Source: Candidatus Thalassarchaeaceae archaeon
GTDB lineage: Archaea; Thermoplasmatota; Poseidoniia; Poseidoniales; Thalassarchaeaceae
Assembly: GCA_045568115.1 (NCBI GenBank)
Contig: JBJLBO010000005.1
Location: forward strand, 319,468 to 383,467
Direction: 5' to 3'
DNA: 64,000 nt
Shown: one piece after another, positions 1-64,000 of the stretch
How the letters are laid out: each line of letters opens with the position of its first letter
How positions within the stretch are numbered: position 1 is the stretch's first letter
Translations under genes and position numbers: made by a program
The notes under the pieces: model-generated
Databases searched by the model: none
What the model saw: only the letters and a program-made list of their open reading frames with translations
What the model was told of the DNA's origin: nothing

Positions 1-1
1 T

Positions 2-607
2 CCTCCTCCTGAGTTAGCGCCTAATTGTGCAGAAGCGGGGGTCCTTGGTGTACTACCTGGTATGGTTGGAACTATTCAGGCTACAGAAGCACTGAAAATT
101 ATTCTTGGAGTTGGAGAGGCACTTTCGGGGAAATTGATGATATTAGATGCGATTACAATGAACATGCGCGCTTTATCCTTCGAAGCAGATCCTAATAGAA
201 AGCCTGTCAAAAAAATGTCAAAGGAAAGCATCGAAGCTGTCTGTAAATCACAAACACCGAAAGTTGTAGCCCCGAATAATTCAATGCAAATTACCCCTAA
301 TGAGTTTATTAACAAGAAAACAAATGGTTGGGAGCCTTTCTTACTTGACGTACGCAGACAGAATGAAGAATCAATCGTTTCTCTGCCAAACACAAATCTG
401 AGAATAGAGCACACCTCTGTGCCAAAGCGAAGTTCTGAAATCCCCAAAAATCGAGATATCGTTGTTTATTGCAGAGTAGGGGGTCGATCAGAGGTTGTTG
501 CAAATTGGCTAATTCAGTCTGGTTGGGACCATTCTAGAGTTTGGAACCTTGCAGGTGGAGTCCATTTGTGGGCTGATCAAATTGATTCATCGATACCTAA
601 ATATTAG
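2..607 (+). CDS. MoeB/ThiF-family E1-like adenylyltransferase, C-terminal part fused to a rhodanese domain (MoeZ/MOCS3-like). It is 5'-truncated by the window edge.
   Basis: The frame is open from position 2. The translation PPPELAPNCAEAGVLGVLPGMVGTIQATEALK matches the conserved ThiF/MoeB C-terminal motif. A rhodanese domain follows, with the catalytic Cys in VVYCRVGGRSEVVANWL. The stop codon is at 605-607. Confidence 0.8.
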   Translation, partial: PPPELAPNCAEAGVLGVLPGMVGTIQATEALKIILGVGEALSGKLMILDAITMNMRALSFEADPNRKPVKKMSKESIEAVCKSQTPKVVAPNNSMQITPNEFINKKTNGWEPFLLDVRRQNEESIVSLPNTNLRIEHTSVPKRSSEIPKNRDIVVYCRVGGRSEVVANWLIQSGWDHSRVWNLAGGVHLWADQIDSSIPKY

Positions 608-617
608 TCAGATAATA

Positions 618-727
618 AGTGGTGAAATACCATTCAGTAACTTGTTTAATTGTGGTAAATAATAGTTAAAAATGTTGCTTGAATAAAGTAATAATTTACA
701 AACTTTGATTTATTGTGGTAAAAATAG
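618..727. promoter_or_regulatory. AT-rich promoter region upstream of the E1 gene carrying three copies of GTGGT[A/G]AAAT (620-630, 652-662, 715-725)
   Basis: Direct repeats read from the sequence: gtggtgaaata, gtggtaaataa and gtggtaaaaat, spaced by 32 bp and 63 bp. Confidence 0.3.
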
Positions 728-774
728 CCCTAGTCTACCGATTGTTTGTTGTACTAGTTGCAACACGAGAAGGC

Positions 775-3639
775 ATGGTAGGGCGACGCGGCTTGTGGCT
801 CTGCCCGACTTGCAATAAGCATCAAACTTGGAAATCTAGAGATTCTAGTACGTCACGCCTTGACCGTAAGTGCATCTCTTGTAGTCAAAGAATTCGAGTC
901 ACTCTCGATCGCTCAGGAGCTGGAAGAGGGAGGACCCAACAAGCAAGAGTTTGGGAGAGGAAAGCAAGCACCCCGATGAAAGAATTAGAGCAGGAAGCAA
1001 TCTTGAGAGATAGAGATAAGAATTCAATAAATGTTGAGGGCACCTCATCCGCTAAGAGTCCGACACAACAAGACCTCCCCCCTCTATGGGGTGCCGATTG
1101 GATGCCGACTTCCCCCCTCATATTCTCGCATAAAATAAATTCAAAAGAAGTACGCAAGGAATTAATCCGATTCGTTATTGAAAGACATGATGGTTATGTC
1201 GAAGAAATCACAGAATGTTGGGATTTACTCAATGCATCGAAGTCATTCACAGGAGATACCTACCATGAATTCTGTCAAAATTTCAATAATGAGCTTTCGA
1301 AGAAACTACGAGAGAGAGTTTTCGAACCTGGATTCGCTAACCTCGCAGATGAAGAAATAATACCACGTAGAAGTGGGACAATCTACCTAAATAGGCGCGT
1401 CACGAGGTTATTGCGCGACGTCGCACTCTGTTTGCGTAGAATAGCGTACAAAGCATCAATCACCGTTGAACAACGATTTAATTGGCAAAGATGGATGACT
1501 AGAACACGTGCTCTTGATGAACACCTGAAGGACCTATTCACCAATGGCGTCCCTACCCCTGATGGCAGTCACTTTGGAGGAAAGGGGTTTCGCTCAACAT
1601 GGCAAGAAGGAATTGTTGCATGTGCGACAGGATTAACCAGAGCAATCGACCTTGAAAGTGAAAAAACTGAGATGGCCGATGTCGTCGCCCCAATGATTCG
1701 AGATGTTGGACTTGCATTAGCCATGGGGCAAACTCCTCTTGAAATTTTTAATGCACAAGTAGGCAAGTCAGCATCAAATATGGATGGTGGGCAGAATGAT
1801 GCAGGAGGAAGAGACCTACATGTTGGGAATTGGGAAAAAAGAGTATTACCACCAACTGCCCCATTACCCATTGCTAGCGCTACCGCTACAGGAATCGCTC
1901 TCGCTGCTCAAAGGCTCTCAATACCTCGATTTCATTTGGCTCCTGTAGGAGAAGGATGTAGTAGCAGTGGTGAATTTTGGGAAGCAATGAATCTTGCAGG
2001 CGCTCGTGGTTTACCCATTGCATTCATGATACAGAACAATCAAATCGCACTTGATACATTTACAGTAAGTCAATCCGGAGCAGAAACATTTGGAGACAAA
2101 GGTTACTCGATGGGGATTCCATCTTGGACTATTGATGGGTCTGACCCGGCTGAATTTCACGCCTCTACTTGCGCTGCCCGTGAATACGCCTTAGATGGAG
2201 GAGGTCCTACTTTGATTCATGTTGAAACCATGCGTGGTTGTGGGCACGCACACCACCATGACGACCTATATCTTGGAGCAATTAGTAGGAATCCTCCAGG
2301 TTATGTTGACCGCGAATTGCTTGCATATTGGGCGGAAAAAGACCCTGTTCCAAATCATCGAGATTTACTGATTCGATTGGGAATTAGTACATCAAGAATT
2401 GCAAAAATGGAAAATGAAGAACAATCTCTTGTTGATTCTGCAAGAAAAGAAATGGAGATGACTCCTTGGCCTGAAGGGAACACGGTAACCGTCGGAGTGA
2501 CTTCAATTCATGATGCTAGCACGCATTCAGAACAATTCGATAGATTTGGAGAAAATACTCAAAGTGGTCAATCACCACTAGAAAATGGAGAGACGTCTAT
2601 TGAATTCTCTAATGCCACAAATGCATGGACCTTCAGCAAAGCCATCCAAAACGGAATGGTAGCTCTCGCAGAAAAATATGGAAAATCAATTGTTTTCATG
2701 GGAGAGGACATGGAAATTGCTGGAGCCTTTGGTATGAATCTCCCCCTGAAGGCTAGAGGGCATTCAGATCGACTGCTAGATATGCCGCTTTCAGAAGCAG
2801 CAATCATCCACTCAGCCACAGGTGCTGCTCTTGGAGGAATGCGGCCGGTTGCAGAGATTCAATTCGGGGGATTCGCGGCACTAGCAATGAATCCTCTAAT
2901 CAATAACGCGGCTCAATTGAGATGGAGATGGGGAGCTGATGTACCACTAACGATCAGAATTCCTTTGGGTGCAAAAACAAGAAGTGGCCCATTCCATGCG
3001 AACATGATAGAATCGTGGTTTACTAATGACCCCGGTTTAGTCATTGTATTCCCAAGTACACCTCAAGATGCTTATGACCTACTGGTTGAGTCTCATGCAT
3101 TGGAAGACCCTGTTGTCTTCTTGGAACACATTGGCCTCTATGGCCTTAGAGGAGGTTTGACGGGATGGGGGCAATCAATCAATCAAGTTGTAGATACAAA
3201 AGCAGTTCATGGACGACTCGCAAGGGGTGAGAACAGTATTGGCAAAGCCCGAGTTGTAAGAGGCGGTAATGATGCAACTATAGTCACCTGGGGTGCCATG
3301 GTCCACGTCGCTTTAGAGGCTGCAAAAGAGGCCTCAAAGAAGGGGATAGAGGCCGAAATCATTGATCTACGCACAATTATGCCATTCGATGCACAAACCT
3401 GTATTGACTCTGTACGAAGAACTGGGCGACTAGTAGTTCTGCAAGAAGCACAATACACAGGAGGATTTGGTCACACCATTAACAGTCGAATTTTGGAAGA
3501 AGCTTTTTGGAATCTTGAAGCAACTCCGGTTGTCATTGGGGCACTAGATACACCGGTTCCATTCTCTCCTCCATTAGAGGACCATACTATTCCAACCGCA
3601 GAATTGGTTCTGCGACATTTACTAAGGATGTGTGAATGA
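775..3639 (+). CDS. 2-oxoacid dehydrogenase E1 component with fused alpha (TPP-binding) and beta (transketolase-like) subunits. An N-terminal extension includes a CxxC...CxxC zinc-ribbon-like segment. The start is uncertain: GTG at 715, ATG at 775 or ATG at 976.
   Basis: E1-alpha motifs: STWQEGIVACATGL (GQEA-like), MIRDVGLALAMG (YRDHG-like), GGRDLHVG, ASATATGIALAAQ and FGDKGYSMGIPSWTIDGSDP. E1-beta follows: AIQNGMVALAEKYGKSIVFMGED, PLSEAAIIHSATGAALGGMRPVAEIQFGGF and an alpha/beta C-terminal domain. The frame is open from 715 with no stop. Residues encoded by 775-975 contain CPTCNKHQTW...CISCSQRI. Confidence 0.75.
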   Translation: MVGRRGLWLCPTCNKHQTWKSRDSSTSRLDRKCISCSQRIRVTLDRSGAGRGRTQQARVWERKASTPMKELEQEAILRDRDKNSINVEGTSSAKSPTQQDLPPLWGADWMPTSPLIFSHKINSKEVRKELIRFVIERHDGYVEEITECWDLLNASKSFTGDTYHEFCQNFNNELSKKLRERVFEPGFANLADEEIIPRRSGTIYLNRRVTRLLRDVALCLRRIAYKASITVEQRFNWQRWMTRTRALDEHLKDLFTNGVPTPDGSHFGGKGFRSTWQEGIVACATGLTRAIDLESEKTEMADVVAPMIRDVGLALAMGQTPLEIFNAQVGKSASNMDGGQNDAGGRDLHVGNWEKRVLPPTAPLPIASATATGIALAAQRLSIPRFHLAPVGEGCSSSGEFWEAMNLAGARGLPIAFMIQNNQIALDTFTVSQSGAETFGDKGYSMGIPSWTIDGSDPAEFHASTCAAREYALDGGGPTLIHVETMRGCGHAHHHDDLYLGAISRNPPGYVDRELLAYWAEKDPVPNHRDLLIRLGISTSRIAKMENEEQSLVDSARKEMEMTPWPEGNTVTVGVTSIHDASTHSEQFDRFGENTQSGQSPLENGETSIEFSNATNAWTFSKAIQNGMVALAEKYGKSIVFMGEDMEIAGAFGMNLPLKARGHSDRLLDMPLSEAAIIHSATGAALGGMRPVAEIQFGGFAALAMNPLINNAAQLRWRWGADVPLTIRIPLGAKTRSGPFHANMIESWFTNDPGLVIVFPSTPQDAYDLLVESHALEDPVVFLEHIGLYGLRGGLTGWGQSINQVVDTKAVHGRLARGENSIGKARVVRGGNDATIVTWGAMVHVALEAAKEASKKGIEAEIIDLRTIMPFDAQTCIDSVRRTGRLVVLQEAQYTGGFGHTINSRILEEAFWNLEATPVVIGALDTPVPFSPPLEDHTIPTAELVLRHLLRMCE

Positions 3640-3694
3640 TTAAGGGTATTAACTCAAACATGATTAGTGGGCGCGAACAAATAGAGAGGGAACA

Positions 3695-4645
3695 GTGATG
3701 CTCGACTCAGACCCAATACTTGTGATTCTTGGATTCATCCTACTGATGGCAGGTGGCGAAGGAGTTGTTCAAGGTGCAGTAAGAATTGCAGATAGGATGA
3801 ATGTACCTCCCCTCTTAGTTGGATTCACAATAGTTGCAATCGGGACTTCTTTACCTGAACTAGCAGTTGCTATAGAAGCGATAGGACAGGATAAACCAGA
3901 GATTGCTGTTGGAGGCGTTTTAGGATCAAATGTTGCGAATGTAATGCTAGTTCTAGGAACAGCATGTATGCTTGGGTCAGGAGAAGATGCAGGGGCAGGG
4001 CTACGACGTGATGCAATAGCAGTAATTACGGCAACTGTGATTCTCTTTGCTTTCGTGAGTATGGAAGAAATTCCTTATGAAGGTGGCTTGGGTATGCTTT
4101 TACTTCTTGTTGGGTATTACACTTACTCATACCTCTATTCAAAAGGCAAAGAGGAAGATACAGAAGTCGAGGATAATTGGTTGCCTGACAATATCATGCT
4201 AGCAATTGTAGCGACCGTAGCTGGAGGTGTGATGATTTGGCAGGGTGCTGTTCTAATGCTAGAAGGTGCCACTGGATTGGCCACATCATATGGAATCCCT
4301 GATTCGATAATTGGGCTTTCTATTGTTGCACTTGGAACTTCACTCCCTGAATTAGCAGTGACACTAATTGCTGCTCTTCGTAACCAAGGAGGTGTGGCTA
4401 TCGGGAATGTGCTTGGGTCAAATGTCATGAATATTCTTGGAATTCTAGGTACTGCTTCAGTAATAGGTGGCGGGCTTGAAATCTCATCAGACTTCGCTGG
4501 AAGAGATATCTGGGTTGTCATTTTGACATCGGGACTAGTTGCCGCGATGTTGCTAGATGATCGCGAGATTGGACCACGAGTCGGTGCCACTATGGTTGTA
4601 GGATACATTGCATACATGGCATTTCTTTTCTTCACAGTACCCTGA
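3695..4645 (+). CDS. CaCA-family Na+/Ca2+ (cation/Ca2+) exchanger
   Basis: Two alpha-repeat signatures (GGVLGSNVANVMLVLG and GNVLGSNVMNILGILG) sit in a protein of about 10 transmembrane segments. The start is GTG at 3695 or ATG at 3698. Confidence 0.8.
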   Translation: MMLDSDPILVILGFILLMAGGEGVVQGAVRIADRMNVPPLLVGFTIVAIGTSLPELAVAIEAIGQDKPEIAVGGVLGSNVANVMLVLGTACMLGSGEDAGAGLRRDAIAVITATVILFAFVSMEEIPYEGGLGMLLLLVGYYTYSYLYSKGKEEDTEVEDNWLPDNIMLAIVATVAGGVMIWQGAVLMLEGATGLATSYGIPDSIIGLSIVALGTSLPELAVTLIAALRNQGGVAIGNVLGSNVMNILGILGTASVIGGGLEISSDFAGRDIWVVILTSGLVAAMLLDDREIGPRVGATMVVGYIAYMAFLFFTVP

Positions 4646-4687
4646 TTTGGGGCGAACGGCTAAGGCTGAAAGGCTAGTGGCGACTTC

Positions 4688-5836
4688 ATGGCTGACTTCC
4701 GGTTGTCTGAGGAACAGGAGATGCTGCGCGAATTGGCGCATGAATTCTCTAGAGATTCAGTAAGACCACATGCAGAACACTGGGACACTAACAATGAGTT
4801 CCCTCTAGACGCGATTTCTGAGGCTCATTCACTCGGACTAACTAACCTCCACATCCCCTCGGAATTTGGAGGAATGGGAATGGGTATTTCTGACGAAGTT
4901 TTGGTGTCGGAAGAATTTGCTTGGGGCGATCCTGGTTTCAGTACCGCCGCATACTCAAATGGACTGACGGCAGGACCTATCATTACTGGAGGTACTGAAG
5001 AACAGAAGACAGAGTACCTTGGACGTCTTGTGAAAGAACCAAAAATCGCATCTTACTGTGTCACTGAACCCGGAGCGGGAAGTGATGTTGCAAGTATTGA
5101 AACTACAGCTTTAAGGGATGGAGATCACTACATACTCAACGGGCAGAAAATGTGGATTACTGGTGCTGGGTATGCAGATTGGTTCTTCGTTCTAGCATAT
5201 ACTGACAAAACGGCTGGATACAAAGGAATGAGTGCATTTATTGTTGAATCGTCTTGGGATGGAGTGAGTCTTGGGAAGAAAGAGACGAACATGGGTCAAA
5301 GAGCCTCTGACACTAGAGGTGTAATCTTCGATAACGTTCATGTTCCTGTTGAAAATCTAGTTGGGGAAAAGGAGGGCATGGGATGGTTCAACGCCATGAA
5401 AGCATTCGATCTGTCTCGTCCTAACGTTGCAGCACAAGCAGTTGGAACCGCACGTGCGGCATATGAATACGCCTTGCAGTACGCCGATGAACGCAAGACA
5501 TTCGGGAAAAAGTTACATCAACATCAGGCGATTCAATTCATGCTAGCAGATATGAAGACAAAAATTGAGGCTAGCCGGCTTTTGACTTGGCGAACCGCTT
5601 GGGAAGCAGATAATGGCATTCGAAATACTGAAAGTGCAGCTCATGCCAAGCGATTCGCTGCGGATTCCAGCATGGAAGTCACTACAGATGCTGTACAGAT
5701 ATTCGGTGGTTATGGTTACTCCGAAGAATACCCTGTTGCTCGATTAATGCGTGCTGCTAAGGTTCTGCAAATCTATGAAGGAAGTAGCCAAATTCAACGT
5801 ATGATTATTGGAAGAGAGATGATTAATGACCTCTAA
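4688..5836 (+). CDS. acyl-CoA dehydrogenase
   Basis: It shows ACAD N-terminal, middle and C-terminal domain motifs (YCVTEPGAGSDVAS, QKMWITGAGYADWFFV, IFGGYGYSEEYPVARLMRAAKVLQIYEGSSQIQR) and is 382 aa long. Confidence 0.85.
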   Translation: MADFRLSEEQEMLRELAHEFSRDSVRPHAEHWDTNNEFPLDAISEAHSLGLTNLHIPSEFGGMGMGISDEVLVSEEFAWGDPGFSTAAYSNGLTAGPIITGGTEEQKTEYLGRLVKEPKIASYCVTEPGAGSDVASIETTALRDGDHYILNGQKMWITGAGYADWFFVLAYTDKTAGYKGMSAFIVESSWDGVSLGKKETNMGQRASDTRGVIFDNVHVPVENLVGEKEGMGWFNAMKAFDLSRPNVAAQAVGTARAAYEYALQYADERKTFGKKLHQHQAIQFMLADMKTKIEASRLLTWRTAWEADNGIRNTESAAHAKRFAADSSMEVTTDAVQIFGGYGYSEEYPVARLMRAAKVLQIYEGSSQIQRMIIGREMINDL

Positions 5837-5894
5837 AATGAATGTTGAATCATTTAGTCCGAATACTCAAACATTACCATCCAGTCGATGACAC

Positions 5895-7901
5895 ATGGGC
5901 GAGCGACGGGCGATGTTTGCATCATTGGCTCTAATGATGCTGTTAGCACCATTGGTTTCGTCTTCAATTTCAATCGAATCAACCATTAGAGGAGGACTAG
6001 ATACCAATGGTGATTGGACTTCGAGTGTTGAATCTGAAATTCATTGGAATTGGTGGACACACTGGAGCAGAGATAAGAACTCAAACTCTATTGACGATAG
6101 ATTGGAATGGTTAATTGATCAACCAGAGGAAAAACAGAGAGATTGGTGGCGGAGAGCTCCAGAAGGACATGCGAGAATTTTTGTCGATTATGACCATCAT
6201 CCCACTGATGCTGACATTTCGGCTCTTGAGAGACTAGGGGTCGAAGTTTCATTCCGCTTCAAATATCTAGATACAGTCTCAGCAACAGCTCCACTGACCT
6301 CAATAATTGACCCTGAAGGGATTCGATTACTTGCTGGCGTTGTCATGATTGAAGACCTAGGTCTCGCCGAGCCAAATATGCATGAAGCAGTGCCAAATAT
6401 GGGAGTAAATATGGTCTGGGAAGACCTAGGGCTTGATGGCACAGGTTCGGTTATAGCGGTGTTAGATACTGGAGTACGAGGAGATCACGAAGGACTCAAT
6501 GACATGGATGATGACCCTTTCACCTGTATTGATGACCCGCCTGACCCTCTAGACCCTAACCCTGAACCATTACCCGCCGATTGTGATCCAAAGATTATCG
6601 CGTTCTTCGATGCTGTAATTACTGACGAGGAACACGACCCTGCAGAATCCTATGATTCTGGAACTCATGGTAGTCATGTAGCTGGAATAGCCGCAGGAAG
6701 TGGAGGTGGCCAGACTGATCCATCAACCGACCTGAGATATGTTGGAGCAGCACCTGGTGCTTGGTTAATCAATATCCTCGCTTGTTGTGATGGCGACATT
6801 GAGGACATAATGCAAGGTGCTCAGTGGGCGATAGAAAATAAGGAAAAGTATGGAATCGATATTTTGACCTCATCGCTTGGTGAGCAGCAGTTCGAAATTC
6901 ATATCGACAATGACGGGAACTCTGCTTGGAGTAGACAAATGGACATGGTCGTCGAATCTGGAATCATCACTACACTTTCAGCAGGCAACGAATTTGGGGG
7001 AGCAACCTTCGCAGGTTGTAATACCATAGATAGCCCTGGAGACGCTGCTTTACCCGTGACTGTAGGGAGTCTTGATAAAGACCTAGGACTCGCAATTTAC
7101 AGCAGCCGAGGATATACATCTGACATGCGAGTAAAACCTGATGTCGCCACTATAGGATCCAGTATTATGGCGCCCGATGCAGCAACCAATGATGGATACA
7201 CAAGCAAGTCAGGGACCAGTATGGCTACTCCTCTAATGGCAGGAATTGCCGCTCTAATGGTTCAGGCAAACCCTGACTTGACTCCGACTGAATTCAAGGA
7301 CATAATTAGTGCATATTCAATTGAGAGAGAGTTAGTATTACTAGGTGATCCAGGGTTCAATGATTGCAGTATACTTGAAACTCGTCCTGACAACGAATTT
7401 GGATATGGCCAAGCAGATCCTATTGCTTTTGTAGAGGCCGCAGGTAGTATTGATCGTTCTCTCAACGTATCCATGGAAATCGAGACTCTGGAAGAAATTG
7501 GGAACGGAAGTGAGATTTTCGGCGAGGCCGTTGGAGCTCCTTCAGAATCTTCCAATGTCAGAGTTGAGGTTCGTGTTGGAGGTGGAAACTGGAAAGACGC
7601 ACAGGACAATTCAATGAATGGAGACTGGTCCATATGGAGTATCCAATTGGACCCACACAACGAGTCAGGAAACTCCACAATTTTCGCTAGGCTGTTTGTC
7701 GATGAAGAACACATCTCTCCGATAGATGCTAGAAGGGTGATTCTAATTGACGAAATGGCTGAATCTAGAGGAGAAGGAGATGGTGATCGTACAATCCTAT
7801 TTGCAATAGGTTTGGTTCTAATTATTACAATACCCTTAGTTGGTATCGGCCTTTACATTAGGAGCGACTCGTTCAGGAGTAGTTCGGACGATGTTGATTA
7901 A
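5895..7901 (+). CDS. Subtilisin-like (S8) serine protease, secreted and membrane-anchored by a C-terminal TM helix
   Basis: There is an N-terminal signal peptide (MFASLALMMLLAPLVSS). The catalytic triad lies in AVLDTGV, HGSHVAGIAAG and GTSMATPLMAG. A C-terminal hydrophobic helix (LFAIGLVLIITIPLVGIGLYI) is followed by a short charged tail. Confidence 0.8.
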   Translation: MGERRAMFASLALMMLLAPLVSSSISIESTIRGGLDTNGDWTSSVESEIHWNWWTHWSRDKNSNSIDDRLEWLIDQPEEKQRDWWRRAPEGHARIFVDYDHHPTDADISALERLGVEVSFRFKYLDTVSATAPLTSIIDPEGIRLLAGVVMIEDLGLAEPNMHEAVPNMGVNMVWEDLGLDGTGSVIAVLDTGVRGDHEGLNDMDDDPFTCIDDPPDPLDPNPEPLPADCDPKIIAFFDAVITDEEHDPAESYDSGTHGSHVAGIAAGSGGGQTDPSTDLRYVGAAPGAWLINILACCDGDIEDIMQGAQWAIENKEKYGIDILTSSLGEQQFEIHIDNDGNSAWSRQMDMVVESGIITTLSAGNEFGGATFAGCNTIDSPGDAALPVTVGSLDKDLGLAIYSSRGYTSDMRVKPDVATIGSSIMAPDAATNDGYTSKSGTSMATPLMAGIAALMVQANPDLTPTEFKDIISAYSIERELVLLGDPGFNDCSILETRPDNEFGYGQADPIAFVEAAGSIDRSLNVSMEIETLEEIGNGSEIFGEAVGAPSESSNVRVEVRVGGGNWKDAQDNSMNGDWSIWSIQLDPHNESGNSTIFARLFVDEEHISPIDARRVILIDEMAESRGEGDGDRTILFAIGLVLIITIPLVGIGLYIRSDSFRSSSDDVD

Positions 7902-8406
7902 CAAATCAGTAATTCTAGCTGCCGGAGCTAGTGAACGGCTAGGTGTCCCTAAAGCCTTAATCCAGGCTGGGGGTATGACGCTAATCGAAAGAGTAGCCCT
8001 AATGCTCAATGAAGTAGGACTCTCCGTGAATATAGTTACAAGATTATCATTGGTTGACTCAATCAGAGAATTAATCCCATATGCGAAAATAATTGTTAAT
8101 CCTAATCCAGAGTATGGGAGAACCGGTAGTCTCCAATGCGCATTAGGAATAATTGGAGATGGGCCACTAATTATGGCGCCTGTAGACCGACCCGGTTTCA
8201 GTAAATCTACATTAGAATTACTCTGTCAAAAAGATGAGACTGCCTGTCCAATTAGAAAAGATCGAGGAGGACATCCTATAGCAATAAGTTCCAAAGACAT
8301 AGGTGCAATTCTAAGAGCCGAACCAGACACACCTCTACGTGACATAATAACTCCAAGAAGAATAGAAGTAGAGGACCCTCATCTTACACCTCAACGTAGA
8401 CACTAG
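7891..8406 (+). CDS. MocA/MobA-like molybdenum cofactor nucleotidyltransferase (likely MCD cytidylyltransferase). An alternative upstream start lies at 7840.
   Basis: It carries the N-terminal nucleotidyltransferase motif SVILAAGASERLGVPKALIQAGGMTL and is about 170-188 aa, as in MocA. It sits next to xdhC and the coxSLM genes. Confidence 0.65.
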   Translation: MLINKSVILAAGASERLGVPKALIQAGGMTLIERVALMLNEVGLSVNIVTRLSLVDSIRELIPYAKIIVNPNPEYGRTGSLQCALGIIGDGPLIMAPVDRPGFSKSTLELLCQKDETACPIRKDRGGHPIAISSKDIGAILRAEPDTPLRDIITPRRIEVEDPHLTPQRRH

Positions 8407-8468
8407 AGGAGGATGTTAGAACTTCTCCTCAGAGGTGGTCAGTGACCTCGACAATCAGTGACTGAAGA

Positions 8469-9302
8469 TTAGCCAAAGGCCACATCTAGAACCATCATTA
8501 CTGCAAAACCAATCATTACCCCCATAGTAGCAATATCTCCGTTACCCCCCCGGTGTGCTTCTGGGATCAATTCTTCAACCACAACAAAAATCATTGCACC
8601 GGCAGCAAATGATAGAGCATAGGGTAGAATTGGAGTTGCTATAATTACCAAGGCCGCTCCCAAGACGGCAGCAACTGGTTCAACAGTAGCTGAAAGTTGA
8701 CCCCAAAGGAAACTGTCTCTACGAGATAGCCCCTCTCTACGAAGAGGTAGAGATACAGCGGCACCTTCCGGGAAATTCTGAATTCCAATTCCAATTGCTA
8801 GCGCAACCGCAGCACCCAATGTTGCCCCTTCAAAACCAGATGCAGCAGCGCCAAAAGCAACTCCAATAGCCAAACCTTCTGGAATATTGTGCAAAGTGAT
8901 TGCAGATACAAGAAGCATACTCCTCCGCCAAGTGTTTTCAATTCCTTCAGCCTCTTCAGGAGGTGCACCAGGATGCAAATGAGGCAGAAACATATCGATT
9001 AGCCTCATACATACACCTCCAAGCAAGAATCCAACCAAAGCAGGGAACCAAACTGGCAAATCTTTCCCTTCGGACATCTCCAGAGCAGGAGAAAGCAATG
9101 ACCAAAAACTCGCTGCAATCATTACTCCAGCTGCAAAACCTAGCATTGCATCGAGAACTTTTCTATCTAATTCCTTGAAGAAAATCACCAGAGCTGCGCC
9201 GGCCGCTGTCATGAACCAAGTAAAGAGCCCAGCAAGTAGTGCCTGTTGCACTGGGCCAAAGCCCTCGAAGAGTCCCACGACATCCATACAAACAAACGGC
9301 AA
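8469..9302 (-). CDS. zupT: ZIP-family divalent metal (Zn2+) transporter
   Basis: It has the ZIP signature [13 protein letters not shown] and eight predicted TM helices in 277 aa. Confidence 0.8.
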
Positions 9303-9319
9303 ATGGGCGCCTCTATCAA

Positions 9320-9337
9320 AGTTAGCCTAGGCTAACT
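9320..9337. promoter_or_regulatory. Perfect 18-bp palindrome AGTTAGCCTAGGCTAACT in the divergent intergenic region between zupT and xdhC. It is a candidate operator.
   Basis: Read directly from the sequence: the reverse complement is identical to the forward strand. It lies 18 bp from the zupT start and about 60 bp from the xdhC start. Confidence 0.4.
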
Positions 9338-9398
9338 CTCGGCCTTAATCGAAATGTTTTGAGGCCATACTCCAAAACTAGAACACATATCGCACTCC

Positions 9399-10232
9399 AT
9401 GACCAGCGCCACTCTTGCTTGGGTTCTCGAGCGACTGGCAAAGGGAGAGAGAGTTGCTCTAGCATCTGTTGTTGAAGCAAAAGGTAGTGTACCAGGGAAA
9501 CCAGGAGCACGATTGGCTATGAGCAATATTGGAGGAAGGCATGGTACTGTAGGAGGAGCCGGCCTAGAATTGAAAGTGGAAAAACATCTAAAGAAGATGC
9601 TAGAAAATGGTTCATCGGCTAGTAGAATTGAGAATTATGTCCTACATAGAGATGCAAAGGGCAAAGAAGCGACTGCCTTGGACAGTCTATGTGGCGGACA
9701 AGTATCGGTCTCATTGGAGGTTTTGGATCCTGTGCCTCACATACTAATATCAGGAGGAGGCCATTGCGGCCAAGCTATTGCTTCTGTTTGTGATAATCTG
9801 GGATGGTCTCACAGTGTTTACGACATACGAAGTGAGTTTGCAGATTCTGATTTATACCCTAATGCAATTGAAAATCACCATGGTGATGTGAAAGACTTTT
9901 TGGACTCTCTTCAGATAAAAAAAATAATTAGATTTTCTGATGTATTGCTCCTAGGACATGATTGGACTGTTGACCAAGAGATGCTAATTGGATTGCTTCT
10001 AGAGAGAGGAGATAATGATAGACCACGAATAGGAGCTATTGGCTCACGATCAAAGTGGAAGGCTTTCAGAAAGGCAGCAATAGACTCCGGAGTGAGTGAT
10101 TCGGCAATAGATTCAGTCCGCTGCCCGATAGGATTCAACATAGGAGCGGAGACTCCTGAAGAAATTGCAATCTCAGTCTGTGCGGAAATTATGGCCCTTG
10201 AGAAAGGAATTACCAGCAACTCCGAAGACTGA
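9399..10232 (+). CDS. xdhC: XdhC/CoxI-family molybdenum-hydroxylase maturation (Moco insertion) protein
   Basis: It has the XdhC_CoxI N-terminal domain (LASVVEAKGSVPGKPGARLAMSNIGGRHGTVGGAGLE) and a Rossmann-like C-terminal domain (ILISGGGHCGQAIASV). Confidence 0.75.
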   Translation: MTSATLAWVLERLAKGERVALASVVEAKGSVPGKPGARLAMSNIGGRHGTVGGAGLELKVEKHLKKMLENGSSASRIENYVLHRDAKGKEATALDSLCGGQVSVSLEVLDPVPHILISGGGHCGQAIASVCDNLGWSHSVYDIRSEFADSDLYPNAIENHHGDVKDFLDSLQIKKIIRFSDVLLLGHDWTVDQEMLIGLLLERGDNDRPRIGAIGSRSKWKAFRKAAIDSGVSDSAIDSVRCPIGFNIGAETPEEIAISVCAEIMALEKGITSNSED

Positions 10233-10258
10233 AAGAGTAAGCAACCCGCCGGAAGGAC

Positions 10259-11476
10259 ATGAGAGGTTGCGCGTTAGCTCTGATTCTAATTATCACTAGC
10301 GCTTCAATAAGTGGTTGTCTTTGGAATAATAAAGAATCTATAGAAGAGCCTATTCTCAATGAAGATAATTTTCGTGAGTTCACAGTAGTCGCGCCTATTG
10401 ATACAGGAATAAATGTCTATCATGACCATTTCAGAGTTAATGAAACTCTACCGGAATGGATTCTGAATTCATTCGGAGTCACAATGACATGTAACCTAAC
10501 ATTCGAAGGAACTTGGGATGAAAGATACGAAGCAGATAAAGAGACTTGTTGGGATTTGATAACTTCTGAAGATATTGTCTATTTCCCTGGAACAAGAATA
10601 ATTGGCGCTACTCCTGATGATGATACTGAAATTCCAATACTTGATGACCCCTCTGATGGGCACGGAACGGCAGTGACAGGAGCTGTTCTAAATGCTAATC
10701 CTGAGGCAATAATTTTCTTTGTCGAAGGATTCTCTGATGCTGCGGTACTTGCTGCTGCGAATCAACCCCTAGTCGATATAATCACAACTAGTTTTGGACC
10801 TATTGGTTCAATCCCAGTTCCAGGGATTGAGGATGCCACGAAAGTCGCTGTTGTAGAGAAAGGAAAGCTCCACACGGGTGCTTCGGATAATACCCCATCC
10901 CCTGCAATTCAAGATTCCACTGCAGGTCCGCCTTGGAGTATTGGAATATCAGGATATGCAGAAGAGGAGGATGACCAGAAAGAAACCATGAGTGGTTCCT
11001 ATCCAGATGCGGCTGCAGATTGGACTCAAGTACTGCCAAACCATGATGATATAGATGGATATCATCAGACTAGTGGCACATCATTTGCAACGCCTCGTAC
11101 AGCAGGACTTATCTCAAAAGTCATTCAAACTCTAAGGTTGGAATTTGGAGATAATTCCTCTGGTGCAGAAAGTGATACAAGACAAGGTTTGTTAGTTAAT
11201 GGAAGTAATTTCTCATTGACTAATGATGAAATCAGAAATGCATTGAATATTTCTGCATGGTATCCTAGTTCAAGTACTTGGGATCCAACCACAGGAACAT
11301 TACCAATCTCACCAGTTGCACCATGCACACAGGTAGGATGGGGAGTTGTTAACGAATCAAACGTACAACCAATGATTGAACATCTCAATGGAACCAATCA
11401 AATGCCAGATAGACCATTTGATGTAGTTCAGTGCATGGAAACAAATCAAGCAATTCGTGAAGCATATTGGAATTAG
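10259..11476 (+). CDS. S8-family subtilase, probable lipoprotein
   Basis: There is a lipobox-like signal (ITSASISGCLWNN). The catalytic residues lie in VVAPIDTGINVYHDHF, DGHGTAVTGAV and GTSFATPRTAG. Confidence 0.7.
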   Translation: MRGCALALILIITSASISGCLWNNKESIEEPILNEDNFREFTVVAPIDTGINVYHDHFRVNETLPEWILNSFGVTMTCNLTFEGTWDERYEADKETCWDLITSEDIVYFPGTRIIGATPDDDTEIPILDDPSDGHGTAVTGAVLNANPEAIIFFVEGFSDAAVLAAANQPLVDIITTSFGPIGSIPVPGIEDATKVAVVEKGKLHTGASDNTPSPAIQDSTAGPPWSIGISGYAEEEDDQKETMSGSYPDAAADWTQVLPNHDDIDGYHQTSGTSFATPRTAGLISKVIQTLRLEFGDNSSGAESDTRQGLLVNGSNFSLTNDEIRNALNISAWYPSSSTWDPTTGTLPISPVAPCTQVGWGVVNESNVQPMIEHLNGTNQMPDRPFDVVQCMETNQAIREAYWN

Positions 11477-11538
11477 CCTCACAAATCAACAAACAATAGT
11501 TCCGGTGGCTTGATTACGAGTTCTCCTATACGGAACCA

Positions 11539-12186
11539 ATGCGCAAGGTAGTCCTGAGGTGGAGAATTAACTCACTTCAAGGTGCTAAGGAGCTTGGGAA
11601 AATATTAGAAATCTGTGATAGGATAGAGATTCTAGCACACTTAGGATTTCAGGATGGTGGAATAGTTCAACTTGCAGAGGTAAAACTCAAACAAGGAAAA
11701 GATGTGAATGAACTCTCAAATTTACCTAGTTTCGAAGTGCTAGAAATTCATGAAGAAAATGAGGAAGGTGTCCTACTAAGCCTATTATGCCATCACACTC
11801 TTGCGAAATCTGCAATCGAATTCTCAAATTTGCATCTTCAATGTCCTTACAGCATTGATTCAGAAAAAGGAATGGAGCTGAGAGTGACTGGATTGACCAC
11901 CGCAATGCGACGATTCCTAAACCTCCTCCGCCTCGTACTTCCTCCTGACAAAGTAAGTGTGATTACAGATAAATCGAAACATGTAAATGGATGGGCTGAG
12001 GTGCTAACTAAAAGACAACAAGAAGTAATCCAGCATGCAGTTCGTAGAGGCTATTATGACAATAATGGAAATTCAAGAATAAAGGATTTAGCAGAAGAGC
12101 TTGGCATTTCTCGATCTACCTATGGTGGCCACCTTAGTGAGGCTGAAAAGGCAATTCTGAAGAAAGTCGGTTCGGACCTTGAATGA
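11539..12186 (+). CDS. HTH_10 (Bat/bacterio-opsin-activator-type) transcriptional regulator
   Basis: It has the C-terminal HTH_10 motif RQQEVIQHAVRRGYYDNNGNSRIKDLAEELGISRSTYGGHLSEAEKAILKKV and lies directly upstream of coxS. Confidence 0.7.
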   Translation: MRKVVLRWRINSLQGAKELGKILEICDRIEILAHLGFQDGGIVQLAEVKLKQGKDVNELSNLPSFEVLEIHEENEEGVLLSLLCHHTLAKSAIEFSNLHLQCPYSIDSEKGMELRVTGLTTAMRRFLNLLRLVLPPDKVSVITDKSKHVNGWAEVLTKRQQEVIQHAVRRGYYDNNGNSRIKDLAEELGISRSTYGGHLSEAEKAILKKVGSDLE

Positions 12187-12239
12187 GTCCATAGGACTCA
12201 ACCGAAGCGTAATAGGACAACCATGAGTGGATTCGATGC

Positions 12240-12809
12240 ATGGTGCAGCACCGGCTTCCAATGCTTCCCTCTGCGAGGGAAGTTCCTTGGGCATCCTTGG
12301 TGAATGGTGTTGAGAAGCAGCTAAACATCGAGGGAAATGCGATTCTGCTCGATGTTCTTCGTGATCAAGCAGGGAGTTTGGGCACGAAGCGAGGCTGCGA
12401 TATGGGGACTTGTGGATGCTGCTCGGTACTGATTGATGGGCAGCCTCGACTCTCCTGTTTGACGCTTGCAGCGGAGGCAGATGGTTGTGAGATTACGACT
12501 GTTGAAGGTCTTGCTGAGGGACACCATCTTCATCCGATTCAAGAGATGTTTGCGGAGTGCGGTGGGTCGCAGTGCGGCTTCTGCACTCCGGGATTCCTGG
12601 TTGTTACATCAGCGCTATTGGATGAGAATCCAAATCCTAGCGACGATGAAATCAAGTGTGCAATCGAAGGAAATCTTTGCCGCTGCACCGGTTACCAACA
12701 AATTGTAGATTCGGTACGAGCGGCATCTGAAATTTTGACTTCGGGCAAGAATATCGAGGATTCAACCTCGCCAAAGAGTGACCCTCATCCGGGATTCGCT
12801 GGAGAGTGA
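12240..12809 (+). CDS. coxS: Molybdenum hydroxylase small subunit, [2Fe-2S] ferredoxin-like (CoxS/XdhA family)
   Basis: Plant-type and second 2Fe-2S motifs are present: CDMGTCGCCSVLIDGQPRLSC, GGSQCGFCTPGF and CRCTGYQQIV. Confidence 0.85.
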   Translation: MVQHRLPMLPSAREVPWASLVNGVEKQLNIEGNAILLDVLRDQAGSLGTKRGCDMGTCGCCSVLIDGQPRLSCLTLAAEADGCEITTVEGLAEGHHLHPIQEMFAECGGSQCGFCTPGFLVVTSALLDENPNPSDDEIKCAIEGNLCRCTGYQQIVDSVRAASEILTSGKNIEDSTSPKSDPHPGFAGE

Positions 12810-12813
12810 TTTG

Positions 12814-15618
12814 ATGGCTGGATCAGAGGATAATCCATCCGGTGATAAGAATGAGGATGAGATGGTCGGCTACCGGCAGCAGCCGGGAAAGTTGCCTTTC
12901 TCAAAACCCGGCTCTGGTGGCAAAAATCGATTCTCTCGGCCGACGGATGCAGCGATGATTCCCGAGTCCCAAGGTGGTCAAAAGAGCCAGCCTTGGGGGT
13001 CACATCGTCACGATGAATTGGTCAGTGGCCAGATAATCGGTAAGCCAACAGCATTGGTCGACAGTCGCTGGAAGGTGACTGGGCAGGCTCACTATGGAGA
13101 CGATGTGCGCTTGGCCGGCGAGTTGATTGGACGCATCATTCGCTCGCCGCATCATTATGCTAGAGTGCTAAGCATCGATTGCTCAAAAGCACTCGAATTG
13201 CCCGGCGTCGTAGCCATCGCTACTGGAGCCGATGCCGCCAATAAATTCGGAGTCCTACCTGTCACCAAAGACGAGCACGCCATGGCAGTTGAGAAAGTCC
13301 GCCACGCTGGTGACCTCGTCGCTTGCGTGGCAGCCGAAGATGAAGCGACGGCACGCGAGGCCGAGCGTTTGATCGAAGTCGAATACGAAATCCTCGATTC
13401 AATCCACGATATGCGCGACGGTCTCGATGATTCAGAAAATCCAATCCACGACCGCGGAAAGTATCACATCGGAGAGGCGAATGTTCAGAAGCGAGTTTTT
13501 CAGGAGTTCGGCGACATCGATGGAATGGCTTCGAGTGCGGTCGCCAGTCACAAGCAAAATTGGTTGTTCGCGGGTGTGAATCACGCTGCGACTGAGCCTC
13601 ATGCTGTGGTTGCTCACTGGGACCCCTCGGGTCGATTGACGCTCTACACACCTCAACAAGTCCCTCACTATGTCCACAGAGCTCTGGCCGACGTACTCGA
13701 GATTCCTATGCATCAGATCAATGTGCACCGCACCTTTGTCGGTGGTGGGTTTGGAGGCAAGTCCGACCCGTTTCCGCATGAGATGTGTGCCGCTATTTTG
13801 GCGCGGAAATCTGGGCGTCCGGTGCGGATTTGCTTCGACCGCGAAGAAGTCTACTGGATCAATCGCGGTCGCCACCCCTCACGTATCGAGATGAATCTGC
13901 ACGCGGATTCGGATGGGAGAATCTGTGGAATCGAAACTGATGCTCTGATTGATGGTGGCGCGTTCGCCTCATTCGGCCACGTCACGACTTATTACAATGG
14001 GGTGCTACACACCGCGCCATACGAAATTGGAGCATTCCATTACACAGGAGCTCGCGTCTGGACGAATAAACCAGCAAGTGGTGCGATGCGAGGTCATGGT
14101 GCTGTGAATTCACGCTGCGCGGTTGAGACGGGGTTGGATGACCTATCCGAGCAACTCGCCGTCGATCCGATTACCCTGAGATTGGCCAACTTGTTACCAC
14201 CACACTCAGCGACAATCACCGGCTTCCGCGTGACTAGTATCGGTATGCGCGAATGTCTCGAGCGAGTGAAAGAAGCCAGTGGCTGGGACGAAAAATTCCG
14301 TAAGATGCCACTGGGCAAAGGAATCGGCATTGGCTGTGGATTCTTCATCTCCGGCTCAGGCCTGCCGATTCATTGGGATCCAAACAAGTTCCCACATGCG
14401 ACGGTGCACCTGAAAATCGACATGGATGGAGGTGTCACCGTCCACACAGGAGCAGCGGAAATTGGCCAAGGCTCCGACACCGTCGTTGCCCAATCCGTTG
14501 CCGAAGTCCTCGGACTTCCTCTCGACATGATTCGAATCAAATCCCGAGACTCCGATACATCACCCGTCGACCTCGGATCTTACTCATCGCGCGTCACTTT
14601 CATGAATGCAAACGCGGCGATTTCTGCAGCCATGCAAATACGCGATAATCTGCTAGACGCAACCGTAGAAATCACAGGCGCCGACCGTGCGAAATTAGTC
14701 CTAGGAGATAGGCGTATCTTCGCCAAAAACGACCCCGCAGTTGGGGTCTCATACCTTGAGGCACTCCACAAAGCGCAGGAAGACCGAGGAGCACTCATCG
14801 CATCGGGCGCATACAGAACCCCACCGATGGGACGAACCCACAAGGGTGCTGCCGCCGGCTTAGCGCCGGCTTACTCATTCTCAGCTTACGTTGCAGAGGT
14901 GTCCGTCGACGTAGAAACCGGGCAAACAAAGGTGGAGAAAGTCTGGGCTGCCCACGATTGTGGTAAGGCACTCAATCCACTTGCAGTCAAGGGGCAAATC
15001 ATCGGCTCCTGCCACATGGGAATGGGGCAAGTTCTCAGCGAAGAAATGCGCTACGGCCGTGGTGGCCATTTGATGAATCCCGACCTGCTCGATTACAAGA
15101 TTCCTAGCGTCCACGAGATGCCGGAAGTCGTACCGATTATTGTTGAATCAAACGACCCAGAAGGGCCGTTTGGGGCGAAGGAAGCGGGCGAAGGCCCACT
15201 TCTACCAATTTTGCCCGCTGTCTGTAATGCAGTGTATGATGCAGTGGGCGTGAGGACTGCTGAATTGCCAATCACGCCCGATCGCATGCACAGATTGATC
15301 GAAAGGAAATGCAAGGCCGATGGAGTCTCTGAGCCTCTCGACCTTGAAGCACCGCGGCTCGAGCACTCGGCTCTGCAGGATACTCTCGCCGAGCGCGCTG
15401 CCGAGCATGCTGAACGAGACCTCACTCGCAGGCTCGATGATGACCGCCAGCCCTACCACAATGGAGCGCTCTTCGGACTCGACCCAACAATCCCTCCTGA
15501 CGAGATAAATGAGCGCTGGGCGGTCAATTTGATTCCATCTGAAGAATACATCACGGAGCCACGTTTGGCTGGAAGCGCTTGGAAGCACACTGAGCGCCGA
15601 CATCGAGGTGATGCCTGA
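12814..15618 (+). CDS. coxL: Molybdenum hydroxylase large subunit (molybdopterin-binding, CoxL/XdhB family) with about 70-aa N-terminal and about 100-aa C-terminal extensions
   Basis: The Ald_Xan_dh hammerhead starts at IGKPTALVDSRWKVTGQAHYGDD. Moco-binding segments include GGGFGGK, AHDCGKALNPLAVKGQIIG and EGPFGAKEAGEGPLL. The ATG at 12814 immediately follows the coxS stop at 12807-12809. Confidence 0.85.
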   Translation: MAGSEDNPSGDKNEDEMVGYRQQPGKLPFSKPGSGGKNRFSRPTDAAMIPESQGGQKSQPWGSHRHDELVSGQIIGKPTALVDSRWKVTGQAHYGDDVRLAGELIGRIIRSPHHYARVLSIDCSKALELPGVVAIATGADAANKFGVLPVTKDEHAMAVEKVRHAGDLVACVAAEDEATAREAERLIEVEYEILDSIHDMRDGLDDSENPIHDRGKYHIGEANVQKRVFQEFGDIDGMASSAVASHKQNWLFAGVNHAATEPHAVVAHWDPSGRLTLYTPQQVPHYVHRALADVLEIPMHQINVHRTFVGGGFGGKSDPFPHEMCAAILARKSGRPVRICFDREEVYWINRGRHPSRIEMNLHADSDGRICGIETDALIDGGAFASFGHVTTYYNGVLHTAPYEIGAFHYTGARVWTNKPASGAMRGHGAVNSRCAVETGLDDLSEQLAVDPITLRLANLLPPHSATITGFRVTSIGMRECLERVKEASGWDEKFRKMPLGKGIGIGCGFFISGSGLPIHWDPNKFPHATVHLKIDMDGGVTVHTGAAEIGQGSDTVVAQSVAEVLGLPLDMIRIKSRDSDTSPVDLGSYSSRVTFMNANAAISAAMQIRDNLLDATVEITGADRAKLVLGDRRIFAKNDPAVGVSYLEALHKAQEDRGALIASGAYRTPPMGRTHKGAAAGLAPAYSFSAYVAEVSVDVETGQTKVEKVWAAHDCGKALNPLAVKGQIIGSCHMGMGQVLSEEMRYGRGGHLMNPDLLDYKIPSVHEMPEVVPIIVESNDPEGPFGAKEAGEGPLLPILPAVCNAVYDAVGVRTAELPITPDRMHRLIERKCKADGVSEPLDLEAPRLEHSALQDTLAERAAEHAERDLTRRLDDDRQPYHNGALFGLDPTIPPDEINERWAVNLIPSEEYITEPRLAGSAWKHTERRHRGDA

Positions 15619-16607
15619 TGCGTACACCACCATTCGAGTTGCACACGCCCAAGAACCTCGAGGAGGCTCTCGCCACAGCAGGTGAGTTAGCCGACGCTGG
15701 CCAAGACTTCGACTGGATCGCCGGCGGCACTGACCTGCTGCCCAATTACAAGTGGCACATCAACGTCAAACCACACGTGATTTCTCTGGCCAAAGTCAGT
15801 GAACTCACCGAGCTCAATCCAAACCATATCGGCGCAATGGTCAGACTACATGACCTAGTCAAGTCAGAACACACACACACAGTCCTCGCCAAAGCCGCCG
15901 ACTCAATCGCCAGCGTACTCATCCGCCGCTCTGGAACCGTCGGCGGCAACATCTGCCTCGACACCCGATGCTATTGGTTCAACCAGACCGAGCAGTGGAG
16001 AGAATCGATTGACTGGTGCTACAAATGCGACTGCGGAACGGGGGCCGACTGCCGCGTCATACCAAACCAGAATACACTCTGCGTCGCCACCTACCAAGCC
16101 GACCTTGCTCCGGTCCTGTTGTGCCTAGGTGCAACCATTCACCTCGCTTCACCGGACGGCAAACGCTCGATGCCACTCAGCGAATTTTTCCAACTCGACG
16201 GGATGACTCGCAATGTGCTGCAGCCCGGCGAGTTGGTCACTCACCTGAGCCTACCCGATGATTCCGGTGAGTGGCAAGGAGATTACCAGAAGTTGAGGCA
16301 GCGCGAGTCCTGGGATTTCCCAGAAGCTGGTGTAGCGGTACTTTGGAAGCAAAATGGTGGAGCGAAACCTGCTGCTCTCAGAGTTGCAACAACTGGACTC
16401 GAATCGGTTCCTGGATTTCATACGGAAGAAGCCGAATCTGCCTTGGCAGAGTGGAATGGTGAAGATTCCATAAACAATTTAGCCGAAGCAATCCGCAAAT
16501 CGGTGAAACCTGTACAAAACACATGGTACGCGCCTTCGTATAGGAGAAAGATGGTGAAGGTGTTAACACGCCGAGCATGTGTAGGACTACTGGAGGAATT
16601 GTCATGA
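15618..16607 (+). CDS. coxM: Molybdenum hydroxylase FAD-binding subunit (CoxM/HcrB family) with a Cys-rich insertion
   Basis: The FAD_binding_5 motifs are IAGGTDLLPNYK and GTVGGNIC. A 40-aa insertion, DTRCYWFNQTEQWRESIDWCYKCDCGTGADCRV, sits after the GGN motif. The start overlaps the coxL stop. Confidence 0.8.
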   Translation: MRTPPFELHTPKNLEEALATAGELADAGQDFDWIAGGTDLLPNYKWHINVKPHVISLAKVSELTELNPNHIGAMVRLHDLVKSEHTHTVLAKAADSIASVLIRRSGTVGGNICLDTRCYWFNQTEQWRESIDWCYKCDCGTGADCRVIPNQNTLCVATYQADLAPVLLCLGATIHLASPDGKRSMPLSEFFQLDGMTRNVLQPGELVTHLSLPDDSGEWQGDYQKLRQRESWDFPEAGVAVLWKQNGGAKPAALRVATTGLESVPGFHTEEAESALAEWNGEDSINNLAEAIRKSVKPVQNTWYAPSYRRKMVKVLTRRACVGLLEELS

Positions 16608-17545
16608 ATTCGAAATTTTTGGTTCTAATTATGGCGTCAACCCTCCTCATCCCCTTTGCATCTACTGTTGTTGCTCAACCAGATCAGCCAACTTTACCCG
16701 GCTGGGATTTAGGGATTCTCTACGAAGACGATGAGGAAACACCTTTCATGGTTGAAAACAACGGCGAGGTCACCCTTGATTTCTGGATAGATAATCAGAA
16801 TCCATACTCAATAATGTTAGAATTAGAATATGAAGTGCCTTGGGAGGCAAAAAATAATGGCGAAGGAAATGTTTCATTAGACTCAGGTGAAAATGTAACA
16901 TTCTCATTGACCATTTCAGATATTGATGTATTCTCTATTGCAGCGAAGAGTGAGGAGCCATTTACAATAACTGCAACTCTGCAAGAGAGGGGGGGGATAC
17001 CTGTTTTCCCCGAATCAAAGGAAGCTAATGGAGAACTAGAGATTCCTGAAATTTTCGACTTGAGAATTGAAATTGATGACCCACTTGGTCCAGTTAACTC
17101 TGGAACTGATTATATCCTAAAGGTAACCGTTTCCAATGAAGGAAATTCGCAAGACAAAGCAAGTGAAATTGAAGTTACTGATGACTGCCCACTATTGACT
17201 ACTGATGATGCACTACAAGCTATTACAAGTAGAACTCTAGAATCTGGAGCTAAGACTGAGGCAAATCTCAAAATTTCTGCATCTGAGAGTCATCCTTCTA
17301 GGTCTTGTAAGATAGAAGTTACTGTCAAATCAAAAGGTGCTGCAGGAACGCAATTATCAACAGACAATACTAGAGTAAATATTGAATCTTCGCCTCAAAA
17401 TCAGGAAGATCCAGAAGAAAATAATGATGATGAAAATGAAAGCCCGACAGAGATTGTTTCATCTAACCTTCCAGCACCTGGAATAAGTATTATTTTCAGT
17501 ATTTTAATCGGAGCATTATTTTCAATTTCATCAAGACGATTCTAA
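16604..17545 (+). CDS. Secreted acidic surface protein with a PGF-CTERM-like C-terminal anchor
   Basis: It has a signal peptide MNSKFLVLIMASTLLIPFASTVVAQ and the C-terminus PAPGISIIFSILIGALFSISSRRF. Its ATG overlaps the coxM stop (ATGA). Confidence 0.55.
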   Translation: MNSKFLVLIMASTLLIPFASTVVAQPDQPTLPGWDLGILYEDDEETPFMVENNGEVTLDFWIDNQNPYSIMLELEYEVPWEAKNNGEGNVSLDSGENVTFSLTISDIDVFSIAAKSEEPFTITATLQERGGIPVFPESKEANGELEIPEIFDLRIEIDDPLGPVNSGTDYILKVTVSNEGNSQDKASEIEVTDDCPLLTTDDALQAITSRTLESGAKTEANLKISASESHPSRSCKIEVTVKSKGAAGTQLSTDNTRVNIESSPQNQEDPEENNDDENESPTEIVSSNLPAPGISIIFSILIGALFSISSRRF

Positions 17546-17729
17546 GTTATAATTTGATTATTAATCGATAAATCAACATGGATGGAATAGTTCCAATAAT
17601 TATATCAAAACATGATATTTACTTCTTTGATGAGTGCCCTGTAATGAACAACATATATGCGTGTTATGAGACTCGCCACGAAGCGTAGGTGTTGCTAGCC
17701 TGCGCTATCTATGAAGGAAGGGTATCAAT

Positions 17730-19319
17730 ATGGCTCCCAAAAAGACTGAGGATACTAACTTCACAAACATGGTTGTTGGTTCAATTTCAGTCACTGTAGT
17801 TCTGCTATTGATTTTACCAATGATTTTTGTTGTTGGTAAGGATACATACTACTCCGCCTACTCTGAAGGTGGTGATACCAAAGTTGAGGCATTGGCCCAA
17901 GTCACCGACATGAGAAATACACTTTCAGATGACGAATATTTCATTGCAAACACCATGTCTACACCGATGCTAGTAAATGACTGGAGAGATCCACACCGAA
18001 CTGCGTTAATGATAATAGGGCCTGAGAAACCAATTTCGCAAACAGAAGCAGATTCAATTTATGATTTTGTTACAGAAAAGGGTGGAAAGGTGATTGTTGC
18101 TGCTGATGGAACAAATGCAAATCGGTTAGCAGAAAAATTCGGCGTCACATTTTTTGATGCACCATTAAACGATGAAAACCAGTTTTGGTTAGAATATGAG
18201 ACAGGAGAGGCAGTATCTGGATCTTGGCTGAATGTGTGGAGTCTAGCAGCAGTTTCCGAGGATGTTAACGAAATGTCTCTTGCACACCAGAGACAAGGAT
18301 GCAAGGATGTTGATGTGTTTGAGGAGAATAGATTCAACTGCCGACTACCAGTTATGTTCCGATCACCTACTGGGATGAAATATGAACCTACAGCAGAAGA
18401 TAAATCGAATCCTGGACATCGTGACGTTGACATTCTTGCCACTGCATCTTCATCAGCATTTATTGACATAGAGGGAAATTCAAGGGCTGATGACCCCAAG
18501 AATCCAGCACCTGGTGATTTAGCACTAATAATTCGAATTGATTATTCCAATATCACAACTTTCGACAGAGTCGTAACTGATTCGGGAAATATTGTTGGTA
18601 ATAATATCGATGAACTCCAAGTGACGGGGAGCATTGTCTTTGTCTCAGACGAAGAGGCCTTCTCAAATCGAATGTGGGATCTCGCGGCTGCAAAAAATGA
18701 AAAAATGAGTGAAAGTTGTGAGCAGCACACAGGCCACTGTTGGCTTGATGTAACAAAAGAAACATTATGGGAAGGAAATGAAAAGTACTTCTCACTATTG
18801 ATTGATGACATAATGGAACATGATAACAAAGAATTAGTAAAATCTATTCGTGAGGACAGGGGTGAATTTCAGATTGTATTTGATGAAAGTAGGCATGTTA
18901 CAGGAGTTATCTCAGCTCCATTCATAGAATCTATGGGCACTGTAGTTCTTCTAACTTCAAACACATTCCTTAAGTGGTTAGTTGTACTGAATGTCGGACT
19001 TCTTTTATTGGTCGCAATGATGGTTGTTCCTGAGAAAGAAAATTGGCGTCATGTTTTTGACCTCACTCGATTTAAGGAAAGGCCAGAAAAGTTGGATCCA
19101 TCCAGTTATCGAATTAGGGTGCAGCAGGCTTTGTTTACTAAGGTTAGAGTTCACTATGATTTGACCCGAGATCAAATGGCAATAAAACCACCTGCTGAAG
19201 TTCAAACTATGATTGGAGATCCAAGATTAGTAGAATTGGCTTATAGCCAAAGCAGAAAATATACTCCCCAGGAATTGAGGCAGCTGATGGTTGCAATTAG
19301 ACGCTGGGGTAAAAACTAA
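17730..19319 (+). CDS. Membrane-anchored protein, DUF4350-like, encoded as the partner of the MoxR/DUF58 genes
   Basis: It has an N-terminal TM helix, an extracytoplasmic domain with LMIIGPEKPISQTEADSIYDFVTEKGGKVIVAADG, then a second TM and a cytoplasmic tail. It is immediately upstream of moxR, 18 bp before it. Confidence 0.45.
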   Translation: MAPKKTEDTNFTNMVVGSISVTVVLLLILPMIFVVGKDTYYSAYSEGGDTKVEALAQVTDMRNTLSDDEYFIANTMSTPMLVNDWRDPHRTALMIIGPEKPISQTEADSIYDFVTEKGGKVIVAADGTNANRLAEKFGVTFFDAPLNDENQFWLEYETGEAVSGSWLNVWSLAAVSEDVNEMSLAHQRQGCKDVDVFEENRFNCRLPVMFRSPTGMKYEPTAEDKSNPGHRDVDILATASSSAFIDIEGNSRADDPKNPAPGDLALIIRIDYSNITTFDRVVTDSGNIVGNNIDELQVTGSIVFVSDEEAFSNRMWDLAAAKNEKMSESCEQHTGHCWLDVTKETLWEGNEKYFSLLIDDIMEHDNKELVKSIREDRGEFQIVFDESRHVTGVISAPFIESMGTVVLLTSNTFLKWLVVLNVGLLLLVAMMVVPEKENWRHVFDLTRFKERPEKLDPSSYRIRVQQALFTKVRVHYDLTRDQMAIKPPAEVQTMIGDPRLVELAYSQSRKYTPQELRQLMVAIRRWGKN

Positions 19320-19337
19320 AAAAATGGAGAGAAGAAA

Positions 19338-20372
19338 ATGAGTGAAGAAAAAGCAGCAAGCAAAGGCGCTGATGCAGCGCTTGAAAAGAAGGCCGCGAAA
19401 GCCCGTGGTTCAAAGAAAATGAGCGATAAACTCTCTGCTGTCGGTGCTATTGGACATGCAATTAGTACCGAAGTGCAGAAAGTCATCATCGGAAAGAGCC
19501 ACGTGATTGACAATGTTATGATTAACATTCTGTCTAATGGTAACCTACTGTTCGAGGATTACCCGGGTCTAGCAAAGACACTAATGACGAATACTTTCGC
19601 CGATGCACTCGGTTGTGATTTCAAGCGTGTTCAATTCACGCCTGATCTATTGCCAGCCGACATCACAGGCACCAATATCTATGACGCAAAGAAAGGAGAA
19701 TTTAGCTTCAAACCTGGACCTATCTTCTGTAACCTACTACTCTCTGACGAGATTAATCGTGCTCCACCTAAGACTCAAGCGGCTCTGCTCGAGGCTATGC
19801 AAGAATACCAAGTGACCGTGGGAACTGTAACCCATAAATTACCGGCACCATTCCTAACTATGGCTACACAAAATCCAGTTGAGCAAGAAGGAACCTATCC
19901 ACTACCTGAAGCTCAACTTGACAGATTTATGTTTAAGATGAGTGTAGGATATCCAGATCGTGCTGATGAAGACGAAATTCTTGCACGAAGAATTGCTAGG
20001 AAGAAGGATGAGGTCGAAGTTGAAGTCATTACTGATCCTGCTCGTGTAGTTGCAATGCAGCAGGCAATTGAGGACGTATATGTCGACCCTGCAGTTAGAA
20101 TGTACATGGTCGAAATCGTATCACGAACTCGTGAAGATCCAAGAGTTCTAGTTGGTTCATCACCTAGAGGATCTCAGGCCTTACTGAAGACAAGTCGTGC
20201 CGCAGCAGCAATGCGAGGACGTGACTTCGTTACACCAGATGATGTGAAATCAATTGCAACCCTTGCAGTCTCTCACAGATTAATCCTCAAACCAGAACAT
20301 CAAATCAAGGGACTTGAGAATGACGAGGTCATCTCTGATATTCTCCGACAAGTACCAGTACCAACTGTCTAA
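19338..20372 (+). CDS. MoxR-family AAA+ ATPase
   Basis: It has Walker A/B motifs and the MoxR signature GLAKTLMTNTFADALGCDFKRVQFTPDLLPADITG, then LLSDEINRAPPKTQAALLEAMQE. Confidence 0.9.
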   Translation: MSEEKAASKGADAALEKKAAKARGSKKMSDKLSAVGAIGHAISTEVQKVIIGKSHVIDNVMINILSNGNLLFEDYPGLAKTLMTNTFADALGCDFKRVQFTPDLLPADITGTNIYDAKKGEFSFKPGPIFCNLLLSDEINRAPPKTQAALLEAMQEYQVTVGTVTHKLPAPFLTMATQNPVEQEGTYPLPEAQLDRFMFKMSVGYPDRADEDEILARRIARKKDEVEVEVITDPARVVAMQQAIEDVYVDPAVRMYMVEIVSRTREDPRVLVGSSPRGSQALLKTSRAAAAMRGRDFVTPDDVKSIATLAVSHRLILKPEHQIKGLENDEVISDILRQVPVPTV

Positions 20373-20404
20373 AATAATTGATTCTAGATTAGGAATGTGA
20401 GCCA

Positions 20405-21721
20405 ATGGCATGGAGTAGGAAGTCTGCAATGTTCGCTGCATTAGCGATAGCATTGTATCTACTCGGCTTGGTGCTCCGTAACCAACAATTAGTTACTGTC
20501 GCAGTAGTTCTCCTATCTTTCCTAACATATGCTGCATTCCGAACCACTCATGCTGACGTAGCATCTAGTGGTCGACGACTGGAAGATGCAGAATCAGATA
20601 TTGGAATCCAGTTGCAATCAATAGTTGCAATGAGAAAACTGTCATCAGCAAGAGTTTTCGAAGATGGTGAAATAGACGTGGTCCTTAGAATTCAGAACCG
20701 TTCATCTCTCTCTAAGGTTCTGGAAATTAGAGATCGCGTCCCTGAAGTTATGCGAATTAAAAAAGGGGCAAACTACGTTCTAATGGATTTAGGTGGAAGA
20801 AAGGAAACCGAGATATCCTATACTATTGAGGCTCCGATTCGAGGATTCTATACTATAGGGCCCGTTTGTGTCCGAGTTCAGGATGCTTTCGGGCTATTCC
20901 ACAATGAAAGAGAAATAAATCTCTATGATGATTTCTTAGTATTTCCTAAGATGGAAGATATTAAGGATGCATTAATCAAGAGTAGGGTTCCAAAAATCTT
21001 CACAGGTGCAGTAAATATCAGAAATCCAGGTGAGGGTTCAAATTTCTACAACCTACGCGAATATATCCCGGGTGACCCAATGAAGAAGGTCAATTGGAAA
21101 GCATGGGCACGCTCTGGGAAGATGATGGTGAATGAATACGAACGAGATGCTGTTAGTGATATCATTCTAATTATTGATAGTCGTGCAGTTAGCGAAACAG
21201 GACCTGTAAGTAGAAACTCTCTCGTCTATAGTACTCGAGCGGCTGCAAGTTTAACTCAATATTTCCTATCTCGCCGAGATTCAGTTGGTCTAGTCACTTA
21301 TAGTGATGAGATTGTTTCAGTTGATCGCGATTCGGGTAAAAAACAGCTCTATGTAATTCTAACAAAACTTGCAGGAGCGATGGCTAAGGGGAATACTCCA
21401 CTAAAGATAGTAACAAATAGGATATTGCCACACATTAATCGAGGAAGCCCAATCATCATCCTTAGCCCACTAGAAGACGATCCTACTATCATCGATGCAG
21501 TAAGGGACCTTAGAGCCCGAAACTTTGACGTCACTATTCTATCTCCATCAAGCCTTGAATTTGAATTCGATGCGCGAAGACTCGATAGAACGGGTTATGA
21601 AGTTCTCAAAACTGAACGTGATATTTTGATTAGTGAATTAAGAGGGCTTGGAGCTAATGTAATGGATTGGGAACCCGATATGATGTTGGTAACTGCTCTT
21701 GCGGGAGCAAGAGGTTTCTAG
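20405..21721 (+). CDS. DUF58 (vWA-like) protein, MoxR partner, with N-terminal TM helices
   Basis: It has the DUF58 signature GSNFYNLREYIPGDPMKKVNWKAWARSGKMMVNEYE. Confidence 0.8.
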   Translation: MAWSRKSAMFAALAIALYLLGLVLRNQQLVTVAVVLLSFLTYAAFRTTHADVASSGRRLEDAESDIGIQLQSIVAMRKLSSARVFEDGEIDVVLRIQNRSSLSKVLEIRDRVPEVMRIKKGANYVLMDLGGRKETEISYTIEAPIRGFYTIGPVCVRVQDAFGLFHNEREINLYDDFLVFPKMEDIKDALIKSRVPKIFTGAVNIRNPGEGSNFYNLREYIPGDPMKKVNWKAWARSGKMMVNEYERDAVSDIILIIDSRAVSETGPVSRNSLVYSTRAAASLTQYFLSRRDSVGLVTYSDEIVSVDRDSGKKQLYVILTKLAGAMAKGNTPLKIVTNRILPHINRGSPIIILSPLEDDPTIIDAVRDLRARNFDVTILSPSSLEFEFDARRLDRTGYEVLKTERDILISELRGLGANVMDWEPDMMLVTALAGARGF

Positions 21722-21727
21722 GGAGGA

Positions 21728-22651
21728 ATGAATATGGCTGATGGAACTCAAGATACTTCTCATCTATACGAGGGTAAGACTGTAAGATCTGCTGCCCCCA
21801 GTAGAAAAAAGGCGGCTGGGAGATTAAAGTCTAGTACTGAAATTCCAAAAGACGCGATTCCAGAGATTCATGTTCCATCTTGGATTGAATCTTTCTTCGG
21901 GGGGCCAATTGTATCTTCAATGAAATTCTTACCGGCAAACAAAACGGTTTCGACTCTACAAATAGCTTCGGCAGGAGTTCTACTCATCCTCGCCTTCCTA
22001 ACCTATATCATCACCCCAGTTTCAGGAACTGCTTGGTTCACAATTGCCAATATTGTTGGAATGACATTTCTAGGAGGATTGATACATATCCTTATCTTAG
22101 TTGTAGGATTAATTGGAGGAATTTATGGGATATTCCAAAGAGATCAACGTGCTCTATTAGTATCATACGTTATGCTTCTATTAATCACGCTTAGGTTTGC
22201 AGGAAGCAAAGTCGAATTCGGTTTGAATATGGTTCCTGAAAATGAAATTGCTCAGAAAGTATTGCTTATCCTTTACGCTCTATTCTTAGTAATGTACTTT
22301 GAATTAACTAGCGGAATAATCCGGTTTTCTATGCTAGATACATCAATACGAACTGGCGAAGTTTATGTCATGGGTGAAGGGAAAATAATCAGTCAATACA
22401 ATCGTGCAATTGGGATTACACCTGCTATTGCTGGGATTGTGGCTTTGATTACACTTCTAATTAATCTAATCATTCCAGCAATTGTAGGAATCTTTGATGA
22501 TGTTGCTGCCAATAGATTAAGCGAATCAGTTGAATTAACCAGTGTTTATGGTGTTGCTTTAGGAACTGCTATGGTTTTCACAGTCGTTGCTGCTGCATTC
22601 GCAATTAATTTACCATTACGAATTCAGAAAATGCGAGAAAAACAGAGCTAA
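21728..22651 (+). CDS. Hypothetical polytopic membrane protein (6-7 TM helices, no Cys), last gene of the MoxR cluster
   Basis: The ORF has coding-like composition and a GGAGG motif 2 bp upstream of the ATG. There are multiple hydrophobic helices and no recognisable motif. Confidence 0.45.
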   Translation: MNMADGTQDTSHLYEGKTVRSAAPSRKKAAGRLKSSTEIPKDAIPEIHVPSWIESFFGGPIVSSMKFLPANKTVSTLQIASAGVLLILAFLTYIITPVSGTAWFTIANIVGMTFLGGLIHILILVVGLIGGIYGIFQRDQRALLVSYVMLLLITLRFAGSKVEFGLNMVPENEIAQKVLLILYALFLVMYFELTSGIIRFSMLDTSIRTGEVYVMGEGKIISQYNRAIGITPAIAGIVALITLLINLIIPAIVGIFDDVAANRLSESVELTSVYGVALGTAMVFTVVAAAFAINLPLRIQKMREKQS

Positions 22652-23754
22652 CTTTTATCTGGAATAAATCCGCCGATTTTTCCTAAATCAGCAACGATTA
22701 ATCTAGCAACTGCTTCTACAACTGGAACTGCTCTTGGACCAAGAACCGGGTCGTGGCGTCCCTTAATCATCAGTGGCTGTTTTTCTCCACTAGGAAGGTG
22801 TAGAGTATTTTGCTCGCGTGAAATGCTGCTAGGTGGTTTGAAGTGAACGACAATTCGTAGTGGAGCACCTGTGGAACGCCCACCAAGGGCACCATCAGCA
22901 GAACCTTCTGCCGAGCCTTCCAAAGTTACTTTTTGTCCTTCTTTTTGCCAGACATCATTGTGCTGAGAACCTCTCATTCGTGAAGACTCAGTACCTTTAG
23001 AGAATTCAACTGCACGAGCTCCAGGAATCGCCATCATTCCACGAGCAAGGGCTGGTTCAAGACCATCAAACCACGGTTCACCAAGTCCCAACGGCAATCC
23101 CTCAATTATGCACTCTACTGATGAACCGATAGAATCCTCATCCATTCTAACTTCATTAATCAGGCTAGCAAATAACGAGCTGGAGATTTTATCGCGACAA
23201 TTCAAGCGAGACATGTCAGATTCTTCGGGGAGAACTGCATCTCTATCAAGACTGAATATTGGAGCCGCGACAATATCTCCAACGCTATGCAAATGTGCAT
23301 CAACACGCCATCCCAATGAATTGATTACTCCACGCACCTGACTTGAGGCGGTGACAAGACCATAGGTCAAACGAGCTGATTGTGATCCACCACCGCGAAG
23401 ATCTGCAGCACCACCTGAGCGGACTTGTTCTGGCAAATCCGCATGACCTGGCCTAGGATGATCAGGCAGAAAAGAATAGTCTCTAGAACGGGCATCTGAA
23501 TTACGAGTTAAGAGAAGTATGGGCCAACCTGTTGCCTTACCTTCGTAAACACCTGAAAGTATCTCACATTCATCACTCTCAGAACGTGTACTCAACCCCT
23601 TTCGACCTGGTCTTCTCCTCTCAACATCAGCCCTAAGCGCATCAATATCAATCTCAGTTCCAGCAGGAATTCCTTCAACAAGAGCACCTACTGACAAACC
23701 ATGACTTTCACCAAATAGAGTAACGCGAATTGAATCACCCAAACCCATTCCCAT
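22648..23754 (-). CDS. aroC: chorismate synthase
   Basis: It has MGMGLGDSIRVTLFGESHGLSVGALVEGIPAG and other chorismate synthase signatures, in 368 aa. Confidence 0.9.
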   Translation of the reverse strand: MGMGLGDSIRVTLFGESHGLSVGALVEGIPAGTEIDIDALRADVERRRPGRKGLSTRSESDECEILSGVYEGKATGWPILLLTRNSDARSRDYSFLPDHPRPGHADLPEQVRSGGAADLRGGGSQSARLTYGLVTASSQVRGVINSLGWRVDAHLHSVGDIVAAPIFSLDRDAVLPEESDMSRLNCRDKISSSLFASLINEVRMDEDSIGSSVECIIEGLPLGLGEPWFDGLEPALARGMMAIPGARAVEFSKGTESSRMRGSQHNDVWQKEGQKVTLEGSAEGSADGALGGRSTGAPLRIVVHFKPPSSISREQNTLHLPSGEKQPLMIKGRHDPVLGPRAVPVVEAVARLIVADLGKIGGFIPDKS

Positions 23755-23756
23755 AC

Positions 23757-24608
23757 TTACCGCTCCAAAGTCAATTCCGGATGTTGATGAATCCTAGTAT
23801 GTATGAACTGAAGGTCTCTTGATTTTAGATGTTCCATTATTTTCTGATTTTCTTCTCTGGGACAAATTACTGCAATCGCAGGACCAGAACCAGAAATTGC
23901 AGCCCTACCATTGGTCAGAACTTCGATATTTTCACAAATTGAAAGAGCATCTTTGTCACCAATTGCTTCACCAACCAATTGACCGTTCTTACTGAAAGCC
24001 TGCAAAGGATTATCACTGACTAAATCGAGGACAATTTTCTCAAATCGGGTTTTTCGATTCTCAAACTCAGCAATATTAATTTTTGATTTTTCCAAATCTC
24101 TGATTATCAAAAACACTTCCATCGGAGGCATATTAATCCTCTTTATTCTACAAGCAACCTCATCAAAAACATCAACCAATATTGTAGACTGGTTTTTGCA
24201 GACTACAATATCATCCCTACCTCCAGTAATGCTACATCCAGACTGTATTTGTATTGCTGATAGAATGTTACAGCAAACTGCATCCGATATCATCACACCC
24301 GTTGCTTGAGATAAAGCGTCCATAGCAGCCACGAGTAAGGCAGAACTTGATTTCAAACCCATACCGATGGGTATGTTGGAATTAATTTCCCAACCCAAAT
24401 TTCCATCAGGAAGAGGTAAATCTCTAGTTTTCCAAGCATCGAGAAGAAGTTCGAGTAATTTATGTTCATCTTCAGAAATTTCTAGCGGCTCATCAGTAAG
24501 TGAGACATGAGTCCAGAGATCAATAGGTGCGGCACAGCCGTTGCCACAACCTACGGCATGTAGAAGACTGATTCCTCCACATGCACGACCCTGTCCTAGA
24601 AGTCTCAT
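23757..24608 (-). CDS. aroK: Shikimate kinase, archaeal GHMP-kinase type
   Basis: It has the GHMP motif PIGMGLKSSSALLVAAMDAL and is 283 aa. It lies between aroB' and aroC. Confidence 0.8.
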   Translation of the reverse strand: MRLLGQGRACGGISLLHAVGCGNGCAAPIDLWTHVSLTDEPLEISEDEHKLLELLLDAWKTRDLPLPDGNLGWEINSNIPIGMGLKSSSALLVAAMDALSQATGVMISDAVCCNILSAIQIQSGCSITGGRDDIVVCKNQSTILVDVFDEVACRIKRINMPPMEVFLIIRDLEKSKINIAEFENRKTRFEKIVLDLVSDNPLQAFSKNGQLVGEAIGDKDALSICENIEVLTNGRAAISGSGPAIAVICPREENQKIMEHLKSRDLQFIHTRIHQHPELTLER

Positions 24609-25537
24609 CGCTCATTCATCACTCCTGTCAATTCACGTCCTACATGGCGCATGCCTGAACTAAAACGAACTAGGAATTGATCACCTTCTTTGAGTGAAGT
24701 GACTGAAATTAGATTATCTTGAGAAATCAAGCGTACGGTCTCAGCCTGTTGAGCCATTACTTGACCGGATAAGCCAGATGCTTCGAATCTAATCAAAAGA
24801 AATGGACGCATCTCTACTTTTAGACGACCAATTGAGGCATCACGTAGCGCTCCGCTTGAGCTGATGATTGCCACCTTATCTCCTGATTCCAATTCACTTA
24901 GGTATCGAGTCGAGCCATCAGCCATCAGGCAGTAGGCATGAACCGCCCCAGCGTTAACTCTGAAAGGTCTAGATGGGACGAATTGTGACGGTATAGTCTC
25001 GCCGTGAATCAATGCCAAGGCATTTGCAGATGAACCAATTAACATCCCTTCATCGTGACTCATTCTCTCGATAAGATCAACACAGACTCTCTCACCAACA
25101 CCCCCTGATTCAACAGAAGTTACTTTGGCAAATTCTAGAATTGAATTTGTTTCTTTATTCTCAGTGACCTTATCCCTTTCCCCAGCCACTTCAACGGCAG
25201 ATAACCAGAGTTCCTCATCATCAGGAAGTAGAATGGCATCAACTCCATGCTCTAGAGCGAAGGCTGCACCTCTCAGATCTACTTTCTTAGAAATCGCAAC
25301 GGCGATTTTTGTTCCAGAACCTGATGCAGCCGCTACAATATTCTCGAGAGGAATCATTGTCCAATCAGAACACTTAATCAAAATCCAGGAAATCATGCCA
25401 ATTAGAGAAATAGCCTCTTCTTGGCCATTATAATCATCCAATTGGACAACTGCAACATCATTCGCTGTACCAGTCCAAACTCTATCCGCCTGAATGAATA
25501 GAGAAGATTCAGGGGGAGCCTCAACCCACAATTGCAA
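24605..25537 (-). CDS. aroB': 3-dehydroquinate synthase II (archaeal type, AroB')
   Basis: It resembles archaeal DHQS-II: IPLENIVAA, ERVCVDLIERMSHDEGMLIGSSANALALIHGETIPSQFVPSRPFRVNAGAVHAYCL. Confidence 0.8.
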   Translation of the reverse strand: MQLWVEAPPESSLFIQADRVWTGTANDVAVVQLDDYNGQEEAISLIGMISWILIKCSDWTMIPLENIVAAASGSGTKIAVAISKKVDLRGAAFALEHGVDAILLPDDEELWLSAVEVAGERDKVTENKETNSILEFAKVTSVESGGVGERVCVDLIERMSHDEGMLIGSSANALALIHGETIPSQFVPSRPFRVNAGAVHAYCLMADGSTRYLSELESGDKVAIISSSGALRDASIGRLKVEMRPFLLIRFEASGLSGQVMAQQAETVRLISQDNLISVTSLKEGDQFLVRFSSGMRHVGRELTGVMNER

Positions 25538-25541
25538 ATCA

Positions 25542-26336
25542 TCACCTCAGCATCTCTGCTGCCTCAGAAGCACTTACTCCATCATGAATTACTGCTCGAA
25601 GTGCTGCGATATGGTTGGCTGGATTCTCGGCACCAAATACCTGTCTTCCCATACAAACTCCAGCACCTCCGGCAGCGACGGATTGTTCGACAATTTCTAG
25701 CAAATCTGCAAAAGAAGCTCCTAGAGGACCCCCGGCAATAAGAACTGGAATAGGAACTGAGGCACAGACTTTAGCAAATGATTCTGAATCTCCAGTCCAA
25801 GGCACCTTGACAACATCACAACCCAATTCCCAAGCCACACGAGCCGCATGAGCTACTCCTCCGGTAGAATCGTCTTCAGCAATTTTCAAGTTTGGACCAC
25901 GAGGATACATCATACCTAGCACAGGCATTCCAAGAGCAATTGCTTCACCGGTTAGTTCACCCATCTCTGCAATCATTTCGGGCTCAGCCTCGTCGCCGAG
26001 ATTGACCTGAGCAGAACAGGCTGAAGCACCCCTAAACTGACATTCTTTGGCTGAGGCAACTCGTACTTTGTCGCCCGAATTATCTCCTGCGTGGATTGTA
26101 GAAACCGATACATGACATACGAAGCCATTCCAACCAGTACGTTCGAAATGATGAGTCAGAGCGCCCTTCTGGAGAACTATAGCATCAACACCGGATTGAA
26201 TACAGGTATCAACAACCTCATCCATCCTATCAAGTCCCTTCTCAGGATAGTTAGAGATGCCGTGATCCATTGGAATCCAAACACCTCGGCCACCAGGAAG
26301 GAGGCGTTCGAGGCGTTCAAACAATGTCTCGGCCAT
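25542..26336 (-). CDS. aroA': 2-amino-3,7-dideoxy-D-threo-hept-6-ulosonate synthase (ADH synthase, AroA'; DhnA-type class I aldolase)
   Basis: The N-terminus MAETLFERLERLLPGGRGVWIPMDHGISNYPEKGL, the active-site Lys region and a length of 264 aa match archaeal AroA'. Confidence 0.8.
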   Translation of the reverse strand: MAETLFERLERLLPGGRGVWIPMDHGISNYPEKGLDRMDEVVDTCIQSGVDAIVLQKGALTHHFERTGWNGFVCHVSVSTIHAGDNSGDKVRVASAKECQFRGASACSAQVNLGDEAEPEMIAEMGELTGEAIALGMPVLGMMYPRGPNLKIAEDDSTGGVAHAARVAWELGCDVVKVPWTGDSESFAKVCASVPIPVLIAGGPLGASFADLLEIVEQSVAAGGAGVCMGRQVFGAENPANHIAALRAVIHDGVSASEAAEMLR

Positions 26337-26424
26337 GGAATTGCGCCTACACTTCTCTTATTGAAAGGATGTTATAACAATTCAAGCAATTATTCTCGCT
26401 CCCGTAGGGAGCGAAGAGAATATA

Positions 26425-27204
26425 TCAAAAATCAAAATCAATGATTAGTGGAGCGTGGTCCGAGCAATTCAAGCCCGCTTGCCGATTTACCTCTGCAGTT
26501 TTGAAAGAAGCAAAAGCAGCATTATTTGCCAGAACATAATCAATCCTCCAGCCACGATCTAAGGCCCGTGCTTGACCACGATTAGACCACCAAGTGTAAG
26601 GTCCCTTTTGCTCACCGAAGTGGATCCGATGTAAATCATGCCAGCCGCTGTCAAGGAAGCGACTGAACCATTCACGCTCATGCGGTAAGAAACCGGATGT
26701 GCGTCTGTTTCCACTCGGATTCCAGATGTCATTCTCAGTATGAGCGATATTCAAATCTCCAACTAAAATCGCAGGTTCTGGTGAATCAAGGAATTTCTTG
26801 GCCCAAACCAACAAATCCTCCAACCATCTATCTTTGTAGGCTTGTCTTTCGGGACCAGAACCTCCGTTTGGCAAGTAGATATTGATACAAGTTAGAGGGC
26901 CACATTTCGTGGTTAAGACACGCCCCTCTAAATCATCAGGATCTAAGTGAGTTCCTATGCCACGACCAAGCTCCTCCATACCAACACGAGACATTGAAGC
27001 CACCCCAGAATACCCCTTGCGTTCGGCCGGATGCCAGATGACCTCGTGACCATCAGGAAGAGTCCAGTCGATTGGAAGTTGTTCAGGAAGTGCACGCACT
27101 TCCTGGAGTAACCAGATGTCTGCATCTATCCTCTCAATGAATTCATCCAAGCCTTTGCGGATTGCGGCCCGGATGCCATTCAAGTTCCAGGTGACGACGC
27201 GCAT
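26425..27204 (-). CDS. xth: exodeoxyribonuclease III (AP endonuclease, Xth family)
   Basis: It has MRVVTWNLNGIRAAIRKG, LQEVR, and catalytic Asp/His motifs near the C-terminus (NCSDHAPLIIDFDF). Confidence 0.85.
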   Translation of the reverse strand: MRVVTWNLNGIRAAIRKGLDEFIERIDADIWLLQEVRALPEQLPIDWTLPDGHEVIWHPAERKGYSGVASMSRVGMEELGRGIGTHLDPDDLEGRVLTTKCGPLTCINIYLPNGGSGPERQAYKDRWLEDLLVWAKKFLDSPEPAILVGDLNIAHTENDIWNPSGNRRTSGFLPHEREWFSRFLDSGWHDLHRIHFGEQKGPYTWWSNRGQARALDRGWRIDYVLANNAAFASFKTAEVNRQAGLNCSDHAPLIIDFDF

Positions 27205-27213
27205 GAAGGGGGC

Positions 27214-29688
27214 TCACGGAGATAGGTCTTTGACTTTCTCGACTAAATCCATCCTGCTAATTCTCCACATTCCGTATGGAGTGAGGATTACTGAGATGAA
27301 AACAACAACACTAACAAGTTGTGCTGTAACCATGAAATCAGACTTCACAGTCATATAAAATGCCCATTGAACAAATGTAGAAATTAATGCTTGAGTGCCA
27401 AATATAGTGAAAATGGTGGCGAGAATGCCACCTATCAAACCAATAGCAATATGTTCACCCAGCATCATCCCACCTATCCTGTTGATTGGAGCACCAAGCA
27501 CTCTTAGTGTCGCTATCTCTACGTCTCGTTCTGCAAGATTCATGATTAGAGTATTGAATAAAACAACAATTGCAATGATTATTCCAAGCGCAAGAATTGA
27601 ATTGAAAACTGCTTGTTGCTGTTCCAACATCGACTCAAAGGTTTTGATTAAGTCCTCTTTTTGAGTAACGCCAAGTGAAATTTCGCCCAATTCATTGTCT
27701 ACTTCGATTCCCTCTGGCAAATCAAGCAAAACAGAGGTCGCTTCGATTCCCACGACGGGTACTAGATCTTGTCGATGGAAATATACGGTTCGCGTCAGTT
27801 CTCCTTGAGTGATTCCGGTTATCTCAATATCCAACGAAGTTGAACCAAACATAATCGTCTGAGTTTGCCCAACTTGCCAATCGAGGAAGTGCTGTAATCC
27901 CTCATCAACCAGTACCTGTGTAACTTCAGAATTAGCAACAGGGAGTGTTCCTTCTTTAAGATCTAAAACTATCATAGAATTATCGTTAGTAGAAACCGTA
28001 TCCAACCCATAGGTCAAGAGATACCTCGTATCCCCCTCTGGATTAGCTGGGAAAACTAACATCGACTCATGAGATGCACCTCTCTCATCAGCCCATTCAT
28101 TCACTGCCACCTCCCCTCCGAAGGGAACAATAACTTGAGCGTCCCAATTCTGGTTATTCTCAACATTACCAAGTACAGCATCTTCCATTGTAGCCATCAT
28201 CAGTGTCATACTGCCAAAAATTAGCATTGACAGGCCGACAGCAACGAATGTGAAGGCTAGCCTAGTTGGTTTTCTAATGCTAGACCTGATAGTTAGACCA
28301 ACTGTAGAAGGTAATCTCGAAGTTAACTTCTGTAGACCTCGAGACGAGAGTCTAATCTGGTGTTGGCCACGCATAATTTCCAGAGGTTGTAGTCTAGAAG
28401 CTTGGATAGCTGGAAAAATTCCAGAAAACAAAACAATTAACATCGCGATTCCAGAAATTTGCAGAAGGATAGGGGTTACATCTGCAGGTTCAATAATTGG
28501 AATACCCAATAATTCTTCATACATATTCAACATGGCTGGAGCACCCAAAAATACTCCAAGAATTATACCAAATAAACAACCGATTAAACCTATTAAAATG
28601 GGCATCAAGATATACCCTGGAATTATAGCATTTCGTGGAATTCCGAGTGTTCGCAATATTGCAATCTCTCTAGCCTGAGATTGCACCAATCTCTGAAGGC
28701 TCAAGAAGATGGTGATTCCAGCAACTATTGCAATCATTGCAGTAATTGGTACATACATCGACATTGCACCTTCGGCATCGGTACGAAGTAATTCTACTGA
28801 TTCAATTCCTGAACGACTGTAAACTAATGAAGGTGAATCGTCGATATCTTGTACGGTAGAGTCGATTTTTCCTATAATTAAACTGAGTTCTTCGCCTTCG
28901 ACATCGGTAGAAGTCTGCAAGTCATATTCCGGAGTTCCAACTATGTCAATGAGTAGAAGATTGGCCGAACCTGAACTGAGGTTGGCTAACCTCTCAAGGC
29001 CTCCTGAAGTCAAATATCCAGTAGCAAATGTTCCAGGTTCTGCAGGAAATAATGAGCCACTCTGGGCAAAGTACAGATGATTTGAATGGTGACCAATACC
29101 CACAATGGTGTAATCCATGCTTCCTGCTCCGGAACCTATCGAAATGCTATCACCAATCTCAACCTCCATTCCTTCAGCCACCCTTACATCGACGACGATC
29201 TCATCATCTGCACTGGCCATAACACCTGAGCAGCAATCGTGGTCCGGAAACCACACTCGGTCGACATATCCTTCATCAATACCGTGCCAAACAGCAGGAA
29301 TGATTGATTCTTCACCATCCTCATTTGTGTGAAACATAACTCCATTGAGTTTCAAACGAGGTTCGCATTCATTTAGCACTAAATCTGAATCGGGCCATTG
29401 ATTTGCGATTTCCTCACAAATTGAATCAGCAGTACTGCCATCCCATGCCCAACTAGGATTTTCAACCCAAATATCTGCAAGGTTTACTCCCTCATCAGTA
29501 TCCGCATAGATGTCATCGTACATGCTTGAGGCTGTGTGAGCATATGCTGCAAAAGAAATACCTGCGAAAACACCAACCATCACCATGAGTACCACTGCGA
29601 AGAGGCGAATCTTTGTTCGCCATAGGCTTCTTGCCAAACGCTTTGTAAGTAGTCCAAACAAGAATATCACCTCATTCAACAATTTCAT
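27214..29688 (-). CDS. ABC transporter permease with tandem FtsX domains (MacB/YbbP-like), 824 aa
   Basis: It has two FtsX-type four-TM bundles, each preceded by a large extracytoplasmic domain. Its start overlaps the ATPase gene stop by 17 bp. Confidence 0.8.
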   Translation of the reverse strand: MKLLNEVIFLFGLLTKRLARSLWRTKIRLFAVVLMVMVGVFAGISFAAYAHTASSMYDDIYADTDEGVNLADIWVENPSWAWDGSTADSICEEIANQWPDSDLVLNECEPRLKLNGVMFHTNEDGEESIIPAVWHGIDEGYVDRVWFPDHDCCSGVMASADDEIVVDVRVAEGMEVEIGDSISIGSGAGSMDYTIVGIGHHSNHLYFAQSGSLFPAEPGTFATGYLTSGGLERLANLSSGSANLLLIDIVGTPEYDLQTSTDVEGEELSLIIGKIDSTVQDIDDSPSLVYSRSGIESVELLRTDAEGAMSMYVPITAMIAIVAGITIFLSLQRLVQSQAREIAILRTLGIPRNAIIPGYILMPILIGLIGCLFGIILGVFLGAPAMLNMYEELLGIPIIEPADVTPILLQISGIAMLIVLFSGIFPAIQASRLQPLEIMRGQHQIRLSSRGLQKLTSRLPSTVGLTIRSSIRKPTRLAFTFVAVGLSMLIFGSMTLMMATMEDAVLGNVENNQNWDAQVIVPFGGEVAVNEWADERGASHESMLVFPANPEGDTRYLLTYGLDTVSTNDNSMIVLDLKEGTLPVANSEVTQVLVDEGLQHFLDWQVGQTQTIMFGSTSLDIEITGITQGELTRTVYFHRQDLVPVVGIEATSVLLDLPEGIEVDNELGEISLGVTQKEDLIKTFESMLEQQQAVFNSILALGIIIAIVVLFNTLIMNLAERDVEIATLRVLGAPINRIGGMMLGEHIAIGLIGGILATIFTIFGTQALISTFVQWAFYMTVKSDFMVTAQLVSVVVFISVILTPYGMWRISRMDLVEKVKDLSP

Positions 29689-30487
29689 CAGACTTTACTT
29701 TTCCACTGTCAATTCTTACAACCCTTGTAGCATATTCAATCAATGATTCGTCATGAGTCACGAAAACGCAGGTAATCCCTTCCGCCTCACATGCCTTGAC
29801 TAGTACTTCCATGACCATAGATGAGGTCTTTGAGTCTAGGTTTCCCGTCAACTCATCACCGAGTAGAAGTCGCGGACTCTTGGCAAGGCTTCGGGCGATT
29901 GCAACCCTTTGTTGCTGCCCTCCACTAATCTCAGCAGGAAATCTATCCTTCTCGTTCTCTAAGCCAACAAGCTGGAGAAGTTGGTTTGCCCTTTCCTCAT
30001 CGCGGCCACCTGCTAATTCTTGAATCAGCAATATATTCTCAAGTACAGTTAGATCTTGGAGAAGATTGAAAAATTGAAACACATACCCAATATTTTCTCT
30101 CCTAAAAGATGTGGCTTTTTCACTAGCCTTTGCCATGGGCCTAGAGTGAGTGAAGTATTCCAAGGGGAAGAATATGATTTTGGCGAGGGGTCGTAGTAAG
30201 AACGCCGTATGCCATGGGAGGGATTCAAGTCGATTCCACCACCTAGGTGCTAAGGCAGGGACTCTAGGCACTTCCTTTCCAGCAAAGTCGAAAGAACCAC
30301 CGGTGGGGGTGTCCAAAGCAGAGAGGCAGTTCAGGAGGGTGGTCTTGCCTGATCCAGAAGGACCAAGGAGAATTATTCTCTCTCCCTCATTAATTTCTAG
30401 ATTAATTCCATCAAGTGCCTTCACAGTTCCTGACGGCATCACATAATGGCGTTTTATTCCCTTCATCTCAACTAATGGTGCCGACAT
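29672..30487 (-). CDS. ABC transporter ATP-binding protein (MacB/LolD-like) with an unusual ~40-aa insertion
   Basis: It has Walker A (GPSGSGKTT), the ABC signature (ISGGQQQRVAIARSL) and Walker B (LLLGDELTGNLD). An aromatic insertion (PRVPALAPRWWNRLESLPWHTAFLLRPLAKIIFFPLEYF) lies between Walker A and the Q-loop. Confidence 0.85.
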   Translation of the reverse strand: MSAPLVEMKGIKRHYVMPSGTVKALDGINLEINEGERIILLGPSGSGKTTLLNCLSALDTPTGGSFDFAGKEVPRVPALAPRWWNRLESLPWHTAFLLRPLAKIIFFPLEYFTHSRPMAKASEKATSFRRENIGYVFQFFNLLQDLTVLENILLIQELAGGRDEERANQLLQLVGLENEKDRFPAEISGGQQQRVAIARSLAKSPRLLLGDELTGNLDSKTSSMVMEVLVKACEAEGITCVFVTHDESLIEYATRVVRIDSGKVKSDEIVE

Positions 30488-30545
30488 AGAACTACTCCGT
30501 AGTTCTCCCTAAGAAGACATTCTAATCAACTTCTCTGTGAAGAAA

Positions 30546-32630
30546 TTAGGAATTGCCAACACCTGCAAAGAATGCCATTGAATCACGGAAGAGTTCCTCT
30601 CTTCGTCGTCTTTTATTTCGCCTCAAATGCATTAATGTGAAAAGAACAGCTAGGAGAATGATGAATGGAATGAAAGCCTCCGCATGGTATCTTTCCATGA
30701 ACTCAATTATCCCACGTGCTGTGTATGCCCATGTCAATGATGCAGCAGTACCTCCAAACAAACAAGCGGCTAATACTCGTTGAAATTTCATTCTAGCAAC
30801 CAGACCTAACATTGCACCAACTAGTACACCACTAGCCATAAACGGGATCCAAACGAAGACTATCAAGAACCAAAATCCGTATTTATCGATTCGGTCTTGA
30901 TTCTTGTGAGCAACGTATTCAACACTAGATAGAATATCTCCCATGAATGGGTTTTGAAGTAATGCTCCGGTTATTCCACCTTGTTTAGCAACCATTGCCT
31001 CGCCAACTAATTCCTCTTCTTCACTTTCTGGCAATATTCCTTTAATTCGTGTCGCAATTCCAAGATAGGGATCAGTTTCGATTGTAGGCTGTTCAACTCT
31101 TCCAGCCATAGCCTGATCTGAAAGTGTTGCCTTCTCATTTCTAGCACTAACAACTAGCACTCTGCCTCCAAGATGAGGTTCGAGAGCGATTTTTAGATGA
31201 TCATGTAAATCATTCTGAAGATCGGAAAATGTTGGCTTGAAAAAGAAATATGAAAATCGCATTACTGGTTGGTATATTACACGTACAAACACAGCATCTT
31301 CATCCGCTAATACAGCAGTACCAAAATCAACAAGATCATGTTTTTTGAACCATCTATTCATGCTAGTATGAGCTGCAGCTTCAAGCCATCCGTATGCGCT
31401 CATCTCAGTGAAAAATGAGGAGTAGTCTTCAAGTGGAGTTATTTTCTCATTTCCTATTTTCAACGACAAACGACTTGATTCATGTGCTTCATATATGCCG
31501 TCATCAATACACATTAGGCGCATTTGCAATGGTCTCATCTCACCAAACACTGCAAATTCTTCCAATAAACTACGAGTCAATACAGCACGGATATCTATAG
31601 GCTCAGATATTGTTGTACTACGAGTTGTGTATGGTATCAAAACATCAATTGAAATTGCACGTTCCTGCATCTTCATCTTTTCAAAATCAATGTCTATTCG
31701 GAGATTCTCTGTAGATTTTCGGAGTATTCTTTGAATTAACCGACGAAGTTGTTTTTCAGTTAGTAAATCGTCTGTATCTCTATGATACATTTTTTGCATT
31801 AGAGGGTATTGTACGCATAGAAAGAACAGAGACATACCCAATGAGACCATTGCCATCCACCAAGCAGGTATTCCAGCGCTTCCGCCGGTGAGCATAGCAG
31901 CCTCACGGCCACCAACCCATTCGGCACCCATCATTATCCAGCCCCATTCCCCTAATCCTTCAATAGTCCAACAAGAGCGTGGGTCTTCATCAATCACCTC
32001 AACATGAGTGGAAATTTCGAGTTCAAATGATTTGGAATGTAATTCCCCTTCGCTAGCCTCGACCAAGACCTGTAATTCCTCTTGAGACATTGACTCAATA
32101 TCATCTTCTACACTGACAAACCAAATTTTGGCTGAGGCATTGTAGTGCCCTTTTTCGAGATCTGATGGGTCATATTCTAAGTCTTGGTCACCTATGCCAC
32201 CTTGTAGTAAATTGACTGATTCGTTTTCAATAAATAACCCAATTACTGTTGGAGTAAATGAATCCACATTATGAGAAATAACCTTCACAACATGTCCATC
32301 AACATCGTAGAATACATTGAACCATACCTCCCCCCTCTTATCGACACATTCTTCACCGGGATCGAGTGGAGTTTGAGATAGTGTTTTGTCAATAACAATT
32401 GAATCTGACGCCACCCCACCAGATGACATAACAAAAACACCGCCAAAGAAGATGGCACCAATGATTACTCCAACAATTAATGTATAATCTTCAAATGCAC
32501 CTCGAAAGAATCTCTTATCTCCTTCACGGCGTTGTCGGATTAGATTCAACTCCTTGTCGAGTTTGTCATTCTCAACCTCATCCAAGGCACTTGCCGCGGT
32601 CACAAACGAGACAGGGATGGTCAAGGACAT
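30546..32630 (-). CDS. Hypothetical large membrane protein (694 aa; N-terminal TM, central and C-terminal TM clusters)
   Basis: It is a long ORF with coding-like composition and no recognisable domain. It lies between the acidic EF-hand protein gene and the ABC transporter genes on the same strand. Confidence 0.5.
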   Translation of the reverse strand: MSLTIPVSFVTAASALDEVENDKLDKELNLIRQRREGDKRFFRGAFEDYTLIVGVIIGAIFFGGVFVMSSGGVASDSIVIDKTLSQTPLDPGEECVDKRGEVWFNVFYDVDGHVVKVISHNVDSFTPTVIGLFIENESVNLLQGGIGDQDLEYDPSDLEKGHYNASAKIWFVSVEDDIESMSQEELQVLVEASEGELHSKSFELEISTHVEVIDEDPRSCWTIEGLGEWGWIMMGAEWVGGREAAMLTGGSAGIPAWWMAMVSLGMSLFFLCVQYPLMQKMYHRDTDDLLTEKQLRRLIQRILRKSTENLRIDIDFEKMKMQERAISIDVLIPYTTRSTTISEPIDIRAVLTRSLLEEFAVFGEMRPLQMRLMCIDDGIYEAHESSRLSLKIGNEKITPLEDYSSFFTEMSAYGWLEAAAHTSMNRWFKKHDLVDFGTAVLADEDAVFVRVIYQPVMRFSYFFFKPTFSDLQNDLHDHLKIALEPHLGGRVLVVSARNEKATLSDQAMAGRVEQPTIETDPYLGIATRIKGILPESEEEELVGEAMVAKQGGITGALLQNPFMGDILSSVEYVAHKNQDRIDKYGFWFLIVFVWIPFMASGVLVGAMLGLVARMKFQRVLAACLFGGTAASLTWAYTARGIIEFMERYHAEAFIPFIILLAVLFTLMHLRRNKRRRREELFRDSMAFFAGVGNS

Positions 32631-32697
32631 GAATTAGACGGTTGAGTATTTTGAGTTATACACAACTCGAACAAAAACAAAAATGCAGAATTCGCAA

Positions 32698-35631
32698 TTA
32701 ATCTCGGCGGGAAATTAAACCTGCACCAATCAAACAAATCATTGCAAGGAATCCACCAAAACCAGGTAATGATACAGGTCCTGCTGTTGAATCATCAGTA
32801 TATTGTCCAGCCCATGTGTCATAAATAGCCACATAGAATCCCATGGAATCATCCACAGAAAGAGTATCTCCGGAAGATATCATGCCATCCATATCTACGT
32901 CTTCGAAGGTGAATGGTATGTCACAACCCATTGTGCAACCAACTTCGGCTGGTGCGCTCGCTATTCCAGATTCCAAGGTCCCACTGGCCACCAAAGAGCA
33001 GTCATCCAGTGAATCGACTTCGTTGCAGTTCAGGAACCTTATCTCGAAGTCCGATATTGGTGCAGCAAAGGTCAAGCCATCAGCAATAGTTCCGAATACT
33101 GGCCCTCCTTCATTTTCATCTCCGCCGCCATCTTCAGACTCGTCAGAGCCATCACCGCAGTCGTCATAGCCATCGTCAACATAGTCCATTGGAATCACAT
33201 TGCCGTTGTCGCAGTAGAATGGGTCATCGCCATCATCGTTGTTGATTTCATCCCACATTTCAGTGAACTCGTAGATGTCGAGACCGTCGCTGTCATCGTA
33301 GTCGTACATGTCCATCATGTAAACGAGATTATTGAAGTCCTCTTCTTCGATAATGTCACCAGTAGAGTTGGCGAAGTCAGCCCACTCAGAGGGAGTGATC
33401 TGCCCGTCACCGTCAGTGTTCATCCATTCGAAGGCTTCGTCGGCAGAATAATCGTCACCATCGCCTTCGTCATCGTCGTCATCCTCAACACAGGTAGTAA
33501 ATTCATCGAGATTGAGCAAGTCGTCCCCATCGGTATCACACCAGGAAAACCAGTTGGCCAATTCCTCCTCGTCGATCTCATCATCCGAATCGTCTCCTCC
33601 CTCGTTGCTGAAATCAATGATGTCTTGGAGGCTCACATAGCCGTCGTCGTCCGTGTCCATCCAGCCGAACATCTGCTCTGGATCCTCATCACCCTCATCA
33701 GGCGCCATGTCCACAATGCCATCGATGAAGCACTGCATCTCGTCGATGTCGATTAGGTCGTTTTCGTCATAGTCGCAATCATCGAACAGTATTGTGACCT
33801 CGTCGTAATCGAGTTCGAAGTTTTCTGGATCAGATTCCCAAGCGTCCTGGAACTCCTGGTAGCTCATGTAGCCGTCATCATTGGTATCTACGTCATCCAT
33901 GGCCTCCTCTGGTGAAGGAGCGCCGTCTTCGTCTGGATCTGGGCCGTTAATCACTGGCGGGAGGGTGTCGAGATATGAGGTTCCGTCGGAGGAATTCTCG
34001 TATCCCTCATTCTGCCCATAGTCGTCAGTGCAATGCCAGTCTGAGTCATGGTGCTCACAGTAATACCACCAAGTTTCCCAATAATCATCATCCTGAGAAT
34101 TCTTGCACCACCAAACTGTCTCGTCAGCCCCGTCCTCGTCGTTGCCTTCCCATTCGCAGTAGCCGTCATAGTAAGATTGCCAAGAGACGTCGTTTTCATC
34201 GTCGCCTTCGTCATCGTCGTCATTTTCGTCCTCATATTCGATTAGCATATCAATAAAATACTGAAGCTCGTCTATTCCTAGGAGACTGTTTCCGTCATCA
34301 TCTGAAGCATCGAAGATTTCTTGAAGGTCTGATATTTCTTCATCAGACTCATCACCCTCAGAGTAAGAGTTCCAGAATTCATCCCAACTGAGATGATCGT
34401 CTCCATCCATATCGAACCATTGCAAAACTTCCTCAGGGCTCGGATCGTCGCCTTCACCTTCTTCTTCGAAGATTGAAACGAATAACACTATCTCATCATA
34501 GTTCAGATAGCCGTCCTCATTTTCATCAGAAGTATCGAATTGCGACTGAAACATTGTTCTCATGCCATCAGATTCCCAACCCTCGTTGTAAGTGAAGTAA
34601 TCATCAATTTCCGACCAAGTAAGTTGATCATCTCCATTTTGATCCATGACATAAAGTAATTCATCAGCAGTCGGACCGTCGTCGCCTTCACCTTCTTCTT
34701 CGTCATCTTCTTCTTCAAATGGATCGAAATCATTGAGACCTTCAAAAATAACTGGAGTCGCCGATTTTGGTAAAGTATCATCTACCTCAATCACAACTGC
34801 ATCTCCCCACATGACCGTGTGGATAATAGTGGAATCATTGGTTCCGTCAACAGAAGTCATTGTGTATGACATTAGATTACTGCTATCATCCAATACAATT
34901 GCCATTTCTGTTGAGGCACCTTCCTCAGTGTAGGTTGCAACCATCGATTGTGAATTTTCTGAAGAGTCGTAACTGAAGCTAGCCTCTAGATCTTCTGGCA
35001 TATCATCCATGACATCGGATTCGGTGTCTTCATCATCCATCATATCATCCATCGTCATCAATGACATGAATGAGTCAGCAACCAGCGATTCAACCAAATC
35101 CATCACAGTTCCCTCAACATCTCTAGTTTGTGCTGAGTAAGACTGTGCGCCTCCAGCATCTGCTGCCATCATTCCAGATACGCTGTTATGTACATTGACA
35201 ACCTGACCCACCTGAATGACCTGATTATCGATAGAAATCATAGGACCCATGCTCAAAACGGTCCTAACCATAGCAGAGTTGTTAGCCAAATCAACCATTA
35301 CATGCTCTTCAATATGTAATCCCTCTAGAGCGATCATCTCACCTTCTCCTCCACTAGAGTTAGTGTACATTACAGTAGAGTAACCGGCACGTGTATTCAG
35401 TTCGAGCATTTCATCAATGTCCATCTGATTGTCCATGGTGTGTATGAAAGTCTCCATAGTGGCTATGAAGAAACAGTCTCCTAGGGCCTCAAGTGTGGCA
35501 TTTTCATCGTAGTTAGCAGCATTTTCATCCATACATCCTAGGATGTCTTCTACTGTATCTCCACTAAGGCAACCGGAGGCAGAAGTAGTGATCATAATCA
35601 GGCTTGTAATAAGAACAAGAGTTCTACTCAT
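32698..35631 (-). CDS. Extremely acidic secreted cell-surface protein with about 10 canonical EF-hand Ca2+-binding loops, a lipobox-like signal and a PGF-CTERM anchor
   Basis: The signal with Cys is LITSLIMITTSASGCLSGD. The EF loops are DQNGDDQLTWSE, DENEDGYLNYDE, DMDGDDHLSWDE, DDDGNSLLGIDE, DTNDDGYMSYQE, DTDDDGYVSLQD, DTDGDDLLNLDE, NTDGDGQITPSE and others. The C-terminus is SLPGFGGFLAMICLIGAGLISRRD. Confidence 0.6.
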   Translation of the reverse strand: MSRTLVLITSLIMITTSASGCLSGDTVEDILGCMDENAANYDENATLEALGDCFFIATMETFIHTMDNQMDIDEMLELNTRAGYSTVMYTNSSGGEGEMIALEGLHIEEHVMVDLANNSAMVRTVLSMGPMISIDNQVIQVGQVVNVHNSVSGMMAADAGGAQSYSAQTRDVEGTVMDLVESLVADSFMSLMTMDDMMDDEDTESDVMDDMPEDLEASFSYDSSENSQSMVATYTEEGASTEMAIVLDDSSNLMSYTMTSVDGTNDSTIIHTVMWGDAVVIEVDDTLPKSATPVIFEGLNDFDPFEEEDDEEEGEGDDGPTADELLYVMDQNGDDQLTWSEIDDYFTYNEGWESDGMRTMFQSQFDTSDENEDGYLNYDEIVLFVSIFEEEGEGDDPSPEEVLQWFDMDGDDHLSWDEFWNSYSEGDESDEEISDLQEIFDASDDDGNSLLGIDELQYFIDMLIEYEDENDDDDEGDDENDVSWQSYYDGYCEWEGNDEDGADETVWWCKNSQDDDYWETWWYYCEHHDSDWHCTDDYGQNEGYENSSDGTSYLDTLPPVINGPDPDEDGAPSPEEAMDDVDTNDDGYMSYQEFQDAWESDPENFELDYDEVTILFDDCDYDENDLIDIDEMQCFIDGIVDMAPDEGDEDPEQMFGWMDTDDDGYVSLQDIIDFSNEGGDDSDDEIDEEELANWFSWCDTDGDDLLNLDEFTTCVEDDDDDEGDGDDYSADEAFEWMNTDGDGQITPSEWADFANSTGDIIEEEDFNNLVYMMDMYDYDDSDGLDIYEFTEMWDEINNDDGDDPFYCDNGNVIPMDYVDDGYDDCGDGSDESEDGGGDENEGGPVFGTIADGLTFAAPISDFEIRFLNCNEVDSLDDCSLVASGTLESGIASAPAEVGCTMGCDIPFTFEDVDMDGMISSGDTLSVDDSMGFYVAIYDTWAGQYTDDSTAGPVSLPGFGGFLAMICLIGAGLISRRD

Positions 35632-35731
35632 ACATTACACGAGTATAGTCGAGTATTTGAACAAATAGCCGTCATTTGTGTGTTTTGGTTTTTAAAGCCT
35701 AAAAATAACACTGTATTCTAAACAAGAAAGA

Positions 35732-35816
35732 TGGTGCAGGGGACAGGATTTGAACCTGCGAAGCACTACGCACTGGGACCTAAACCCAGCCCCTTTGACC
35801 ACTCGGGTACCCCTGC
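35732..35816 (-). tRNA. tRNA-Leu (anticodon UAG)
   Basis: The reverse complement reads GCAGGGGTACCCGAGTGGTCAAAGGGGCTGGGTTTAGGTCCCAGTGCGTAGTGCTTCGCAGGTTCAAATCCTGTCCCCTGCACCA. It has a 7-bp acceptor stem, an anticodon loop TTTAGGT, a long variable arm, a GGTTCAAATCC T-arm and an encoded CCA. Confidence 0.8.
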
Positions 35817-35919
35817 TTATTCCGGACGGTTAGAATATACCTCAAGAATCCAACGGAAGGCGAACCTGACCCCATAGGGTCTTAATGAAGGCGCGAGGCG
35901 AGGCGATTCTGAGGAGCAT

Positions 35920-36930
35920 ATGGCTAGAATAGGAGTTCTTGGATTAGGTAACTGGGGGACCGCACTAGCCAAAGTATGGTGCGAGGACGGTCACAACGTC
36001 ATGGGTTGGACAATAGAACAAGAAGTCTATGAGGCACTAATGACTGGAAATATCAATCACAAATATCTACCAGGACACGAAATTCCAAATCTAGATGTAA
36101 CAATGGAATTGTCGGATATCACTGAAACCTGTGAGATTCTTGTGATCGCTCTACCAAGTGGTGTAATTCTTTCTGTTGTCAATGATTTAATTCCCTTGTT
36201 ACGACCTTCGCATGTTCTTCTCGATTTAGCCAAAGGTCTTGCTCCAAAAGAAGAGAGTGAATCCGGAATGATTTCTCCTGAAATTGAATCTCGTCTAGCA
36301 AATGCTGGAAAATCTAATCCGGTAATTGTACTAACTGGGCCAACTATCGCTCCTGAAGTTGCGAGAGGGGTCGTGACTAGCGCAATAATCGCTTGTCACG
36401 ACAAATCTGTTGCTACGAGAATTTCGGAGCGCCTCTCGACAGAAACGCTTGTTCTCTCATCAACAGATGATGTTATTGGAGCTGAACTTTGGGGTGCATA
36501 CAAGAATACAGTAGCTCTTGCCTGTGGTCTTGTAGATGGTCTAAGAGATGGAATTGGTGGTGACAATCTGAAGGCCGCCTTGGTTTTGGCAGGATTTAGT
36601 GAGGGTATTCGATTACTCGCGGCAATGGGAGCAGAATCCTCTACAGCATTTGGTCCAGCAGGGATTGGAGATCTATACGTTACAGCAACAAGTCCACGTT
36701 CAAGAAATAGAACTCTAGGGGAAAAATTAGGTTCTGGAAAATCGCTTGAGGCTGCATTAGGTGAAATGCACATGGTTGCAGAAGGAGTTAGAGCAACTAG
36801 GATGTTTCTCAAAAGAGCAAGTACGCTTAGTATGGAAGTACCATTCCTTAGTTCATTAGGAAAACTACTCGACGGAGAAATTGAGGTTAACAACGCTGTC
36901 AGAATGATGGTAGAAGCATATGAAGCTTGA
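35920..36930 (+). CDS. gpsA: NAD(P)H-dependent glycerol-3-phosphate dehydrogenase (bacterial GpsA type)
   Basis: The N-terminus MARIGVLGLGNWGTALA is the GpsA Rossmann signature. It is 336 aa with a conserved C-terminal domain (GLVDGLRDGIGGDNLKAALV). Confidence 0.85.
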   Translation: MARIGVLGLGNWGTALAKVWCEDGHNVMGWTIEQEVYEALMTGNINHKYLPGHEIPNLDVTMELSDITETCEILVIALPSGVILSVVNDLIPLLRPSHVLLDLAKGLAPKEESESGMISPEIESRLANAGKSNPVIVLTGPTIAPEVARGVVTSAIIACHDKSVATRISERLSTETLVLSSTDDVIGAELWGAYKNTVALACGLVDGLRDGIGGDNLKAALVLAGFSEGIRLLAAMGAESSTAFGPAGIGDLYVTATSPRSRNRTLGEKLGSGKSLEAALGEMHMVAEGVRATRMFLKRASTLSMEVPFLSSLGKLLDGEIEVNNAVRMMVEAYEA

Positions 36931-37020
36931 AAAAAAAGTTAATAAAATTGTTTCAAAATACAAATTTTCTCAATTACATGAAGCCGATATCAATATCGTC
37001 CATCATCATCCGCCCATAGC

Positions 37021-39021
37021 ATGGCGCACCGCAGTGTACTGCAGATAGCCGTTCTTCTAGCCATGTTTGCAATGGTAACTTCATGGGTCCCTATGAGTGC
37101 TCCAAGTAAGGAACTCACAGTTGATATTGAAGCCCGAGAACAATTTGGAGGAGATGGACCTACTCTTGAAGAACAATGCAGTTCGATAACCTTTGAAGAC
37201 ATGTTTGATTATTCAAATGCGATTTTTGAAATTGAAGTCGCATCTGATTGGAAATCTGCTGATGTTCACGCGGTAGCATGGGTAAATGGCACACTTGCAG
37301 ATGTTGTCAGAACAAATCTTGATACCTTTGTTGCAGAAGTATATCCTAGTGGGGATGACGGATGGATGTCCACCGATGAAAGAGAAGGAGTTCGTGCTAT
37401 TGCCTCAGAGTGTGTTGAGCATACACTAACACGAATTGGGATGAGAGATGGAGGTCCACACCGAGGTGGTGAAGGAACAGACTGGAAGAATATCTCTTGG
37501 ACTGAGGATGAAGTTTTGGTCGAAGAATGGAATCTTGTTCCTGAAGATCACTCTGAAATTCGCTCTTGTTCAGGATTTGGGAGTAGTAATGACTGTGTTG
37601 AGGTCCCAGTAGTCCCTGATTCAAACAGAGACTGTGACACAAATATAGATGAATCAGTAGGATTAGATGAATGCAGATTAATGCTCTGGCTTAATGCGAC
37701 CTTGACAATAAATAACATAAATTCACCTGATGAATTTACTCTTGTTTTCAATGCATCAAACATGTCTAATGCTATCTACAATTTTCATTTCCCATACACG
37801 GAAGGACTTCGTCTCGACATGTGGGATGAATGCGAAGGACGTAACGTTGAGAGCGATGATGGTAATACAGTAGAGACTCCACAACGAGGAACTTGTTTAG
37901 GCGATGGTTCAAGTTCGTATCAATTGGTAGAAGAATTAGATGGTAGCCTAACCTATATCATTGAACCAAACATGCCTATTTGGCCAATTGGAGAAGATCT
38001 TTTTGCCGACTTCACCACTGCACCTATACCAATAGACAACCCGCCTGAATGGACGGAATTGGCACCAGAGGATAATTCATGGTTCCCAAAAAGTAGCGGC
38101 GGGCAACAAGTAATCGCAGAATGGATAGAAATTCAGAACTGGTTTTCTGATGAGGCTGCTCTTTCTTCTTTGATTATCGATTGCAGAGGAGATGCTGGAC
38201 TAAATGTCCAAATTGAAAGTCGAGATTTGTCAATGGATGTTCCTCGTGGAGAAGCAGGAGAAATAACATGTGAGGCAACTGATGAAGCAGGACAGTCTTC
38301 AGGTAATAGAACTTGGAGCGTGGGAGTACCATTTCAAATTTCAACAACTTCCACAGAACTTTCAGACCCTCATCCAATTACTATTAGCCCAACTTCGGGT
38401 TGGCCAGAATTAAGTGTATTAATTGGATTCAGTTCCGAATATGGAGAGAAAGACGATTCTTCAGGTCCTTTTTCACTATATGTCTCTGAAATCACTGCCG
38501 AGGTTGCGTCTTCAACAATAGTCCCTGGCCCTGCATATGTTTGGGTAGAAGTTTCTGGAAATGGCGTTTTTAGTATGGAAGAGTTCTATGATTTTGGAAT
38601 AATCAAAACTGGTTCACCCCCTTCTCTTGTAATTAACTCAGAAGGATGGAATGGAAACTCGTGGTCAATGAATGGACAATTCAGTGATCCCGACGGAGAA
38701 TATGTGACTTTCACCCAATTAATTGATGGCGCCGCAGCTGGAGAAATAACAGTAAATGGAAACTCATGGGCTACTCCTCAGATTGACTTCTCAGTCTGGT
38801 CAGAAGGATCATACACAATAGTGGTAAAGGGATGTGATGAATCAAATCTTTGTGATGAAGTTCAACATATTGTAGACAATACTCACCTATTTGACGAAAC
38901 TAATCCCATCATCGAAGAGCCTGATGACAAGGACTCTGGTTTCTCACTTCCTGCAATTGGGCTACCTGGACTGATAATTGCTTTATCTGCCGCACTCATA
39001 TACTCGGGCCGACGCGACTAG
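37021..39021 (+). CDS. Secreted surface protein (666 aa) with a PGF-CTERM-like (PGL) anchor
   Basis: The signal peptide is MAHRSVLQIAVLLAMFAMVTSWVPMSAPS. The C-terminus is LPAIGLPGLIIALSAALIYSGRRD. Confidence 0.55.
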   Translation: MAHRSVLQIAVLLAMFAMVTSWVPMSAPSKELTVDIEAREQFGGDGPTLEEQCSSITFEDMFDYSNAIFEIEVASDWKSADVHAVAWVNGTLADVVRTNLDTFVAEVYPSGDDGWMSTDEREGVRAIASECVEHTLTRIGMRDGGPHRGGEGTDWKNISWTEDEVLVEEWNLVPEDHSEIRSCSGFGSSNDCVEVPVVPDSNRDCDTNIDESVGLDECRLMLWLNATLTINNINSPDEFTLVFNASNMSNAIYNFHFPYTEGLRLDMWDECEGRNVESDDGNTVETPQRGTCLGDGSSSYQLVEELDGSLTYIIEPNMPIWPIGEDLFADFTTAPIPIDNPPEWTELAPEDNSWFPKSSGGQQVIAEWIEIQNWFSDEAALSSLIIDCRGDAGLNVQIESRDLSMDVPRGEAGEITCEATDEAGQSSGNRTWSVGVPFQISTTSTELSDPHPITISPTSGWPELSVLIGFSSEYGEKDDSSGPFSLYVSEITAEVASSTIVPGPAYVWVEVSGNGVFSMEEFYDFGIIKTGSPPSLVINSEGWNGNSWSMNGQFSDPDGEYVTFTQLIDGAAAGEITVNGNSWATPQIDFSVWSEGSYTIVVKGCDESNLCDEVQHIVDNTHLFDETNPIIEEPDDKDSGFSLPAIGLPGLIIALSAALIYSGRRD

Positions 39022-39024
39022 GTC

Positions 39025-39915
39025 ATGAGCTTCAGTGGGAACGTAGAGAGTGAGTCTCACGAAGGTGGGCTTCTCGTTGCTTTTGAGGGTCGTGCACCAC
39101 GACTAGGAGCAACCATTCGAGTAATTGGTGGAAAGTCCTTAGGTCGTGTAAACACGGTAATAGGTGCGGTAGATAGAGCCTTAATTCACATTCACCCATT
39201 AGCTGAAGATGTCAATACATCTAGTGCAATTGGTTCACCTGTTGAGATTGCACCTCGAGAGAGACGCAGTCGAGACAGGGACCGAGGGCGCTTTGATCGG
39301 CGTGACAATCGTCGAGGTAGAGATGGGGGTCGAGGAAATTACGATAGAAGTGGCAATAGAGACAGGCGCGGACAAGATCGAGGCAGAGATAACAGAGATG
39401 GAAACCGTGGAGGTGACTGGACCTGCCCAAAGTGCAAGAATTCAAACTTTGCTTTTAGAAATCAATGTAATCGCTGTGAAGCTGAGAAACCTAGCGGGGG
39501 CAGAGGAAATGACTCAAATCACCAAAGAGGTAGAGGTGACAGGAATAGAGGAGAACGAAGCGATGGAAATCGCGGTGGAGATTGGACTTGTCCAAAATGC
39601 AAGAACTCAAACTTTGCATTCAGAAATAAATGCAATCGCTGTGAAGCCGAGAAACCTAGTGGAGGCGGGAAAAGCAACAGAGATAGGCAGGATAGAAGAA
39701 ACAGGCCTCCTAGAAAACAATCACGAGAAGGTGATCGAAGAGGCCCTAGAGGCGGAGAACGCAGAGGATTTAGAGATGGAGATTCTAGACAAGGCGGAAA
39801 CTCAAGAGGTAGGAGTCCAGGTAGTGCAAATAAACCTCGAAGAGGTGGTTTCCGTGGGCCAACAGGTGGCGGAAATCGCCGAAACAGACCTGGTCGCAGT
39901 AGTGGAAGAAGGTAA
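39025..39915 (+). CDS. Gar1-like small RNA-binding barrel fused to RG/RGG-rich low-complexity tails containing two RanBP2-type zinc fingers
   Basis: The N-terminal 80 aa (GRAPRLGATIRVIGGKSLGRVNTVIGAVDRALIHIHP) follow the Gar1 core pattern G.V..V.G.V.....I.P. Two copies of WTCPKCKNSNFAFRN[QK]CNRCEAEKP match the RanBP2 ZnF consensus W-x-C-x2-C-x3-N-x6-C-x2-C. The remainder is RGG/RD-rich. Confidence 0.6.
   Translation: MSFSGNVESESHEGGLLVAFEGRAPRLGATIRVIGGKSLGRVNTVIGAVDRALIHIHPLAEDVNTSSAIGSPVEIAPRERRSRDRDRGRFDRRDNRRGRDGGRGNYDRSGNRDRRGQDRGRDNRDGNRGGDWTCPKCKNSNFAFRNQCNRCEAEKPSGGRGNDSNHQRGRGDRNRGERSDGNRGGDWTCPKCKNSNFAFRNKCNRCEAEKPSGGGKSNRDRQDRRNRPPRKQSREGDRRGPRGGERRGFRDGDSRQGGNSRGRSPGSANKPRRGGFRGPTGGGNRRNRPGRSSGRR
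39412..39665 (+). repeat. Intragenic duplication of two ~89-bp units (39412-39500 and 39576-39665, about 85% identical), each encoding a RanBP2-type zinc finger
   Basis: Seen by direct comparison of ggtgactggacctgcccaaagtgcaagaattcaaactttgc... with ggagattggacttgtccaaaatgcaagaactcaaactttgc... Confidence 0.6.
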
Positions 39916-39986
39916 TTTCAATTTCTATATTGAATAATTAACTGAAGATTAGCCACCCGAGCATTCATCTTAACAACACCTGAGCA

Positions 39987-41045
39987 ATGGTCATGGCGAA
40001 GAGCGCGGAGAAGCTTTGGGCTGATGCGCTTGAACAAGAAAAAGTTGGTGAACTAGAGGATGCAAAATCTCTAGCACATGAAATAACTAAGATAGATCGA
40101 GATCATTCAGATGCTTGGTTCATGATTTCACGACTTTCACTGCCTCCTGTCAGACGAGGAAAAACAGAAGAACCAAGCCTTGCACAAGCTGCTACTGCAC
40201 TTTCTGCATTACGACATGTTGTCAGAATCGATTCTGAACGTACAGACGCGTGGATATTGGGTGGAGCATTACTTGTCGACCATTTAGGGATGATGGAGGA
40301 GTCTCTTGAATGGTGGGAAATGAGGAGAAAAGTAGTACCAAAGGAGGTTACACCTCTAGTTGAACAGATCGGTGTTCTCATCAGATTAGGAAATTATGAA
40401 GAAGCTGGAGAATTATTAGAGACCCTATTCAGTCCTGAAATGGAGGACCCCGATAATCGTCAATTATTCAGGATGGATTCAGTAAGGAAAATGGTCGCTA
40501 ATGCGTCAAGTATGGAAAAGGATGAAGTTTTCAGACCACAGAACCCCAAACACAAGAGATGGGAAATTATTGATCGAATGAAAACAAGGAAACCACTATC
40601 TGAAACATTCTTCCTCTTGACTTTTGTAGCACCAATTGTTTTCTTACTCGGAACTTTCTCTATGACATTACTTGGCAATTCTAAATGGGGATTACTAATT
40701 GTTTTCCTAATCATCCTATTCTTGTTTTGGGGTATCAGTAGATTATCCTCAGGATTATTACAGAAACTGAATCGGCACTCGATGGATCTTGAAAGAGCCC
40801 TAGATGTTGAAGCAAGTTCAGGAAAACTGTGTATTCCTGATGAAATAAGAGGAAGTAAACTTTACAATTCAATCTTAGAAAAACGTACAAGAGCCTTTCA
40901 GGAGAGAATTGGTAAAATTGTTGAAATTGATGAAAGAATCAATCAGAAATGGACGCCGAATTTACCAAATTGGAAACAACAAGATTCGGACTGGTGGGTC
41001 GAAGATGAGGAAGAATCAGTCGAATTAGATGCCATCGAAGATTGA
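39987..41045 (+). CDS. Hypothetical protein (352 aa) with an N-terminal helical (TPR-like) region and two central TM helices
   Basis: ORF only. The TM segments are FFLLTFVAPIVFLLGTFSMTLLG and LLIVFLIILFLFWGISRL. Confidence 0.4.
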   Translation: MVMAKSAEKLWADALEQEKVGELEDAKSLAHEITKIDRDHSDAWFMISRLSLPPVRRGKTEEPSLAQAATALSALRHVVRIDSERTDAWILGGALLVDHLGMMEESLEWWEMRRKVVPKEVTPLVEQIGVLIRLGNYEEAGELLETLFSPEMEDPDNRQLFRMDSVRKMVANASSMEKDEVFRPQNPKHKRWEIIDRMKTRKPLSETFFLLTFVAPIVFLLGTFSMTLLGNSKWGLLIVFLIILFLFWGISRLSSGLLQKLNRHSMDLERALDVEASSGKLCIPDEIRGSKLYNSILEKRTRAFQERIGKIVEIDERINQKWTPNLPNWKQQDSDWWVEDEEESVELDAIED

Positions 41046-41058
41046 GTGATTTCCAATT

Positions 41059-42324
41059 TCAGGTCCCTGCACTATAATCGCTAGCGTATGCGATTTGCTC
41101 AGGAGTTAAAGCATCGATACTAACACCCTCTGTTGCTAATTTCAGAGCCGCCAACTCGCTATCCTGCTCTGATGAAATATCATAAACAATATTTTCATAT
41201 TGATTTCCTTCAGATGCCAGTCGACAAAGAGAAAGAAACTGATTTGCAAATGACATGTCCATTACTTCACTAGGATGTCCTTCGGCTGCTGCTAAATTGA
41301 CTAAACGACCTCTTGCAAGAAGATGGACCGTTCTACCACCACTCAACTCAAATGCCTCATTATTATCTCTGATCATGTAGTTCTTTGACGCCCTACTCTC
41401 AAGATCAGGGATGTTTATTTCACAATCATAATGACCAGTGTTTGAGACAATAGCTCCATCCTTCATTGAATCAAAGTGTCTTCCAATTATGACATCCTTC
41501 ATTCCAGTAGCTGTACAGAAGACATCTCCTATATTCGCTGCCTCATCCATCTTCATTACACGAAAACCATCCATTACTGCCTTGAGAGCAGCGACTGAAT
41601 CAATTTCAGTGACTACAACATTGGCACCCATACCACGAGCACGCATCGCGAGACCTCTGCCACAATGACCATATCCCGCTACAACGAATACCTTGCCAGC
41701 AAGAAGTACACTAGTTGCTCTAATAATACCATCAAGAGTAGATTGACCCGTGCCGTGAACATTATCAAAATCCCATTTGGTAGTAGCATCATTAACTGCA
41801 ATCACAGGATATTGAAGTTCACCAGCCTCACCCATTGCTCTCAATCTATGTACTCCTGTTGTGGTTTCTTCGGTACCACCAACAATTCCATCAGCTAAAT
41901 GAGGATACTCTGAGTGTACACGATAGATTAAATCCGCTCCATCATCCAAAGTCAAAGTTGGATTCAGCTCAAGAGTCTTGTCAATTGACCAGTAGAATTC
42001 ATCATTATTCTGTCCATACCAAGCATGAACACTGTACCCTTGAATAGCAAGCCAAGCAGCAACATCATCCTGTGTAGAAAGAGGATTGCATCCAGACCAA
42101 GAAATCTCAGCCCCTGCAGCAGCGATTGTTTCGATTAGAACTGCTGTCTCTTTAGTAACGTGCAAACAGCCCGTTACTCGATGGCCAGCCAGAGGTTGTT
42201 CGACTTCAGCCTTGGCTCGCAATGCAGCTAATGCAGGCATTCGACTACGAGCCCAAGCGACCTTCAAACCTCCTGCATCAGCAAGAGAAAGATCGGCCAC
42301 AGTGTATCGGTCGGTGCCATCCAT
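41059..42324 (-). CDS. ahcY: adenosylhomocysteinase (S-adenosyl-L-homocysteine hydrolase)
   Basis: The N-terminus is YTVADLSLADAGGLKVAWARSRMPAL. The NAD-binding domain is VFVVAGYGHCGRGLAMRARGMGANVVVTEID. It is 421 aa. Confidence 0.9.
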   Translation of the reverse strand: MDGTDRYTVADLSLADAGGLKVAWARSRMPALAALRAKAEVEQPLAGHRVTGCLHVTKETAVLIETIAAAGAEISWSGCNPLSTQDDVAAWLAIQGYSVHAWYGQNNDEFYWSIDKTLELNPTLTLDDGADLIYRVHSEYPHLADGIVGGTEETTTGVHRLRAMGEAGELQYPVIAVNDATTKWDFDNVHGTGQSTLDGIIRATSVLLAGKVFVVAGYGHCGRGLAMRARGMGANVVVTEIDSVAALKAVMDGFRVMKMDEAANIGDVFCTATGMKDVIIGRHFDSMKDGAIVSNTGHYDCEINIPDLESRASKNYMIRDNNEAFELSGGRTVHLLARGRLVNLAAAEGHPSEVMDMSFANQFLSLCRLASEGNQYENIVYDISSEQDSELAALKLATEGVSIDALTPEQIAYASDYSAGT

Positions 42325-42387
42325 GCAATTATGCGGTTGTCACCACTTCTTCAAGGTGAGGATTTAGTATCCCCTTGATTAGGTATG

Positions 42388-45300
42388 TCAACTTCCGCCG
42401 CCTTTACCTTGTTGGGCATAATAAGAAGCATAGTACTGCTCAGCATACTGTCTAGCATCTGCTTCGGCATATCCTTGGCCAACCATCTGCTGTACATATG
42501 CTTCTACAGGGTCCATCTGTTGAACGCCACCGAACTGTTCAACACTATCTTCAACATCGTCTTTACCTCGTGATCTGAAAATCAAAGTAACTGCAACAAT
42601 TCCTACAATCAGGATTGCCCCCCCTGCAACATATACAATAGTCATACCAAATCCACTGGATGATTCACAACCTGGTGCAGATGAATCTAATTCGCAGGGG
42701 TCATCTGATCTTGGAAGTAAATATATCTTGAAGTCATAATCAAGTTGGTATCTCTCACCATCTCCTTCAACAACACGCCAGTATACTGTTGTGTTCTCTC
42801 CATTCGTAGTGTATAAATCCGCTATATTCAGAGTCAATACAAACGATTGACCATCAATAAGAGGAGACATGCCACCTAAATCCGTAGAATTGTACTTGCC
42901 AAGAGAGTGTTGATTGGCTTTAATCGTTGGAGAACTATCGAATATATTTGGATCCAAGGCCACTTCAATTGTCAAGCCATATTCAGCACCTGAAACAACA
43001 GACCCTGAGACAGAAACCAAATCTTGACTTTGAGAATCTGTAGATTTAGGAGAAGTCAATCGCACATCAGGTGGTGCATCTCCGAAATCCTCACCAACTA
43101 CTTGAATTTGGATTTCAGCAGTATTGGAAGATTTCTTTCCAGCTCTATCCAAAACCTGCAATTCAACAATAATTTCATGCGGGTTGTTGTTTCCTATATT
43201 AGTCAGATTTCGGAAAACGTAAGACCATATATCGCCTCCAGCTGCACTAGAAATTTCAAATTCGTGAAGAAGATCTGATGGGATGGCCTCATTAGCAGGA
43301 TAATCATAGTATATATTATACCTATAATATTCAATTCCAGATTGCCCTTGTGGTGCATCTTCATCGAATGATCCTGATGCATCAAACTCCAAACTAATAT
43401 CACCAGTATCCTTCAATCGAACTTGATAAATTGGTATATCGCCATCCATTTCAAGAAGAGTAACGTACTCATCAGTAATAGAATTTTGAACCAAAGCAAT
43501 ATTGGCAGTAGGGTAATAATCATCGGCTAAATCATCATTGGTTTCTAAAACAATTGATGCAATTCTTGTATGACCTTCTTCATCGTGTAGATATAGCGTC
43601 AAGAGCCATTCCGCACCAACAAGACAACCTGTTTGGGAACCAGAATCACCAACGCAAAATGACCCAGGGGTAGGGATGCTTGGAGTGTCTTGTTGAATAT
43701 GGCTAATTTCACCATAATCAATAATCTCGCCATTCCATCCTGTAACTGAATTATTCACTAAGTTTGGAGTTAGAGTCCAATCCGCTGTTAGGACATCTGC
43801 AAGTTCAGGATTATCCGTGATAAAGTTGAATGATAAATCTGCATTCGATTTAATGTAAAATCTTTCATATCCAAATCCATTATTAGCTTCGGTAGGTTGC
43901 TCATCATTTATCTCTAATGTGAAACCATCCCCTCTAATTCCGAATGATGATGGATAAGGTGTTACTTGATAGGACAACATGTTAGAAAGCAGAGGCATTG
44001 AGGTCCCACCATATGGTTGAGACACAGAAGGATTCTCTACATCAATAGTTGTGATTATCATTCCACCTTGCCCTATGCCACATATTGAGAGAAGAGATTG
44101 AGAACTTTCGGATTGACTTCTCAATAAAGTATGGAATGTTCCTTCCGACTGCCTAGCAATCTTGCCTCCACAAATTGTTGGAATCTGCGTATCCTGAGTT
44201 TGTGCTGTATTAAGACCAGCTAATGCAACGTATGAACCTCCATGTATTCCTGCGAATGTATTCGTATCAACATCTTTCATCAATGGATGGAAGGCATCAA
44301 TAATAGTCAAATCATCAAATGTCACAGTGTTGTTGGTGTTACGCATTTTAACATCCAAATCGTGGATAATATTCTCATCATAGGCGGTTCTATATGGACC
44401 AAGGTGCATCTGCACAGTACCACCGAAAGTCATGTAACTCTCCAGTACATCATTTACTGAAATTCCAGACTCTCGTGTCTCAGAAAGGGATTGGTAATAT
44501 TCCCCATATTCGACATTGTAATCGGTTTGCCATGGAAGTAGAATCTTGTCATAATGACTCATCCAATCGGGAGTTGCATAACGATCCCAATCATCTACAG
44601 TATACTGTGTGTAGGTCATCCCCATTGACTCAAGGTCACTCTTAACTCGCTGGAGACGCTTTTGATCTGTTGGGTTAGACAAAATTGCAACATCAATATT
44701 GTCAACAAAATCAATTTCAAAGAAACGGTCGTTTCCTGAACGATTCCCATCTTCTACCATTGTAGCGAAGAAACTTATGTTGTATCTCGTATCACTTTGC
44801 CAACCACCCCAGGGGCTACTCCAATTAGCTTGATCTCTTTGATGAGGATCTAAATCGAAAGGACTGTTATCTGCAGTTTCATTGTAGACCATCTGACCAG
44901 TCGCCAAATTGACTATCTTCATGGATAGCTCATATTCTCCTCCAATAACTCCATTGAGCAGTGGGACAGAGAAACTATGTTCAGAAGAATCATCGATAGC
45001 ATAAACACAATTGTATGTAATATCTGAAACACAATCTAGAACATCGGGCTGCATTAAGGTGATATCTGCACTAGCAATACTGAATATGATTTGAGTGTGA
45101 TTATTAGCAGAAGTTATTTCACTCATATTGTACCAAGCAGTTCCTGTAATATTAGAGTCTAATATCGTTGTCGCATCTATCCTATAGATTCCTGAACGGA
45201 AATTATGTGAAGCCACATTAACAGTAGTTTTCTCTAACGCATCAAGGCCCGTTACATTGTTCATGTAAGTTCCATCATCCTCAAAAGTAAACTCATCAAT

Positions 45301-48300
45301 ACGAATATTATCTATTGCAAAACCTGCTAGTCCTGCGTTGCCATTGACACCGTCATCATTAGACTCGAAAATCCATGTCAGAGTAACATCAGAACCTGAA
45401 ACATCGGTACATTCAGTGTTCCAATTAAAAGTATCATCTGAAGTGGTGTTTAGTAGGGTAATATGATTAAAGTCAAGAATAACTGATTTTACAAGATCCT
45501 CCGAATCAAACCAAAGTATTGAATCAAATTTGTCGGAAAGGTCACCAAAATATTCTACCTCTTCATAACTGCCATCTAAATCAAAGTCTTCACATTCATG
45601 GAATGGTCTAATGCCATTCTCATTCAAATCAGTCCAACTACCCCAGACATTTCCTGTGAATTCTTCACCGTTCTTTGTCCAATTAATCACAAGACCTGCG
45701 GCATCTTGAGGGGAGAAGAAGCGATCATTGTCAGTAATATAGTCGCCTTCAGCAAAATAATCAAAGGTTAGGTATGTGAAATCATCACCTTCCGCTGAGA
45801 CTTCAATTGGCCCAACTGAAAGCCACTCAGACCAATTATCACCATATCCTGTGTCAGGATGACCTAACCAATATGCTTCACTGTTGAAAACTCCTCTGGA
45901 CTGAGGAAGCATCGGATGAACACCATTTGAATCATCGATTACAGAACCATTCTCATTCTCATCATCATACCAAATTGGGTCTTCAAAGCCAGAGAAATCC
46001 TCGTAAGCCTTTAGATCAGGAATAGCGTTTTGGATTTTAGTCTTTAGTTGGAAATCCGTTAGAGTATTACCGAAGTTCTGAACAATAATTTCAATATCTC
46101 TTTCGCCGGATGCATACTTAAGTCCATTTTCCAGACTGACCCATGGCTCTTCAGCAACACCTGGGTCAAAGAGATTCTTTACAGTAAGTTGGAATTTTAC
46201 TTCATCATTGGTTGCATCAGCATTATCATAACCGCTAGGGTTGTTAAGGTCTGTTTTTATGTAATATGTTTTATTATCAATAAAATCAGCAGTTAGCGAA
46301 ACTTCCTCAATAGCTCCTGCAGCCATGTTATTGAAGGTAAGTGGCTGGCTAACCATCTCGGCTGGACCAAAAATTACGTCTGTCTTGTAAATCGAGATAT
46401 TATCAAAGGCAAATCCATCAAATCCTCCTCCTTGTGACGATCCTTCTGGACCTACGCTACCCATTAAGCCACTACGGAATCTGAATCTAATATCTATTAT
46501 TTCACCTGCATACGGCGTTAAATCAATCTCATAATCTCCACTATAGTTTGTCCATGGTGTAATTGTCCAATCATTGAAATTTCCATTATAAGTGTTATAC
46601 TCTGGATCAACTCCGAGACCAAGTATTCGTAAGTAACGCTCATCATCCCATCCTCCTGTGAAAAACAATTGTTCCCAACCATTCCCATCACTCCAGACAT
46701 CAATACCACACGAGTCTTCATACAGCCATCTCTCAACAACTGAATACTGCTCTGCAAGATACAATTCAAAGAACGAAGTACTACAAAATAGATCTATGTC
46801 TAAATGTGCCGCATCTGAATTTGTTAAATCTACATTCTCAATAATATATGCTTCATCCATGTTATTGTAATATCCAGAATCATTATCATTTCCTTGATAA
46901 TCAGATCCAGCCCACATGTAAGTTGTAGGATTAAAATCAGCCTCCCAAATGTCATCTGTTGCTGAACCATTTTCATCAACAGAGGCATTCCATTCCTCAT
47001 GCCAAGAAGAAGAACCCTGTCCATATTCACCTGTATATGAATTCAAAGCGATAGAACAGGAAGAACAATTTGTATCATCAATATTACCTTCAAAATCATT
47101 AGAATATACTAATGTATCAATTCCGTCAAGAACTTCTTTAACTTCAAGATTAACATCGATAGAACCACTAATTGGATTTAATCCCGTATTTTTGACTGTG
47201 ACATTTACGAACCGTGTACCTTCGCCAATCTTTGCTTGGCCGGTAGCTGGATCATATGCAGCAGGCGCTATAGTCACATCTGTTATTCCAACGTCTTCGT
47301 TATCTAATGAAAGGACAGATAGGAAGTCTCCTGCGCCAGCCCAACCTTGAGTATCTAGCCACATAGCGCTATTAGCAAACCTATAGGCTCTGTCTCTTTG
47401 TCCAATTACGATTTCGTAAGCACTATCTTCGCCACCAGCCAATTGACCAGGGACTGCCATCGTTGGTCGACGGCCTACATCGAATGACAGAGAAGATAAG
47501 TATCCAGTCCCTGAAGGATTAGCAAGGATAATCTCAACCGAGTTTATTTCACGTAGGTTATCTAAGAGAAGATATGTTTGATTCTGGGCGGTTGAGTCCT
47601 GAAGTCGAGTGAGAGTAAGTTCGGTCGGTACAAAGAAATCGTAATGTCCGTCCCTATTTACATCTGATATAGTTAGTGAAGCCCCTTTAAAATCACCCAA
47701 ATGCACATAATTCTGCGTATTCCAATTATTTCCAGACCTTGTCGCATATGAAATATTACCAGTTAGACCATCCACGTGTGCAATTAAGTCAATTTCACCA
47801 TTATTATCAGTATCTGCAATATCAATTCCATCAATTGGATCATTTTGTTCTGTGTCAAGCTGGAAATTATGTACAGCATTAGAAGTAGCATCAAGTGGAT
47901 TTGGATAAGTCCCTAGTGTACAATCATACTCAAGAACGGTCATATTATCGTAGTGCCCAGACGCAAATCCAATTGCAGCGTTAAAAGGAGGAGTCCTAAG
48001 TAACCAAATATCAAGATCCTCACAGTCACCTACGCCACCAGGAATTCCTCCCCCTACTACTGTTTCGCCCCAATTACCGAAGAAGACATTCGTGTATAGC
48101 CCATTAGTTAATGGAACAGGAATGGTTTGTTGATTGGTAATTTCAGATGGATCTGGACCTTTGAAGATCATCAGGAAATTGTTTGTGAACCCTCTGTCAA
48201 TGACGCTCATAACAATGTCTGCATCACCATCTCCATCTATGTCACCAACATCCATATCTTGCAGATAGGGGTTATCGACTGTAATTGGATTTGATGACGC

Positions 48301-48783
48301 CCACTGATTAACACGCTGATTGCAATCTCCCCAGAGAACTGTCAAATTCCCAGGAATATGTGGGCCACCCACAAATCGAATATTTTGTTGATAGTAAATC
48401 AAATCATTAGTTCCATCGCCATTGACATCATCAATGAAAACTTTGATCCCATCAGCAGTACCCTCAAATCCAGCACGATATGATTCATTATTTGAGATAA
48501 AAACGTCTTGCCTGTCCCCAAAGCCTCCATTTCCATCATTATACAGTGCACTAATGAAGTGACCCATGGAACTCGCTGCAGCAATATCATTGTCCCCATC
48601 ACAGTCAAGATCACCTATTGTAATGAAGGACGGATCTCTCTGTACAGCATACTGAGTAATGTGTGAAGCAGATGCTGCTGGTACCAGAGAAAGCATTGGC
48701 GAGCTCAGCATTAACATGACGAGCAGAATAGATAATCTTCCTTCTCGAGAAGTTCTTGAAGCGTTCTTTGCGGTGGACATCAT
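42388..48783 (-). CDS. Giant (2131 aa) secreted FG-GAP/VCBS-repeat surface protein with a C-terminal TM helix and a ~60-aa cytoplasmic tail
   Basis: It has a signal peptide and FG-GAP repeats (GDLDCDGDNDIAAAS, DVNGDGTNDLIY, DIDGDGDADIVMS, DVNRDGHYDFFV). The C-terminal TM is TIVYVAGGAILIVGIVAVTLIF, followed by a Q/Y-rich tail. Confidence 0.7.
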   Translation of the reverse strand: MMSTAKNASRTSREGRLSILLVMLMLSSPMLSLVPAASASHITQYAVQRDPSFITIGDLDCDGDNDIAAASSMGHFISALYNDGNGGFGDRQDVFISNNESYRAGFEGTADGIKVFIDDVNGDGTNDLIYYQQNIRFVGGPHIPGNLTVLWGDCNQRVNQWASSNPITVDNPYLQDMDVGDIDGDGDADIVMSVIDRGFTNNFLMIFKGPDPSEITNQQTIPVPLTNGLYTNVFFGNWGETVVGGGIPGGVGDCEDLDIWLLRTPPFNAAIGFASGHYDNMTVLEYDCTLGTYPNPLDATSNAVHNFQLDTEQNDPIDGIDIADTDNNGEIDLIAHVDGLTGNISYATRSGNNWNTQNYVHLGDFKGASLTISDVNRDGHYDFFVPTELTLTRLQDSTAQNQTYLLLDNLREINSVEIILANPSGTGYLSSLSFDVGRRPTMAVPGQLAGGEDSAYEIVIGQRDRAYRFANSAMWLDTQGWAGAGDFLSVLSLDNEDVGITDVTIAPAAYDPATGQAKIGEGTRFVNVTVKNTGLNPISGSIDVNLEVKEVLDGIDTLVYSNDFEGNIDDTNCSSCSIALNSYTGEYGQGSSSWHEEWNASVDENGSATDDIWEADFNPTTYMWAGSDYQGNDNDSGYYNNMDEAYIIENVDLTNSDAAHLDIDLFCSTSFFELYLAEQYSVVERWLYEDSCGIDVWSDGNGWEQLFFTGGWDDERYLRILGLGVDPEYNTYNGNFNDWTITPWTNYSGDYEIDLTPYAGEIIDIRFRFRSGLMGSVGPEGSSQGGGFDGFAFDNISIYKTDVIFGPAEMVSQPLTFNNMAAGAIEEVSLTADFIDNKTYYIKTDLNNPSGYDNADATNDEVKFQLTVKNLFDPGVAEEPWVSLENGLKYASGERDIEIIVQNFGNTLTDFQLKTKIQNAIPDLKAYEDFSGFEDPIWYDDENENGSVIDDSNGVHPMLPQSRGVFNSEAYWLGHPDTGYGDNWSEWLSVGPIEVSAEGDDFTYLTFDYFAEGDYITDNDRFFSPQDAAGLVINWTKNGEEFTGNVWGSWTDLNENGIRPFHECEDFDLDGSYEEVEYFGDLSDKFDSILWFDSEDLVKSVILDFNHITLLNTTSDDTFNWNTECTDVSGSDVTLTWIFESNDDGVNGNAGLAGFAIDNIRIDEFTFEDDGTYMNNVTGLDALEKTTVNVASHNFRSGIYRIDATTILDSNITGTAWYNMSEITSANNHTQIIFSIASADITLMQPDVLDCVSDITYNCVYAIDDSSEHSFSVPLLNGVIGGEYELSMKIVNLATGQMVYNETADNSPFDLDPHQRDQANWSSPWGGWQSDTRYNISFFATMVEDGNRSGNDRFFEIDFVDNIDVAILSNPTDQKRLQRVKSDLESMGMTYTQYTVDDWDRYATPDWMSHYDKILLPWQTDYNVEYGEYYQSLSETRESGISVNDVLESYMTFGGTVQMHLGPYRTAYDENIIHDLDVKMRNTNNTVTFDDLTIIDAFHPLMKDVDTNTFAGIHGGSYVALAGLNTAQTQDTQIPTICGGKIARQSEGTFHTLLRSQSESSQSLLSICGIGQGGMIITTIDVENPSVSQPYGGTSMPLLSNMLSYQVTPYPSSFGIRGDGFTLEINDEQPTEANNGFGYERFYIKSNADLSFNFITDNPELADVLTADWTLTPNLVNNSVTGWNGEIIDYGEISHIQQDTPSIPTPGSFCVGDSGSQTGCLVGAEWLLTLYLHDEEGHTRIASIVLETNDDLADDYYPTANIALVQNSITDEYVTLLEMDGDIPIYQVRLKDTGDISLEFDASGSFDEDAPQGQSGIEYYRYNIYYDYPANEAIPSDLLHEFEISSAAGGDIWSYVFRNLTNIGNNNPHEIIVELQVLDRAGKKSSNTAEIQIQVVGEDFGDAPPDVRLTSPKSTDSQSQDLVSVSGSVVSGAEYGLTIEVALDPNIFDSSPTIKANQHSLGKYNSTDLGGMSPLIDGQSFVLTLNIADLYTTNGENTTVYWRVVEGDGERYQLDYDFKIYLLPRSDDPCELDSSAPGCESSSGFGMTIVYVAGGAILIVGIVAVTLIFRSRGKDDVEDSVEQFGGVQQMDPVEAYVQQMVGQGYAEADARQYAEQYYASYYAQQGKGGGS

Positions 48784-48834
48784 GCTAACGCGAATTTCAG
48801 TTGTCTCTTATGCCTTCGCCCGCATTGATTGACG

Positions 48835-48862
48835 CAACTCCTTAGGAGTTGTAGCAAAAAAA
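48835..48862 (-). terminator. Candidate archaeal terminator: T7 run (minus strand) plus a 7-bp hairpin, downstream of the 48901-49536 gene
   Basis: The plus strand reads caactcc-tta-ggagttg followed by aaaaaaa. On the minus strand this is TTTTTTT then a hairpin, about 40 nt after the stop. Confidence 0.3.
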
Positions 48863-48900
48863 TGATGAAATAATGCACAAAATTCAGAGTTCGTTTTCCA

Positions 48901-49536
48901 TCAGTGTGACTCCAACCAACTCGGATTCGGAGCATAATGAGTCTCGATACCACCGTGAATTCGCTCTAATTTCCCTAGTAACCAAAGCCTATCTAGAAAC
49001 ATTTGTAGATCTATTCCAGAACGATTTATTTTCTCACCAATCAGGGCCTCTATAGAGCTAACTGCCAATGATGTATGACCATGTTCCCTAACCACTAAAG
49101 TCAAAATTAGTTGAATCCAAGCTTCAGCATGAGGATCACCCGAAATATTGTCCGACAGAGGTTCTGGATTCTCCTCTAGTTCATCGAGAAAAATACTAAT
49201 TTCAGATAGGTCTGGCTCCGTTCTATCGGGAACGCCAATTGCCTCCATTCCAGCATTAATATCCAAATCGCCAACAACTCTGACAATTGATGGTAATCTA
49301 CTAGGATCAGGCGGAGGTCCTGGTAATTCTATTTCCTTCTTTGAATCTGATTCTTGAGCACTCCCTATCTCGCGATTTGAAACTTCTTGGACAAATCCGA
49401 TGTCACCTTCCATACCAATTCTTTCTCGGTAAAGATTGACCCAAGAAGGAGGTCCTTGGATAACTACCTCGACATCATGCTCGTTTGAGCGGAATGAGAA
49501 ACGGATGTTGTCTTCGTCAGTCACGTATTCACCCAC
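48901..49536 (-). CDS. Hypothetical acidic protein (211 aa), 20 bp downstream of acnA on the same strand
   Basis: ORF only; no recognisable motif. Confidence 0.4.
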   Translation of the reverse strand: MGEYVTDEDNIRFSFRSNEHDVEVVIQGPPSWVNLYRERIGMEGDIGFVQEVSNREIGSAQESDSKKEIELPGPPPDPSRLPSIVRVVGDLDINAGMEAIGVPDRTEPDLSEISIFLDELEENPEPLSDNISGDPHAEAWIQLILTLVVREHGHTSLAVSSIEALIGEKINRSGIDLQMFLDRLWLLGKLERIHGGIETHYAPNPSWLESH

Positions 49537-49556
49537 TGCGTCTAATGATTTGAACT

Positions 49557-52283
49557 TCAGTATTGAGCAAGATTGCGAAGAACTGTCTGGAGAATGCCTC
49601 CATTTCGATAATAATCCACTTCAACGGGAGTATCTAGACGAACTGTTGCTTCAAATTCGACAGCCTCGCCACTTTGCTTTGTGGCTGTCACAGTAATACT
49701 CGAAAGTGGTTCCAAATTAGCATGCGAAGGAATATCAAAAGATTCACTTCCATCCAATCCAAGCGAGTCAGCATTTTCCCCATTGGGGAATGTTAGTGGG
49801 AGTACACCCATACCAACTAAATTCGAGCGATGTATCCTCTCAAATGAGGTAGCAATAACTGCCTTAACGCCTAGCAACAAGGTCCCCTTGGCTGCCCAAT
49901 CTCTACTACTGCCCGTCCCATACTGAGTTCCTGCAAGAACGACTAGGGGTGTACCAACTTCTTGATATCTCATACTAGCATCAAATACTGAGGTCACCTC
50001 ATTAGTTGGGAAATAGGTAGTGAATCCTCCTTCGGTACCAGATGCGATTTGATTACGAATTCGGACATTAGCGAATGTTCCTCGCATCATTACTTCATGA
50101 TTTCCACGACGACTACCAAAGGAATTGAAATCACGTGGCTCTACTCCCTTGGAGATGAGATATTGGCCGGCTGGGCCATGATGAGGAAATGCACCAGCCG
50201 GACTAATGTGATCGGTGGTTACCGAGTCTCCCAACTTGAGCAGCACCTTGGCTTGGTGAATCGACTCAATCGGGGCTGGTTCCGCCTCGATGCCTTCGAA
50301 GAAGGATGGAAGTCGAACGTAAGTGGATTCCTTGGCCCAAGGGTATAGCGCTGACTGGGAACTACTGATGGCATCCCAGCGCGGCTCTTCGAGCACGTCT
50401 GCATAGCGCCGACGGAACATTTCCGGATCGATTGAGGTAGCGATGGTGGCTTGGATTTCAGCATCACTAGGCCAAATGTCAGATAGCATTACCGGCGAAC
50501 CTTCGACTGTGTGTCCAAGTGGATCACTTCCGAAGTCGATGTCAAGAGTTCCCGCGATTGCGTAAGCGACGACAAGGGGTGGGCTAGCGAGATAGTTTGC
50601 CTTGACTTTCTGATGGATTCTTCCCTCGAAATTGCGATTTCCCGAGAGAACACTACCGACGATCAGGTCAGCCTCATCGATAGCATCCTCGATGTCGGCA
50701 TCGAGCGGTCCTGAATTACCGATACAGGTTGTGCAGCCATAGCCGACAACGCTGAATCCGAGCGCATCGAGATCCTCGGTCAGGCCCGCCGCATCGAAGT
50801 ATTCTGTAACAACACGAGAACCCGGTGCCAAGCTAGGCTTGACAGCGGGAGCAATCGAAAGTCCTGCTGCACGCGCGTTGCGAGCGAGCAATCCAGCAGC
50901 AATCATCACACTCGGATTACTCGTATTCGTACAACTGGTTATGGCCGCGATGACAATGTCACCGTGCCCGAGGTCGAAGCCTCGATCACCAACAGTAGTC
51001 GAGGTGTCATTCTGTGTCGAATCGACCCCATGGCCGCTATGGCCTACAGGTGCGTTCAGACTCTGTCTCCAATGTGATTTCATTGCCGACAAATCGACTC
51101 TATCTTGAGGTCGTTTAGGTCCAGCCAGAGCAGGTTCCACTGTCGAGAGATCAAGGGAGAGTGAGGAGGTGAAGGAAGGGGTCGGAGTAGCCTCGCTGTG
51201 GAACAATCCCTGAGCACTGAGATAGCGCTTCACATCCTCGATATGCGACTCATCACGACCTGATAATCGCATGTAATCCAGCGCCGTTTCATCAACTGGG
51301 AAAAAGCCGCATGTCGCCCCATATTCAGGCGCCATATTGGCGATTGTTGCTCGGTCTGGTAGACTCAAATTGGCAAGTCCAGAACCGTGGAATTCAACGA
51401 ATTTTCCGACGACTCCGTGCTCGCGAAGCATCTCTACGATTCGCAGGGTCATGTCGGTTGCAGTAACACCTGGACGCAAAGAGCCGGTCAGCTCGAATCC
51501 GCAGACTTCTGGTAGCAGCATGTAAATCGGCTGACCAAGCATCACGGCCTCAGCCTCGATTCCCCCAACGCCCCAACCGAGAACACCGAGTCCGTTGATC
51601 ATCGTCGTGTGGCTATCGGTACCAACTAGCGTATCCGGCAGCCATACTCCATCCTCCTCGCGCGCGACACTTGCAATCCATTCCAGATTCACCTGATGTA
51701 CAATACCACGACCAGGAGGAACAGCGCGGAAATTGTCCAAACTCTGCTGACCCCACTTGAGAAATTGATAGCGCTCCATATTGCGCTGATACTCGATCTC
51801 TAAATTGCGCTCGCGTGCGTCTGGAAATAGACCAGAAACATCGACTTGAACGGAATGATCGATTACAAGATCAACAGGGACTTGGGGGTTGACCCTCTCC
51901 GGATCTCCACCTAATTCGACCATTGCATCGCGCAGAGCAGCGATATCAACAACTGCAGGAACTCCTGTAAAATCCTGAAGAATCACTCTACTAGGAGCGA
52001 ATGGAATCTCTTCAGGAGTCATGTTAGGTGACCAAGAAGCGATCCGCTTCACATCATCCTTGGTTACTAAAAAACCGTCACACTTGCGCAGAGCGGCTTC
52101 AAGCAATAATCGAATTGTGAATGGTAATTCATCAAGTTTGCAGATGCCTTCTTTTTCTAAAACAGAAAGAGCATGATACTTCGATAAAGAGCCATCTTGC
52201 TTCTCAAAATTAGCAATTGAATCGAAGCCTGCGCCCTCGCTCATAACAGCACCCGTGGAATGACCGGCGAGGGCTCCCTCCAT
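49557..52283 (-). CDS. acnA: aconitate hydratase (AcnA/IRP type)
   Basis: It is 908 aa with Fe-S cluster Cys motifs ([18 protein letters not shown]) and a swivel domain ([14 protein letters not shown]). Confidence 0.9.
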
Positions 52284-52334
52284 GAACCTTAGTCCACAAG
52301 AGGAACAAGAGAAAGTGCGCTATCTCAGTCACAA

Positions 52335-53453
52335 TCAATTACGAGTGACACTAATCAAACGAACATCATCTACTGGTCCGTCACCAGGACCAGTTTCTAC
52401 TTCGCTGATAGCATCGACTACATCTTGTCCAGAAACTACCTTTCCGAAGACAGTGTGGCACGAAGATGTGCTACAATCCTTTCCATCTTCCCAATCTAAA
52501 TGGCTAGGCGTGGAGTCTGAAGGCACAATGTAGAACTGGCTACCATCTGTGTTTAGACCGGCGTGGGCTGCTGCAAGAGCACCAGGTCCATGCTTGAGAC
52601 CATTTTCATGCTCACCAGGGATAGTCCAACCTTTCAAATCACAAGAAGTTGAAGTATATGGCTCGCCAGCTCCATTTGCAGTATTACCATTACAATAACC
52701 AAACCATTGTCCAGAATAACCACCACCTCCATTAAGATGTTCGATATCTCCTCCTTGAATCATAAAGCCATCAATTACTCTATGGAATGCAGTTGAGTCA
52801 TAACGGAAATTATCTACATGAGAGAGGAAGCTCTCAACATGTTTTGGAGCATCATCAGGATACAACTCAATCACAATAGATTCCTCAACCCGACTGTCTG
52901 GATTATCCGGATGAATATATGAGACCTCCATTGTCACGAATATTGATTCAGATGCAGGTTCATTTTCAATAGCATCGCCAGTAAATTTGAAAGCAACTAG
53001 GAAGACAAGAATAAACCCAACAATTGCAATTACACCAAGTGGAGTAGGGCTACCATCATCCAGTATCTGAAAACCCTTACCAAGAGAAATTGCTTCCTCA
53101 TCCATCATGGAGGCTAGTCGATTCATATCTCTTCGAATATCTTTACTTCCTGAGTCCATTTTCAATGCTTTTTGATAATTCTTGTGTGCAGCCTGCCAAT
53201 GCTTCTTTCGGTTGGCTGGATCGCTCTCACCTCTAGAAATATATGCATTGGCTGCCGCAGATAGAACTCTAGCCTTATGTGAATTAGTTTTTGTAGCGTC
53301 CCAAGCCGTGTCTCGAAGTACTCCAAGGGCCTTTTCTGAATCGCCTGAATCAACTAGTTTCTTGGCCATATCAAGAGCAGCTTGCAAGTCGCTCGGCAGT
53401 GGAGGCATGAGGTTCGCGAACACGCACCCCTTGAAAACCGCAACGGATAGCAA
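52335..53453 (-). CDS. Cyclophilin-type peptidyl-prolyl cis-trans isomerase with an N-terminal helical/TPR-like region and a TM anchor
   Basis: The cyclophilin core is FHRVIDGFMIQGGD...GSQFYIV...TVFGKVVSGQDVVDAI. The TM helix is VIAIVGFILVFLVAF. Confidence 0.75.
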   Translation of the reverse strand: MLSVAVFKGCVFANLMPPLPSDLQAALDMAKKLVDSGDSEKALGVLRDTAWDATKTNSHKARVLSAAANAYISRGESDPANRKKHWQAAHKNYQKALKMDSGSKDIRRDMNRLASMMDEEAISLGKGFQILDDGSPTPLGVIAIVGFILVFLVAFKFTGDAIENEPASESIFVTMEVSYIHPDNPDSRVEESIVIELYPDDAPKHVESFLSHVDNFRYDSTAFHRVIDGFMIQGGDIEHLNGGGGYSGQWFGYCNGNTANGAGEPYTSTSCDLKGWTIPGEHENGLKHGPGALAAAHAGLNTDGSQFYIVPSDSTPSHLDWEDGKDCSTSSCHTVFGKVVSGQDVVDAISEVETGPGDGPVDDVRLISVTRN

Positions 53454-53568
53454 ATCCTCACTCGATGAGGAATTATCAGACGGGAACGGCTAAGACCATA
53501 ATTCACTCGCAGCAGATTGCATAAGTACCCCGCCTGTGCATTGAGACCCCCTGGAGACACCGAAAAAG

Positions 53569-55365
53569 ATGGCTCAGATTGTCAATGATTTCACAGTCAA
53601 TATCGCAACTGCAAATGGAACCGGTTCTCAATCGGCGAACTTAATTCTGCTAAACTCAATGTTTGAAATGGGAGTTTCCGTAAGTGGAAAAAACCTCTTT
53701 CCAAGCAATATTTCGGGCCTTCCAACATGGTTCATTATCCGCGCTAGTGATGCGGGTTATCAGGCCCCAGGCGACAATACTCACATTCAGATTGTGATGA
53801 ATAAAGACACATGGATGGCAGATGTAGAAAAGGCCGAATCGGGGACTATAATTATCTACAATCAAGATGTCAAACTTCCAATTGAACGTGATGATTGTAC
53901 TGTTCTTGGCATGCCAATGACAAAAATGGCTCGTTCGATAAATCCTAAACTGGCTCGATTGATGGCAAATATGTACTACGTAGGGGGTTTAGCCGAAATT
54001 CTTGGTATTGATTCTGAGGCAATTCATTCAGCGGTAACCCAGCAATTCAAGGGCAAAGAAAAGGCGATTGAACTCAATATGCAGGCCATTGGGGAAGGTC
54101 GAACATTTGCTAGAGAGAATTGGGACTGCAATATTGCACATGTAGTTGAGGCTCGAGAAAAGAATCCAAACACATACCTAATCGATGGTAATGAGGCTAC
54201 TGCGCTAGGATGTATATTTGGTGGAGTTAACATGCTTTCTTGGTATCCAATTACTCCATCTTCATCACTTGCTGAATCTATAATCGGTTGGATTCCGAAA
54301 ATACGAACTGGAGATGACGGAGGGGCTACCTGTGCAGTCATTCAGGCTGAGGATGAATTAGCCGCTGCTGGAATGGTGATTGGAGCAGGATGGGCTGGTG
54401 GTCGAGGTATGACCTGTACTAGTGGACCTGGAATTTCTCTAATGTCTGAATTCATTGGACTTGCATACTTTGCAGAAGTACCTGGAGTAATTTGGGATGT
54501 CAATCGGGTTGGTCCTTCAACAGGACTACCCACTCGTACTCAACAAGCAGACTTGACCTTGCTTTACGAGGCAAGTCATGGTGACACGCAACATATCGTC
54601 TTGATTCCTGGAACCGTCGACGAATGCTTTGAATATGGATGGAAGGCTTTTGATTACGCTGAGAGATTTCAGACTCTCGTCTTTGGATTCAGTGATTTAG
54701 ATCTAGGGATGAACCAGTGGGTTACGGCAGGATTTGAGTACCCTGAACTCCCACTTGACAGAGGAAAGGTATTGCGCACTCAGAAGGAACTGGATGCTAT
54801 AGAAAACTTCGGACGCTACCGAGATGTTGATGGTGATGGAATACCATACAGAACACTACCTGGAAGCGGACTTGAACCTATTCTTTACCGAGGCACTGGT
54901 CATGATGAAGATGGTGTCTATTCAGAGGACCCTGCAGTCTACCATGCAACAGTCTCTCGACTAAAGCGAAAAATCGATGGGGCTCGAGATCTTCTTCCAG
55001 CACCTATTATTCGTAATGAGGAAGAAAGACAAATTGGAATTGTCTACTACGGTTCAGTTGAGAACTCTATCAAAGAGATTGATGACATCCTTGAGGCTAC
55101 TGGAATCAAGGTTAGTACCTGTAGAGTTCGTGCCTTACCATATCATTCAGAAGTTGAAAAATTTGTAGAGGAACATGAACAAATTGTTGTTCTTGAAGTA
55201 AATAGAGATGGTCAACTATACGGTATTCTACGAAAAGAAATGCCTACTGATCTACTCAACAAAATGTATTGTGTAGCATTTAGTGATGGAATGCCTCCTC
55301 GAGCACAAGTGTATGTTGACATGATACTAGAAACACTTGGAGTAACACAAGAGGTGAAGGCATGA
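53569..55365 (+). CDS. korA: 2-oxoacid:ferredoxin oxidoreductase alpha subunit (fused alpha/gamma domains)
   Basis: It has POR/OFOR domains (gamma-like N-terminus, then the alpha domain with GDGIPYRTLPGSG). It is 598 aa and is followed by an overlapping beta-subunit gene. Confidence 0.85.
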   Translation: MAQIVNDFTVNIATANGTGSQSANLILLNSMFEMGVSVSGKNLFPSNISGLPTWFIIRASDAGYQAPGDNTHIQIVMNKDTWMADVEKAESGTIIIYNQDVKLPIERDDCTVLGMPMTKMARSINPKLARLMANMYYVGGLAEILGIDSEAIHSAVTQQFKGKEKAIELNMQAIGEGRTFARENWDCNIAHVVEAREKNPNTYLIDGNEATALGCIFGGVNMLSWYPITPSSSLAESIIGWIPKIRTGDDGGATCAVIQAEDELAAAGMVIGAGWAGGRGMTCTSGPGISLMSEFIGLAYFAEVPGVIWDVNRVGPSTGLPTRTQQADLTLLYEASHGDTQHIVLIPGTVDECFEYGWKAFDYAERFQTLVFGFSDLDLGMNQWVTAGFEYPELPLDRGKVLRTQKELDAIENFGRYRDVDGDGIPYRTLPGSGLEPILYRGTGHDEDGVYSEDPAVYHATVSRLKRKIDGARDLLPAPIIRNEEERQIGIVYYGSVENSIKEIDDILEATGIKVSTCRVRALPYHSEVEKFVEEHEQIVVLEVNRDGQLYGILRKEMPTDLLNKMYCVAFSDGMPPRAQVYVDMILETLGVTQEVKA

Positions 55366-56399
55366 GTCTCAGACCTATACAACTCAATGTCATTGACTTG
55401 CCTAAGGGCGATTATACAGGAGGGAAGTCTTCTCTCTGCCCTGGTTGTGGACATGACCAGATCTCAAACATCATCATTCAGGCGGCTTGGGAAAATGGAA
55501 TTGCTCCCGAAACTATTGCCAAGATGAGTGGAATCGGTTGCTCATCCAAAACTCCTGCATATTTCCTTGGCAAGTCTCATGGCTTCAATACAGTTCATGG
55601 AAGAATGCCTTCAGTAACTACTGGAGCAAATATGGTCAACAAGGACCTCACATTCATTGGAGTATCGGGTGACGGCGATACCGCTTCAATTGGAATAGGA
55701 CAATTTGTTCACGCAATTAGAAGAAATCTGAATATGGTCTACATTGTCGAAAACAATGGTGTTTACGGACTAACCAAGGGTCAGTACTCAGCAACAGTCG
55801 AAAAAGGATCTAAGAAAAAGAAAGGAATCACTAATGAAAATCCACCAATTGACCTCTGTAAGATGGCCATCAATCTTGGATGTGGATTTGTGGCACGGTC
55901 CTTCTCTGGAAGTAAGAAACAACTCACTGCACTGATGAGAGCCGCACTTTCACACAAAGGAATGGCTGTAATAGATGTAATTTCTCCATGTGTTACATTC
56001 GCCAATAATGATGAATCTTACAGATCATACAACTATGTCAAAGCCAATGATGATGAACTACATTCAGTAGATTACATTCCTCACTTCACTCCTGTTGAAG
56101 AAGTAGAAATTCCAGAAGGTGAGTTCAAGGATATCAAACTCTTCGATGGCTCTACACTACGACTTGAAACAATTGGAGATGACCACGACCCAAGTGATGC
56201 AGTTGCAGCTCTTGCAGCAATTCACGAAGCGGAGAAGGAAAACAGACACGTGACTGGTCTGTTACATTACAATTCAGAAATGAAAACCGCAGATGAGGCT
56301 CTTGATTTGACTCAAAAGCCACTCGTCGATTTAGCAGAAAATGAAATGCGACCTAGTAAGGATGTATTAGAGGAAATAAACAATTCATTCCGTGTTTAA
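55362..56399 (+). CDS. korB: 2-oxoacid:ferredoxin oxidoreductase beta subunit (TPP-binding)
   Basis: It has CPGCGHDQISNIIIQAAW (a Cys motif) and the TPP-binding GDGDTASIGIGQFVHAIRRN. Its start overlaps the korA stop (ATGA). Confidence 0.85.
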   Translation: MSLRPIQLNVIDLPKGDYTGGKSSLCPGCGHDQISNIIIQAAWENGIAPETIAKMSGIGCSSKTPAYFLGKSHGFNTVHGRMPSVTTGANMVNKDLTFIGVSGDGDTASIGIGQFVHAIRRNLNMVYIVENNGVYGLTKGQYSATVEKGSKKKKGITNENPPIDLCKMAINLGCGFVARSFSGSKKQLTALMRAALSHKGMAVIDVISPCVTFANNDESYRSYNYVKANDDELHSVDYIPHFTPVEEVEIPEGEFKDIKLFDGSTLRLETIGDDHDPSDAVAALAAIHEAEKENRHVTGLLHYNSEMKTADEALDLTQKPLVDLAENEMRPSKDVLEEINNSFRV

Positions 56400-56401
56400 G
56401 G

Positions 56402-56437
56402 CCTTTGAACCAAAGGACTAGTTAAGCGGTTTTGTTG
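56402..56437 (+). terminator. Candidate terminator after korB: hairpin CCTTTG-aac-CAAAGG followed by a TTTTGTTG run
   Basis: Read directly from the sequence, 2 bp after the korB TAA. Confidence 0.35.
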
Positions 56438-56466
56438 AAATAGAGAACCCTACTCGGTGAGTCGCT

Positions 56467-56542
56467 AGTCCCTTAGTGTAGCGGTCCATCATATGGCACT
56501 CTGGATGCCATGACCCTGGTTCAAATCCGGGAGGGACTACCA
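56467..56542 (+). tRNA. tRNA-Gln (anticodon CUG)
   Basis: The sequence is AGTCCCTTAGTGTAGCGGTCCATCATATGGCACTCTGGATGCCATGACCCTGGTTCAAATCCGGGAGGGACTACCA. It has a 7-bp acceptor stem, an anticodon loop CTCTGGA with U33 and G37, a GGTTCAAATCC T-arm and an encoded CCA. Confidence 0.7.
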
Positions 56543-56546
56543 ATAA

Positions 56547-56729
56547 TCATGGCAGCGCGCGGCTGAGAATTTTTGATGCGAAGGAAATCATCAGGATAAT
56601 CATGAACCAAGCCGTTGCATATTTCGCCCAAGGTGTAGGTTTCTTAGGTTCAGGAAACGGATCTATCCCCGCCTCGATAGCCTCTGCAAAGAGAGCTAAT
56701 TCCTCTTCAATAGTCTCAGGATCTCTCAT
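56547..56729 (-). CDS. Possible small membrane protein (60 aa, C-terminal TM helix)
   Basis: The ORF starts 9 bp downstream of the AKR gene stop, with a GAGGT motif 8 bp upstream. Its TM helix is WFMIILMISFASKIL. Confidence 0.3.
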   Translation of the reverse strand: MRDPETIEEELALFAEAIEAGIDPFPEPKKPTPWAKYATAWFMIILMISFASKILSRALP

Positions 56730-56738
56730 TTTCTAACC

Positions 56739-57590
56739 TCAGGGTTCTGCAGTTGGATTCCATCCAGAAACATAGACCTCGTCCATTCTTGCAAAGGATT
56801 TCTCAGTTCCACTAAGATCAATTGAAAGGCTAGCCAAATTCTCATCAATCCGAACCGAATTACTCGATTTAGGAATAGTAATTGATCCTGTATCGTATAC
56901 CCATTTTATTGCTGCTTGAGCAGGTGTGCAACCAATGGAATCTGATATTTGGGAGAGACTACCACAATCCAATTTATGACCGCGCGCAAGAGGTGAATAA
57001 GCCATGACCTTCGCTCCAATTCCTTCAGTAGCCGCTCTAAGGGCAGGTCGTTGATTCCACGGATGTAATTCAACCTGATTCACAGATGGGAGGATTGTAG
57101 CGTAGGCTCGCATATCATCGAGGTGATGTGCACCATAGTTACTCACACCTATTGCTCGAGTCCAACCTCGTGCGAGACACTCTTCCATACCCTTCCAAAC
57201 ACTGGCTCTCGCTTCGATATCTTCGGGAGGAGCATGGACAAGATACAAATCAAGACTGTCGAGGCCTAGCATATCGAGGCTGCTACGACAATGTTCCAAC
57301 GCAGACTCAAAACTTACTGCATGAGTTCGGCGTAATTTAGTAACCACGAAGATTTCATCTCGTGGAATTCCACTTTCTCTAATCGCCTCACCTGTCTCAT
57401 TTTCATTGGAATATGCACGGGCTGTGTCTATCAATCGATAACCGGACTGGATTGCATGAAGTACTGCTTTTCTACACTCTCCACCTTCTGACATCTGCCA
57501 GACTCCCAGACCAAATCTTGGCATCTCAATTTCATGCTCCATCTGCCCTGTTGCAACATTGGTGTGACCTAGAGTAACGGTCTCAAACAT
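56739..57590 (-). CDS. Aldo/keto reductase family oxidoreductase. The ORF is open upstream to 57698, but the start was placed at the internal ATG (Met37) as a judgement call.
   Basis: AKR motifs are present: MPRFGLGVWQM, YRLIDTARAYSNE, VVTKL, LDLYLVHAP and a C-terminal IPKSSNSVRIDENL. A start at 57590 gives the typical AKR N-terminus MFETVTLG. Confidence 0.75.
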   Translation of the reverse strand: MFETVTLGHTNVATGQMEHEIEMPRFGLGVWQMSEGGECRKAVLHAIQSGYRLIDTARAYSNENETGEAIRESGIPRDEIFVVTKLRRTHAVSFESALEHCRSSLDMLGLDSLDLYLVHAPPEDIEARASVWKGMEECLARGWTRAIGVSNYGAHHLDDMRAYATILPSVNQVELHPWNQRPALRAATEGIGAKVMAYSPLARGHKLDCGSLSQISDSIGCTPAQAAIKWVYDTGSITIPKSSNSVRIDENLASLSIDLSGTEKSFARMDEVYVSGWNPTAEP

Positions 57591-57665
57591 GAATGGCGCT
57601 CGGACAGGAGGGTCTTGAGTTTGACGCGAGGGCTGTATTGAAGCCCACAACCCCCTCGTGAGTTT

Positions 57666-59168
57666 GTGACTGAGTTGCCCGAGGGGGTTATTCTCCATAC
57701 AGGAAGTGTTGCTGAGCCGAGGCCATCGGCGGCTGCAGTTCTGAGCAGAGGAGATGGTGAGGGCCTCGAAATACTACTGTGTCATCGAGTTTCAGAGGTT
57801 CCAGCATTTCCAGATTTCTGGGCCTTCCCAGGTGGTGGAATTAGTAGGATAGATAGAGCGGCTGGAGAGGAAAATCCAGACTGGTTCATAGAAAGAGAAG
57901 ACCGCTTTTCAATGATTGCAATACTAAGAGAAATGGTTGAGGAAGTAGGTATTGCTCCAGATGGGAATGGCGGATTTTTTAATGTTGGAGAGAATCTTCA
58001 AAACCTAGTAAATTCAGATAAGTCAGAATGGACCAAACTTGTTGCCTCGGGAGAACTATCTGTTAGTGGATTTGAAGCGAATATAGTGTCACAGCGCACC
58101 ACACCTCCTCTTGCTCCAATTAGATTTTCAAATATTTTCTATCATGTCAGTTTAGGCACCTCGGAAGTGGAACCAACATTCCCAACTGGTCTTTCTGAAT
58201 TTGACGAATTTAGATGGTGGAAGCCAATTGAATTACTCAATTCATGGTTGGCAAACAAAGTCAGATTAGCTCCACCTCAAGTAACTCTGATTAGAGATAT
58301 TGTAGATTTAGGATTCGAGTCACTGGGAATCAATCCACCTAGTGGATATCACATAATCGAATTTGCACCAGGTGTTGAGTGTGTTCCACTTCCAACAACT
58401 ACCCTACCCCCCTCAACACATACTAATTGCTACGTTCTCGGTATCTCCGGAGGCCCTAGGATTCTAGTAGATCCTGCCGCTAGATCATCTGAATCTCTCA
58501 AAATTCTAGAAAATAAAGTATCAGAAATTCATGATTCTGGAAGTGAAATTATTGCTACTGTGTTCACACATAAACATCCGGATCATATAGGAAACCTTTC
58601 AGCAATCTCTCAATTTTATCAGGCTCCAATTTGGGCTAGTCAAGAAACGCTAGGGATTATTCCAAATTACGATTCAAACAAGGTAATTGAAGAAGGTGAC
58701 ACAATAAATCTAGATGGAATAATCTGGGATGTAATTGAGACACCTGGCCACTGCCCGGGACATATCTGCTTGGTAGGTGATGCGGGAATTATCAGTGGAG
58801 ACAACGCGGTTATGTTTGGGACCATACTAGTTCCTTCTTCAGATGGAGACATGAATGAATATCTTACTGGACTTGAAAGAATTCGCAGACTATCCCCCAC
58901 CTTGCTATTCCCCGCACATGGACCTTTGGTAGCCAATCCTGACAAACTTCTGACAAGATATATCAAACACAGGACGGCACGTCACTCAAGGGTTCTTGAT
59001 GCTGTGAAAAGTGGATTCAGCGATGTTAATTCAATTGCTAATAAGACCTATGAAGACACACCCGATGCACATCCTGCTCTAGCCTTAGACCAGACTATTT
59101 CACATTTGACCGCACTAGAAAAATCAGGGAATGTTTCTTCTGATAATGGCCTTTGGAGTGCAATTTGA
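57666..59168 (+). CDS. NUDIX hydrolase / metallo-beta-lactamase-fold fusion protein
   Basis: The Nudix box is GGGISRIDRAAGEENPDWFIEREDRFSMIAILREMVEEVGI (REx2EE). The MBL motif is HKHPDHIGN (HxHxDH), followed by ETPGHCPGHICL. Confidence 0.7.
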   Translation: MTELPEGVILHTGSVAEPRPSAAAVLSRGDGEGLEILLCHRVSEVPAFPDFWAFPGGGISRIDRAAGEENPDWFIEREDRFSMIAILREMVEEVGIAPDGNGGFFNVGENLQNLVNSDKSEWTKLVASGELSVSGFEANIVSQRTTPPLAPIRFSNIFYHVSLGTSEVEPTFPTGLSEFDEFRWWKPIELLNSWLANKVRLAPPQVTLIRDIVDLGFESLGINPPSGYHIIEFAPGVECVPLPTTTLPPSTHTNCYVLGISGGPRILVDPAARSSESLKILENKVSEIHDSGSEIIATVFTHKHPDHIGNLSAISQFYQAPIWASQETLGIIPNYDSNKVIEEGDTINLDGIIWDVIETPGHCPGHICLVGDAGIISGDNAVMFGTILVPSSDGDMNEYLTGLERIRRLSPTLLFPAHGPLVANPDKLLTRYIKHRTARHSRVLDAVKSGFSDVNSIANKTYEDTPDAHPALALDQTISHLTALEKSGNVSSDNGLWSAI

Positions 59169-59220
59169 AAGAAATATGTGCCGGGTCAAGGTTCAATACC
59201 CCCCGGTTATACGCAATTTC

Positions 59221-59889
59221 ATGGACCCGATACTGATAGGTGTCATAGTTTCTATTGTTCTGATTGGTTTGTGGTTTTTCGCCACCTACAATCGTCTAAT
59301 TGTAATGGAGCAAGAAGTTGAGAATGCATGGTCAAATATTGACGTTGTTCTACAAGAAAGATATGATTCCTTAGGAAACATGGCTCGCGCGGCTGAAGAC
59401 TTTGCCAAAGGTGTTGAAAAAGACCTGTTTGAGCAATTTGCTAAGGCACGAATGGCAGCAGCAACAGCATCACAAAATGGAAATGTCGCAGGGGTTAATG
59501 CTGCTGAAGGAATGATGGCAAGTATTCTTCCAAGGATTTCCTTGGTAGCAGAAGACCACCCTGATTTGACAGCAAGCCCACTTTATGCTAATGTTCAGGA
59601 AGAAATTGACGAACAGAATGAGAGGATAGCTGATCGTAGAGAAGCATACAATGCGAAAGTTCGCAATTGGAATGTCATCATTCGTCAAATCCCTTCTAAC
59701 TTTGTTGCAATGATAATGGGAGCAGAATCGAAAGACTACTTCGAAGCTACAAATACAGAGAATCCAGAACTCTTCGCACCAAATGCACGTGAATCAAGAC
59801 AAGAAGATGAACTTGACGAAATCGAGCATGAGATTGCGATGATTGAAGCGCAGAAGAAACTAGATGCTTTGAAGCGCGGCTCTAATTGA
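59221..59889 (+). CDS. lemA: LemA-family protein (N-terminal TM helix)
   Basis: The TM helix is ILIGVIVSIVLIGLWFF. The LemA core is NRLIVMEQEVENAWSNIDVVLQERYDSLGNMARAAEDFA. Confidence 0.75.
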   Translation: MDPILIGVIVSIVLIGLWFFATYNRLIVMEQEVENAWSNIDVVLQERYDSLGNMARAAEDFAKGVEKDLFEQFAKARMAAATASQNGNVAGVNAAEGMMASILPRISLVAEDHPDLTASPLYANVQEEIDEQNERIADRREAYNAKVRNWNVIIRQIPSNFVAMIMGAESKDYFEATNTENPELFAPNARESRQEDELDEIEHEIAMIEAQKKLDALKRGSN

Positions 59890-60764
59890 GGCGACTCGCT
59901 GGCATACTCATGTCTACAATCAAAGATTGGAGTGGGGCTCCAAAATTTGAGGAGGCAACATGCAAGGAATTGCATGTAGAAACTGAGTCTGGAGTTCATC
60001 TACGAGTATTACAATGGAAGCCCGATAATGAAAAGTCACAATCGGCCAGAAATTTAGTGATGATTCCAGGATGGAACTCAATTCCCGAGGGTTGGTTTCC
60101 AATTCTTTCCGAATGGGTGAAACATAGACCCTTGATCTACATTGAAACTAGGGAAAAGAGAAGTTGTAGGATTGAGGGTGATATATCAAAAAAGACATTC
60201 CAAATTCCAAGAATGGCGGCGGATATCCCACTTGTATTGAAGAAATTGGGAGTTAATGCAGAAGAATGTGATGTGATGGGTTCATCCCTTGGTGCAACTC
60301 TAATGATGGAATGTCTTCAATCGGGAGAAACAGAATTTAACAGCCTAGTTGTTATCTCACCAAATTTAGCATTCAAACCACCCATCTGGGCTAGACCATT
60401 AATTCCGGCTCCAACTATATTTTACTCAGGCCTTGTCAAATTCATCATCTGGTATCTTGATAGAAGGCTGAAAGAAGAAGGTCAAAGAATTAGATATAGA
60501 CGTACATTATTGGCTGCTGATACCAAACGACTACGCCTCTGCTCACTAGTATTCAGACATTACAAAATGTCTCTAGATTTCGCTGATGTCAAAACACCAG
60601 TGGGAGTTTTAAGAGCCTCTTCTGACACATTGCATGACCACGATGATGCAGGTATCTTGAGCGAGAAAATACCTAATTGCAGCCTTATTGAGATTGAAAG
60701 CAACCAATTTGCTCATGAGGCTGCCGCAATTCCTCTAATAGAAAACTACCAGAAATCCGTGTAA
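59886..60764 (+). CDS. alpha/beta-fold hydrolase
   Basis: It has the nucleophile elbow GSSLGATLMME (GxSxG) and a downstream Asp/His; it is 292 aa. Confidence 0.7.
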   Translation: MRRLAGILMSTIKDWSGAPKFEEATCKELHVETESGVHLRVLQWKPDNEKSQSARNLVMIPGWNSIPEGWFPILSEWVKHRPLIYIETREKRSCRIEGDISKKTFQIPRMAADIPLVLKKLGVNAEECDVMGSSLGATLMMECLQSGETEFNSLVVISPNLAFKPPIWARPLIPAPTIFYSGLVKFIIWYLDRRLKEEGQRIRYRRTLLAADTKRLRLCSLVFRHYKMSLDFADVKTPVGVLRASSDTLHDHDDAGILSEKIPNCSLIEIESNQFAHEAAAIPLIENYQKSV

Positions 60765-60774
60765 TGAGAATTTC

Positions 60775-61809
60775 TCAGGCCAACGGTGAGAATGGGTCAT
60801 CATCAAACCTACCAAGCCTATCATAGAGATTCTCGATAATTGCATATGGCCAATCTGGATTCTCTGATCCATACCTCTGACCCATCCTTTTCCCTTCACC
60901 ACCATGAAAATGGATTGGCACCTTTAGTCTGCGTAACATTCCATCGCCAAAACCACCCATAGCAAACAAGTGTTCTGAGCCATCTCTAGCAAAGACGCGA
61001 TCTGGGATTGAATCCTCATCTACTGGATTTTTCTCACAAGCCTCAACAATTGTATCAACTAATGCATCAAATGCAGCATCTAGACCTCCTTCGTGTGTTA
61101 TTGCATCAATAGAAGGAATCACTCCTAGAGGGTCTAACTCGCCAGTCAATATTTGCAACCACGTATGATGTGAAAGGCATTGGAAAATCCAAGGATCAGC
61201 AGCTACATGTCGCCAAAGCGCATATGGGCCTCGATTCCGATCTCCTGGTTCAGGAAGTAAATCATATTCAATGAAAGCATCTCTTAGTCCTCCAAGACGA
61301 GTTGGATCCATGACAATATGTGCATTTGCAAGAGTTTCTTCGGAGAGTAACCACCATTCAGGACTTTCACGACGAGTAGAAATTGAATCGTGGAATTCAT
61401 CGTAATCACCGAAGAAAGACGGGGTTTGACCATCTTGAGAATGACATCTCAACAAATGTGCTGTAACTCCTGAATCAACTCGATGATGGAAATACTCATG
61501 GTCAAATCCGAAAATAAATGCTAAATCTAAAGCCAACATTTCAACATCATCCATGCCATTAGAATTCATTGTGTTGGCAATCATGGCTGCCTGCTCTGCA
61601 AGCATATCTGCATTACAATGAATTCCCCAATTTGGATTGGCATTCAATTCATTTGTTTGTCTTTCGAACATTGGACGATACCAAAAGCACCGTAGACCAA
61701 CATCGGCTTCACCCATAGTCTCTGGATTATGTACGAATGGGGGTGCATCATCCATTCGTAAGCCCCCCATGTCTGTCATGTTCATCTGGCATCTGCCGTC
61801 ACCTATCAA
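60775..61809 (-). CDS. Hypothetical protein with an HExxH motif (possible zincin-like metallopeptidase)
   Basis: ORF of 344 aa containing FDHEYFHH (H-E-x-x-H). There is no other recognisable domain. Confidence 0.4.
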   Translation of the reverse strand: MIGDGRCQMNMTDMGGLRMDDAPPFVHNPETMGEADVGLRCFWYRPMFERQTNELNANPNWGIHCNADMLAEQAAMIANTMNSNGMDDVEMLALDLAFIFGFDHEYFHHRVDSGVTAHLLRCHSQDGQTPSFFGDYDEFHDSISTRRESPEWWLLSEETLANAHIVMDPTRLGGLRDAFIEYDLLPEPGDRNRGPYALWRHVAADPWIFQCLSHHTWLQILTGELDPLGVIPSIDAITHEGGLDAAFDALVDTIVEACEKNPVDEDSIPDRVFARDGSEHLFAMGGFGDGMLRRLKVPIHFHGGEGKRMGQRYGSENPDWPYAIIENLYDRLGRFDDDPFSPLA

Positions 61810-61833
61810 GCGATTGTCTGATGAAGGGCACGC

Positions 61834-63999
61834 TTGCCCTCCTATACGAGAGACATGCGAGCCCAGTCCTCCTCCTTCGATGTCGCGCGCATCGTAGACG
61901 AATTACGAGAGATGATCGGGGTACGTGCAAGAAAAGCCTACCAACCACATTACGAGCAGGTTGTTTTACGACTGAATCAGAAGGGAAAACCGTCTACAGA
62001 TTTGGTTATTGTTTGTGGAAAAAGAATCTATCTATCTCAACGGGATAGACCAATGCCAACAAATCCTTCACCATTTGCAATGAAACTCCGTAAGCATCTT
62101 TCTAATTCTCGTCTGATTGAAGTCAATCAATTAGGATTTGATAGGGTAATATCCCTCACCTTTGAGCATGGAAGAGGGCGATTGAAATTAATCATCGAAT
62201 TATTCCGTGATGGTAATGTTCTTCTTCTTGATGATAAAGATGTCATAATTCAACCACTAACTCATGCTAAATATGCTAGCAGGTCTCTGAAAAGTGGAGA
62301 AAATTATACTCCACCTCCAGCCACTGTTGACCCAAGAAACTTGAATCTAGATGAACTAGATGAACTTCTTGATTCTTCAGATCATAGCTTGATTCGTACT
62401 CTGGCGGCTAGAGTTAATCTTGGACGAATCTATGGAAATGCAATCGCGACTTCTGCTGGAATCGAGTTGGACGAACCTGCAAACAGTCTGGATGAAGAAC
62501 AGCGTAAAGATTTGGGGGGTTCAATGAAAAAACTACTCACAGAATTAGCAAATGGAGATTGTTCTTATCTCTGGTTTACCAACATAAAATCTCTAGATGC
62601 CTGGAAAGAAGCTGCAGACAACCCAATGGCTCGTGATTCAGCAAGTGTTGAAATTGAAGAGTTTTCTCCAATTGCACTTCCTTTCATGAATACTGAACTA
62701 ATGGTTGAGATTGAAAGTCTTTCAGGAGCATATGATGCAATATTTGGGGCTCATGATGCTATTGCTTACATCAGACGTGAAGAAGAAAAATTAGTCGCGG
62801 CTGGTGAAGATGAAGAAGAACAGCGAGCCAAACTCAACCGAAGAGCAGAACAACAGAAATCTGCTATCACGCGCTTTGAATCACAAGCGGTTCTTACTCA
62901 AGAGCTAGCTAAGTCCATTCAAGACAATTGGACACATGTAGATGAACTCCTAAGTCAGGTTAACTCATTCATTGAATCAGATAGTTGGCAGGCTCTAGAG
63001 ACTAAAACCAGCGATATAATCTGGATTGATCGTGTTGATCCTGCAAAAAGAACCATTCTAGCAAGATTACCTGATGAAGACAATGAACCCGGTGCTAGTG
63101 TTACTTTACACATTGAAAAATCAGTTCACCAAAACGCGCAGCAGTACTTTGAGCAGGCTCGCACTCTGAAGGATAAGGCGAAAGGGGCACGTACCGCTTT
63201 GGAGCGAACTGAAAATGCTGCAGCAAAAGAAGAAGCTCGTAGAAAGAAGGATGCTGCTGCAGGAAAAGTTAGAATTGCAAAGAGAAGCAAGAGGTTCTGG
63301 TTTGAGAAGCATCGTTGGGGAATTCTTAGTGATGGCAGGCTAGTCGTAGGTGGAAGAGATGCAAAAGGAAATGATACCATTGTGCGCAAATATCTGAAAT
63401 CTACCGATTTATACATTCATGCAGATTTACACGGAGCCCCATCATGCTCTTTGAGACTGCGTGATGGACTAATTACTGATGAAAATCCAATAGGATTTGT
63501 ACCAGAGGGAGTAACAAGTCTTCGAATAGCCCAAGAATTGGCTGGAGACATTGATGATGCTCAGAATCTACCTGCAAATATTATCGAAGAAGCAGCACAA
63601 ATGGCTATCTGTTGGTCACGTGCATGGGGCAGTGGAGGGGCTGCAGCAACCGCTTTCCACGCTAGGCCTAGTCAGGTTTCAAAGCAAACCGAGAGCGGTG
63701 AATCTCTTGGCCGGGGTTCATTTGTAGTTAGAGGACAGCGGACTTGGTATCGAGACATCTCGATGGAAATTGCAATCGGATTTTCAATTATCAATGGAAT
63801 TCCAATTCCAGTATCAGGTACTGCAGAAGGTGTGTCAAAACTCTGTGAAAGATGGGCTCTGATTACGCCAGGACGGGAGAAGAAAGAAACAATTGCTAAT
63901 CGAATTGCTAAATCTACTGGACTGGCTCAAGATGATGTCCTCGCCGCTTTACCACCTGGTAACTGCTCAATTGATAATCATGGATTAATTCAATCTTGA
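61834..63999 (+). CDS. NFACT-family protein (FbpA/Tae2/RqcH-like ribosome quality control homolog), 3'-truncated by the window end
   Basis: NFACT-N is FDVARIVDELREMIGVRARKAYQPHYEQVVLRL...LIIELFRDGNVLLLD. A coiled-coil middle follows. NFACT-R/DUF814 is WFEKHRWGILSDGRLVVGGRDAKGNDTIVRKYLKSTDLYIHADLHGAPSC. No stop codon appears before position 64000. Confidence 0.75.
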   Translation: MPSYTRDMRAQSSSFDVARIVDELREMIGVRARKAYQPHYEQVVLRLNQKGKPSTDLVIVCGKRIYLSQRDRPMPTNPSPFAMKLRKHLSNSRLIEVNQLGFDRVISLTFEHGRGRLKLIIELFRDGNVLLLDDKDVIIQPLTHAKYASRSLKSGENYTPPPATVDPRNLNLDELDELLDSSDHSLIRTLAARVNLGRIYGNAIATSAGIELDEPANSLDEEQRKDLGGSMKKLLTELANGDCSYLWFTNIKSLDAWKEAADNPMARDSASVEIEEFSPIALPFMNTELMVEIESLSGAYDAIFGAHDAIAYIRREEEKLVAAGEDEEEQRAKLNRRAEQQKSAITRFESQAVLTQELAKSIQDNWTHVDELLSQVNSFIESDSWQALETKTSDIIWIDRVDPAKRTILARLPDEDNEPGASVTLHIEKSVHQNAQQYFEQARTLKDKAKGARTALERTENAAAKEEARRKKDAAAGKVRIAKRSKRFWFEKHRWGILSDGRLVVGGRDAKGNDTIVRKYLKSTDLYIHADLHGAPSCSLRLRDGLITDENPIGFVPEGVTSLRIAQELAGDIDDAQNLPANIIEEAAQMAICWSRAWGSGGAAATAFHARPSQVSKQTESGESLGRGSFVVRGQRTWYRDISMEIAIGFSIINGIPIPVSGTAEGVSKLCERWALITPGREKKETIANRIAKSTGLAQDDVLAALPPGNCSIDNHGLIQS

Positions 64000-64000
64000 T

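What the first reader, a model, noticed from the sequence alone, without database searches (positions are those of the whole stretch)
7840..16607. Molybdenum-hydroxylase island (mocA-like, xdhC, HTH_10 regulator, coxS-coxL-coxM) with elevated GC and atypical CoxL extensions
The coxSLM genes are visibly more GC-rich than flanking genes. Sampled stretches run about 55-58% GC in coxL versus 38-45% in the MoxR cluster and regulator genes. Very long antisense ORFs are a by-product of that composition. CoxL carries a ~70-aa N-terminal and a ~100-aa C-terminal extension that canonical large subunits lack. The full maturation set is clustered: MocA-like cytidylyltransferase, XdhC, a dedicated Bat-type regulator, plus a partial MoeB-rhodanese E1 at the window start. 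The following PGF-anchored surface protein is translationally coupled to coxM (ATGA overlap). Together this suggests a laterally acquired, self-contained Moco enzyme module of unknown substrate.
Basis: seen in the sequence. Interest (0 to 1): 0.5.

Follow-up and report, generated by a model that had tools for sequence, protein, structure and literature searches.

The report
Swapped hydroxybenzoyl-CoA-reductase-like genes in marine archaeon
The GC-rich "cox" genes are a 4-hydroxybenzoyl-CoA-reductase-type molybdenum enzyme found throughout Marine Group II archaea, and in this genome a copy from a related, GC-richer species has replaced the three structural genes in place.

Summary
The three structural genes (12,240-16,607) have GC 0.52-0.55 and GC3 0.48-0.59. 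Forty other ORFs in the window have mean GC3 0.335, so z = 3.0-5.4. The 64-aa N- and 98-aa C-terminal extensions of the large subunit and the ATGA overlap are also confirmed.

1. This is not CO dehydrogenase. All three subunits are closest to 4-hydroxybenzoyl-CoA reductase (HcrCAB, PDB 1RM6). The FAD subunit carries the ~40-aa [4Fe-4S] loop with all four cysteines.
2. The locus is not a foreign island. The window comes from a Marine Group II archaeon (Thalassarchaeaceae). The locus is syntenic across the family, and 486 relatives were found among species-representative genomes.
3. Only ~12,170-16,450 is foreign. That stretch is 94-96% identical in DNA to a GC-richer sister clade (L009-L011). 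The flanks are ~70% identical to every relative. MocA-like, XdhC and HTH_10 genes have native composition.
4. Eight independent assemblies confirm both junctions, so a chimera is unlikely.
5. The extensions are conserved across the family, absent from outgroups, and the C-terminal one is predicted to fold.

The substrate is unproven. No CoA ligase or benzoyl-CoA enzyme lies nearby.

The parts
62..607 (+). 3' part of a ThiF/MoeB-type E1 with a rhodanese domain (context; native composition)
   Evidence: Pfam ThiF C-terminus plus Rhodanese. The full-length 388-aa orthologue sits at the same position in L001/L002. GC3 0.34.
7840..8406 (+). MobA-like NTP transferase, probably the MocA-type cytidylyltransferase that makes the MCD cofactor (native gene)
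   Evidence: PF12804, E = 5e-22. TIGR03310 MocA scores 58.8 bits, below its 186-bit cutoff. Syntenic in L001 and L006.
8469..9302 (-). ZIP metal permease, replaced by an ArsP_2 permease in other lineages
   Evidence: PF02535, E = 6e-25. L001 has ArsP_2 at this position and L006 has Zip.
9399..10232 (+). XdhC-family Moco insertion chaperone (native gene)
   Evidence: XdhC_CoxI plus XdhC_C. GC3 0.33. 62-74% nt identity to L011.
10259..11476 (+). Weak subtilase-like protein conserved between xdhC and the regulator in some lineages
   Evidence: PF00082, E = 4e-7. Present in L001 and L011, absent in L006 and L014.
11539..12186 (+). HTH_10 transcription regulator directly upstream of the enzyme genes (native gene); the left crossover lies in its last codons
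   Evidence: PF04967 at residues 156-207. GC3 0.32. An identical protein occurs in many independent assemblies. Breakpoint alignment.
12170..16450 (.). Replaced block of about 4.3 kb derived from a GC-richer Thalassarchaeaceae lineage
   Evidence: Sliding nt identity to L011 is 0.91-0.98 inside and 0.55-0.75 outside. Whole-block identity to L010 / L009 / L011 is 96.4 / 95.9 / 93.9%. Edges are mapped. GC3 z = 3.0-5.4.
12240..12809 (+). Small subunit (HcrC-like gamma) with two [2Fe-2S] clusters
   Evidence: Fer2 plus Fer2_2. 1RM6_C at 154 bits. TIGR03193 at 173 bits, cutoff 258.
12814..15618 (+). Large molybdopterin subunit (HcrA-like alpha), 934 aa. N-extension: residues 1-73 (nt 12814-13032). 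C-extension: residues 833-934 (nt 15310-15615).
   Evidence: 1RM6_A at 635 bits and 44% identity; next structure 280 bits. TIGR03194 at 820 bits; next family 522. The model matches 1RM6 with TM 0.97 and rmsd 1.6 A. Extension motifs are conserved.
15618..16607 (+). Medium FAD subunit (HcrB-like beta) with the inserted [4Fe-4S] loop (Cys118, 134, 145, 155; nt ~15969-16082); overlaps the alpha stop by one base (TGATG)
   Evidence: 1RM6_B at 156 bits, with the four Cys aligned to HcrB C122/C138/C146/C155. They are invariant in six orthologues and outgroups. The FAD_binding_5 profile (168 positions) spans 210 residues. Junction sequence.
16604..17545 (+). 313-aa secreted or anchored protein (CARDB / DUF11 / choice-of-anchor-T-like), start overlapping the hcrB stop (ATGA); native composition
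   Evidence: Sequence; families. GC3 0.28. Only 51% aa identity to the L006 orthologue.
17730..22651 (+). Conserved downstream module: 529-aa DUF4350-like protein, MoxR AAA+ ATPase, DUF58, 307-aa protein (native; always follows the enzyme genes)
   Evidence: Families. Synteny.

Best explanation
The window comes from a Marine Group II archaeon (Poseidoniales, family Thalassarchaeaceae, near genus MGIIb-O1). Genes 12240-16607 encode a three-subunit xanthine-oxidase-family molybdoenzyme of the 4-hydroxybenzoyl-CoA reductase type.

Subunits:
- Gamma carries two [2Fe-2S] clusters.
- Alpha carries the molybdenum cytosine-dinucleotide cofactor.
- Beta carries FAD and an extra [4Fe-4S] cluster on a ~40-residue inserted loop.

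Mechanism, inferred by analogy with the Thauera enzyme:
- Electrons from a low-potential donor such as ferredoxin enter at the [4Fe-4S] cluster.
- They pass through FAD and the two [2Fe-2S] clusters to molybdenum.
- At molybdenum a phenolic hydroxyl para to an electron-withdrawing group is removed as water. The best candidate substrate is 4-hydroxybenzoyl-CoA or a similar aryl thioester.
- The neighbouring MobA-like transferase would make the cytosine dinucleotide cofactor. XdhC would insert it. The HTH_10 protein would regulate transcription.

Evolution:
- The locus is an old, vertically inherited and strongly constrained part of the family genome (dN/dS 0.03-0.05).
- The alpha subunit has two lineage-specific, conserved extensions.
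- In this genome's lineage, homologous recombination replaced ~4.3 kb with the allele of a GC-richer sister clade (represented by L009, L010 and L011). This stretch runs from the last codons of the regulator gene to the 3' part of hcrB, so it covers the three structural genes.
- That replacement alone explains the GC jump.

Status of each claim:
- Shown: family assignment, the FeS loop, synteny, the mosaic and its junctions.
- Inferred: direction of electron flow, substrate, and roles of the accessory genes.
For: Enzyme type:
- Alpha matches 1RM6_A at 635 bits, 44% identity over 751 residues; the next solved structure scores 280 bits.
- NCBIfam best hits are the 4-HBCR alpha and beta models (820 and 234 bits), far above the next families (522 and 125).
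- The AlphaFold model (pLDDT 87.6) superposes on 1RM6 with TM 0.97 and rmsd 1.6 A. CODH and quinoline oxidoreductase give rmsd 3.4-3.9 A.
- The beta insertion has four Cys aligned to HcrB C122/C138/C146/C155, invariant in six sequences.
- The catalytic Glu (Thauera E726) is conserved as E793.
- A 52%-identical bacterial relative sits among benzoyl-CoA reductase, CoA-ligase and thiolase genes.

Native locus:
- Homologues at 77-99% identity, all 917-955 aa, are named Thalassarchaeaceae or Poseidoniales.
- Synteny is conserved.
- hcrA GC3 tracks flank GC3 in about 70 species, with delta from -0.065 to +0.054. In the window delta is about +0.23.

Replacement:
- The block is 94-96% nt identical to L009-L011, while the flanks are 66-77% identical to every relative.
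- Among 1126 locus pairs, block-minus-flank identity has mean +0.030 and sd 0.025. The window-L011 pair is +0.213.
- hcrA dS to L010 / L009 / L011 is 0.15-0.24. Flank synonymous sites are saturated against L006, L001 and L004.
- In L011 the block matches its own flanks in GC3 (0.53 against 0.52).
- Breakpoints are mapped.

Not a chimera:
- Five assemblies carry the left junction at 98-100% identity.
- Three carry the right junction at 99.7-100%.
- No contig joins the native flank to a low-GC allele.

Other:
- There are no tRNA genes or boundary repeats at the block edges, and no integrase domain among the ORFs scanned.
Against: Enzyme assignment:
- All three subunits score below NCBIfam's equivalog cutoffs for 4-HBCR: 820 against 995, 234 against 405, and 173 against 258.
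- For the gamma subunit, the glyceraldehyde-dehydrogenase model scores marginally higher (179 bits).
- No 4-hydroxybenzoate-CoA ligase, benzoyl-CoA reductase or Box gene occurs in the 64-kb window or in the +/-10-kb flanks of relatives.
- MGII are regarded as aerobic surface-ocean heterotrophs, whereas characterised 4-HBCR works in anaerobic aromatic degradation (own knowledge). The physiological substrate and reaction direction are therefore open.
- The extensions and two extra Cys in the FeS loop show that this is not a plain orthologue.

Replacement:
- No single independent contig spans flank-block-flank; all of them break inside the block.
- One contig (L089) has a window-type flank but carries a different block allele, 97% identical to L011. 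That indicates either repeated exchange or an assembly switch.
Confidence: 0.75

Rival explanations
1. Assembly chimera. The 64-kb sequence wrongly joins the flanks of a low-GC population to the hcrCAB of a co-occurring GC-richer population, because assemblers switch paths inside this highly conserved operon.
For: Every independent short-read contig that carries the flanks ends inside the block. L089 switches to an L011-like allele after ~12,500. L009 and L010 are isolated 5-kb contigs consisting of little more than the block.
Against: Both junctions recur at 98-100% identity in eight contigs from different samples and several assembly sources (k141-, NODE- and scaffold-named ENA contigs, JGI, Logan). 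L090-L092 extend 640-700 bp past the left crossover. L095 extends ~400 bp past the right one. No contig links the native flank to a low-GC allele. Breaks inside the block are what a sequence truly shared between co-occurring populations would produce.
Confidence: 0.07
2. Vertical inheritance with gene-specific codon bias. The enzyme genes are GC3-rich because of expression-linked codon selection or slower drift toward AT, with no transfer.
For: The genes are highly conserved (dN/dS 0.03-0.05). A few other conserved genes in the window are mildly GC3-rich, for example aconitase at 0.45.
Against: In about 70 related species hcrA GC3 equals flank GC3 within +/-0.065, slightly lower on average. 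Equally conserved MoxR and DUF58 have GC3 of 0.32-0.36 here. Codon bias cannot produce 94-96% nt identity to one clade when the flanks are ~70% identical.
Confidence: 0.03
3. The whole of 7840-16607 (MocA-like, XdhC, regulator, coxSLM) is a self-contained Moco module acquired from outside the lineage.
For: Function-related genes are clustered and GC is elevated in part of the interval.
Against: The accessory genes have native GC3 and ordinary divergence. The same gene order occurs across Thalassarchaeaceae. The nearest non-MGII homologues are at most 56% identical and lack the extensions. No mobility genes or tRNA are present.
Confidence: 0.04
4. Same enzyme clade, different chemistry. In these aerobic archaea the complex acts on another substrate (a different para-substituted phenol or aryl-CoA), or runs oxidatively as a hydroxylase that passes electrons out through the [4Fe-4S] cluster. 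It would not be a 4-hydroxybenzoyl-CoA reductase.
For: Scores fall below the equivalog cutoffs. There is no CoA-ligase or benzoyl-CoA gene context. The extensions and extra loop cysteines are lineage-specific. A second reductive member of this family, Ucdh, acts on a non-CoA phenol (10.1101/2025.01.17.632430). E. coli PaoABC is an oxidative enzyme with a comparable [4Fe-4S] in its FAD subunit (own knowledge; 5G5G is a hit).
Against: 44% identity and 1.6 A rmsd to the Thauera enzyme are much closer than Ucdh's 32.7%. A 52% relative lies in a bona fide benzoyl-CoA cluster. MG-II transcripts for benzoyl-CoA oxygenase boxB have been reported, which would give benzoyl-CoA an aerobic fate (PMC5069720).
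Confidence: 0.4
5. It is an aerobic carbon-monoxide dehydrogenase (CoxSLM), as the gene names in the finding imply.
For: It shares the three-subunit architecture. CODH structures are the second-best hits (280 bits).
Against: CODH models score 293-321 bits against cutoffs of 950-991. The segment that aligns with the CODH active-site-loop region reads GAMRGHG. Gene order is gamma-alpha-beta. The FAD subunit has the [4Fe-4S] insertion, which CODH lacks.
Confidence: 0.01

Closest known systems
4-hydroxybenzoyl-CoA reductase HcrCAB of Thauera aromatica (PDB 1RM6/1SB3); HbaBCD of Rhodopseudomonas palustris
   Same: It has the same three subunits in the same gene order. Alpha is 44% identical (TM 0.97, rmsd 1.6 A) and beta 35% identical. 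The ~40-aa beta insertion carries the four [4Fe-4S] cysteines. The catalytic Glu is conserved, and MCD-type maturation genes lie nearby.
   Different: Alpha has a 64-aa N-terminal and a 98-aa C-terminal conserved extension. The FeS loop has a 3-residue insertion that adds two cysteines. Scores fall below the equivalog cutoffs. The host is an archaeon regarded as aerobic, and no CoA-ligase or benzoyl-CoA reductase genes lie nearby.
Urolithin C dehydroxylase Ucdh of Enterocloster bolteae (xanthine-oxidase-family phenol dehydroxylase)
   Same: It belongs to the reductive branch of the family related to 4-HBCR, has three subunits, and depends on XdhC (10.1101/2025.01.17.632430).
   Different: Ucdh is 32.7% identical to 4-HBCR. 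The MGII enzyme is 44% identical, so it is closer to the CoA-ester enzyme. No direct comparison with Ucdh was run.
Aerobic CO dehydrogenase CoxSML / CutSML
   Same: It shares the xanthine-oxidase-family fold and the [2Fe-2S] / FAD / Moco subunit set. A MoxR-type ATPase lies downstream, loosely resembling coxD.
   Different: Identity is 25-29% and rmsd 3.3-4.1 A. The FAD subunit has the extra FeS loop. The large subunit scores far below the CODH model cutoffs. The MoxR-DUF58 module here is a generic conserved module.
E. coli periplasmic aldehyde oxidoreductase PaoABC (5G5G)
   Same: Its FAD subunit also binds a [4Fe-4S] cluster (own knowledge). PaoB is the second-best structural hit for beta, at 80.6 bits.
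   Different: Alpha scores only 233 bits against PaoC. The MGII enzyme has no Tat signal and is not periplasmic. PaoABC oxidises aldehydes.
Homologous (allelic) replacement of core genes between related prokaryotic species
   Same: The swap is like for like, inside conserved synteny. The crossovers lie in locally conserved sequence, no mobile-element hallmarks are present, and the compositional mismatch has not yet been eroded.
   Different: Donor and recipient flanks are ~30% diverged in DNA, which is unusually distant for homologous exchange. The case comes from an uncultured planktonic archaeon.

Membership tests
4-hydroxybenzoyl-CoA reductase (HcrCAB/HbaBCD) clade of the xanthine oxidase family | The large subunit is most similar to HcrA among all characterised family members | tested here: met
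   1RM6_A scores 635 bits; the next structure scores 280. TIGR03194 scores 820 bits; the next family scores 522. Foldseek gives TM 0.97 and rmsd 1.6 A.
4-hydroxybenzoyl-CoA reductase (HcrCAB/HbaBCD) clade of the xanthine oxidase family | A ~40-residue insertion in the FAD subunit with four cysteines that bind an extra [4Fe-4S] cluster | tested here: met
   The FAD_binding_5 profile (168 positions) spans 210 residues. Cys118/134/145/155 align to HcrB C122/C138/C146/C155 and are invariant in six sequences. The presence of the cluster itself is inferred.
4-hydroxybenzoyl-CoA reductase (HcrCAB/HbaBCD) clade of the xanthine oxidase family | Scores above the curated equivalog cutoffs (TIGR03194 / 03195 / 03193) | tested here: not met
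   820 against 994.55, 233.9 against 404.55, and 173.2 against 257.8 bits. It is a related subfamily, not a certified equivalog.
4-hydroxybenzoyl-CoA reductase (HcrCAB/HbaBCD) clade of the xanthine oxidase family | [quoted passage not shown] | tested here: met
   Fer2 plus Fer2_2. The order 12240 / 12814 / 15618 on one strand matches hcrCAB (own knowledge for Thauera) and relatives L098 and L099.
4-hydroxybenzoyl-CoA reductase (HcrCAB/HbaBCD) clade of the xanthine oxidase family | Conserved active-site glutamate near Mo (Thauera E726) | tested here: met
   FGAKEAGEG aligns with FGAKEASEG, so E793 corresponds to E726. It is invariant in 50 sequences.
4-hydroxybenzoyl-CoA reductase (HcrCAB/HbaBCD) clade of the xanthine oxidase family | Genomic association with 4-hydroxybenzoate-CoA ligase and a benzoyl-CoA-consuming pathway | tested here: not met
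   None was found in the 64-kb window or in the +/-10 kb around orthologues. It is present around the 52% bacterial relative. Whole MGII genomes could not be searched.
4-hydroxybenzoyl-CoA reductase (HcrCAB/HbaBCD) clade of the xanthine oxidase family | Ferredoxin-dependent reductive dehydroxylation of 4-hydroxybenzoyl-CoA | not testable with these tools
   This needs an enzyme assay.
Aerobic CO dehydrogenase (CoxSML, forms I/II) | Large subunit reaches the CODH model cutoff and carries the CODH active-site loop | tested here: not met
   TIGR02416 scores 293 against 991 and NF040766 scores 321 against 950. The segment aligned to the CODH loop region reads GAMRGHG.
Horizontally acquired genomic island | Compositional deviation from the host genome | tested here: met
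   GC3 z = 3.0-5.4, but only for 12240-16607.
Horizontally acquired genomic island | Phylogenetic incongruence with the flanking genes | tested here: met
   Block identity to L011 is 0.946, against 0.70-0.75 for the flanks. The pair lies 7 sd above the mean of 1126 pairs.
Horizontally acquired genomic island | Brings gene content new to the lineage; bounded by tRNA, integrase or direct repeats | tested here: not met
   Orthologues occupy the same site across the family. No tRNA, mobility gene or boundary repeat is present. It is an allelic replacement, not an island.

The most novel reading that the evidence does not exclude
Marine Group II archaea are among the most abundant archaea of the oxic surface ocean. 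They may all carry a distinct, strongly constrained variant of 4-hydroxybenzoyl-CoA reductase. It has conserved N- and C-terminal alpha extensions and a cysteine-enriched [4Fe-4S] loop. On this reading the variant lets a normally anaerobic, ferredoxin-driven phenol dehydroxylation run in oxic or micro-oxic cells. Lignin-, algal- or tyrosine-derived 4-hydroxybenzoyl-CoA would be fed into an aerobic benzoyl-CoA (Box) pathway. That would be an unrecognised hybrid route for aromatic dissolved organic matter, and the main reason Moco biosynthesis is core in this order.
Probability: 0.2. Interest if true: 0.75.

Novelty: new variant of a known kind. Interest (0 to 1): 0.42.

Why it matters
1. It corrects a label. 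A gene set that looks like "cox" in abundant marine archaea is a 4-hydroxybenzoyl-CoA-reductase-type enzyme. Pipelines such as JGI's already give it that name. Four literature searches found no paper that links the enzyme to MGII. The phylogenomic study that reports Moco biosynthesis as core in Poseidoniales names nitrate reductase as an example of a molybdenum enzyme, but no xanthine-oxidase-family client.

2. The enzyme is near-universal in the family, under strong purifying selection, and carries conserved additions found nowhere else. That makes it a concrete candidate for how MGII process phenolic compounds.

3. The GC anomaly is a clean, datable example of operon-scale homologous replacement between diverged species of an uncultured archaeal group (dS 0.15-0.24, against saturated flanks). 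It also shows how such shared segments fragment metagenome assemblies.

Tried and rejected
- **C-extension as a fused small subunit.** A 141-aa gene sits between alpha and beta in the 56% bacterial relative L098. BLASTP against the extension gave E = 5.5, so I dropped the idea.
- **A 42-aa ORF between hcrA and hcrB in L006-type loci.** It looks spurious and is absent here, where the two genes overlap by one base.
- **Codon-bias explanation of the GC3.** The 70-species comparison rejects it.
- **hcrCAB as a general recombination hotspot.** Among 1126 pairs only the pairs that include the window stand out, so this is not supported among species representatives.
- **Mobile-element signatures.** There is no tRNA near the block. 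Repeats are short and chance-like. Promoter and terminator scans are at shuffle level.
- **Pathway partners in the window.** I found no CoA ligase, benzoyl-CoA reductase or Box genes.
- **Literature linking 4-HBCR with MGII, Poseidoniales or marine Euryarchaeota.** Nothing relevant turned up. The 2004 structure paper is not held, so the substrate-channel residues could not be compared.
- **Exact look-up of the window's HcrB.** It is not on record.

Full report
**Observation**

The window averages 44.2% GC. The 1-kb windows between 12 and 16 kb reach 50-56.5%.

Per gene, GC3 is 0.479, 0.564 and 0.594 for ORFs 12240-12809, 12778/12814-15618 and 15618-16607. Forty other ORFs in the window have mean 0.335 and sd 0.048, so z = 3.0, 4.8 and 5.4.

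The rise is confined to these three genes. The MobA-like transferase (7840-8406), XdhC (9399-10232), an S8-like gene (10259-11476) and the HTH_10 regulator (11539-12186) have ordinary GC3 of 0.26-0.33. So does the 313-aa gene that follows (0.28).

The ATGA overlap at 16604-16607 is real. The antisense ORFs (84-147 aa) are no longer than those in the low-GC flanks. The likely start of the large subunit is ATG 12814, just after the small-subunit stop.

**What the enzyme is**

The large subunit matches Thauera aromatica 4-hydroxybenzoyl-CoA reductase alpha (1RM6_A) at 635 bits, with 44% identity over 751 residues. The next solved structure, a CO dehydrogenase, scores 280 bits.

NCBIfam ranks the 4-HBCR alpha and beta models first by a wide margin: 820 against 522 bits for alpha, and 234 against 125 for beta. 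All three subunits stay below the equivalog cutoffs.

The medium subunit carries an insertion of about 42 residues within the FAD_binding_5 domain. Its four cysteines align one-to-one with the [4Fe-4S] ligands C122, C138, C146 and C155 of HcrB. They are invariant in MGII orthologues and in two bacterial outgroups. From my own knowledge of the 2004 structure paper, this insertion is the most pronounced difference between 4-HBCR and other structurally characterised members of the family. E. coli PaoB has a comparable cluster.

An AlphaFold model of the alpha subunit (pLDDT 87.6, pTM 0.89) superposes on 1RM6 with TM 0.97 and rmsd 1.6 A. CO dehydrogenases and quinoline oxidoreductase give rmsd 3.3-4.1 A. 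The CODH models score less than a third of their cutoffs. The "cox" naming is therefore wrong. The genes are hcrC-, hcrA- and hcrB-like.

**Whose genome, and is the locus foreign?**

The best homologues are 77-91% identical in the protein database and up to 99% in GTDB genomes. All come from Marine Group II archaea, named Candidatus Thalassarchaeaceae, Poseidoniales or MGIIb-O1. The GTDB species representatives hold 486 relatives.

The neighbourhood is syntenic across relatives. The order is:

- ThiF-rhodanese
- fused E1
- Na/Ca exchanger
- acyl-CoA dehydrogenase and S8 peptidase (in the window and L006, not in L001)
- MobA-like transferase
- a permease
- XdhC
- S8-like gene (in some lineages)
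- HTH_10
- hcrCAB
- a ~315-aa surface protein
- a ~530-aa protein
- MoxR
- DUF58
- a ~310-aa protein
- shikimate genes on the other strand

The stretch from hcrCAB to the shikimate genes is kept even where the upstream side differs. The locus is therefore ancestral to the family, not an island.

**Source of the GC anomaly**

In about 70 species, hcrA GC3 follows the GC3 of its own flanks across a range of 0.21-0.70. The difference runs from -0.065 to +0.054. Only the window departs from this, by about +0.23.

BLASTN and sliding-window identity show a sharp mosaic:

- From about 12,190 to 16,300 the window is 91-98% identical to L011 (MGIIb-O1-LRMED-022).
- Outside that stretch it is only 55-75% identical to L011 and to every other relative.

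Over the whole block, identity is 96.4% to L010, 95.9% to L009, 93.9% to L011 and 82% to L012. It is at most 77% to all other relatives.

Across 1126 locus pairs, block-minus-flank identity averages +0.030 (sd 0.025). The window-L011 pair is +0.213, and the window-L012 pair is +0.116.

In L011 the block matches its own flanks in GC3 (0.53 against 0.52). The short L009 and L010 contigs have L011-like upstream sequence (90-93% identity, GC 0.51-0.53). That clade is therefore the donor lineage or close to it.

hcrA dS is 0.15-0.24 to this clade. Synonymous sites in the flanking genes are saturated in the comparisons with L006, L001 and L004. dN/dS is 0.03-0.05.

The left crossover lies at about 12,168-12,175, in the last codons of the regulator gene. 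The right crossover lies at about 16,300-16,450, inside the 3' part of hcrB. Both fall in locally conserved sequence. No tRNA, mobility gene or boundary repeat is present.

This is a homologous, like-for-like replacement of the three structural genes.

**Chimera check**

The exact window-type regulator protein occurs on contigs from many assemblies. Five of these contigs continue 180-700 bp into the GC-rich hcrC/hcrA at 98-100% identity.

Three other contigs start 200-550 bp inside hcrB and run into the native downstream flank at 99.7-100% identity.

None links the native flank to a low-GC allele.

All of these contigs break inside the block. That is the expected behaviour if near-identical copies are shared by co-occurring populations.

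One contig (L089) has the window's flank but an L011-like block allele: 97.2% to L011 and 94.7% to the window. That means either a second exchange or an assembly switch.

I put the chimera explanation at about 7%.

**The extensions**

Relative to Thauera HcrA, the alpha subunit has 64 extra N-terminal and 98 extra C-terminal residues.

Both extensions are conserved across MGII orthologues at 77-91% identity. The motifs are:

- N-terminal: GYRQQPGKLPFxKPGSGG ... IPESQGG ... QPWGxHRHD
- C-terminal: YHNGALFGxDP ... W ... P..EY ... PRLAGSAWKHTERRH

Nearly all of the 150 best cluster representatives outside MGII, which are at most 56% identical, align only to the core: query positions ~62-94 to ~825-839. 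The exception is a 453-aa fragment at 50% identity that keeps the N-terminal motif.

No Pfam domain covers the extensions.

In the model, residues 833-927 are confidently ordered (pLDDT 88-98), with a long helix at 854-874 and several short ones. Residues 1-40 are disordered, and 41-75 are of moderate confidence.

The extensions are therefore an old, functional feature of the MGII enzyme and are unrelated to the transfer.

MGII beta subunits also carry a three-residue insertion that adds two cysteines to the FeS loop: C-x-K-C-D-C.

**Function**

By analogy with the Thauera enzyme (own knowledge; reviewed in 10.1101/2025.01.17.632430), electrons from reduced ferredoxin would enter at the [4Fe-4S] cluster. 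They would then flow through FAD and the two [2Fe-2S] clusters to Mo-MCD, where a phenolic hydroxyl para to a thioester is removed.

For this reading:

- The fold and sequence are close to the Thauera enzyme.
- A 52% relative is embedded in a cluster of benzoyl-CoA reductase, CoA-ligase and thiolase genes.
- The window carries a 2-oxoacid:ferredoxin oxidoreductase at 53569-56399.
- A Red Sea metatranscriptome study reports high MG-II expression of benzoyl-CoA oxygenase boxB (PMC5069720). That would give benzoyl-CoA an aerobic fate.

Against this reading:

- Scores fall below the equivalog cutoffs.
- No ligase or benzoyl-CoA genes lie within reach of the data.
- The hosts are regarded as aerobic.
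- The structural additions are lineage-specific.

I rate "4-HBCR clade, reductive-type architecture" at about 0.85. I rate "substrate is 4-hydroxybenzoyl-CoA" at only about 0.35-0.4.

**Novelty and score**

The enzyme type and the process (allelic replacement) are both known kinds. New elements are:

- a family-wide, conserved variant with extensions and extra loop cysteines, in abundant aerobic archaea; the literature searched does not discuss it;
- a clean, datable inter-species operon swap in an uncultured archaeon.

This is of moderate interest.

Noticed in passing
window 5838-8345 (S8 peptidase gene 5895-7901): In five independent contigs whose sequence is ~99% identical to the window on both sides, the alignment breaks across this secreted subtilase gene (668 aa here, 691 aa there). 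It appears to be a strain-hypervariable surface or secreted protein.
   Followed up: no
window 49557-52283 (-), aconitase: This is the second compositional outlier: GC 0.52-0.53 over 50-52 kb, and GC3 0.45 against a mean of 0.335. It could be another exchanged core gene or an effect of conservation.
   Followed up: no
window 32698-35631 (-): A 977-aa protein with multiple EF-hand pairs and an LDL-receptor class A module has GC3 0.47. It is an unusual calcium-binding protein for an archaeon.
   Followed up: no
window 15969-16082 (HcrB residues 118-155); also L001, L004, L006: The MGII [4Fe-4S] loop has a three-residue insertion that gives two extra conserved cysteines (C134-x-K-C137-D-C139 ... 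C145). These are absent from Thauera and from the two bacterial relatives.
   Followed up: partly
L089-L097, L009, L010: Contigs from many metagenome assemblies end inside hcrCAB, or consist of little more than the block. Near-identical copies shared between co-occurring populations probably break the assemblies there.
   Followed up: partly
L089:10702-12648: This contig's flank is 99-100% identical to the window, but its hcrC/hcrA allele is 97.2% identical to L011 and only 94.7% to the window. Either a second exchange occurred in the same species or the assembly switched paths.
   Followed up: partly
L056 (JBJKZL010000002.1): This contig is labelled Candidatus Neomarinimicrobiota bacterium, yet it carries a typical MGII hcr locus (86% aa identity). 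It is probably mis-binned.
   Followed up: no
L006/L007:12757-12885, L008:7392-7520: The high-GC MGIIb lineage has a ~128-nt spacer, called as a 42-aa ORF, between hcrA and hcrB. In the window the two genes overlap by one base (TGATG).
   Followed up: partly
window 17730-22651 and 22648-26336 (-): The module of a DUF4350-like protein, MoxR, DUF58 and a 307-aa protein always follows hcrCAB. Archaeal shikimate-pathway genes (chorismate synthase, GHMP-type kinase, DHQ synthase II, DeoC-like) always follow that module on the opposite strand. MoxR and DUF58 are as conserved as HcrA (92-94% aa identity to L006).
   Followed up: partly
window 53569-56399: A two-subunit 2-oxoacid:ferredoxin oxidoreductase is encoded here. 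It could supply reduced ferredoxin, as the 2-oxoglutarate enzyme does for 4-HBCR in Thauera (own knowledge).
   Followed up: no
window 42388-48783 (-): A 2131-aa ORF lies here. It was not examined.
   Followed up: no

Follow-up and report, generated by a model that had tools for sequence, protein, structure and literature searches.

HcrABC, the three-subunit 4-hydroxybenzoyl-CoA reductase (abbreviated 4-HBCR) of Thauera aromatica (PDB 1RM6/1SB3) whose FAD subunit HcrB holds an extra [4Fe-4S] cluster, accepts reduced ferredoxin as electron donor (PMC12771579). A four-Cys [4Fe-4S] motif is also present in the FAD subunit of PaoABC, an aldehyde-oxidising enzyme of E. coli (PMC13404670). The urolithin C dehydroxylase (Ucdh) UcdCFO of Enterocloster, a reductive dehydroxylase of the xanthine-oxidase family that has been compared directly with 4-HBCR, has an FAD subunit without the [4Fe-4S] loop and uses NADH (PMC11760930, PMC12771579). 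The four-Cys insertion loop is an already known and widespread feature.

The 64-kb stretch of Thalassarchaeaceae (marine Group IIb, MGIIb) DNA analysed here (the window) contains a small-large-medium subunit operon with the same three-subunit architecture as HcrABC (Table 1). The small-subunit translation shows the Cys motifs CDMGTCGCC...C and CGFC...CRC, contains no twin-arginine (Tat) signal, and matched 1T3Q_A and 1RM6_C in the PDB, each at about E 3e-44. The large-subunit reading frame opens with a GTG, but the ATG at 12814, located 4 nt past the small-subunit stop, is the likely start, and the first 25 codons of the frame were not conserved in orthologs. The large subunit matched 1RM6_A with an E value of 3e-189 (635 bits, versus 280 bits for the next PDB chain) and is highly conserved between species (79-98%). 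Two extensions of this subunit were specific to MGII. The N-terminal one was 74-85% conserved over 69 MGIIb orthologs and had no counterpart in HcrA or in the nearest non-MGII relatives L081 and L082, while the C-terminal one, lying beyond residue 844 where the HcrA alignment stops, was 66-80% conserved among MGIIb orthologs and was not found in L081 or L082; neither had a Pfam match. The ATG of the medium-subunit gene overlaps the large-subunit stop codon (TGATG), and its reading frame, judged to be real, encodes 329 aa with matches to FAD_binding_5 (E 5e-33) and CO_deh_flav_C. Its closest solved relative was HcrB (1RM6_B, E about 1e-44; 9.7e-45), to which the family profile aligned with 363 bits in one unbroken stretch including the insertion. 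As the initial annotation had anticipated, the predicted fold pointed to the same protein: the AlphaFold (AF2) model (pLDDT 95.6) found 1rm6_B as its top Foldseek match (TM 0.89/0.91, rmsd 2.0 Å), and chains without the loop reached a TMq of about 0.75.

Table 1 Features of the Hcr-like locus and its surroundings (positions in the window)
Feature	Position	Strand	Evidence
XdhC-family molybdenum-cofactor insertion chaperone, 5' of operon	9399..10232	+	Pfam XdhC_CoxI, XdhC_C
HTH_10 (archaeal Bat-type) transcription regulator, immediately upstream	11539..12186	+	Pfam HTH_10, E 2e-15
Mosaic block	12150..16500	.	Foreign GC content; nearest relative unlike that of flanks
Small subunit, 2 x [2Fe-2S], HcrC/CoxS type	12240..12809	+	Pfam Fer2, Fer2_2; Cys motifs; PDB matches
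Large molybdopterin subunit (HcrA-like)	12778..15618	+	Pfam Ald_Xan_dh_C, MoCoBD_1, MoCoBD_2; 1RM6_A match
MGII-specific N-terminal extension of large subunit, about 73 aa	12814..13032	+	Motif VGYRQQPGKLPFSKPGSGGK...HRHD
MGII-specific C-terminal extension of large subunit, about 100 aa	15310..15615	+	Beyond HcrA alignment
Medium FAD subunit (HcrB-like)	15618..16607	+	Pfam, PDB-chain alignment, AF2 model, Foldseek
Insertion, residues about 114-156, with putative [4Fe-4S] ligands	15957..16085	+	HcrB alignment, column conservation, pLDDT
C118, putative [4Fe-4S] ligand	15969-15971	+	Aligned to HcrB C122
C134, putative [4Fe-4S] ligand	16017-16019	+	Aligned to HcrB C138
C137 and C139, MGII-only Cys pair	16026-16034	+	Clade-specific
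C145, putative [4Fe-4S] ligand	16050-16052	+	Aligned to HcrB C146
C155, putative [4Fe-4S] ligand	16080-16082	+	Aligned to HcrB C155
2-oxoacid:ferredoxin oxidoreductase, two subunits	53569..56399	+	Pfam POR, POR_N, PFOR_II, TPP_enzyme_C

The initial annotation had placed a Cys-rich insertion with five or six Cys directly behind the GGN motif of the FAD subunit, at the HcrB site. The position was borne out. Alignments to CoxM/CutM-type chains broke in two (query 3-113 and about 161-325, with almost no counterpart in between), as did the family profile against CutM (positions 2-117 and 162-326), so the insertion comprises about 40-43 aa immediately C-terminal to GGN; the string cited earlier, DTRCYWFNQTEQWRESIDWCYKCDCGTGADCRV, corresponds to residues 115-147. 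The segment is indeed Cys-rich, but the count for the region is seven, with Cys at residues 113, 118, 134, 137, 139, 145 and 155. The alignment to 1RM6_B ran straight through it with all four HcrB cluster Cys kept, and the columns of C118, C134, C145 and C155 were invariant in 137 homologs of 30-88% identity. Since these four Cys account for half of the only eight invariant columns over the 137 sequences, their conservation is far above chance. The motif was also found in 120/120 close homologs and in the genomes of 80/80 MGIIb species, as expected if the earlier reading was correct. The CxC pair C137/C139 was limited to MGII and missing in the nearest outgroups (KEDY, KADC). Judged by alignment, the loop is of the four-Cys type that holds the extra cluster of HcrB, and together with the predicted fold, in which the loop has pLDDT values of 83-94 that include the lowest of the model (83-86), this suggests occupancy by a [4Fe-4S] cluster.

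We consider it likely that the operon encodes an Hcr-like three-subunit enzyme with an extra [4Fe-4S] cluster and a ferredoxin-type partner, belonging to a sister clade of 4-HBCR and probably acting on a different substrate. The large subunit would carry the Mo-pyranopterin, the small subunit two [2Fe-2S] clusters, and the medium subunit FAD and the extra [4Fe-4S], held by C118, C134, C145 and C155 in an HcrB-like post-GGN loop of about 43 aa. Electrons would run along a wire of Mo, [2Fe-2S], [2Fe-2S], FAD, [4Fe-4S] and an external carrier. By analogy with the HcrB structure, the [4Fe-4S] would serve as a one-electron port beside the flavin, and electrons would therefore be traded with a ferredoxin-type protein, not NAD(P). 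For PaoABC, which also bears the cluster, no agreed physiological acceptor is known, so this partner is an analogy to a single enzyme. Electron exchange with a ferredoxin-type carrier is probable and can reasonably be inferred. The 2-oxoacid:ferredoxin oxidoreductase noted earlier is real by its Pfam matches and may either feed electrons into ferredoxin or draw them from it; lying 37 kb away and unlinked to the operon, it shows ferredoxin use by the cell and nothing more, and no ferredoxin gene (CxxCxxCxxxC motif) was found within the window. The earlier step from the extra cluster to a reductase was not supported, because the oxidative PaoABC has such a cluster (PMC13404670) and the reductive Ucdh lacks the loop (PMC11760930, PMC12771579). 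The extra cluster in itself neither sets the catalytic direction nor implies reduction. Given that its host lives as an aerobic (photo)heterotroph, we slightly favour an oxidative reaction in which a small aromatic, N-heterocyclic or aldehyde substrate is hydroxylated and electrons exit via the cluster; that the closest relative with a characterised function is a reductase argues against this preference.

In the large subunit, the AMRGHG Arg and the catalytic Glu within KEAGEG are kept, and Ser directly follows GGGFGGK. Loops were mapped to the active site via bovine xanthine oxidase numbering (Gln767, Glu802, Arg880, Phe914, Phe1009 and Glu1261), which we take to apply here. The loops GGGFGGKSDPFPHE, ITGFRVTS and GCGFFISGSGLPIH were identical or nearly so in MGII, L081 and L082, where HcrA has GGGFGARTEALHFE, MYAQRVMS and ALSHFVSGTSTPKH. 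Medium subunits clustered into separate MGII and HcrB groups, with PaoB apart from both. These comparisons place the enzyme in an Hcr-like sister clade common to another archaeon and marine bacteria; because the loops conserved within this clade at the presumed active-site positions are its own, the substrate is probably other than 4-hydroxybenzoyl-CoA. About 80 MGIIb genomes retain the XdhC, HTH_10, small-, large- and medium-subunit genes in this order, and the operon is a conserved core locus of Thalassarchaeaceae. The XdhC gene lay upstream in nearly all related MGIIb loci extending far enough, and the HTH_10 gene kept its position in most related loci; from this position, its product is a candidate regulator of the operon. 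Neighbours of the non-MGII relatives included MocA, XdhC, NifS-like and ThiF genes, with no CoA ligase next to their operons, and a locus from the HcrB cluster adjoins genes for CoA-transferase, enoyl-CoA hydratase and acyl-CoA dehydrogenase. As a separate observation, the whole cassette forms a GC-rich mosaic block, with GC3 of 0.48-0.60 versus 0.26-0.36 in neighbouring genes. The block shares 93-98% nucleotide identity with L002, L001 and L037, to which its flanks are only 55-73% identical, and the flank on its right side matches L019 at 90-97% identity.

A genuine 4-HBCR, with the aerobic benzoyl-CoA (Box) pathway using up the benzoyl-CoA, would fit a Red Sea metatranscriptome in which a boxB-annotated gene on contigs of MGII was reported to be expressed (PMC5069720). 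It would also fit HcrA, HcrB and HcrC being best or joint-best among solved relatives, the lead of TIGR03194 and TIGR03195 among NCBIfam matches, the JGI name '4-hydroxybenzoyl-CoA reductase subunit beta' of orthologs, and a Cys spacing of Hcr type, not PaoB type. However, all three subunits scored well under the equivalog cut-offs (820/234/173 bits for TIGR03194/03195/03193, versus 995/405/258), and the presumed active-site loops resemble those of marine-bacterial and archaeal homologs without aromatic-CoA context. The window yielded neither an aryl-CoA ligase nor a benzoyl-CoA gene, its gene order recurs for ±10 kb on either side of the MGIIb loci, and the literature search gave no paper tying the enzyme to MGII. 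The Thauera enzyme is oxygen-sensitive, which sits poorly with an aerobic photoheterotroph. A 4-HBCR ortholog was rejected on its sub-cut-off scores, differing presumed loops and lack of nearby aryl-CoA genes, and this function is unlikely. Similarly improbable is a xanthine or purine dehydrogenase in which ferredoxin replaces NAD+, working together with pbuG, a xanthine/uracil permease whose transcription is high. In its favour are the retained Arg and catalytic Glu, the strong conservation of the large subunit, suggestive of a core function, and the MGIIb xanthine catabolism that Damashek et al. 2021 inferred for Thalassarchaeaceae from xdhC, yagS and high pbuG transcription (PMC9723583). 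Yet every xanthine dehydrogenase equivalog model failed (bits/cut-off: XdhA 522/780, PRK09970 514/916, PucD 392/784, XdhB 286/850), and no uricase, allantoinase or permease gene occurs within the window. Moreover, Ser follows GGGFGGK, where xanthine dehydrogenases presumably have their substrate-binding Glu (bovine Glu802). CO dehydrogenase was rejected, with GAMRGHG in place of the form-I VAYRCSFR-type loop; the initial annotation had rightly set the enzyme apart from classical CO and xanthine dehydrogenases.

Aldehyde oxidation has a potential low enough for ferredoxin reduction, which would suit a PaoABC-like oxidoreductase for aldehyde detoxification or catabolism with the [4Fe-4S] as its electron exit. 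Alignments ran across the insertion both for PaoB (5G5G_B) and for 5Y6Q_B, the medium subunit of the aldehyde oxidase of Methylobacillus, and PaoABC is a known oxidative enzyme with such a cluster (PMC13404670). Scores were nevertheless far below the NCBIfam cut-offs (PaoC 320/1180, PaoA 129/322 bits), the large subunit reached 232 bits against PaoC and 635 against HcrA, the small subunit lacks a Tat signal, the Cys spacing of PaoB (C119, C129, C138, C157) differs, and the TM score was 0.76 to 5g5g_B versus 0.89 to 1rm6_B, making this assignment quite improbable. Least credible is a loop without [4Fe-4S] that is purely structural, binds zinc, forms a disulfide or represents a degraded [3Fe-4S] site: the aerobic host, the additional C137 and C139, the 3 aa of extra length over the HcrB loop and the pLDDT minimum would be compatible with it, but it is precisely at the four ligand positions of HcrB that the 137 diverse sequences show no variation, whereas C137 and C139 are confined to one clade, and the aerobically active periplasmic PaoABC retains such a cluster (PMC13404670).

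Compared with known systems, the preferred Hcr-like enzyme shares with HcrABC the insertion site, the four aligned cluster Cys and their spacing, the catalytic Glu and the AMRGHG Arg, and HcrABC is its best solved relative by sequence (joint-best for the small subunit) and the best structural match to the medium-subunit model. Identity is only 43% (alpha) and 32% (beta), however, and the MGII enzyme differs in its three presumed active-site loops, its longer cluster loop with the CxC pair, the two large-subunit extensions, the lack of nearby aryl-CoA genes and its aerobic archaeal host. The nearest non-MGII relatives are Hcr-like operons, uncharacterised and thus lending no functional label, in marine bacteria and one other archaeon (L081, L082-L084, L086, L088 and L089; proteins P0125-P0145), with 52-54% (alpha) and 42-46% (beta) identity. 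These stand-alone small-large-medium operons adjoin molybdenum-cofactor maturation genes, are nearly identical to the MGII enzyme in their active-site loops and share its four-Cys insertion, but lack the CxC pair and the extensions. CoxLMS/CutLMS and XdhABC/PucCDE share the superfamily, subunit organisation and CoxM-type FAD_binding_5 and CO_deh_flav_C fold, whereas their medium subunits lack the insertion; the MGII enzyme lacks the VAYRCSFR-type loop of the former, has Ser at the Glu802-equivalent position of the xanthine dehydrogenases and fails all the equivalog models. PaoABC (5G5G) and the Methylobacillus oxidase (5Y6Q) carry their insertion at the same site with far weaker similarity (TM 0.76-0.82), and PaoABC, unlike the MGII enzyme, is Tat-exported; these enzymes show that oxidative catalysis and oxygen can both go together with such a cluster, just as UcdCFO shows that cluster and reductive direction are separable.

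The medium FAD-binding subunit of this molybdenum enzyme has as its best solved relative HcrB, the medium subunit of 4-hydroxybenzoyl-CoA reductase (hereafter 4-HBCR) from Thauera aromatica (1RM6_B, E 9.7e-45). The initial annotation had described a Cys-rich insertion of about 40 residues directly after the GGN motif and had placed it at the site of the cluster loop of HcrB. Medium subunits of the CO dehydrogenase and glyceraldehyde oxidoreductase type (CoxM/CutM-type) matched the query in two pieces, approximately residues 3-113 and 161-325, with few residues between them, and a profile of 137 family members aligned with CutM at positions 2-117 and 162-326. The two-piece alignments therefore indicated that ~40 aa are inserted in FAD_binding_5 immediately behind its GGN motif, as described. 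Alignments of the query with HcrB, with PaoB of the Escherichia coli aldehyde oxidoreductase PaoABC and with chain B of the Methylobacillus aldehyde oxidase (5Y6Q_B) ran unbroken across the insertion. The Cys-rich string that had been quoted corresponded to residues 115-147, and the insertion region as a whole contained seven cysteines at positions 113, 118, 134, 137, 139, 145, and 155. To place the cysteines of HcrB, its residues 7-317 were reconstructed from the 1RM6_B alignment, and Cys residues were found at positions 117, 122, 138, 146, and 155 of the rebuilt stretch. C118, C134, C145, and C155 of the query aligned with C122, C138, C146, and C155 of HcrB, which we take to be the [4Fe-4S] ligands in 1RM6. 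These four and the unconserved C117 were the only cysteines in this region of HcrB, which is consistent with the four-ligand assignment.

Across the 137 sequences, which shared 30-88% identity with the query, only eight columns were invariant, namely G36, G37, G110, R229, and the four cysteines C118, C134, C145, and C155. The complete four-Cys motif was present in all of the 120 closest database homologs and in all of the 80 species genomes of Marine Group IIb (MGIIb), and an exhaustive search recovered a C...C...C...C insertion in nearly all of the best 150 cluster representatives. An AlphaFold2 model of the medium subunit, built on the 137-sequence alignment, had a mean pLDDT of 95.6 and a pTM of 0.93, with values of 83-94 in the insertion. 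The top match of this model in a Foldseek search of the PDB was 1rm6_B (TM 0.89/0.91, rmsd 2.0 Å over the whole chain), and loop-less chains gave a query-normalised TM of ~0.75. Both the alignment and the predicted fold thus upheld the proposed placement: the segment lay at the HcrB site with all four HcrB Cys positions kept, and it was present and conserved in orthologs. Taken together, the sequence comparisons and the model identify the insertion as a predicted HcrB-type loop with putative [4Fe-4S] ligands.

The cluster loop of the MGII proteins is three residues longer than that of HcrB and contains a K-C-D-C motif. Its cysteines, C137 and C139, were invariant in 120/120 close homologs and in 80/80 MGIIb genomes. 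The pair was replaced (KEDY, KADC) in P0123, P0124, and P0167, the protein fragments that form the nearest outgroup, and because of these replacements it is probably dispensable for cluster binding. The large subunit carries MGII-specific N- and C-terminal extensions, both of which were missing from the 4-HBCR large subunit HcrA and from the closest homologs outside MGII, encoded at locus L081 (another archaeon) and locus L082 (a marine bacterium). No Pfam match was obtained in either extension at E ≤ 10.

Features of the operon, its neighbours and other genes in the window
Feature	Position	Strand	Remarks
ThiF-tail + rhodanese protein	62-607		MoeB/UBA4-like; may be linked to the chemistry of the molybdenum cofactor or of thiolation
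2-Oxoacid dehydrogenase component	715-3639		974 aa; fused E1 (alpha+beta)
XdhC cofactor chaperone	9399-10232		Upstream of operon
Subtilase	Between XdhC and HTH_10 genes		Upstream of operon
HTH_10 regulator	11539-12186		Upstream of operon
Small 2x[2Fe-2S] subunit	12240-12809		First of three tightly packed genes
Large molybdopterin subunit	ORF 12778-15618		GTG 12778 overlaps small subunit; likely start ATG 12814
N-terminal extension of large subunit	12814-13032		~73 aa, VGYRQQPGKLPFSKPGSGGK...HRHD; conserved in MGII
C-terminal extension of large subunit	15310-15615		~100 aa; conserved in MGII
Medium FAD subunit	15618-16607	+	329 aa; third and last gene; FAD_binding_5 (E 5e-33) and CO_deh_flav_C (Pfam)
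K-C-D-C motif of the cluster loop	16026-16034		C137 and C139
EF-hand protein	32698-35631	-	Very large, 977 aa; several EF-hand pairs and LDL-receptor class A domain
FG-GAP repeat protein	42388-48783	-	Very large, 2131 aa
2-Oxoacid:ferredoxin oxidoreductase	53569-56399

Within the operon, the ATG of the medium-subunit gene overlaps the stop codon of the large-subunit gene as TGATG. The ATG at 12814 sits 4 nt past the small-subunit stop and was assigned as the likely start of the large subunit because the first 25 codons of the mechanical ORF are unconserved, with ortholog conservation starting only near residue 26. The locus comparison covered the best 80 genome loci, almost all labelled Marine Group IIb (Thalassarchaeaceae, Poseidoniales), the group to which the archaeon of the window also belongs. 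Where the contigs reached far enough, the gene order XdhC - (S8 peptidase) - HTH_10 - small - large - medium - CARDB protein - DUF4350 protein - MoxR - DUF58 was kept in nearly all MGIIb loci. The large subunit was 79-98% identical across MGIIb species, which exceeds most neighbouring genes. Because it is syntenic and strongly conserved in the related genomes retrieved, the operon is probably important to MGIIb. The next gene, encoding a CARDB/DUF11-type surface protein, begins 31 nt ahead of the medium-subunit stop (16577-16607) and was much less conserved than the enzyme genes (34-53% in most loci). The full MGIIb gene order, with a medium subunit 73% identical, was also found on a contig labelled Candidatus Neomarinimicrobiota bacterium (L051, JBJKZL010000002.1), which is probably mis-binned.

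The cassette differs in base composition from its surroundings, with a GC of 0.52-0.55 and a GC3 of 0.48-0.60, compared with ~0.41 and 0.26-0.36 in the neighbouring genes. The mean operon-flank difference in 45 other MGIIb loci was only 0.013, and ancient horizontal transfer was rejected as the cause of the anomaly because these genomes lack the contrast. From ~12150-12200 to ~16350-16500, the window shared 93-98% DNA identity with loci L002, L001, and L037, whereas its flanks shared only 55-73% with the same loci. The right flank was 90-97% identical to another locus, L019, which reached only 57-80% inside the cassette. This mosaic would reflect either homologous recombination, in which the whole operon was replaced by that of a higher-GC MGIIb-O1 lineage, or chimeric assembly of the contig. 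An exact-sequence search with the medium subunit of the window, run to see whether other assemblies show the mosaic independently, returned no record elsewhere.

The view that the enzyme is not a classical CO or xanthine dehydrogenase, advanced in the initial annotation, agreed with the active-site sequence and the equivalog scores. Inspection of the CoxL loop in the large subunit showed that the VAYRCSFR/VAYACSFR-type loop, which holds the Cu-binding Cys, was replaced by GAMRGHG. Form-I CO dehydrogenase (CoxLMS) was accordingly excluded, since the query reads SGAMRGHG where 8UEM_A has GGVAYACSFR and scored 293 vs 991 bits with TIGR02416. Thalassarchaeaceae genes annotated xdhC and yagS have been suggested as xanthine dehydrogenase (PMC9723583). 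All four xanthine dehydrogenase equivalog models (XdhABC / PucCDE / XdhAB) scored under their cut-offs for the present operon. Moreover, the large subunit reads GGGFGGK-S, not GGGFGGK-E, and the Ser presumably occupies the position of bovine Glu802. Xanthine dehydrogenase is unlikely because of these failed models and the replacement of the Glu802-type residue. Orthology to PaoABC was also rejected, as the scores for PaoC (320 bits; cut-off 1180) and PaoA (129 bits; cut-off 322) fell far short, the small subunit (MVQHRLPMLPSAREVPW...) lacked a twin-arginine motif and thus a Tat signal, and the cysteines of PaoB are spaced unlike those of the query.

For 4-HBCR itself, the large subunit matched 1RM6_A with 635 bits, compared with 280 bits for the next PDB chain, and automatic annotation already names the orthologs 4-hydroxybenzoyl-CoA reductase subunit beta. 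However, with the HcrABC equivalog models (NCBIfam TIGR03194/03195/03193, curated cut-offs), all three subunits scored under the cut-off (819.9 against 994.55 bits for alpha, 233.9 against 404.55 for beta, and 173.2 against 257.8 for gamma). The query shared 43% identity with HcrA and 32% with HcrB, and the L081 and L082 homologs showed 52-54% (large) and 42-43% (medium) identity to the query. Distance clustering, performed without support values, grouped the MGII medium subunits with ~20 uncharacterised representatives (P0125-P0145), placed HcrB in a different set and left PaoB apart. Six loops of the large subunit were compared, which we take to be those at the positions of bovine xanthine oxidase Gln767, Glu802, Arg880, Phe914, Phe1009, and Glu1261. 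Three of these six presumed active-site loops were near-identical among MGII, L081, and L082 (GGGFGGKSDPFPHE, ITGFRVTS, and GCGFFISGSGLPIH) and differed from the versions in HcrA (GGGFGARTEALHFE, MYAQRVMS, and ALSHFVSGTSTPKH). HcrA, MGII, L081, and L082 all have the catalytic Glu and the Arg loop (AMRGHG). No aryl-CoA ligase or benzoyl-CoA pathway genes were found within the 64-kb window, and the MGIIb loci had the same gene order as the window in their ±10 kb flanks. Such genes were likewise absent beside the related operons at five loci of other organisms; these operons adjoin MocA, XdhC, NifS-like, and ThiF genes, and the contigs of P0125, P0171, and P0157 were too short for this survey. 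One locus of the HcrB cluster, in contrast, had genes for a CoA-transferase, an enoyl-CoA hydratase, and an acyl-CoA dehydrogenase in its flanks. A literature search found no work tying 4-HBCR or furoyl-CoA dehydrogenase to MGII, or the one enzyme to the other. Orthology to 4-HBCR was rejected on the three sub-cut-off scores, the separate clade and the three loops unlike those of HcrA. Because the orthology tests on equivalog scores, identity and clustering, and loops failed, and the gene context covered yielded no aryl-CoA ligase or benzoyl-CoA gene, we conclude from the sequence evidence that the enzyme is Hcr-like and belongs to a sister clade of 4-HBCR that would act on a different substrate.

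The extra cluster of 4-HBCR is associated with inverted electron flow in the title of Unciuleac et al. 2004 (cited in PMC3958847), and reduced ferredoxin is the electron donor for reductive dehydroxylation by the Thauera enzyme (PMC12771579). A four-Cys [4Fe-4S] motif also occurs in the FAD subunit of the aldehyde-oxidising PaoABC (PMC13404670), whereas Ucdh, the reductive urolithin C dehydroxylase of Enterocloster, is without the loop and uses NADH (PMC11760930, PMC12771579). Since the oxidative PaoABC has the cluster and the reductive Ucdh lacks it, the cluster is best understood as a one-electron port adjacent to the flavin rather than as a marker of direction, and the earlier suggestion went too far where it took the cluster to imply a reductase. 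The 2-oxoacid:ferredoxin oxidoreductase invoked along with that suggestion is real; it is encoded 37 kb from the operon and indicates no more than the existence of a ferredoxin pool. The ferredoxin motif CxxCxxCxxxC was found in no frame of the 64-kb window, and a small ORF after the L081 medium subunit resembles ParB-type proteins rather than a redox partner. A plausible reading of the extra iron-sulfur port is that the enzyme is coupled to the ferredoxin pool and not to NAD. Electrons would then move along the path Mo - [2Fe-2S] - [2Fe-2S] - FAD - [4Fe-4S] and be exchanged in either direction with a ferredoxin-type carrier. The mature cofactor would be supplied by XdhC, and the HTH_10 protein, judged by its position alone, may regulate the operon. 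As the host is aerobic, we lean slightly towards catalysis in the oxidative direction, although the closest characterised relative, a reductase, argues for the opposite direction.

Marine Group IIb is among the most abundant groups of planktonic archaea, and we know of no cultured member. The literature searched gives these genes no more than a brief mention, under the label of putative xanthine dehydrogenase, which the present analysis makes unlikely. We consider it improbable that the Thalassarchaeaceae enzyme and the marine bacterial and archaeal sister operons constitute a functionally new family of ferredoxin-linked molybdenum enzymes in abundant aerobic plankton, acting on a common compound of dissolved organic matter. 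Such a family might, within an aerobe, take off a phenolic hydroxyl reductively and so supply an aerobic aromatic pathway that depends on CoA, or it might hydroxylate a purine or N-heterocycle in a ferredoxin-linked reaction; the CxC pair found only in MGII and the extensions of the large subunit could then suit the low-potential cluster to a cytoplasm that is oxic or to a partner dedicated to it. As an uncharacterised member of the Hcr-like clade, the enzyme derives its importance mainly from the ecology of its host. The operon also offers biochemists a well-delimited target, with three genes, four cysteines, and clade-specific active-site loops. For enzymology, the main lesson is that the loop is unusable as a marker of reductive catalysis, and the value to the field is modest: the cluster loop itself is widespread and already known from HcrB and PaoB.

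What the first reader, a model, noticed from the sequence alone, without database searches (positions are those of the whole stretch)
39025..39915. Archaeal Gar1-like protein with eukaryote-type RanBP2 zinc fingers and RGG/RG-rich tails
The N-terminal 80 residues follow the Gar1 (H/ACA RNP) barrel pattern (GRVNTVIGAVDRALIHIHP; compare yeast Gar1 GKVDEILGPLNEVFFTIKC). Eukaryotic Gar1 is flanked by Gly/Arg-rich (GAR) domains, which archaeal Gar1 normally lacks. The C-terminal 200 aa here is RG/RGG/RD-rich and embeds two near-identical RanBP2-type zinc fingers (WTCPKCKNSNFAFRNQCNRCEAEKP). These match the eukaryotic ZnF_RBZ consensus and strongly resemble the FUS/EWS/TAF15 RGG-ZnF-RGG arrangement. 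The two fingers arose by an ~89-bp intragenic duplication. This domain combination is unusual for an archaeon and suggests an expanded, eukaryote-like RNA-binding module on an H/ACA component. The gene starts 3 bp after a PGF-anchored surface-protein gene.
Basis: partly seen in the sequence, partly recalled or inferred. Interest (0 to 1): 0.7.

Follow-up and report, generated by a model that had tools for sequence, protein, structure and literature searches.

The report
Archaeal Gar1 with FUS-like RNA-binding tail
This gene encodes the marine Group II archaeal version of Gar1, a subunit of the RNA-guided pseudouridine synthase, carrying a long disordered arginine/glycine-rich tail with two FUS-type RNA-binding zinc fingers; such tails are described in the literature as eukaryote-specific, yet this architecture is conserved across a whole abundant order of ocean archaea.

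Summary
ORF 39025-39915 (+) encodes a 296-aa protein.

- **Tail.** It is disordered and very basic (R 26%, G 19%, pI 11.7). It holds two RanBP2 zinc fingers (PF00641, E=1.7e-19) whose closest solved relative is the FUS finger.
- **Finger conservation.** The residues that contact GGU RNA in ZRANB2/FUS are nearly invariant across 224 fingers. The two fingers differ at 15 synonymous and only 2 non-synonymous codons.
- **Distribution.** Found in at least 109 species-level Poseidoniales genomes, with 0-4 fingers, 0-36 RGG repeats and conserved gene order.

Corrections: the repeat is 108 nt (84% identical), not ~89 bp, and the upstream protein does not match PGF-CTERM.

Not shown: Cbf5 binding, RNA binding, and whether this is the only Gar1 in the genome.

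I found no paper describing this architecture. It is a new variant of a known kind.

The parts
39025..39915 (+). Complete gene (296 codons plus stop): Gar1 domain, disordered R/G-rich linker, finger 1, linker, finger 2, disordered basic tail
   Evidence: ORF list and sequence. The 'MSFSG' start is conserved across homologues. The full-length AF2 model shows three folded islands in otherwise low-confidence sequence.
39025..39258 (+). Gar1 beta-barrel domain (residues 1-78)
39259..39411 (+). Disordered R/D/G/N-rich linker 1 (residues 79-129)
   Evidence: pLDDT below 50 for residues 86-129; composition.
39412..39492 (+). RanBP2-type zinc finger 1 (residues 130-156, GDWTCPKCKNSNFAFRNQCNRCEAEKP)
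   Evidence: PF00641. Matches the pattern W-x-C-x2-C-x3-N-x6-C-x2-C. pLDDT about 83.
39493..39576 (+). Disordered linker 2 (residues 157-184)
   Evidence: pLDDT below 50 for residues 158-184. Its length varies between close relatives: L001 has an expanded linker.
39577..39657 (+). RanBP2-type zinc finger 2 (residues 185-211, GDWTCPKCKNSNFAFRNKCNRCEAEKP)
   Evidence: PF00641 best stretch 185-212. Best PDB match is the FUS finger 6g99_B over residues 182-213, E=9.8e-8. pLDDT 85-88.
39658..39912 (+). Disordered basic RG-rich C-terminal tail (residues 212-296)
   Evidence: pLDDT below 50 for residues 213-296; composition.
39394..39501 (+). Copy 1 of the 108-nt in-frame direct repeat (36 codons: finger 1 plus flanks)
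   Evidence: the repeat finder family D1. The repeat starts in phase 0.
39559..39666 (+). Copy 2 of the 108-nt direct repeat, 84% identical to copy 1
   Evidence: 17 codons differ from copy 1: 15 synonymous and 2 non-synonymous.

Best explanation
This is the Gar1 subunit of the box H/ACA pseudouridylation RNP of a Thalassarchaeaceae (Marine Group IIb, order Poseidoniales) archaeon, and it has acquired a C-terminal accessory RNA-binding module.

**Core (shown to be a Gar1 domain; function inferred).** The N-terminal beta-barrel is inferred to do what Gar1 does elsewhere. It docks on the catalytic domain of Cbf5 and captures the thumb loop, which promotes correct substrate placement and product release.

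**Tail (architecture shown; function inferred).** The roughly 218-residue tail is a disordered polycationic R/G/D/N-rich chain carrying two ZRANB2/FUS-class RanBP2 zinc fingers. Each finger is inferred to clamp a short single-stranded G-rich element, GGU-like. An aromatic residue (F) would stack between two guanines, and R, N and D side chains would read the bases. The RG-rich chain is inferred to add non-specific RNA affinity.

**Consequence (inferred).** The module raises the local concentration of the RNP on its substrate or guide RNAs, for example nascent rRNA. This is the role proposed for the GAR/RGG domains of eukaryotic Gar1.

**Evolution (shown).** Finger number and RGG content have expanded and contracted by in-frame tandem duplication and loss within the order. 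The Gar1 core and the RNA-contact residues of the fingers stay under purifying selection.
For: **Gar1 identity**
- 11 of 12 diverse N-domains hit only Pfam Gar1, best E=6e-5.
- The family profile against PDB sequences returns Gar1 chains in 6 of 7 hits.
- A profile hmmsearch of 1.84 billion proteins reaches small (75-95 aa) proteins at E=3e-6 to 9e-4. Three of them pass Pfam's Gar1 cut-off.
- hhalign gives 99.1%, E=1.7e-18 over 80 columns.
- The nearest named canonical relatives are Thermoplasmata Gar1, the sister lineage. One of them hits the family directly by tblastn at 30-42% identity.

**Fingers**
- PF00641, E=1.7e-19. The FUS finger is the best solved match.
- Across 224 distinct fingers, the equivalents of the ZRANB2 RNA-contact residues are:
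  - D68: D in 223
  - N76: N in 216
  - N78: N in 223
  - W79: F in 186, Y in 38
  - R82: R in 178, K in 46
  - N86: N in 212
- The roles of W79, R81, R82 and N86 are taken from PMC11789483. The definition of the RNA-binding subclass, and its GGU/GGN specificity, is from PMC6384913.
- The two window fingers differ at 15 synonymous and 2 non-synonymous codons.

**Disorder**
- pLDDT is below 50 outside the three folded islands.

**Conservation**
- 109 species-level genomes, all Poseidoniales, with conserved gene order.

**Role of RGG domains in eukaryotic Gar1**
- PMC8096250.
Against: - No experiment or computation here shows binding to Cbf5 or to RNA.
- I could not check whether Poseidoniales genomes also carry a canonical short Gar1. 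In Thermoplasmata, gar1 sits directly upstream of tfb. This gene does not, and no tfb lies in the window or the fetched loci. Orthology therefore rests on sequence and structure similarity only.
- The R81-equivalent position is F, as in the FUS-like W, rather than R. Exact sequence specificity may therefore differ from GGU.
- 17 of 64 complete family members have no finger, so the fingers are dispensable for the core function.
- The window protein's tail has only 4 RGG and about 55% non-G/R residues, so it is not a canonical GAR domain.
Confidence: 0.72

Rival explanations
1. This is a Gar1-domain paralogue that does not act in the H/ACA RNP. It could be a Naf1-like assembly factor or a stand-alone RNA-binding or chaperone protein, with a separate canonical Gar1 elsewhere in the genome serving Cbf5.
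For: - The window protein fails the curated Gar1 cut-offs of Pfam and NCBIfam.
- It lacks the gar1-tfb linkage seen in Thermoplasmata.
- Single-copy status was not tested.
Against: - Structural similarity ranks archaeal Gar1 above eukaryotic Gar1 and above Naf1.
- The closest canonical sequences are Gar1 proteins of the sister lineage.
- No canonical Gar1 labelled Poseidoniales appeared among the 23 hits to the canonical profile. This is weak evidence, because the candidate set was small.
- The family is found across the order, and each of the 80 loci comes from a different genome record. That is the pattern expected of an essential housekeeping orthologue.
Confidence: 0.15
2. The fingers are protein-interaction modules, as in Ran-binding Nup153/RanBP2 fingers or ubiquitin-binding NZF fingers, rather than RNA binders. 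The basic tail would then be a generic solubility or charge feature.
For: - The RanBP2 fold is used for Ran and ubiquitin binding in many proteins. Nup153, TAB2/3 and TRABID fingers appear among the weaker PDB matches.
- No binding data exist for this protein.
Against: - The fingers satisfy the published criteria for the RNA-binding subclass: W-x-C-x2-4-C-x3-N-x6-C with an aromatic at the stacking position (PMC6384913).
- They keep the R82, N86 and D68 equivalents nearly invariant.
- The residues directly after the second Cys are K-N, not the T-F dipeptide of ubiquitin-binding NZF fingers. The NZF motif is from established knowledge and was not re-derived here.
- Archaea of this lineage have no Ran.
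- The fusion partner is a subunit of an RNA-modifying RNP.
Confidence: 0.07
3. The RG-rich, repeat-containing region is an assembly or gene-calling artefact of low-complexity, purine-rich DNA.
For: - The gene is 63.5% purine on the coding strand.
- A 242-aa ORF lies in an alternative frame at 39209-39937.
Against: - The same reading frame and domain order recur in independent assemblies from at least 109 species and in 403 protein clusters.
- The repeat copies differ mostly at synonymous sites in this frame, 15 against 2.
- The fingers score E=1.7e-19 against Pfam.
Confidence: 0.01

Closest known systems
Archaeal Gar1 (H/ACA RNP subunit; e.g. Pyrococcus furiosus Gar1, PDB 2EY4/2HVY/3HAY; Pfam PF04410)
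   Same: - Profile-profile homology of 99.1%.
- Shared G-[KR]-V-x-x-V-x-G motif region, visible in the alignment.
   Different: - Canonical archaeal Gar1 proteins are 74-95 aa with at most a short basic tail. This protein adds about 218 residues of disordered R/G-rich sequence with two zinc fingers.
- It carries a lineage-specific SHEGGLL motif.
- It scores below the curated family cut-offs.
- It is not next to tfb.
Eukaryotic Gar1 (yeast Gar1p / human GAR1, PDB 3U28, 7TRC)
   Same: - Some family members carry long, near-perfect RGG arrays. L061 has 36 RGG.
   Different: - Eukaryotic Gar1 has GAR domains at both ends and no zinc finger.
- Here the extension is C-terminal only and contains RanBP2 fingers.
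- The window protein's tail has only 4 RGG and about 55% non-G/R residues. Vertebrate GAR domains are generally below 20% non-G/R (PMC9957100).
FET family (FUS/EWS/TAF15) RGG-ZnF-RGG module
   Same: - The FUS finger is the best solved match: 6g99, E=9.8e-8.
- Same pattern N-F-[AS]-[FW]-R-N-x-C-N-x-C.
- Fingers are flanked by RG/RGG-rich disorder.
   Different: - No RRM and no SYGQ-rich low-complexity domain. Pfam finds only PF00641.
- Two tandem fingers here, and 0-4 across the family, against one in FET proteins.
- The first Cys pair is C-x2-C rather than C-x4-C.
- The fusion partner is Gar1.
ZRANB2 (ZNF265) tandem ssRNA-binding RanBP2 fingers
   Same: - Two tandem fingers separated by a flexible linker.
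- Conserved equivalents of D68, N76, N78, the aromatic at W79, R82 and N86 (PMC11789483).
   Different: - The stacking residue is F or Y rather than W.
- The R81 equivalent is usually F.
- ZRANB2 is a eukaryotic SR-like splicing factor. Here the fingers are attached to an RNA-modification subunit in an archaeon.

Membership tests
Gar1 (H/ACA RNP subunit, PF04410) | Gar1-type six-stranded beta-barrel fold | tested here: met
   - AF2 model pLDDT 92, pTM 0.81.
- Foldseek top 13 hits are all Gar1 chains, TM 0.65-0.77.
Gar1 (H/ACA RNP subunit, PF04410) | Statistically supported sequence homology to validated Gar1 proteins | tested here: met
   - hhalign gives 99.1%, E=1.7e-18.
- The family profile reaches proteins that pass Pfam's Gar1 cut-off at E=3.3e-6 in a library of 1.84 billion.
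- tblastn with an NCBI-named Thermoplasmata Gar1 gives E down to 7.5e-8 against family members, and E=7.7e-4 against the window.
- Caveat: the window protein alone is below the curated cut-offs, at 11.9 against 29.3 bits for Pfam and 16.4 against 139 bits for NCBIfam.
Gar1 (H/ACA RNP subunit, PF04410) | Binds the catalytic domain and thumb loop of Cbf5 within an H/ACA RNP | not testable with these tools
   No complex prediction or interaction assay is available, and the Poseidoniales Cbf5 was not retrieved.
Gar1 (H/ACA RNP subunit, PF04410) | Is the (sole) Gar1 orthologue of its genome | not tested
   - Only a 64-kb window and 6-kb flanks of related loci were available.
- No tfb locus was present where a second gar1 could be looked for.
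- No canonical Gar1 labelled Poseidoniales appeared among 23 hits. This is weak evidence.
RanBP2-type zinc finger (PF00641) | C4 zinc ribbon W-x-C-x2-4-C-x3-N-x6-C-x2-C scoring above the curated cut-off | tested here: met
   69.2 bits against a cut-off of 27, E=1.7e-19, two stretches. Both fingers match the pattern and are modelled as folded, pLDDT 83-88.
ssRNA-binding subclass of RanBP2 fingers (ZRANB2/FUS/EWS/RBM5 type) | Aromatic residue at the guanine-stacking position, plus conserved equivalents of D68, R82 and N86 | tested here: met
   - Window fingers read D-W-x-C-x2-C-x-N-x-N-F-A-F-R-N-x-C-N-x-C.
- Across 224 fingers the aromatic is present in 224, R or K in 224, N86 in 212 and D68 in 223.
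- Criteria are from PMC6384913 and PMC11789483.
ssRNA-binding subclass of RanBP2 fingers (ZRANB2/FUS/EWS/RBM5 type) | Binds single-stranded GGU/GGN RNA | not testable with these tools
   Needs EMSA, ITC, SELEX or RBNS on recombinant fingers.
Ubiquitin-binding NZF subclass of RanBP2 fingers | T-F dipeptide immediately after the second Cys, plus a hydrophobic residue later in the finger | tested here: not met
   The window fingers have K-N after C-P-K-C. The NZF motif is taken from established knowledge (Npl4/TAB2 NZF) and was not re-derived here.
Long GAR/RGG domain (as in eukaryotic Gar1, fibrillarin, nucleolin) | [quoted passage not shown] | tested here: not met
   - The window tail has 4 RGG and 17 RG, and R+G is 44.5%, so about 55% is non-G/R. 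It is GAR-like but not a canonical GAR domain.
- Other family members do reach the repeat numbers: L061 has 36 RGG, L077 has 29 and L074 has 24, with R+G up to 57-59%.
FET family (FUS/EWS/TAF15) | RRM plus an N-terminal SYGQ-rich domain accompanying the RGG-ZnF-RGG module | tested here: not met
   Pfam finds no RRM and no other domain. The N-terminus is a Gar1 barrel. The protein resembles the FET module but is not a FET family member.

The most novel reading that the evidence does not exclude
Poseidoniales have assembled, on an archaeal snoRNP-type protein, the same RGG-ZnF-RGG module that FET proteins and nucleolar GAR proteins use in eukaryotes. They did so either independently or by exchange with marine eukaryotes. 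In these cells the module could drive multivalent RNA-dependent clustering of H/ACA RNPs on nascent rRNA, a nucleolus-like condensate in an archaeon without a nucleus. A related reading is that the ssRNA-binding RanBP2 finger has an archaeal history outside Asgard lineages, which would change where this 'eukaryotic' domain is thought to have arisen.
Probability: 0.15. Interest if true: 0.85.

Novelty: new variant of a known kind. Interest (0 to 1): 0.6.

Why it matters
- **It contradicts a stated generalisation.** RGG/GAR extensions of Gar1 and fibrillarin are described as eukaryote-specific acquisitions linked to the nucleolus (PMC8096250, PMC9957100), and RanBP2 fingers are treated as essentially eukaryotic RNA- or protein-binding modules. 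Here an entire, globally abundant order of non-Asgard archaea carries both on its Gar1, under purifying selection.
- **It offers a natural comparative series.** Finger number runs from 0 to 4 and RGG number from 0 to 36. This could be used to ask what such tails do for an RNA-guided modification enzyme outside the context of a nucleus.
- **It makes an evolutionary question testable.** The module arose by convergence, by ancient inheritance or by transfer between eukaryotes and archaea, and these can now be distinguished.
- **It fixes an annotation gap.** NCBI calls these proteins 'hypothetical' or 'zinc finger protein', because the Gar1 models miss them.

Tried and rejected
1. **Single-sequence family scans.** Pfam Gar1 gave E=0.21 and NCBIfam gave E=0.008-0.08, all far below the cut-offs. 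These were insufficient alone, so I moved to profiles and structure.
2. **Top PDB profile hit.** The best hit was archaemetzincin 2x7m (E=0.026). I rejected it because the alignment is to the vector-derived 'SGLVPRGSH' tag region.
3. **Gene context as a clue to function.** The neighbours are GpsA, a secreted or anchored 666-aa protein, a TPR/membrane protein, SAH hydrolase, a giant surface protein and aconitase. None has a link to RNA modification. The order is conserved but uninformative for mechanism.
4. **Shared synteny with canonical gar1.** Thermoplasmata gar1 lies upstream of tfb. No tfb lies in the window or the loci, so neither orthology by synteny nor a hidden second copy could be tested.
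5. **Taxon names for canonical and intermediate relatives.** The listing of cluster members returned almost no names.
6. **Other finger or RGG proteins near the gene.** The scan of 80 loci plus the window gave only two extra ORFs. Both are frameshifted continuations of the same gene, in L003 and L021.
7. **PGF-CTERM for the upstream protein.** No hit.
8. **Literature.** Six searches found no description of the architecture.
9. **Alternative-frame ORF 39209-39937.** I rejected it as a by-product of purine-rich, low-complexity coding DNA.
10. **Tools left unused.** One homologue search, one fold search and the metagenome scan were not run. None could answer the open questions, which are copy number per genome and binding.
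Full report
**1. What is in the sequence**

ORF 39025-39915 on the + strand starts with ATG and encodes 296 residues. It begins 3 nt after the stop codon of a 666-aa ORF (37021-39021). A 352-aa ORF follows at 39987.

Pfam finds two RanBP2-type zinc fingers (PF00641, E=1.7e-19, 69.2 bits against a cut-off of 27). They lie at residues 130-156 and 185-211.

The region after residue 78 is 25.7% Arg, 18.8% Gly, 10.6% Asn and 9.2% Asp. Only 6.9% of its residues are hydrophobic, and its pI is 11.7. It contains 4 RGG and 17 RG.

A 108-nt in-frame direct repeat (39394-39501 and 39559-39666, 84% identical, 165 nt apart) encodes the two fingers with their flanks. Of its 36 codons, 17 differ, 15 synonymously and 2 non-synonymously. 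The duplication is therefore old, and both copies are kept by purifying selection.

**2. Is the N-terminus Gar1?**

On its own the window sequence is far below the curated thresholds:
- Pfam Gar1: 11.9 bits, E=0.21, cut-off 29.3.
- NCBIfam Gar1 equivalogs: 13-16 bits, cut-offs 107-139.

I therefore built a 12-sequence alignment of diverse N-domains from homologues (A1). The evidence from it is as follows.
- Eleven of the 12 hit Pfam Gar1 and nothing else of note, best E=6e-5.
- The profile against all PDB sequences returns seven hits. Six are Gar1 chains from Pyrococcus, yeast and a yeast snR30 snoRNP entry. The seventh aligns to an expression-tag sequence and was discarded.
- An exhaustive profile search of 1.84 billion representative proteins finds 130 hits. 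Beyond the family itself it reaches 75-95-aa proteins at E=3e-6 to 9e-4. Five of the six tested hit Pfam Gar1, three of them above the gathering cut-off.
- Profile-profile comparison of A1 with these six canonical proteins gives 99.1% probability, E=1.7e-18 over 80 columns.
- An AlphaFold2 model of residues 1-82 is confident (pLDDT 92, pTM 0.81). It shows a small six-stranded beta domain.
- The top 13 Foldseek hits are all Gar1 chains.
- An NCBI-named Thermoplasmata Gar1 hits the family directly by tblastn at 30-42% identity and E down to 7.5e-8. In the 64-kb window it hits only 39037-39234.

I regard the Gar1 domain assignment as settled.

**3. The fingers and the tail**

The best solved-structure sequence match is the FUS zinc finger (6g99, E=9.8e-8). 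ZNF265/ZRANB2 and Nup153 fingers follow.

The published definition of the RNA-binding subclass is W-x-C-x2-4-C-x3-N-x6-C with an aromatic at the stacking position. Members bind GGU or GGN (PMC6384913). In ZRANB2:
- W79 stacks between the two guanines.
- R81 contacts G1.
- R82 contacts G2.
- N86 contacts G2 and U3 (PMC11789483).

The window fingers read D-W-T-C-P-K-C-K-N-S-N-F-A-F-R-N-[QK]-C-N-R-C. They carry F at the W79 position, R at R82, N at N86 and D at D68, and the N-F-[AS]-aromatic-R-N core is as in FUS.

Across 224 distinct fingers from the family these positions are almost invariant:

| ZRANB2 position | Residue in family fingers |
|---|---|
| D68 | D in 223 |
| N76 | N in 216 |
| N78 | N in 223 |
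| W79 | F in 186, Y in 38 |
| R82 | R in 178, K in 46 |
| N86 | N in 212 |

The linkers, by contrast, vary freely in length and sequence.

The fingers lack the T-F dipeptide of ubiquitin-binding NZF fingers. That motif is established knowledge and was not re-derived here.

A full-length AF2 model shows three folded islands, at residues 1-85, 130-157 and 185-212 (block-mean pLDDT about 79-90). Everything else is below 50.

**4. Distribution and variation**

A protein search returns 403 clusters. All named ones come from Poseidoniales (Marine Group II) MAGs.
- NCBI calls them 'hypothetical' or 'zinc finger protein'.
- JGI's automatic names read 'rRNA processing protein Gar1/predicted nucleic-acid-binding Zn-ribbon protein'.

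A scan of one genome per GTDB species finds 109 confirmed loci. The 80 that were kept are all Poseidoniales, apart from two labelled as bacterial bins, which are probably mis-binned. L001, a Thalassarchaeaceae MAG, is 100% identical over the N-domain, so the window comes from a Marine Group IIb archaeon.

Among 64 complete proteins:

| Fingers | Proteins |
|---|---|
| 0 | 17 |
| 1 | 9 |
| 2 | 23 |
| 3 | 14 |
| 4 | 1 |

- Length runs from 148 to 468 aa.
- RGG count runs from 0 to 36.

Some members carry long, near-perfect (RGG[DN])n arrays (L061, L074, L077). Others have only a plain basic tail (L030 type). A sub-group uses a C-x2-C...C-x4-C finger variant, 'GDWxCPKCKNHNYANKxxCNRxxCxExKP', which accounts for 47 of the 224 fingers.

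Canonical relatives are 74-95 aa. The long tail is therefore a Poseidoniales elaboration as far as this sampling shows.

**5. Context**

Gene order is conserved across the order:

| Neighbour | Loci out of 80 |
|---|---|
| 666-aa upstream gene | 77 |
| TPR/membrane protein downstream | 62 |
| SAH hydrolase | 44 |
| Giant surface protein | 56 |

The upstream ORF stops 1-4 nt before the gar1 start in 51 of 59 measurable loci and overlaps it by 4 nt in 3.

None of the neighbours suggests a function in RNA modification. The upstream protein has no PGF-CTERM match.

In Thermoplasmata, canonical gar1 lies directly upstream of tfb. This gene does not. No tfb was available in the window or the loci, so I could not look there for a second copy.

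**6. Mechanism**

*Shown:*
- A Gar1 barrel.
- Two folded fingers of the ZRANB2/FUS class with conserved RNA-contact residues.
- A disordered polycationic tail.
- Order-wide conservation with modular gain and loss of fingers.

*Inferred:*
- The barrel docks on Cbf5 and handles the thumb loop as in Pyrococcus (PMC4551948).
- The fingers bind short G-rich single-stranded RNA.
- The RG-rich chain adds non-specific affinity.
- Together they tether the RNP to substrate or guide RNA, as proposed for the RGG domains of eukaryotic Gar1 (PMC8096250).

*Not shown:*
- Cbf5 binding.
- RNA binding.
- Single-copy status.

The main rival is a Gar1-fold paralogue with a different role (about 0.15). It is disfavoured by the ranking of structural and sequence neighbours and by the housekeeping-like distribution.

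**7. Comparison and novelty**

| Comparison | Outcome |
|---|---|
| Gar1 family | Member by fold and homology; divergent enough to escape curated models |
| RanBP2 ssRNA-binding subclass | Fingers are members by sequence criteria |
| Canonical GAR domain | Window tail does not meet the published description (PMC9957100); several orthologues do |
| FET family | Resembles the FET module but is not a member: no RRM, no SYGQ domain |

Reviews and primary papers state that the RGG domains distinguish eukaryotic Gar1 from 'its archaeal counterpart' (PMC8096250). They also state that fibrillarin's GAR domain occurs in eukaryotes but not in Archaea (PMC9957100).

Six full-text searches found no description of this architecture. 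That is absence from the searchable library, not proof of absence.

I rate it a new variant of a known kind.

**8. Verdict**

Interest is moderate to high (0.6). It overturns a stated generalisation and offers a tractable natural series for studying GAR and zinc-finger tails on an RNA-guided enzyme. The biochemical role remains inferred.

Noticed in passing
window 37021-39021 (+); also directly upstream of the match in 77 of 80 loci, e.g. L003 3989-5989: The 666-aa acidic protein has a signal-peptide-like N-terminus and a C-terminal hydrophobic helix, and has no Pfam or NCBIfam family. It sits immediately upstream of gar1 across the whole order. Its stop lies 1-4 nt before the gar1 start in 51 of 59 loci, and it overlaps the start by 4 nt in 3. 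Why a secreted or anchored protein is so tightly coupled to an RNP subunit is unexplained.
   Followed up: partly
window 39987-41045 (+): This 352-aa protein has weak TPR signals at the N-terminus and predicted membrane helices around residues 200-260. It is conserved directly downstream of gar1 in 62 of 80 loci. Its function is unknown.
   Followed up: partly
window 32698-35631 (-): A 977-aa protein carries several EF-hand pairs (PF13499, E=4e-22) and an LDL-receptor class A module (PF00057, E=2e-5). This is another set of domains more familiar from eukaryotes, encoded in this archaeal window.
   Followed up: no
window 42388-48783 (-): A giant 2131-aa ORF has a signal-like N-terminus and a C-terminal membrane helix followed by a Q/Y/A-rich cytoplasmic tail. 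It is conserved near gar1 in 56 of 80 loci.
   Followed up: no
window 39209-39937 (+), alternative frame: A 242-aa ORF rich in E, V, I and T overlaps the gar1 tail in another frame. It is most likely a by-product of the purine-rich (63.5%) low-complexity coding sequence and not a gene.
   Followed up: partly
C-termini of L061, L067, L074, L077, L080 and others (family proteins): The more divergent family members (38-53% identical to the window N-domain) end in a short conserved motif, [ND]-P-F-[KR]-[KR]-R. It occurs in 11 of 64 complete proteins. It is absent from the window protein, which ends ...GRSSGRR. It may be a short linear interaction motif.
   Followed up: no
L024, L048, L020, L017 (family proteins): A sub-group carries a finger variant with C-x4-C as the second Cys pair, Y at the stacking position and K at the R82 position: GDWxCPKCKNHNYANKxxCNRxxCxExKP. 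It accounts for 47 of 224 fingers. Its RNA specificity may differ from that of the FUS-like fingers.
   Followed up: partly
P0211 cluster (202 aa; on contigs up to 503 kb): A related Gar1-domain protein from a 'Euryarchaeota archaeon' carries a single divergent finger, TWVCQKCRSLNSRTSKCIGCG. It lacks the stacking aromatic residue, so it may be a degenerate or repurposed finger.
   Followed up: no
L081 6001-7180; L084 6001-7179: In Thermoplasmata, canonical gar1 lies directly upstream of tfb, overlapping it in L081 and 12 nt away in L084. Genes for tRNA-splicing endonuclease, a SpoU methylase and a TruA-type pseudouridine synthase are nearby. Poseidoniales gar1 has left this RNA-processing neighbourhood.
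   Followed up: partly
L047 and L049 (record titles): Two contigs carrying this archaeal gene, with Poseidoniales-type neighbours, are deposited as Gammaproteobacteria and Rhodobacteraceae MAGs. They are probably mis-binned contigs.
   Followed up: no
L003 around 6161 and L021 around 6628: In these two genomes the tail continues in a different reading frame. This suggests frameshift errors, or real frameshifts, in the repeat-rich tail of those assemblies.
   Followed up: no
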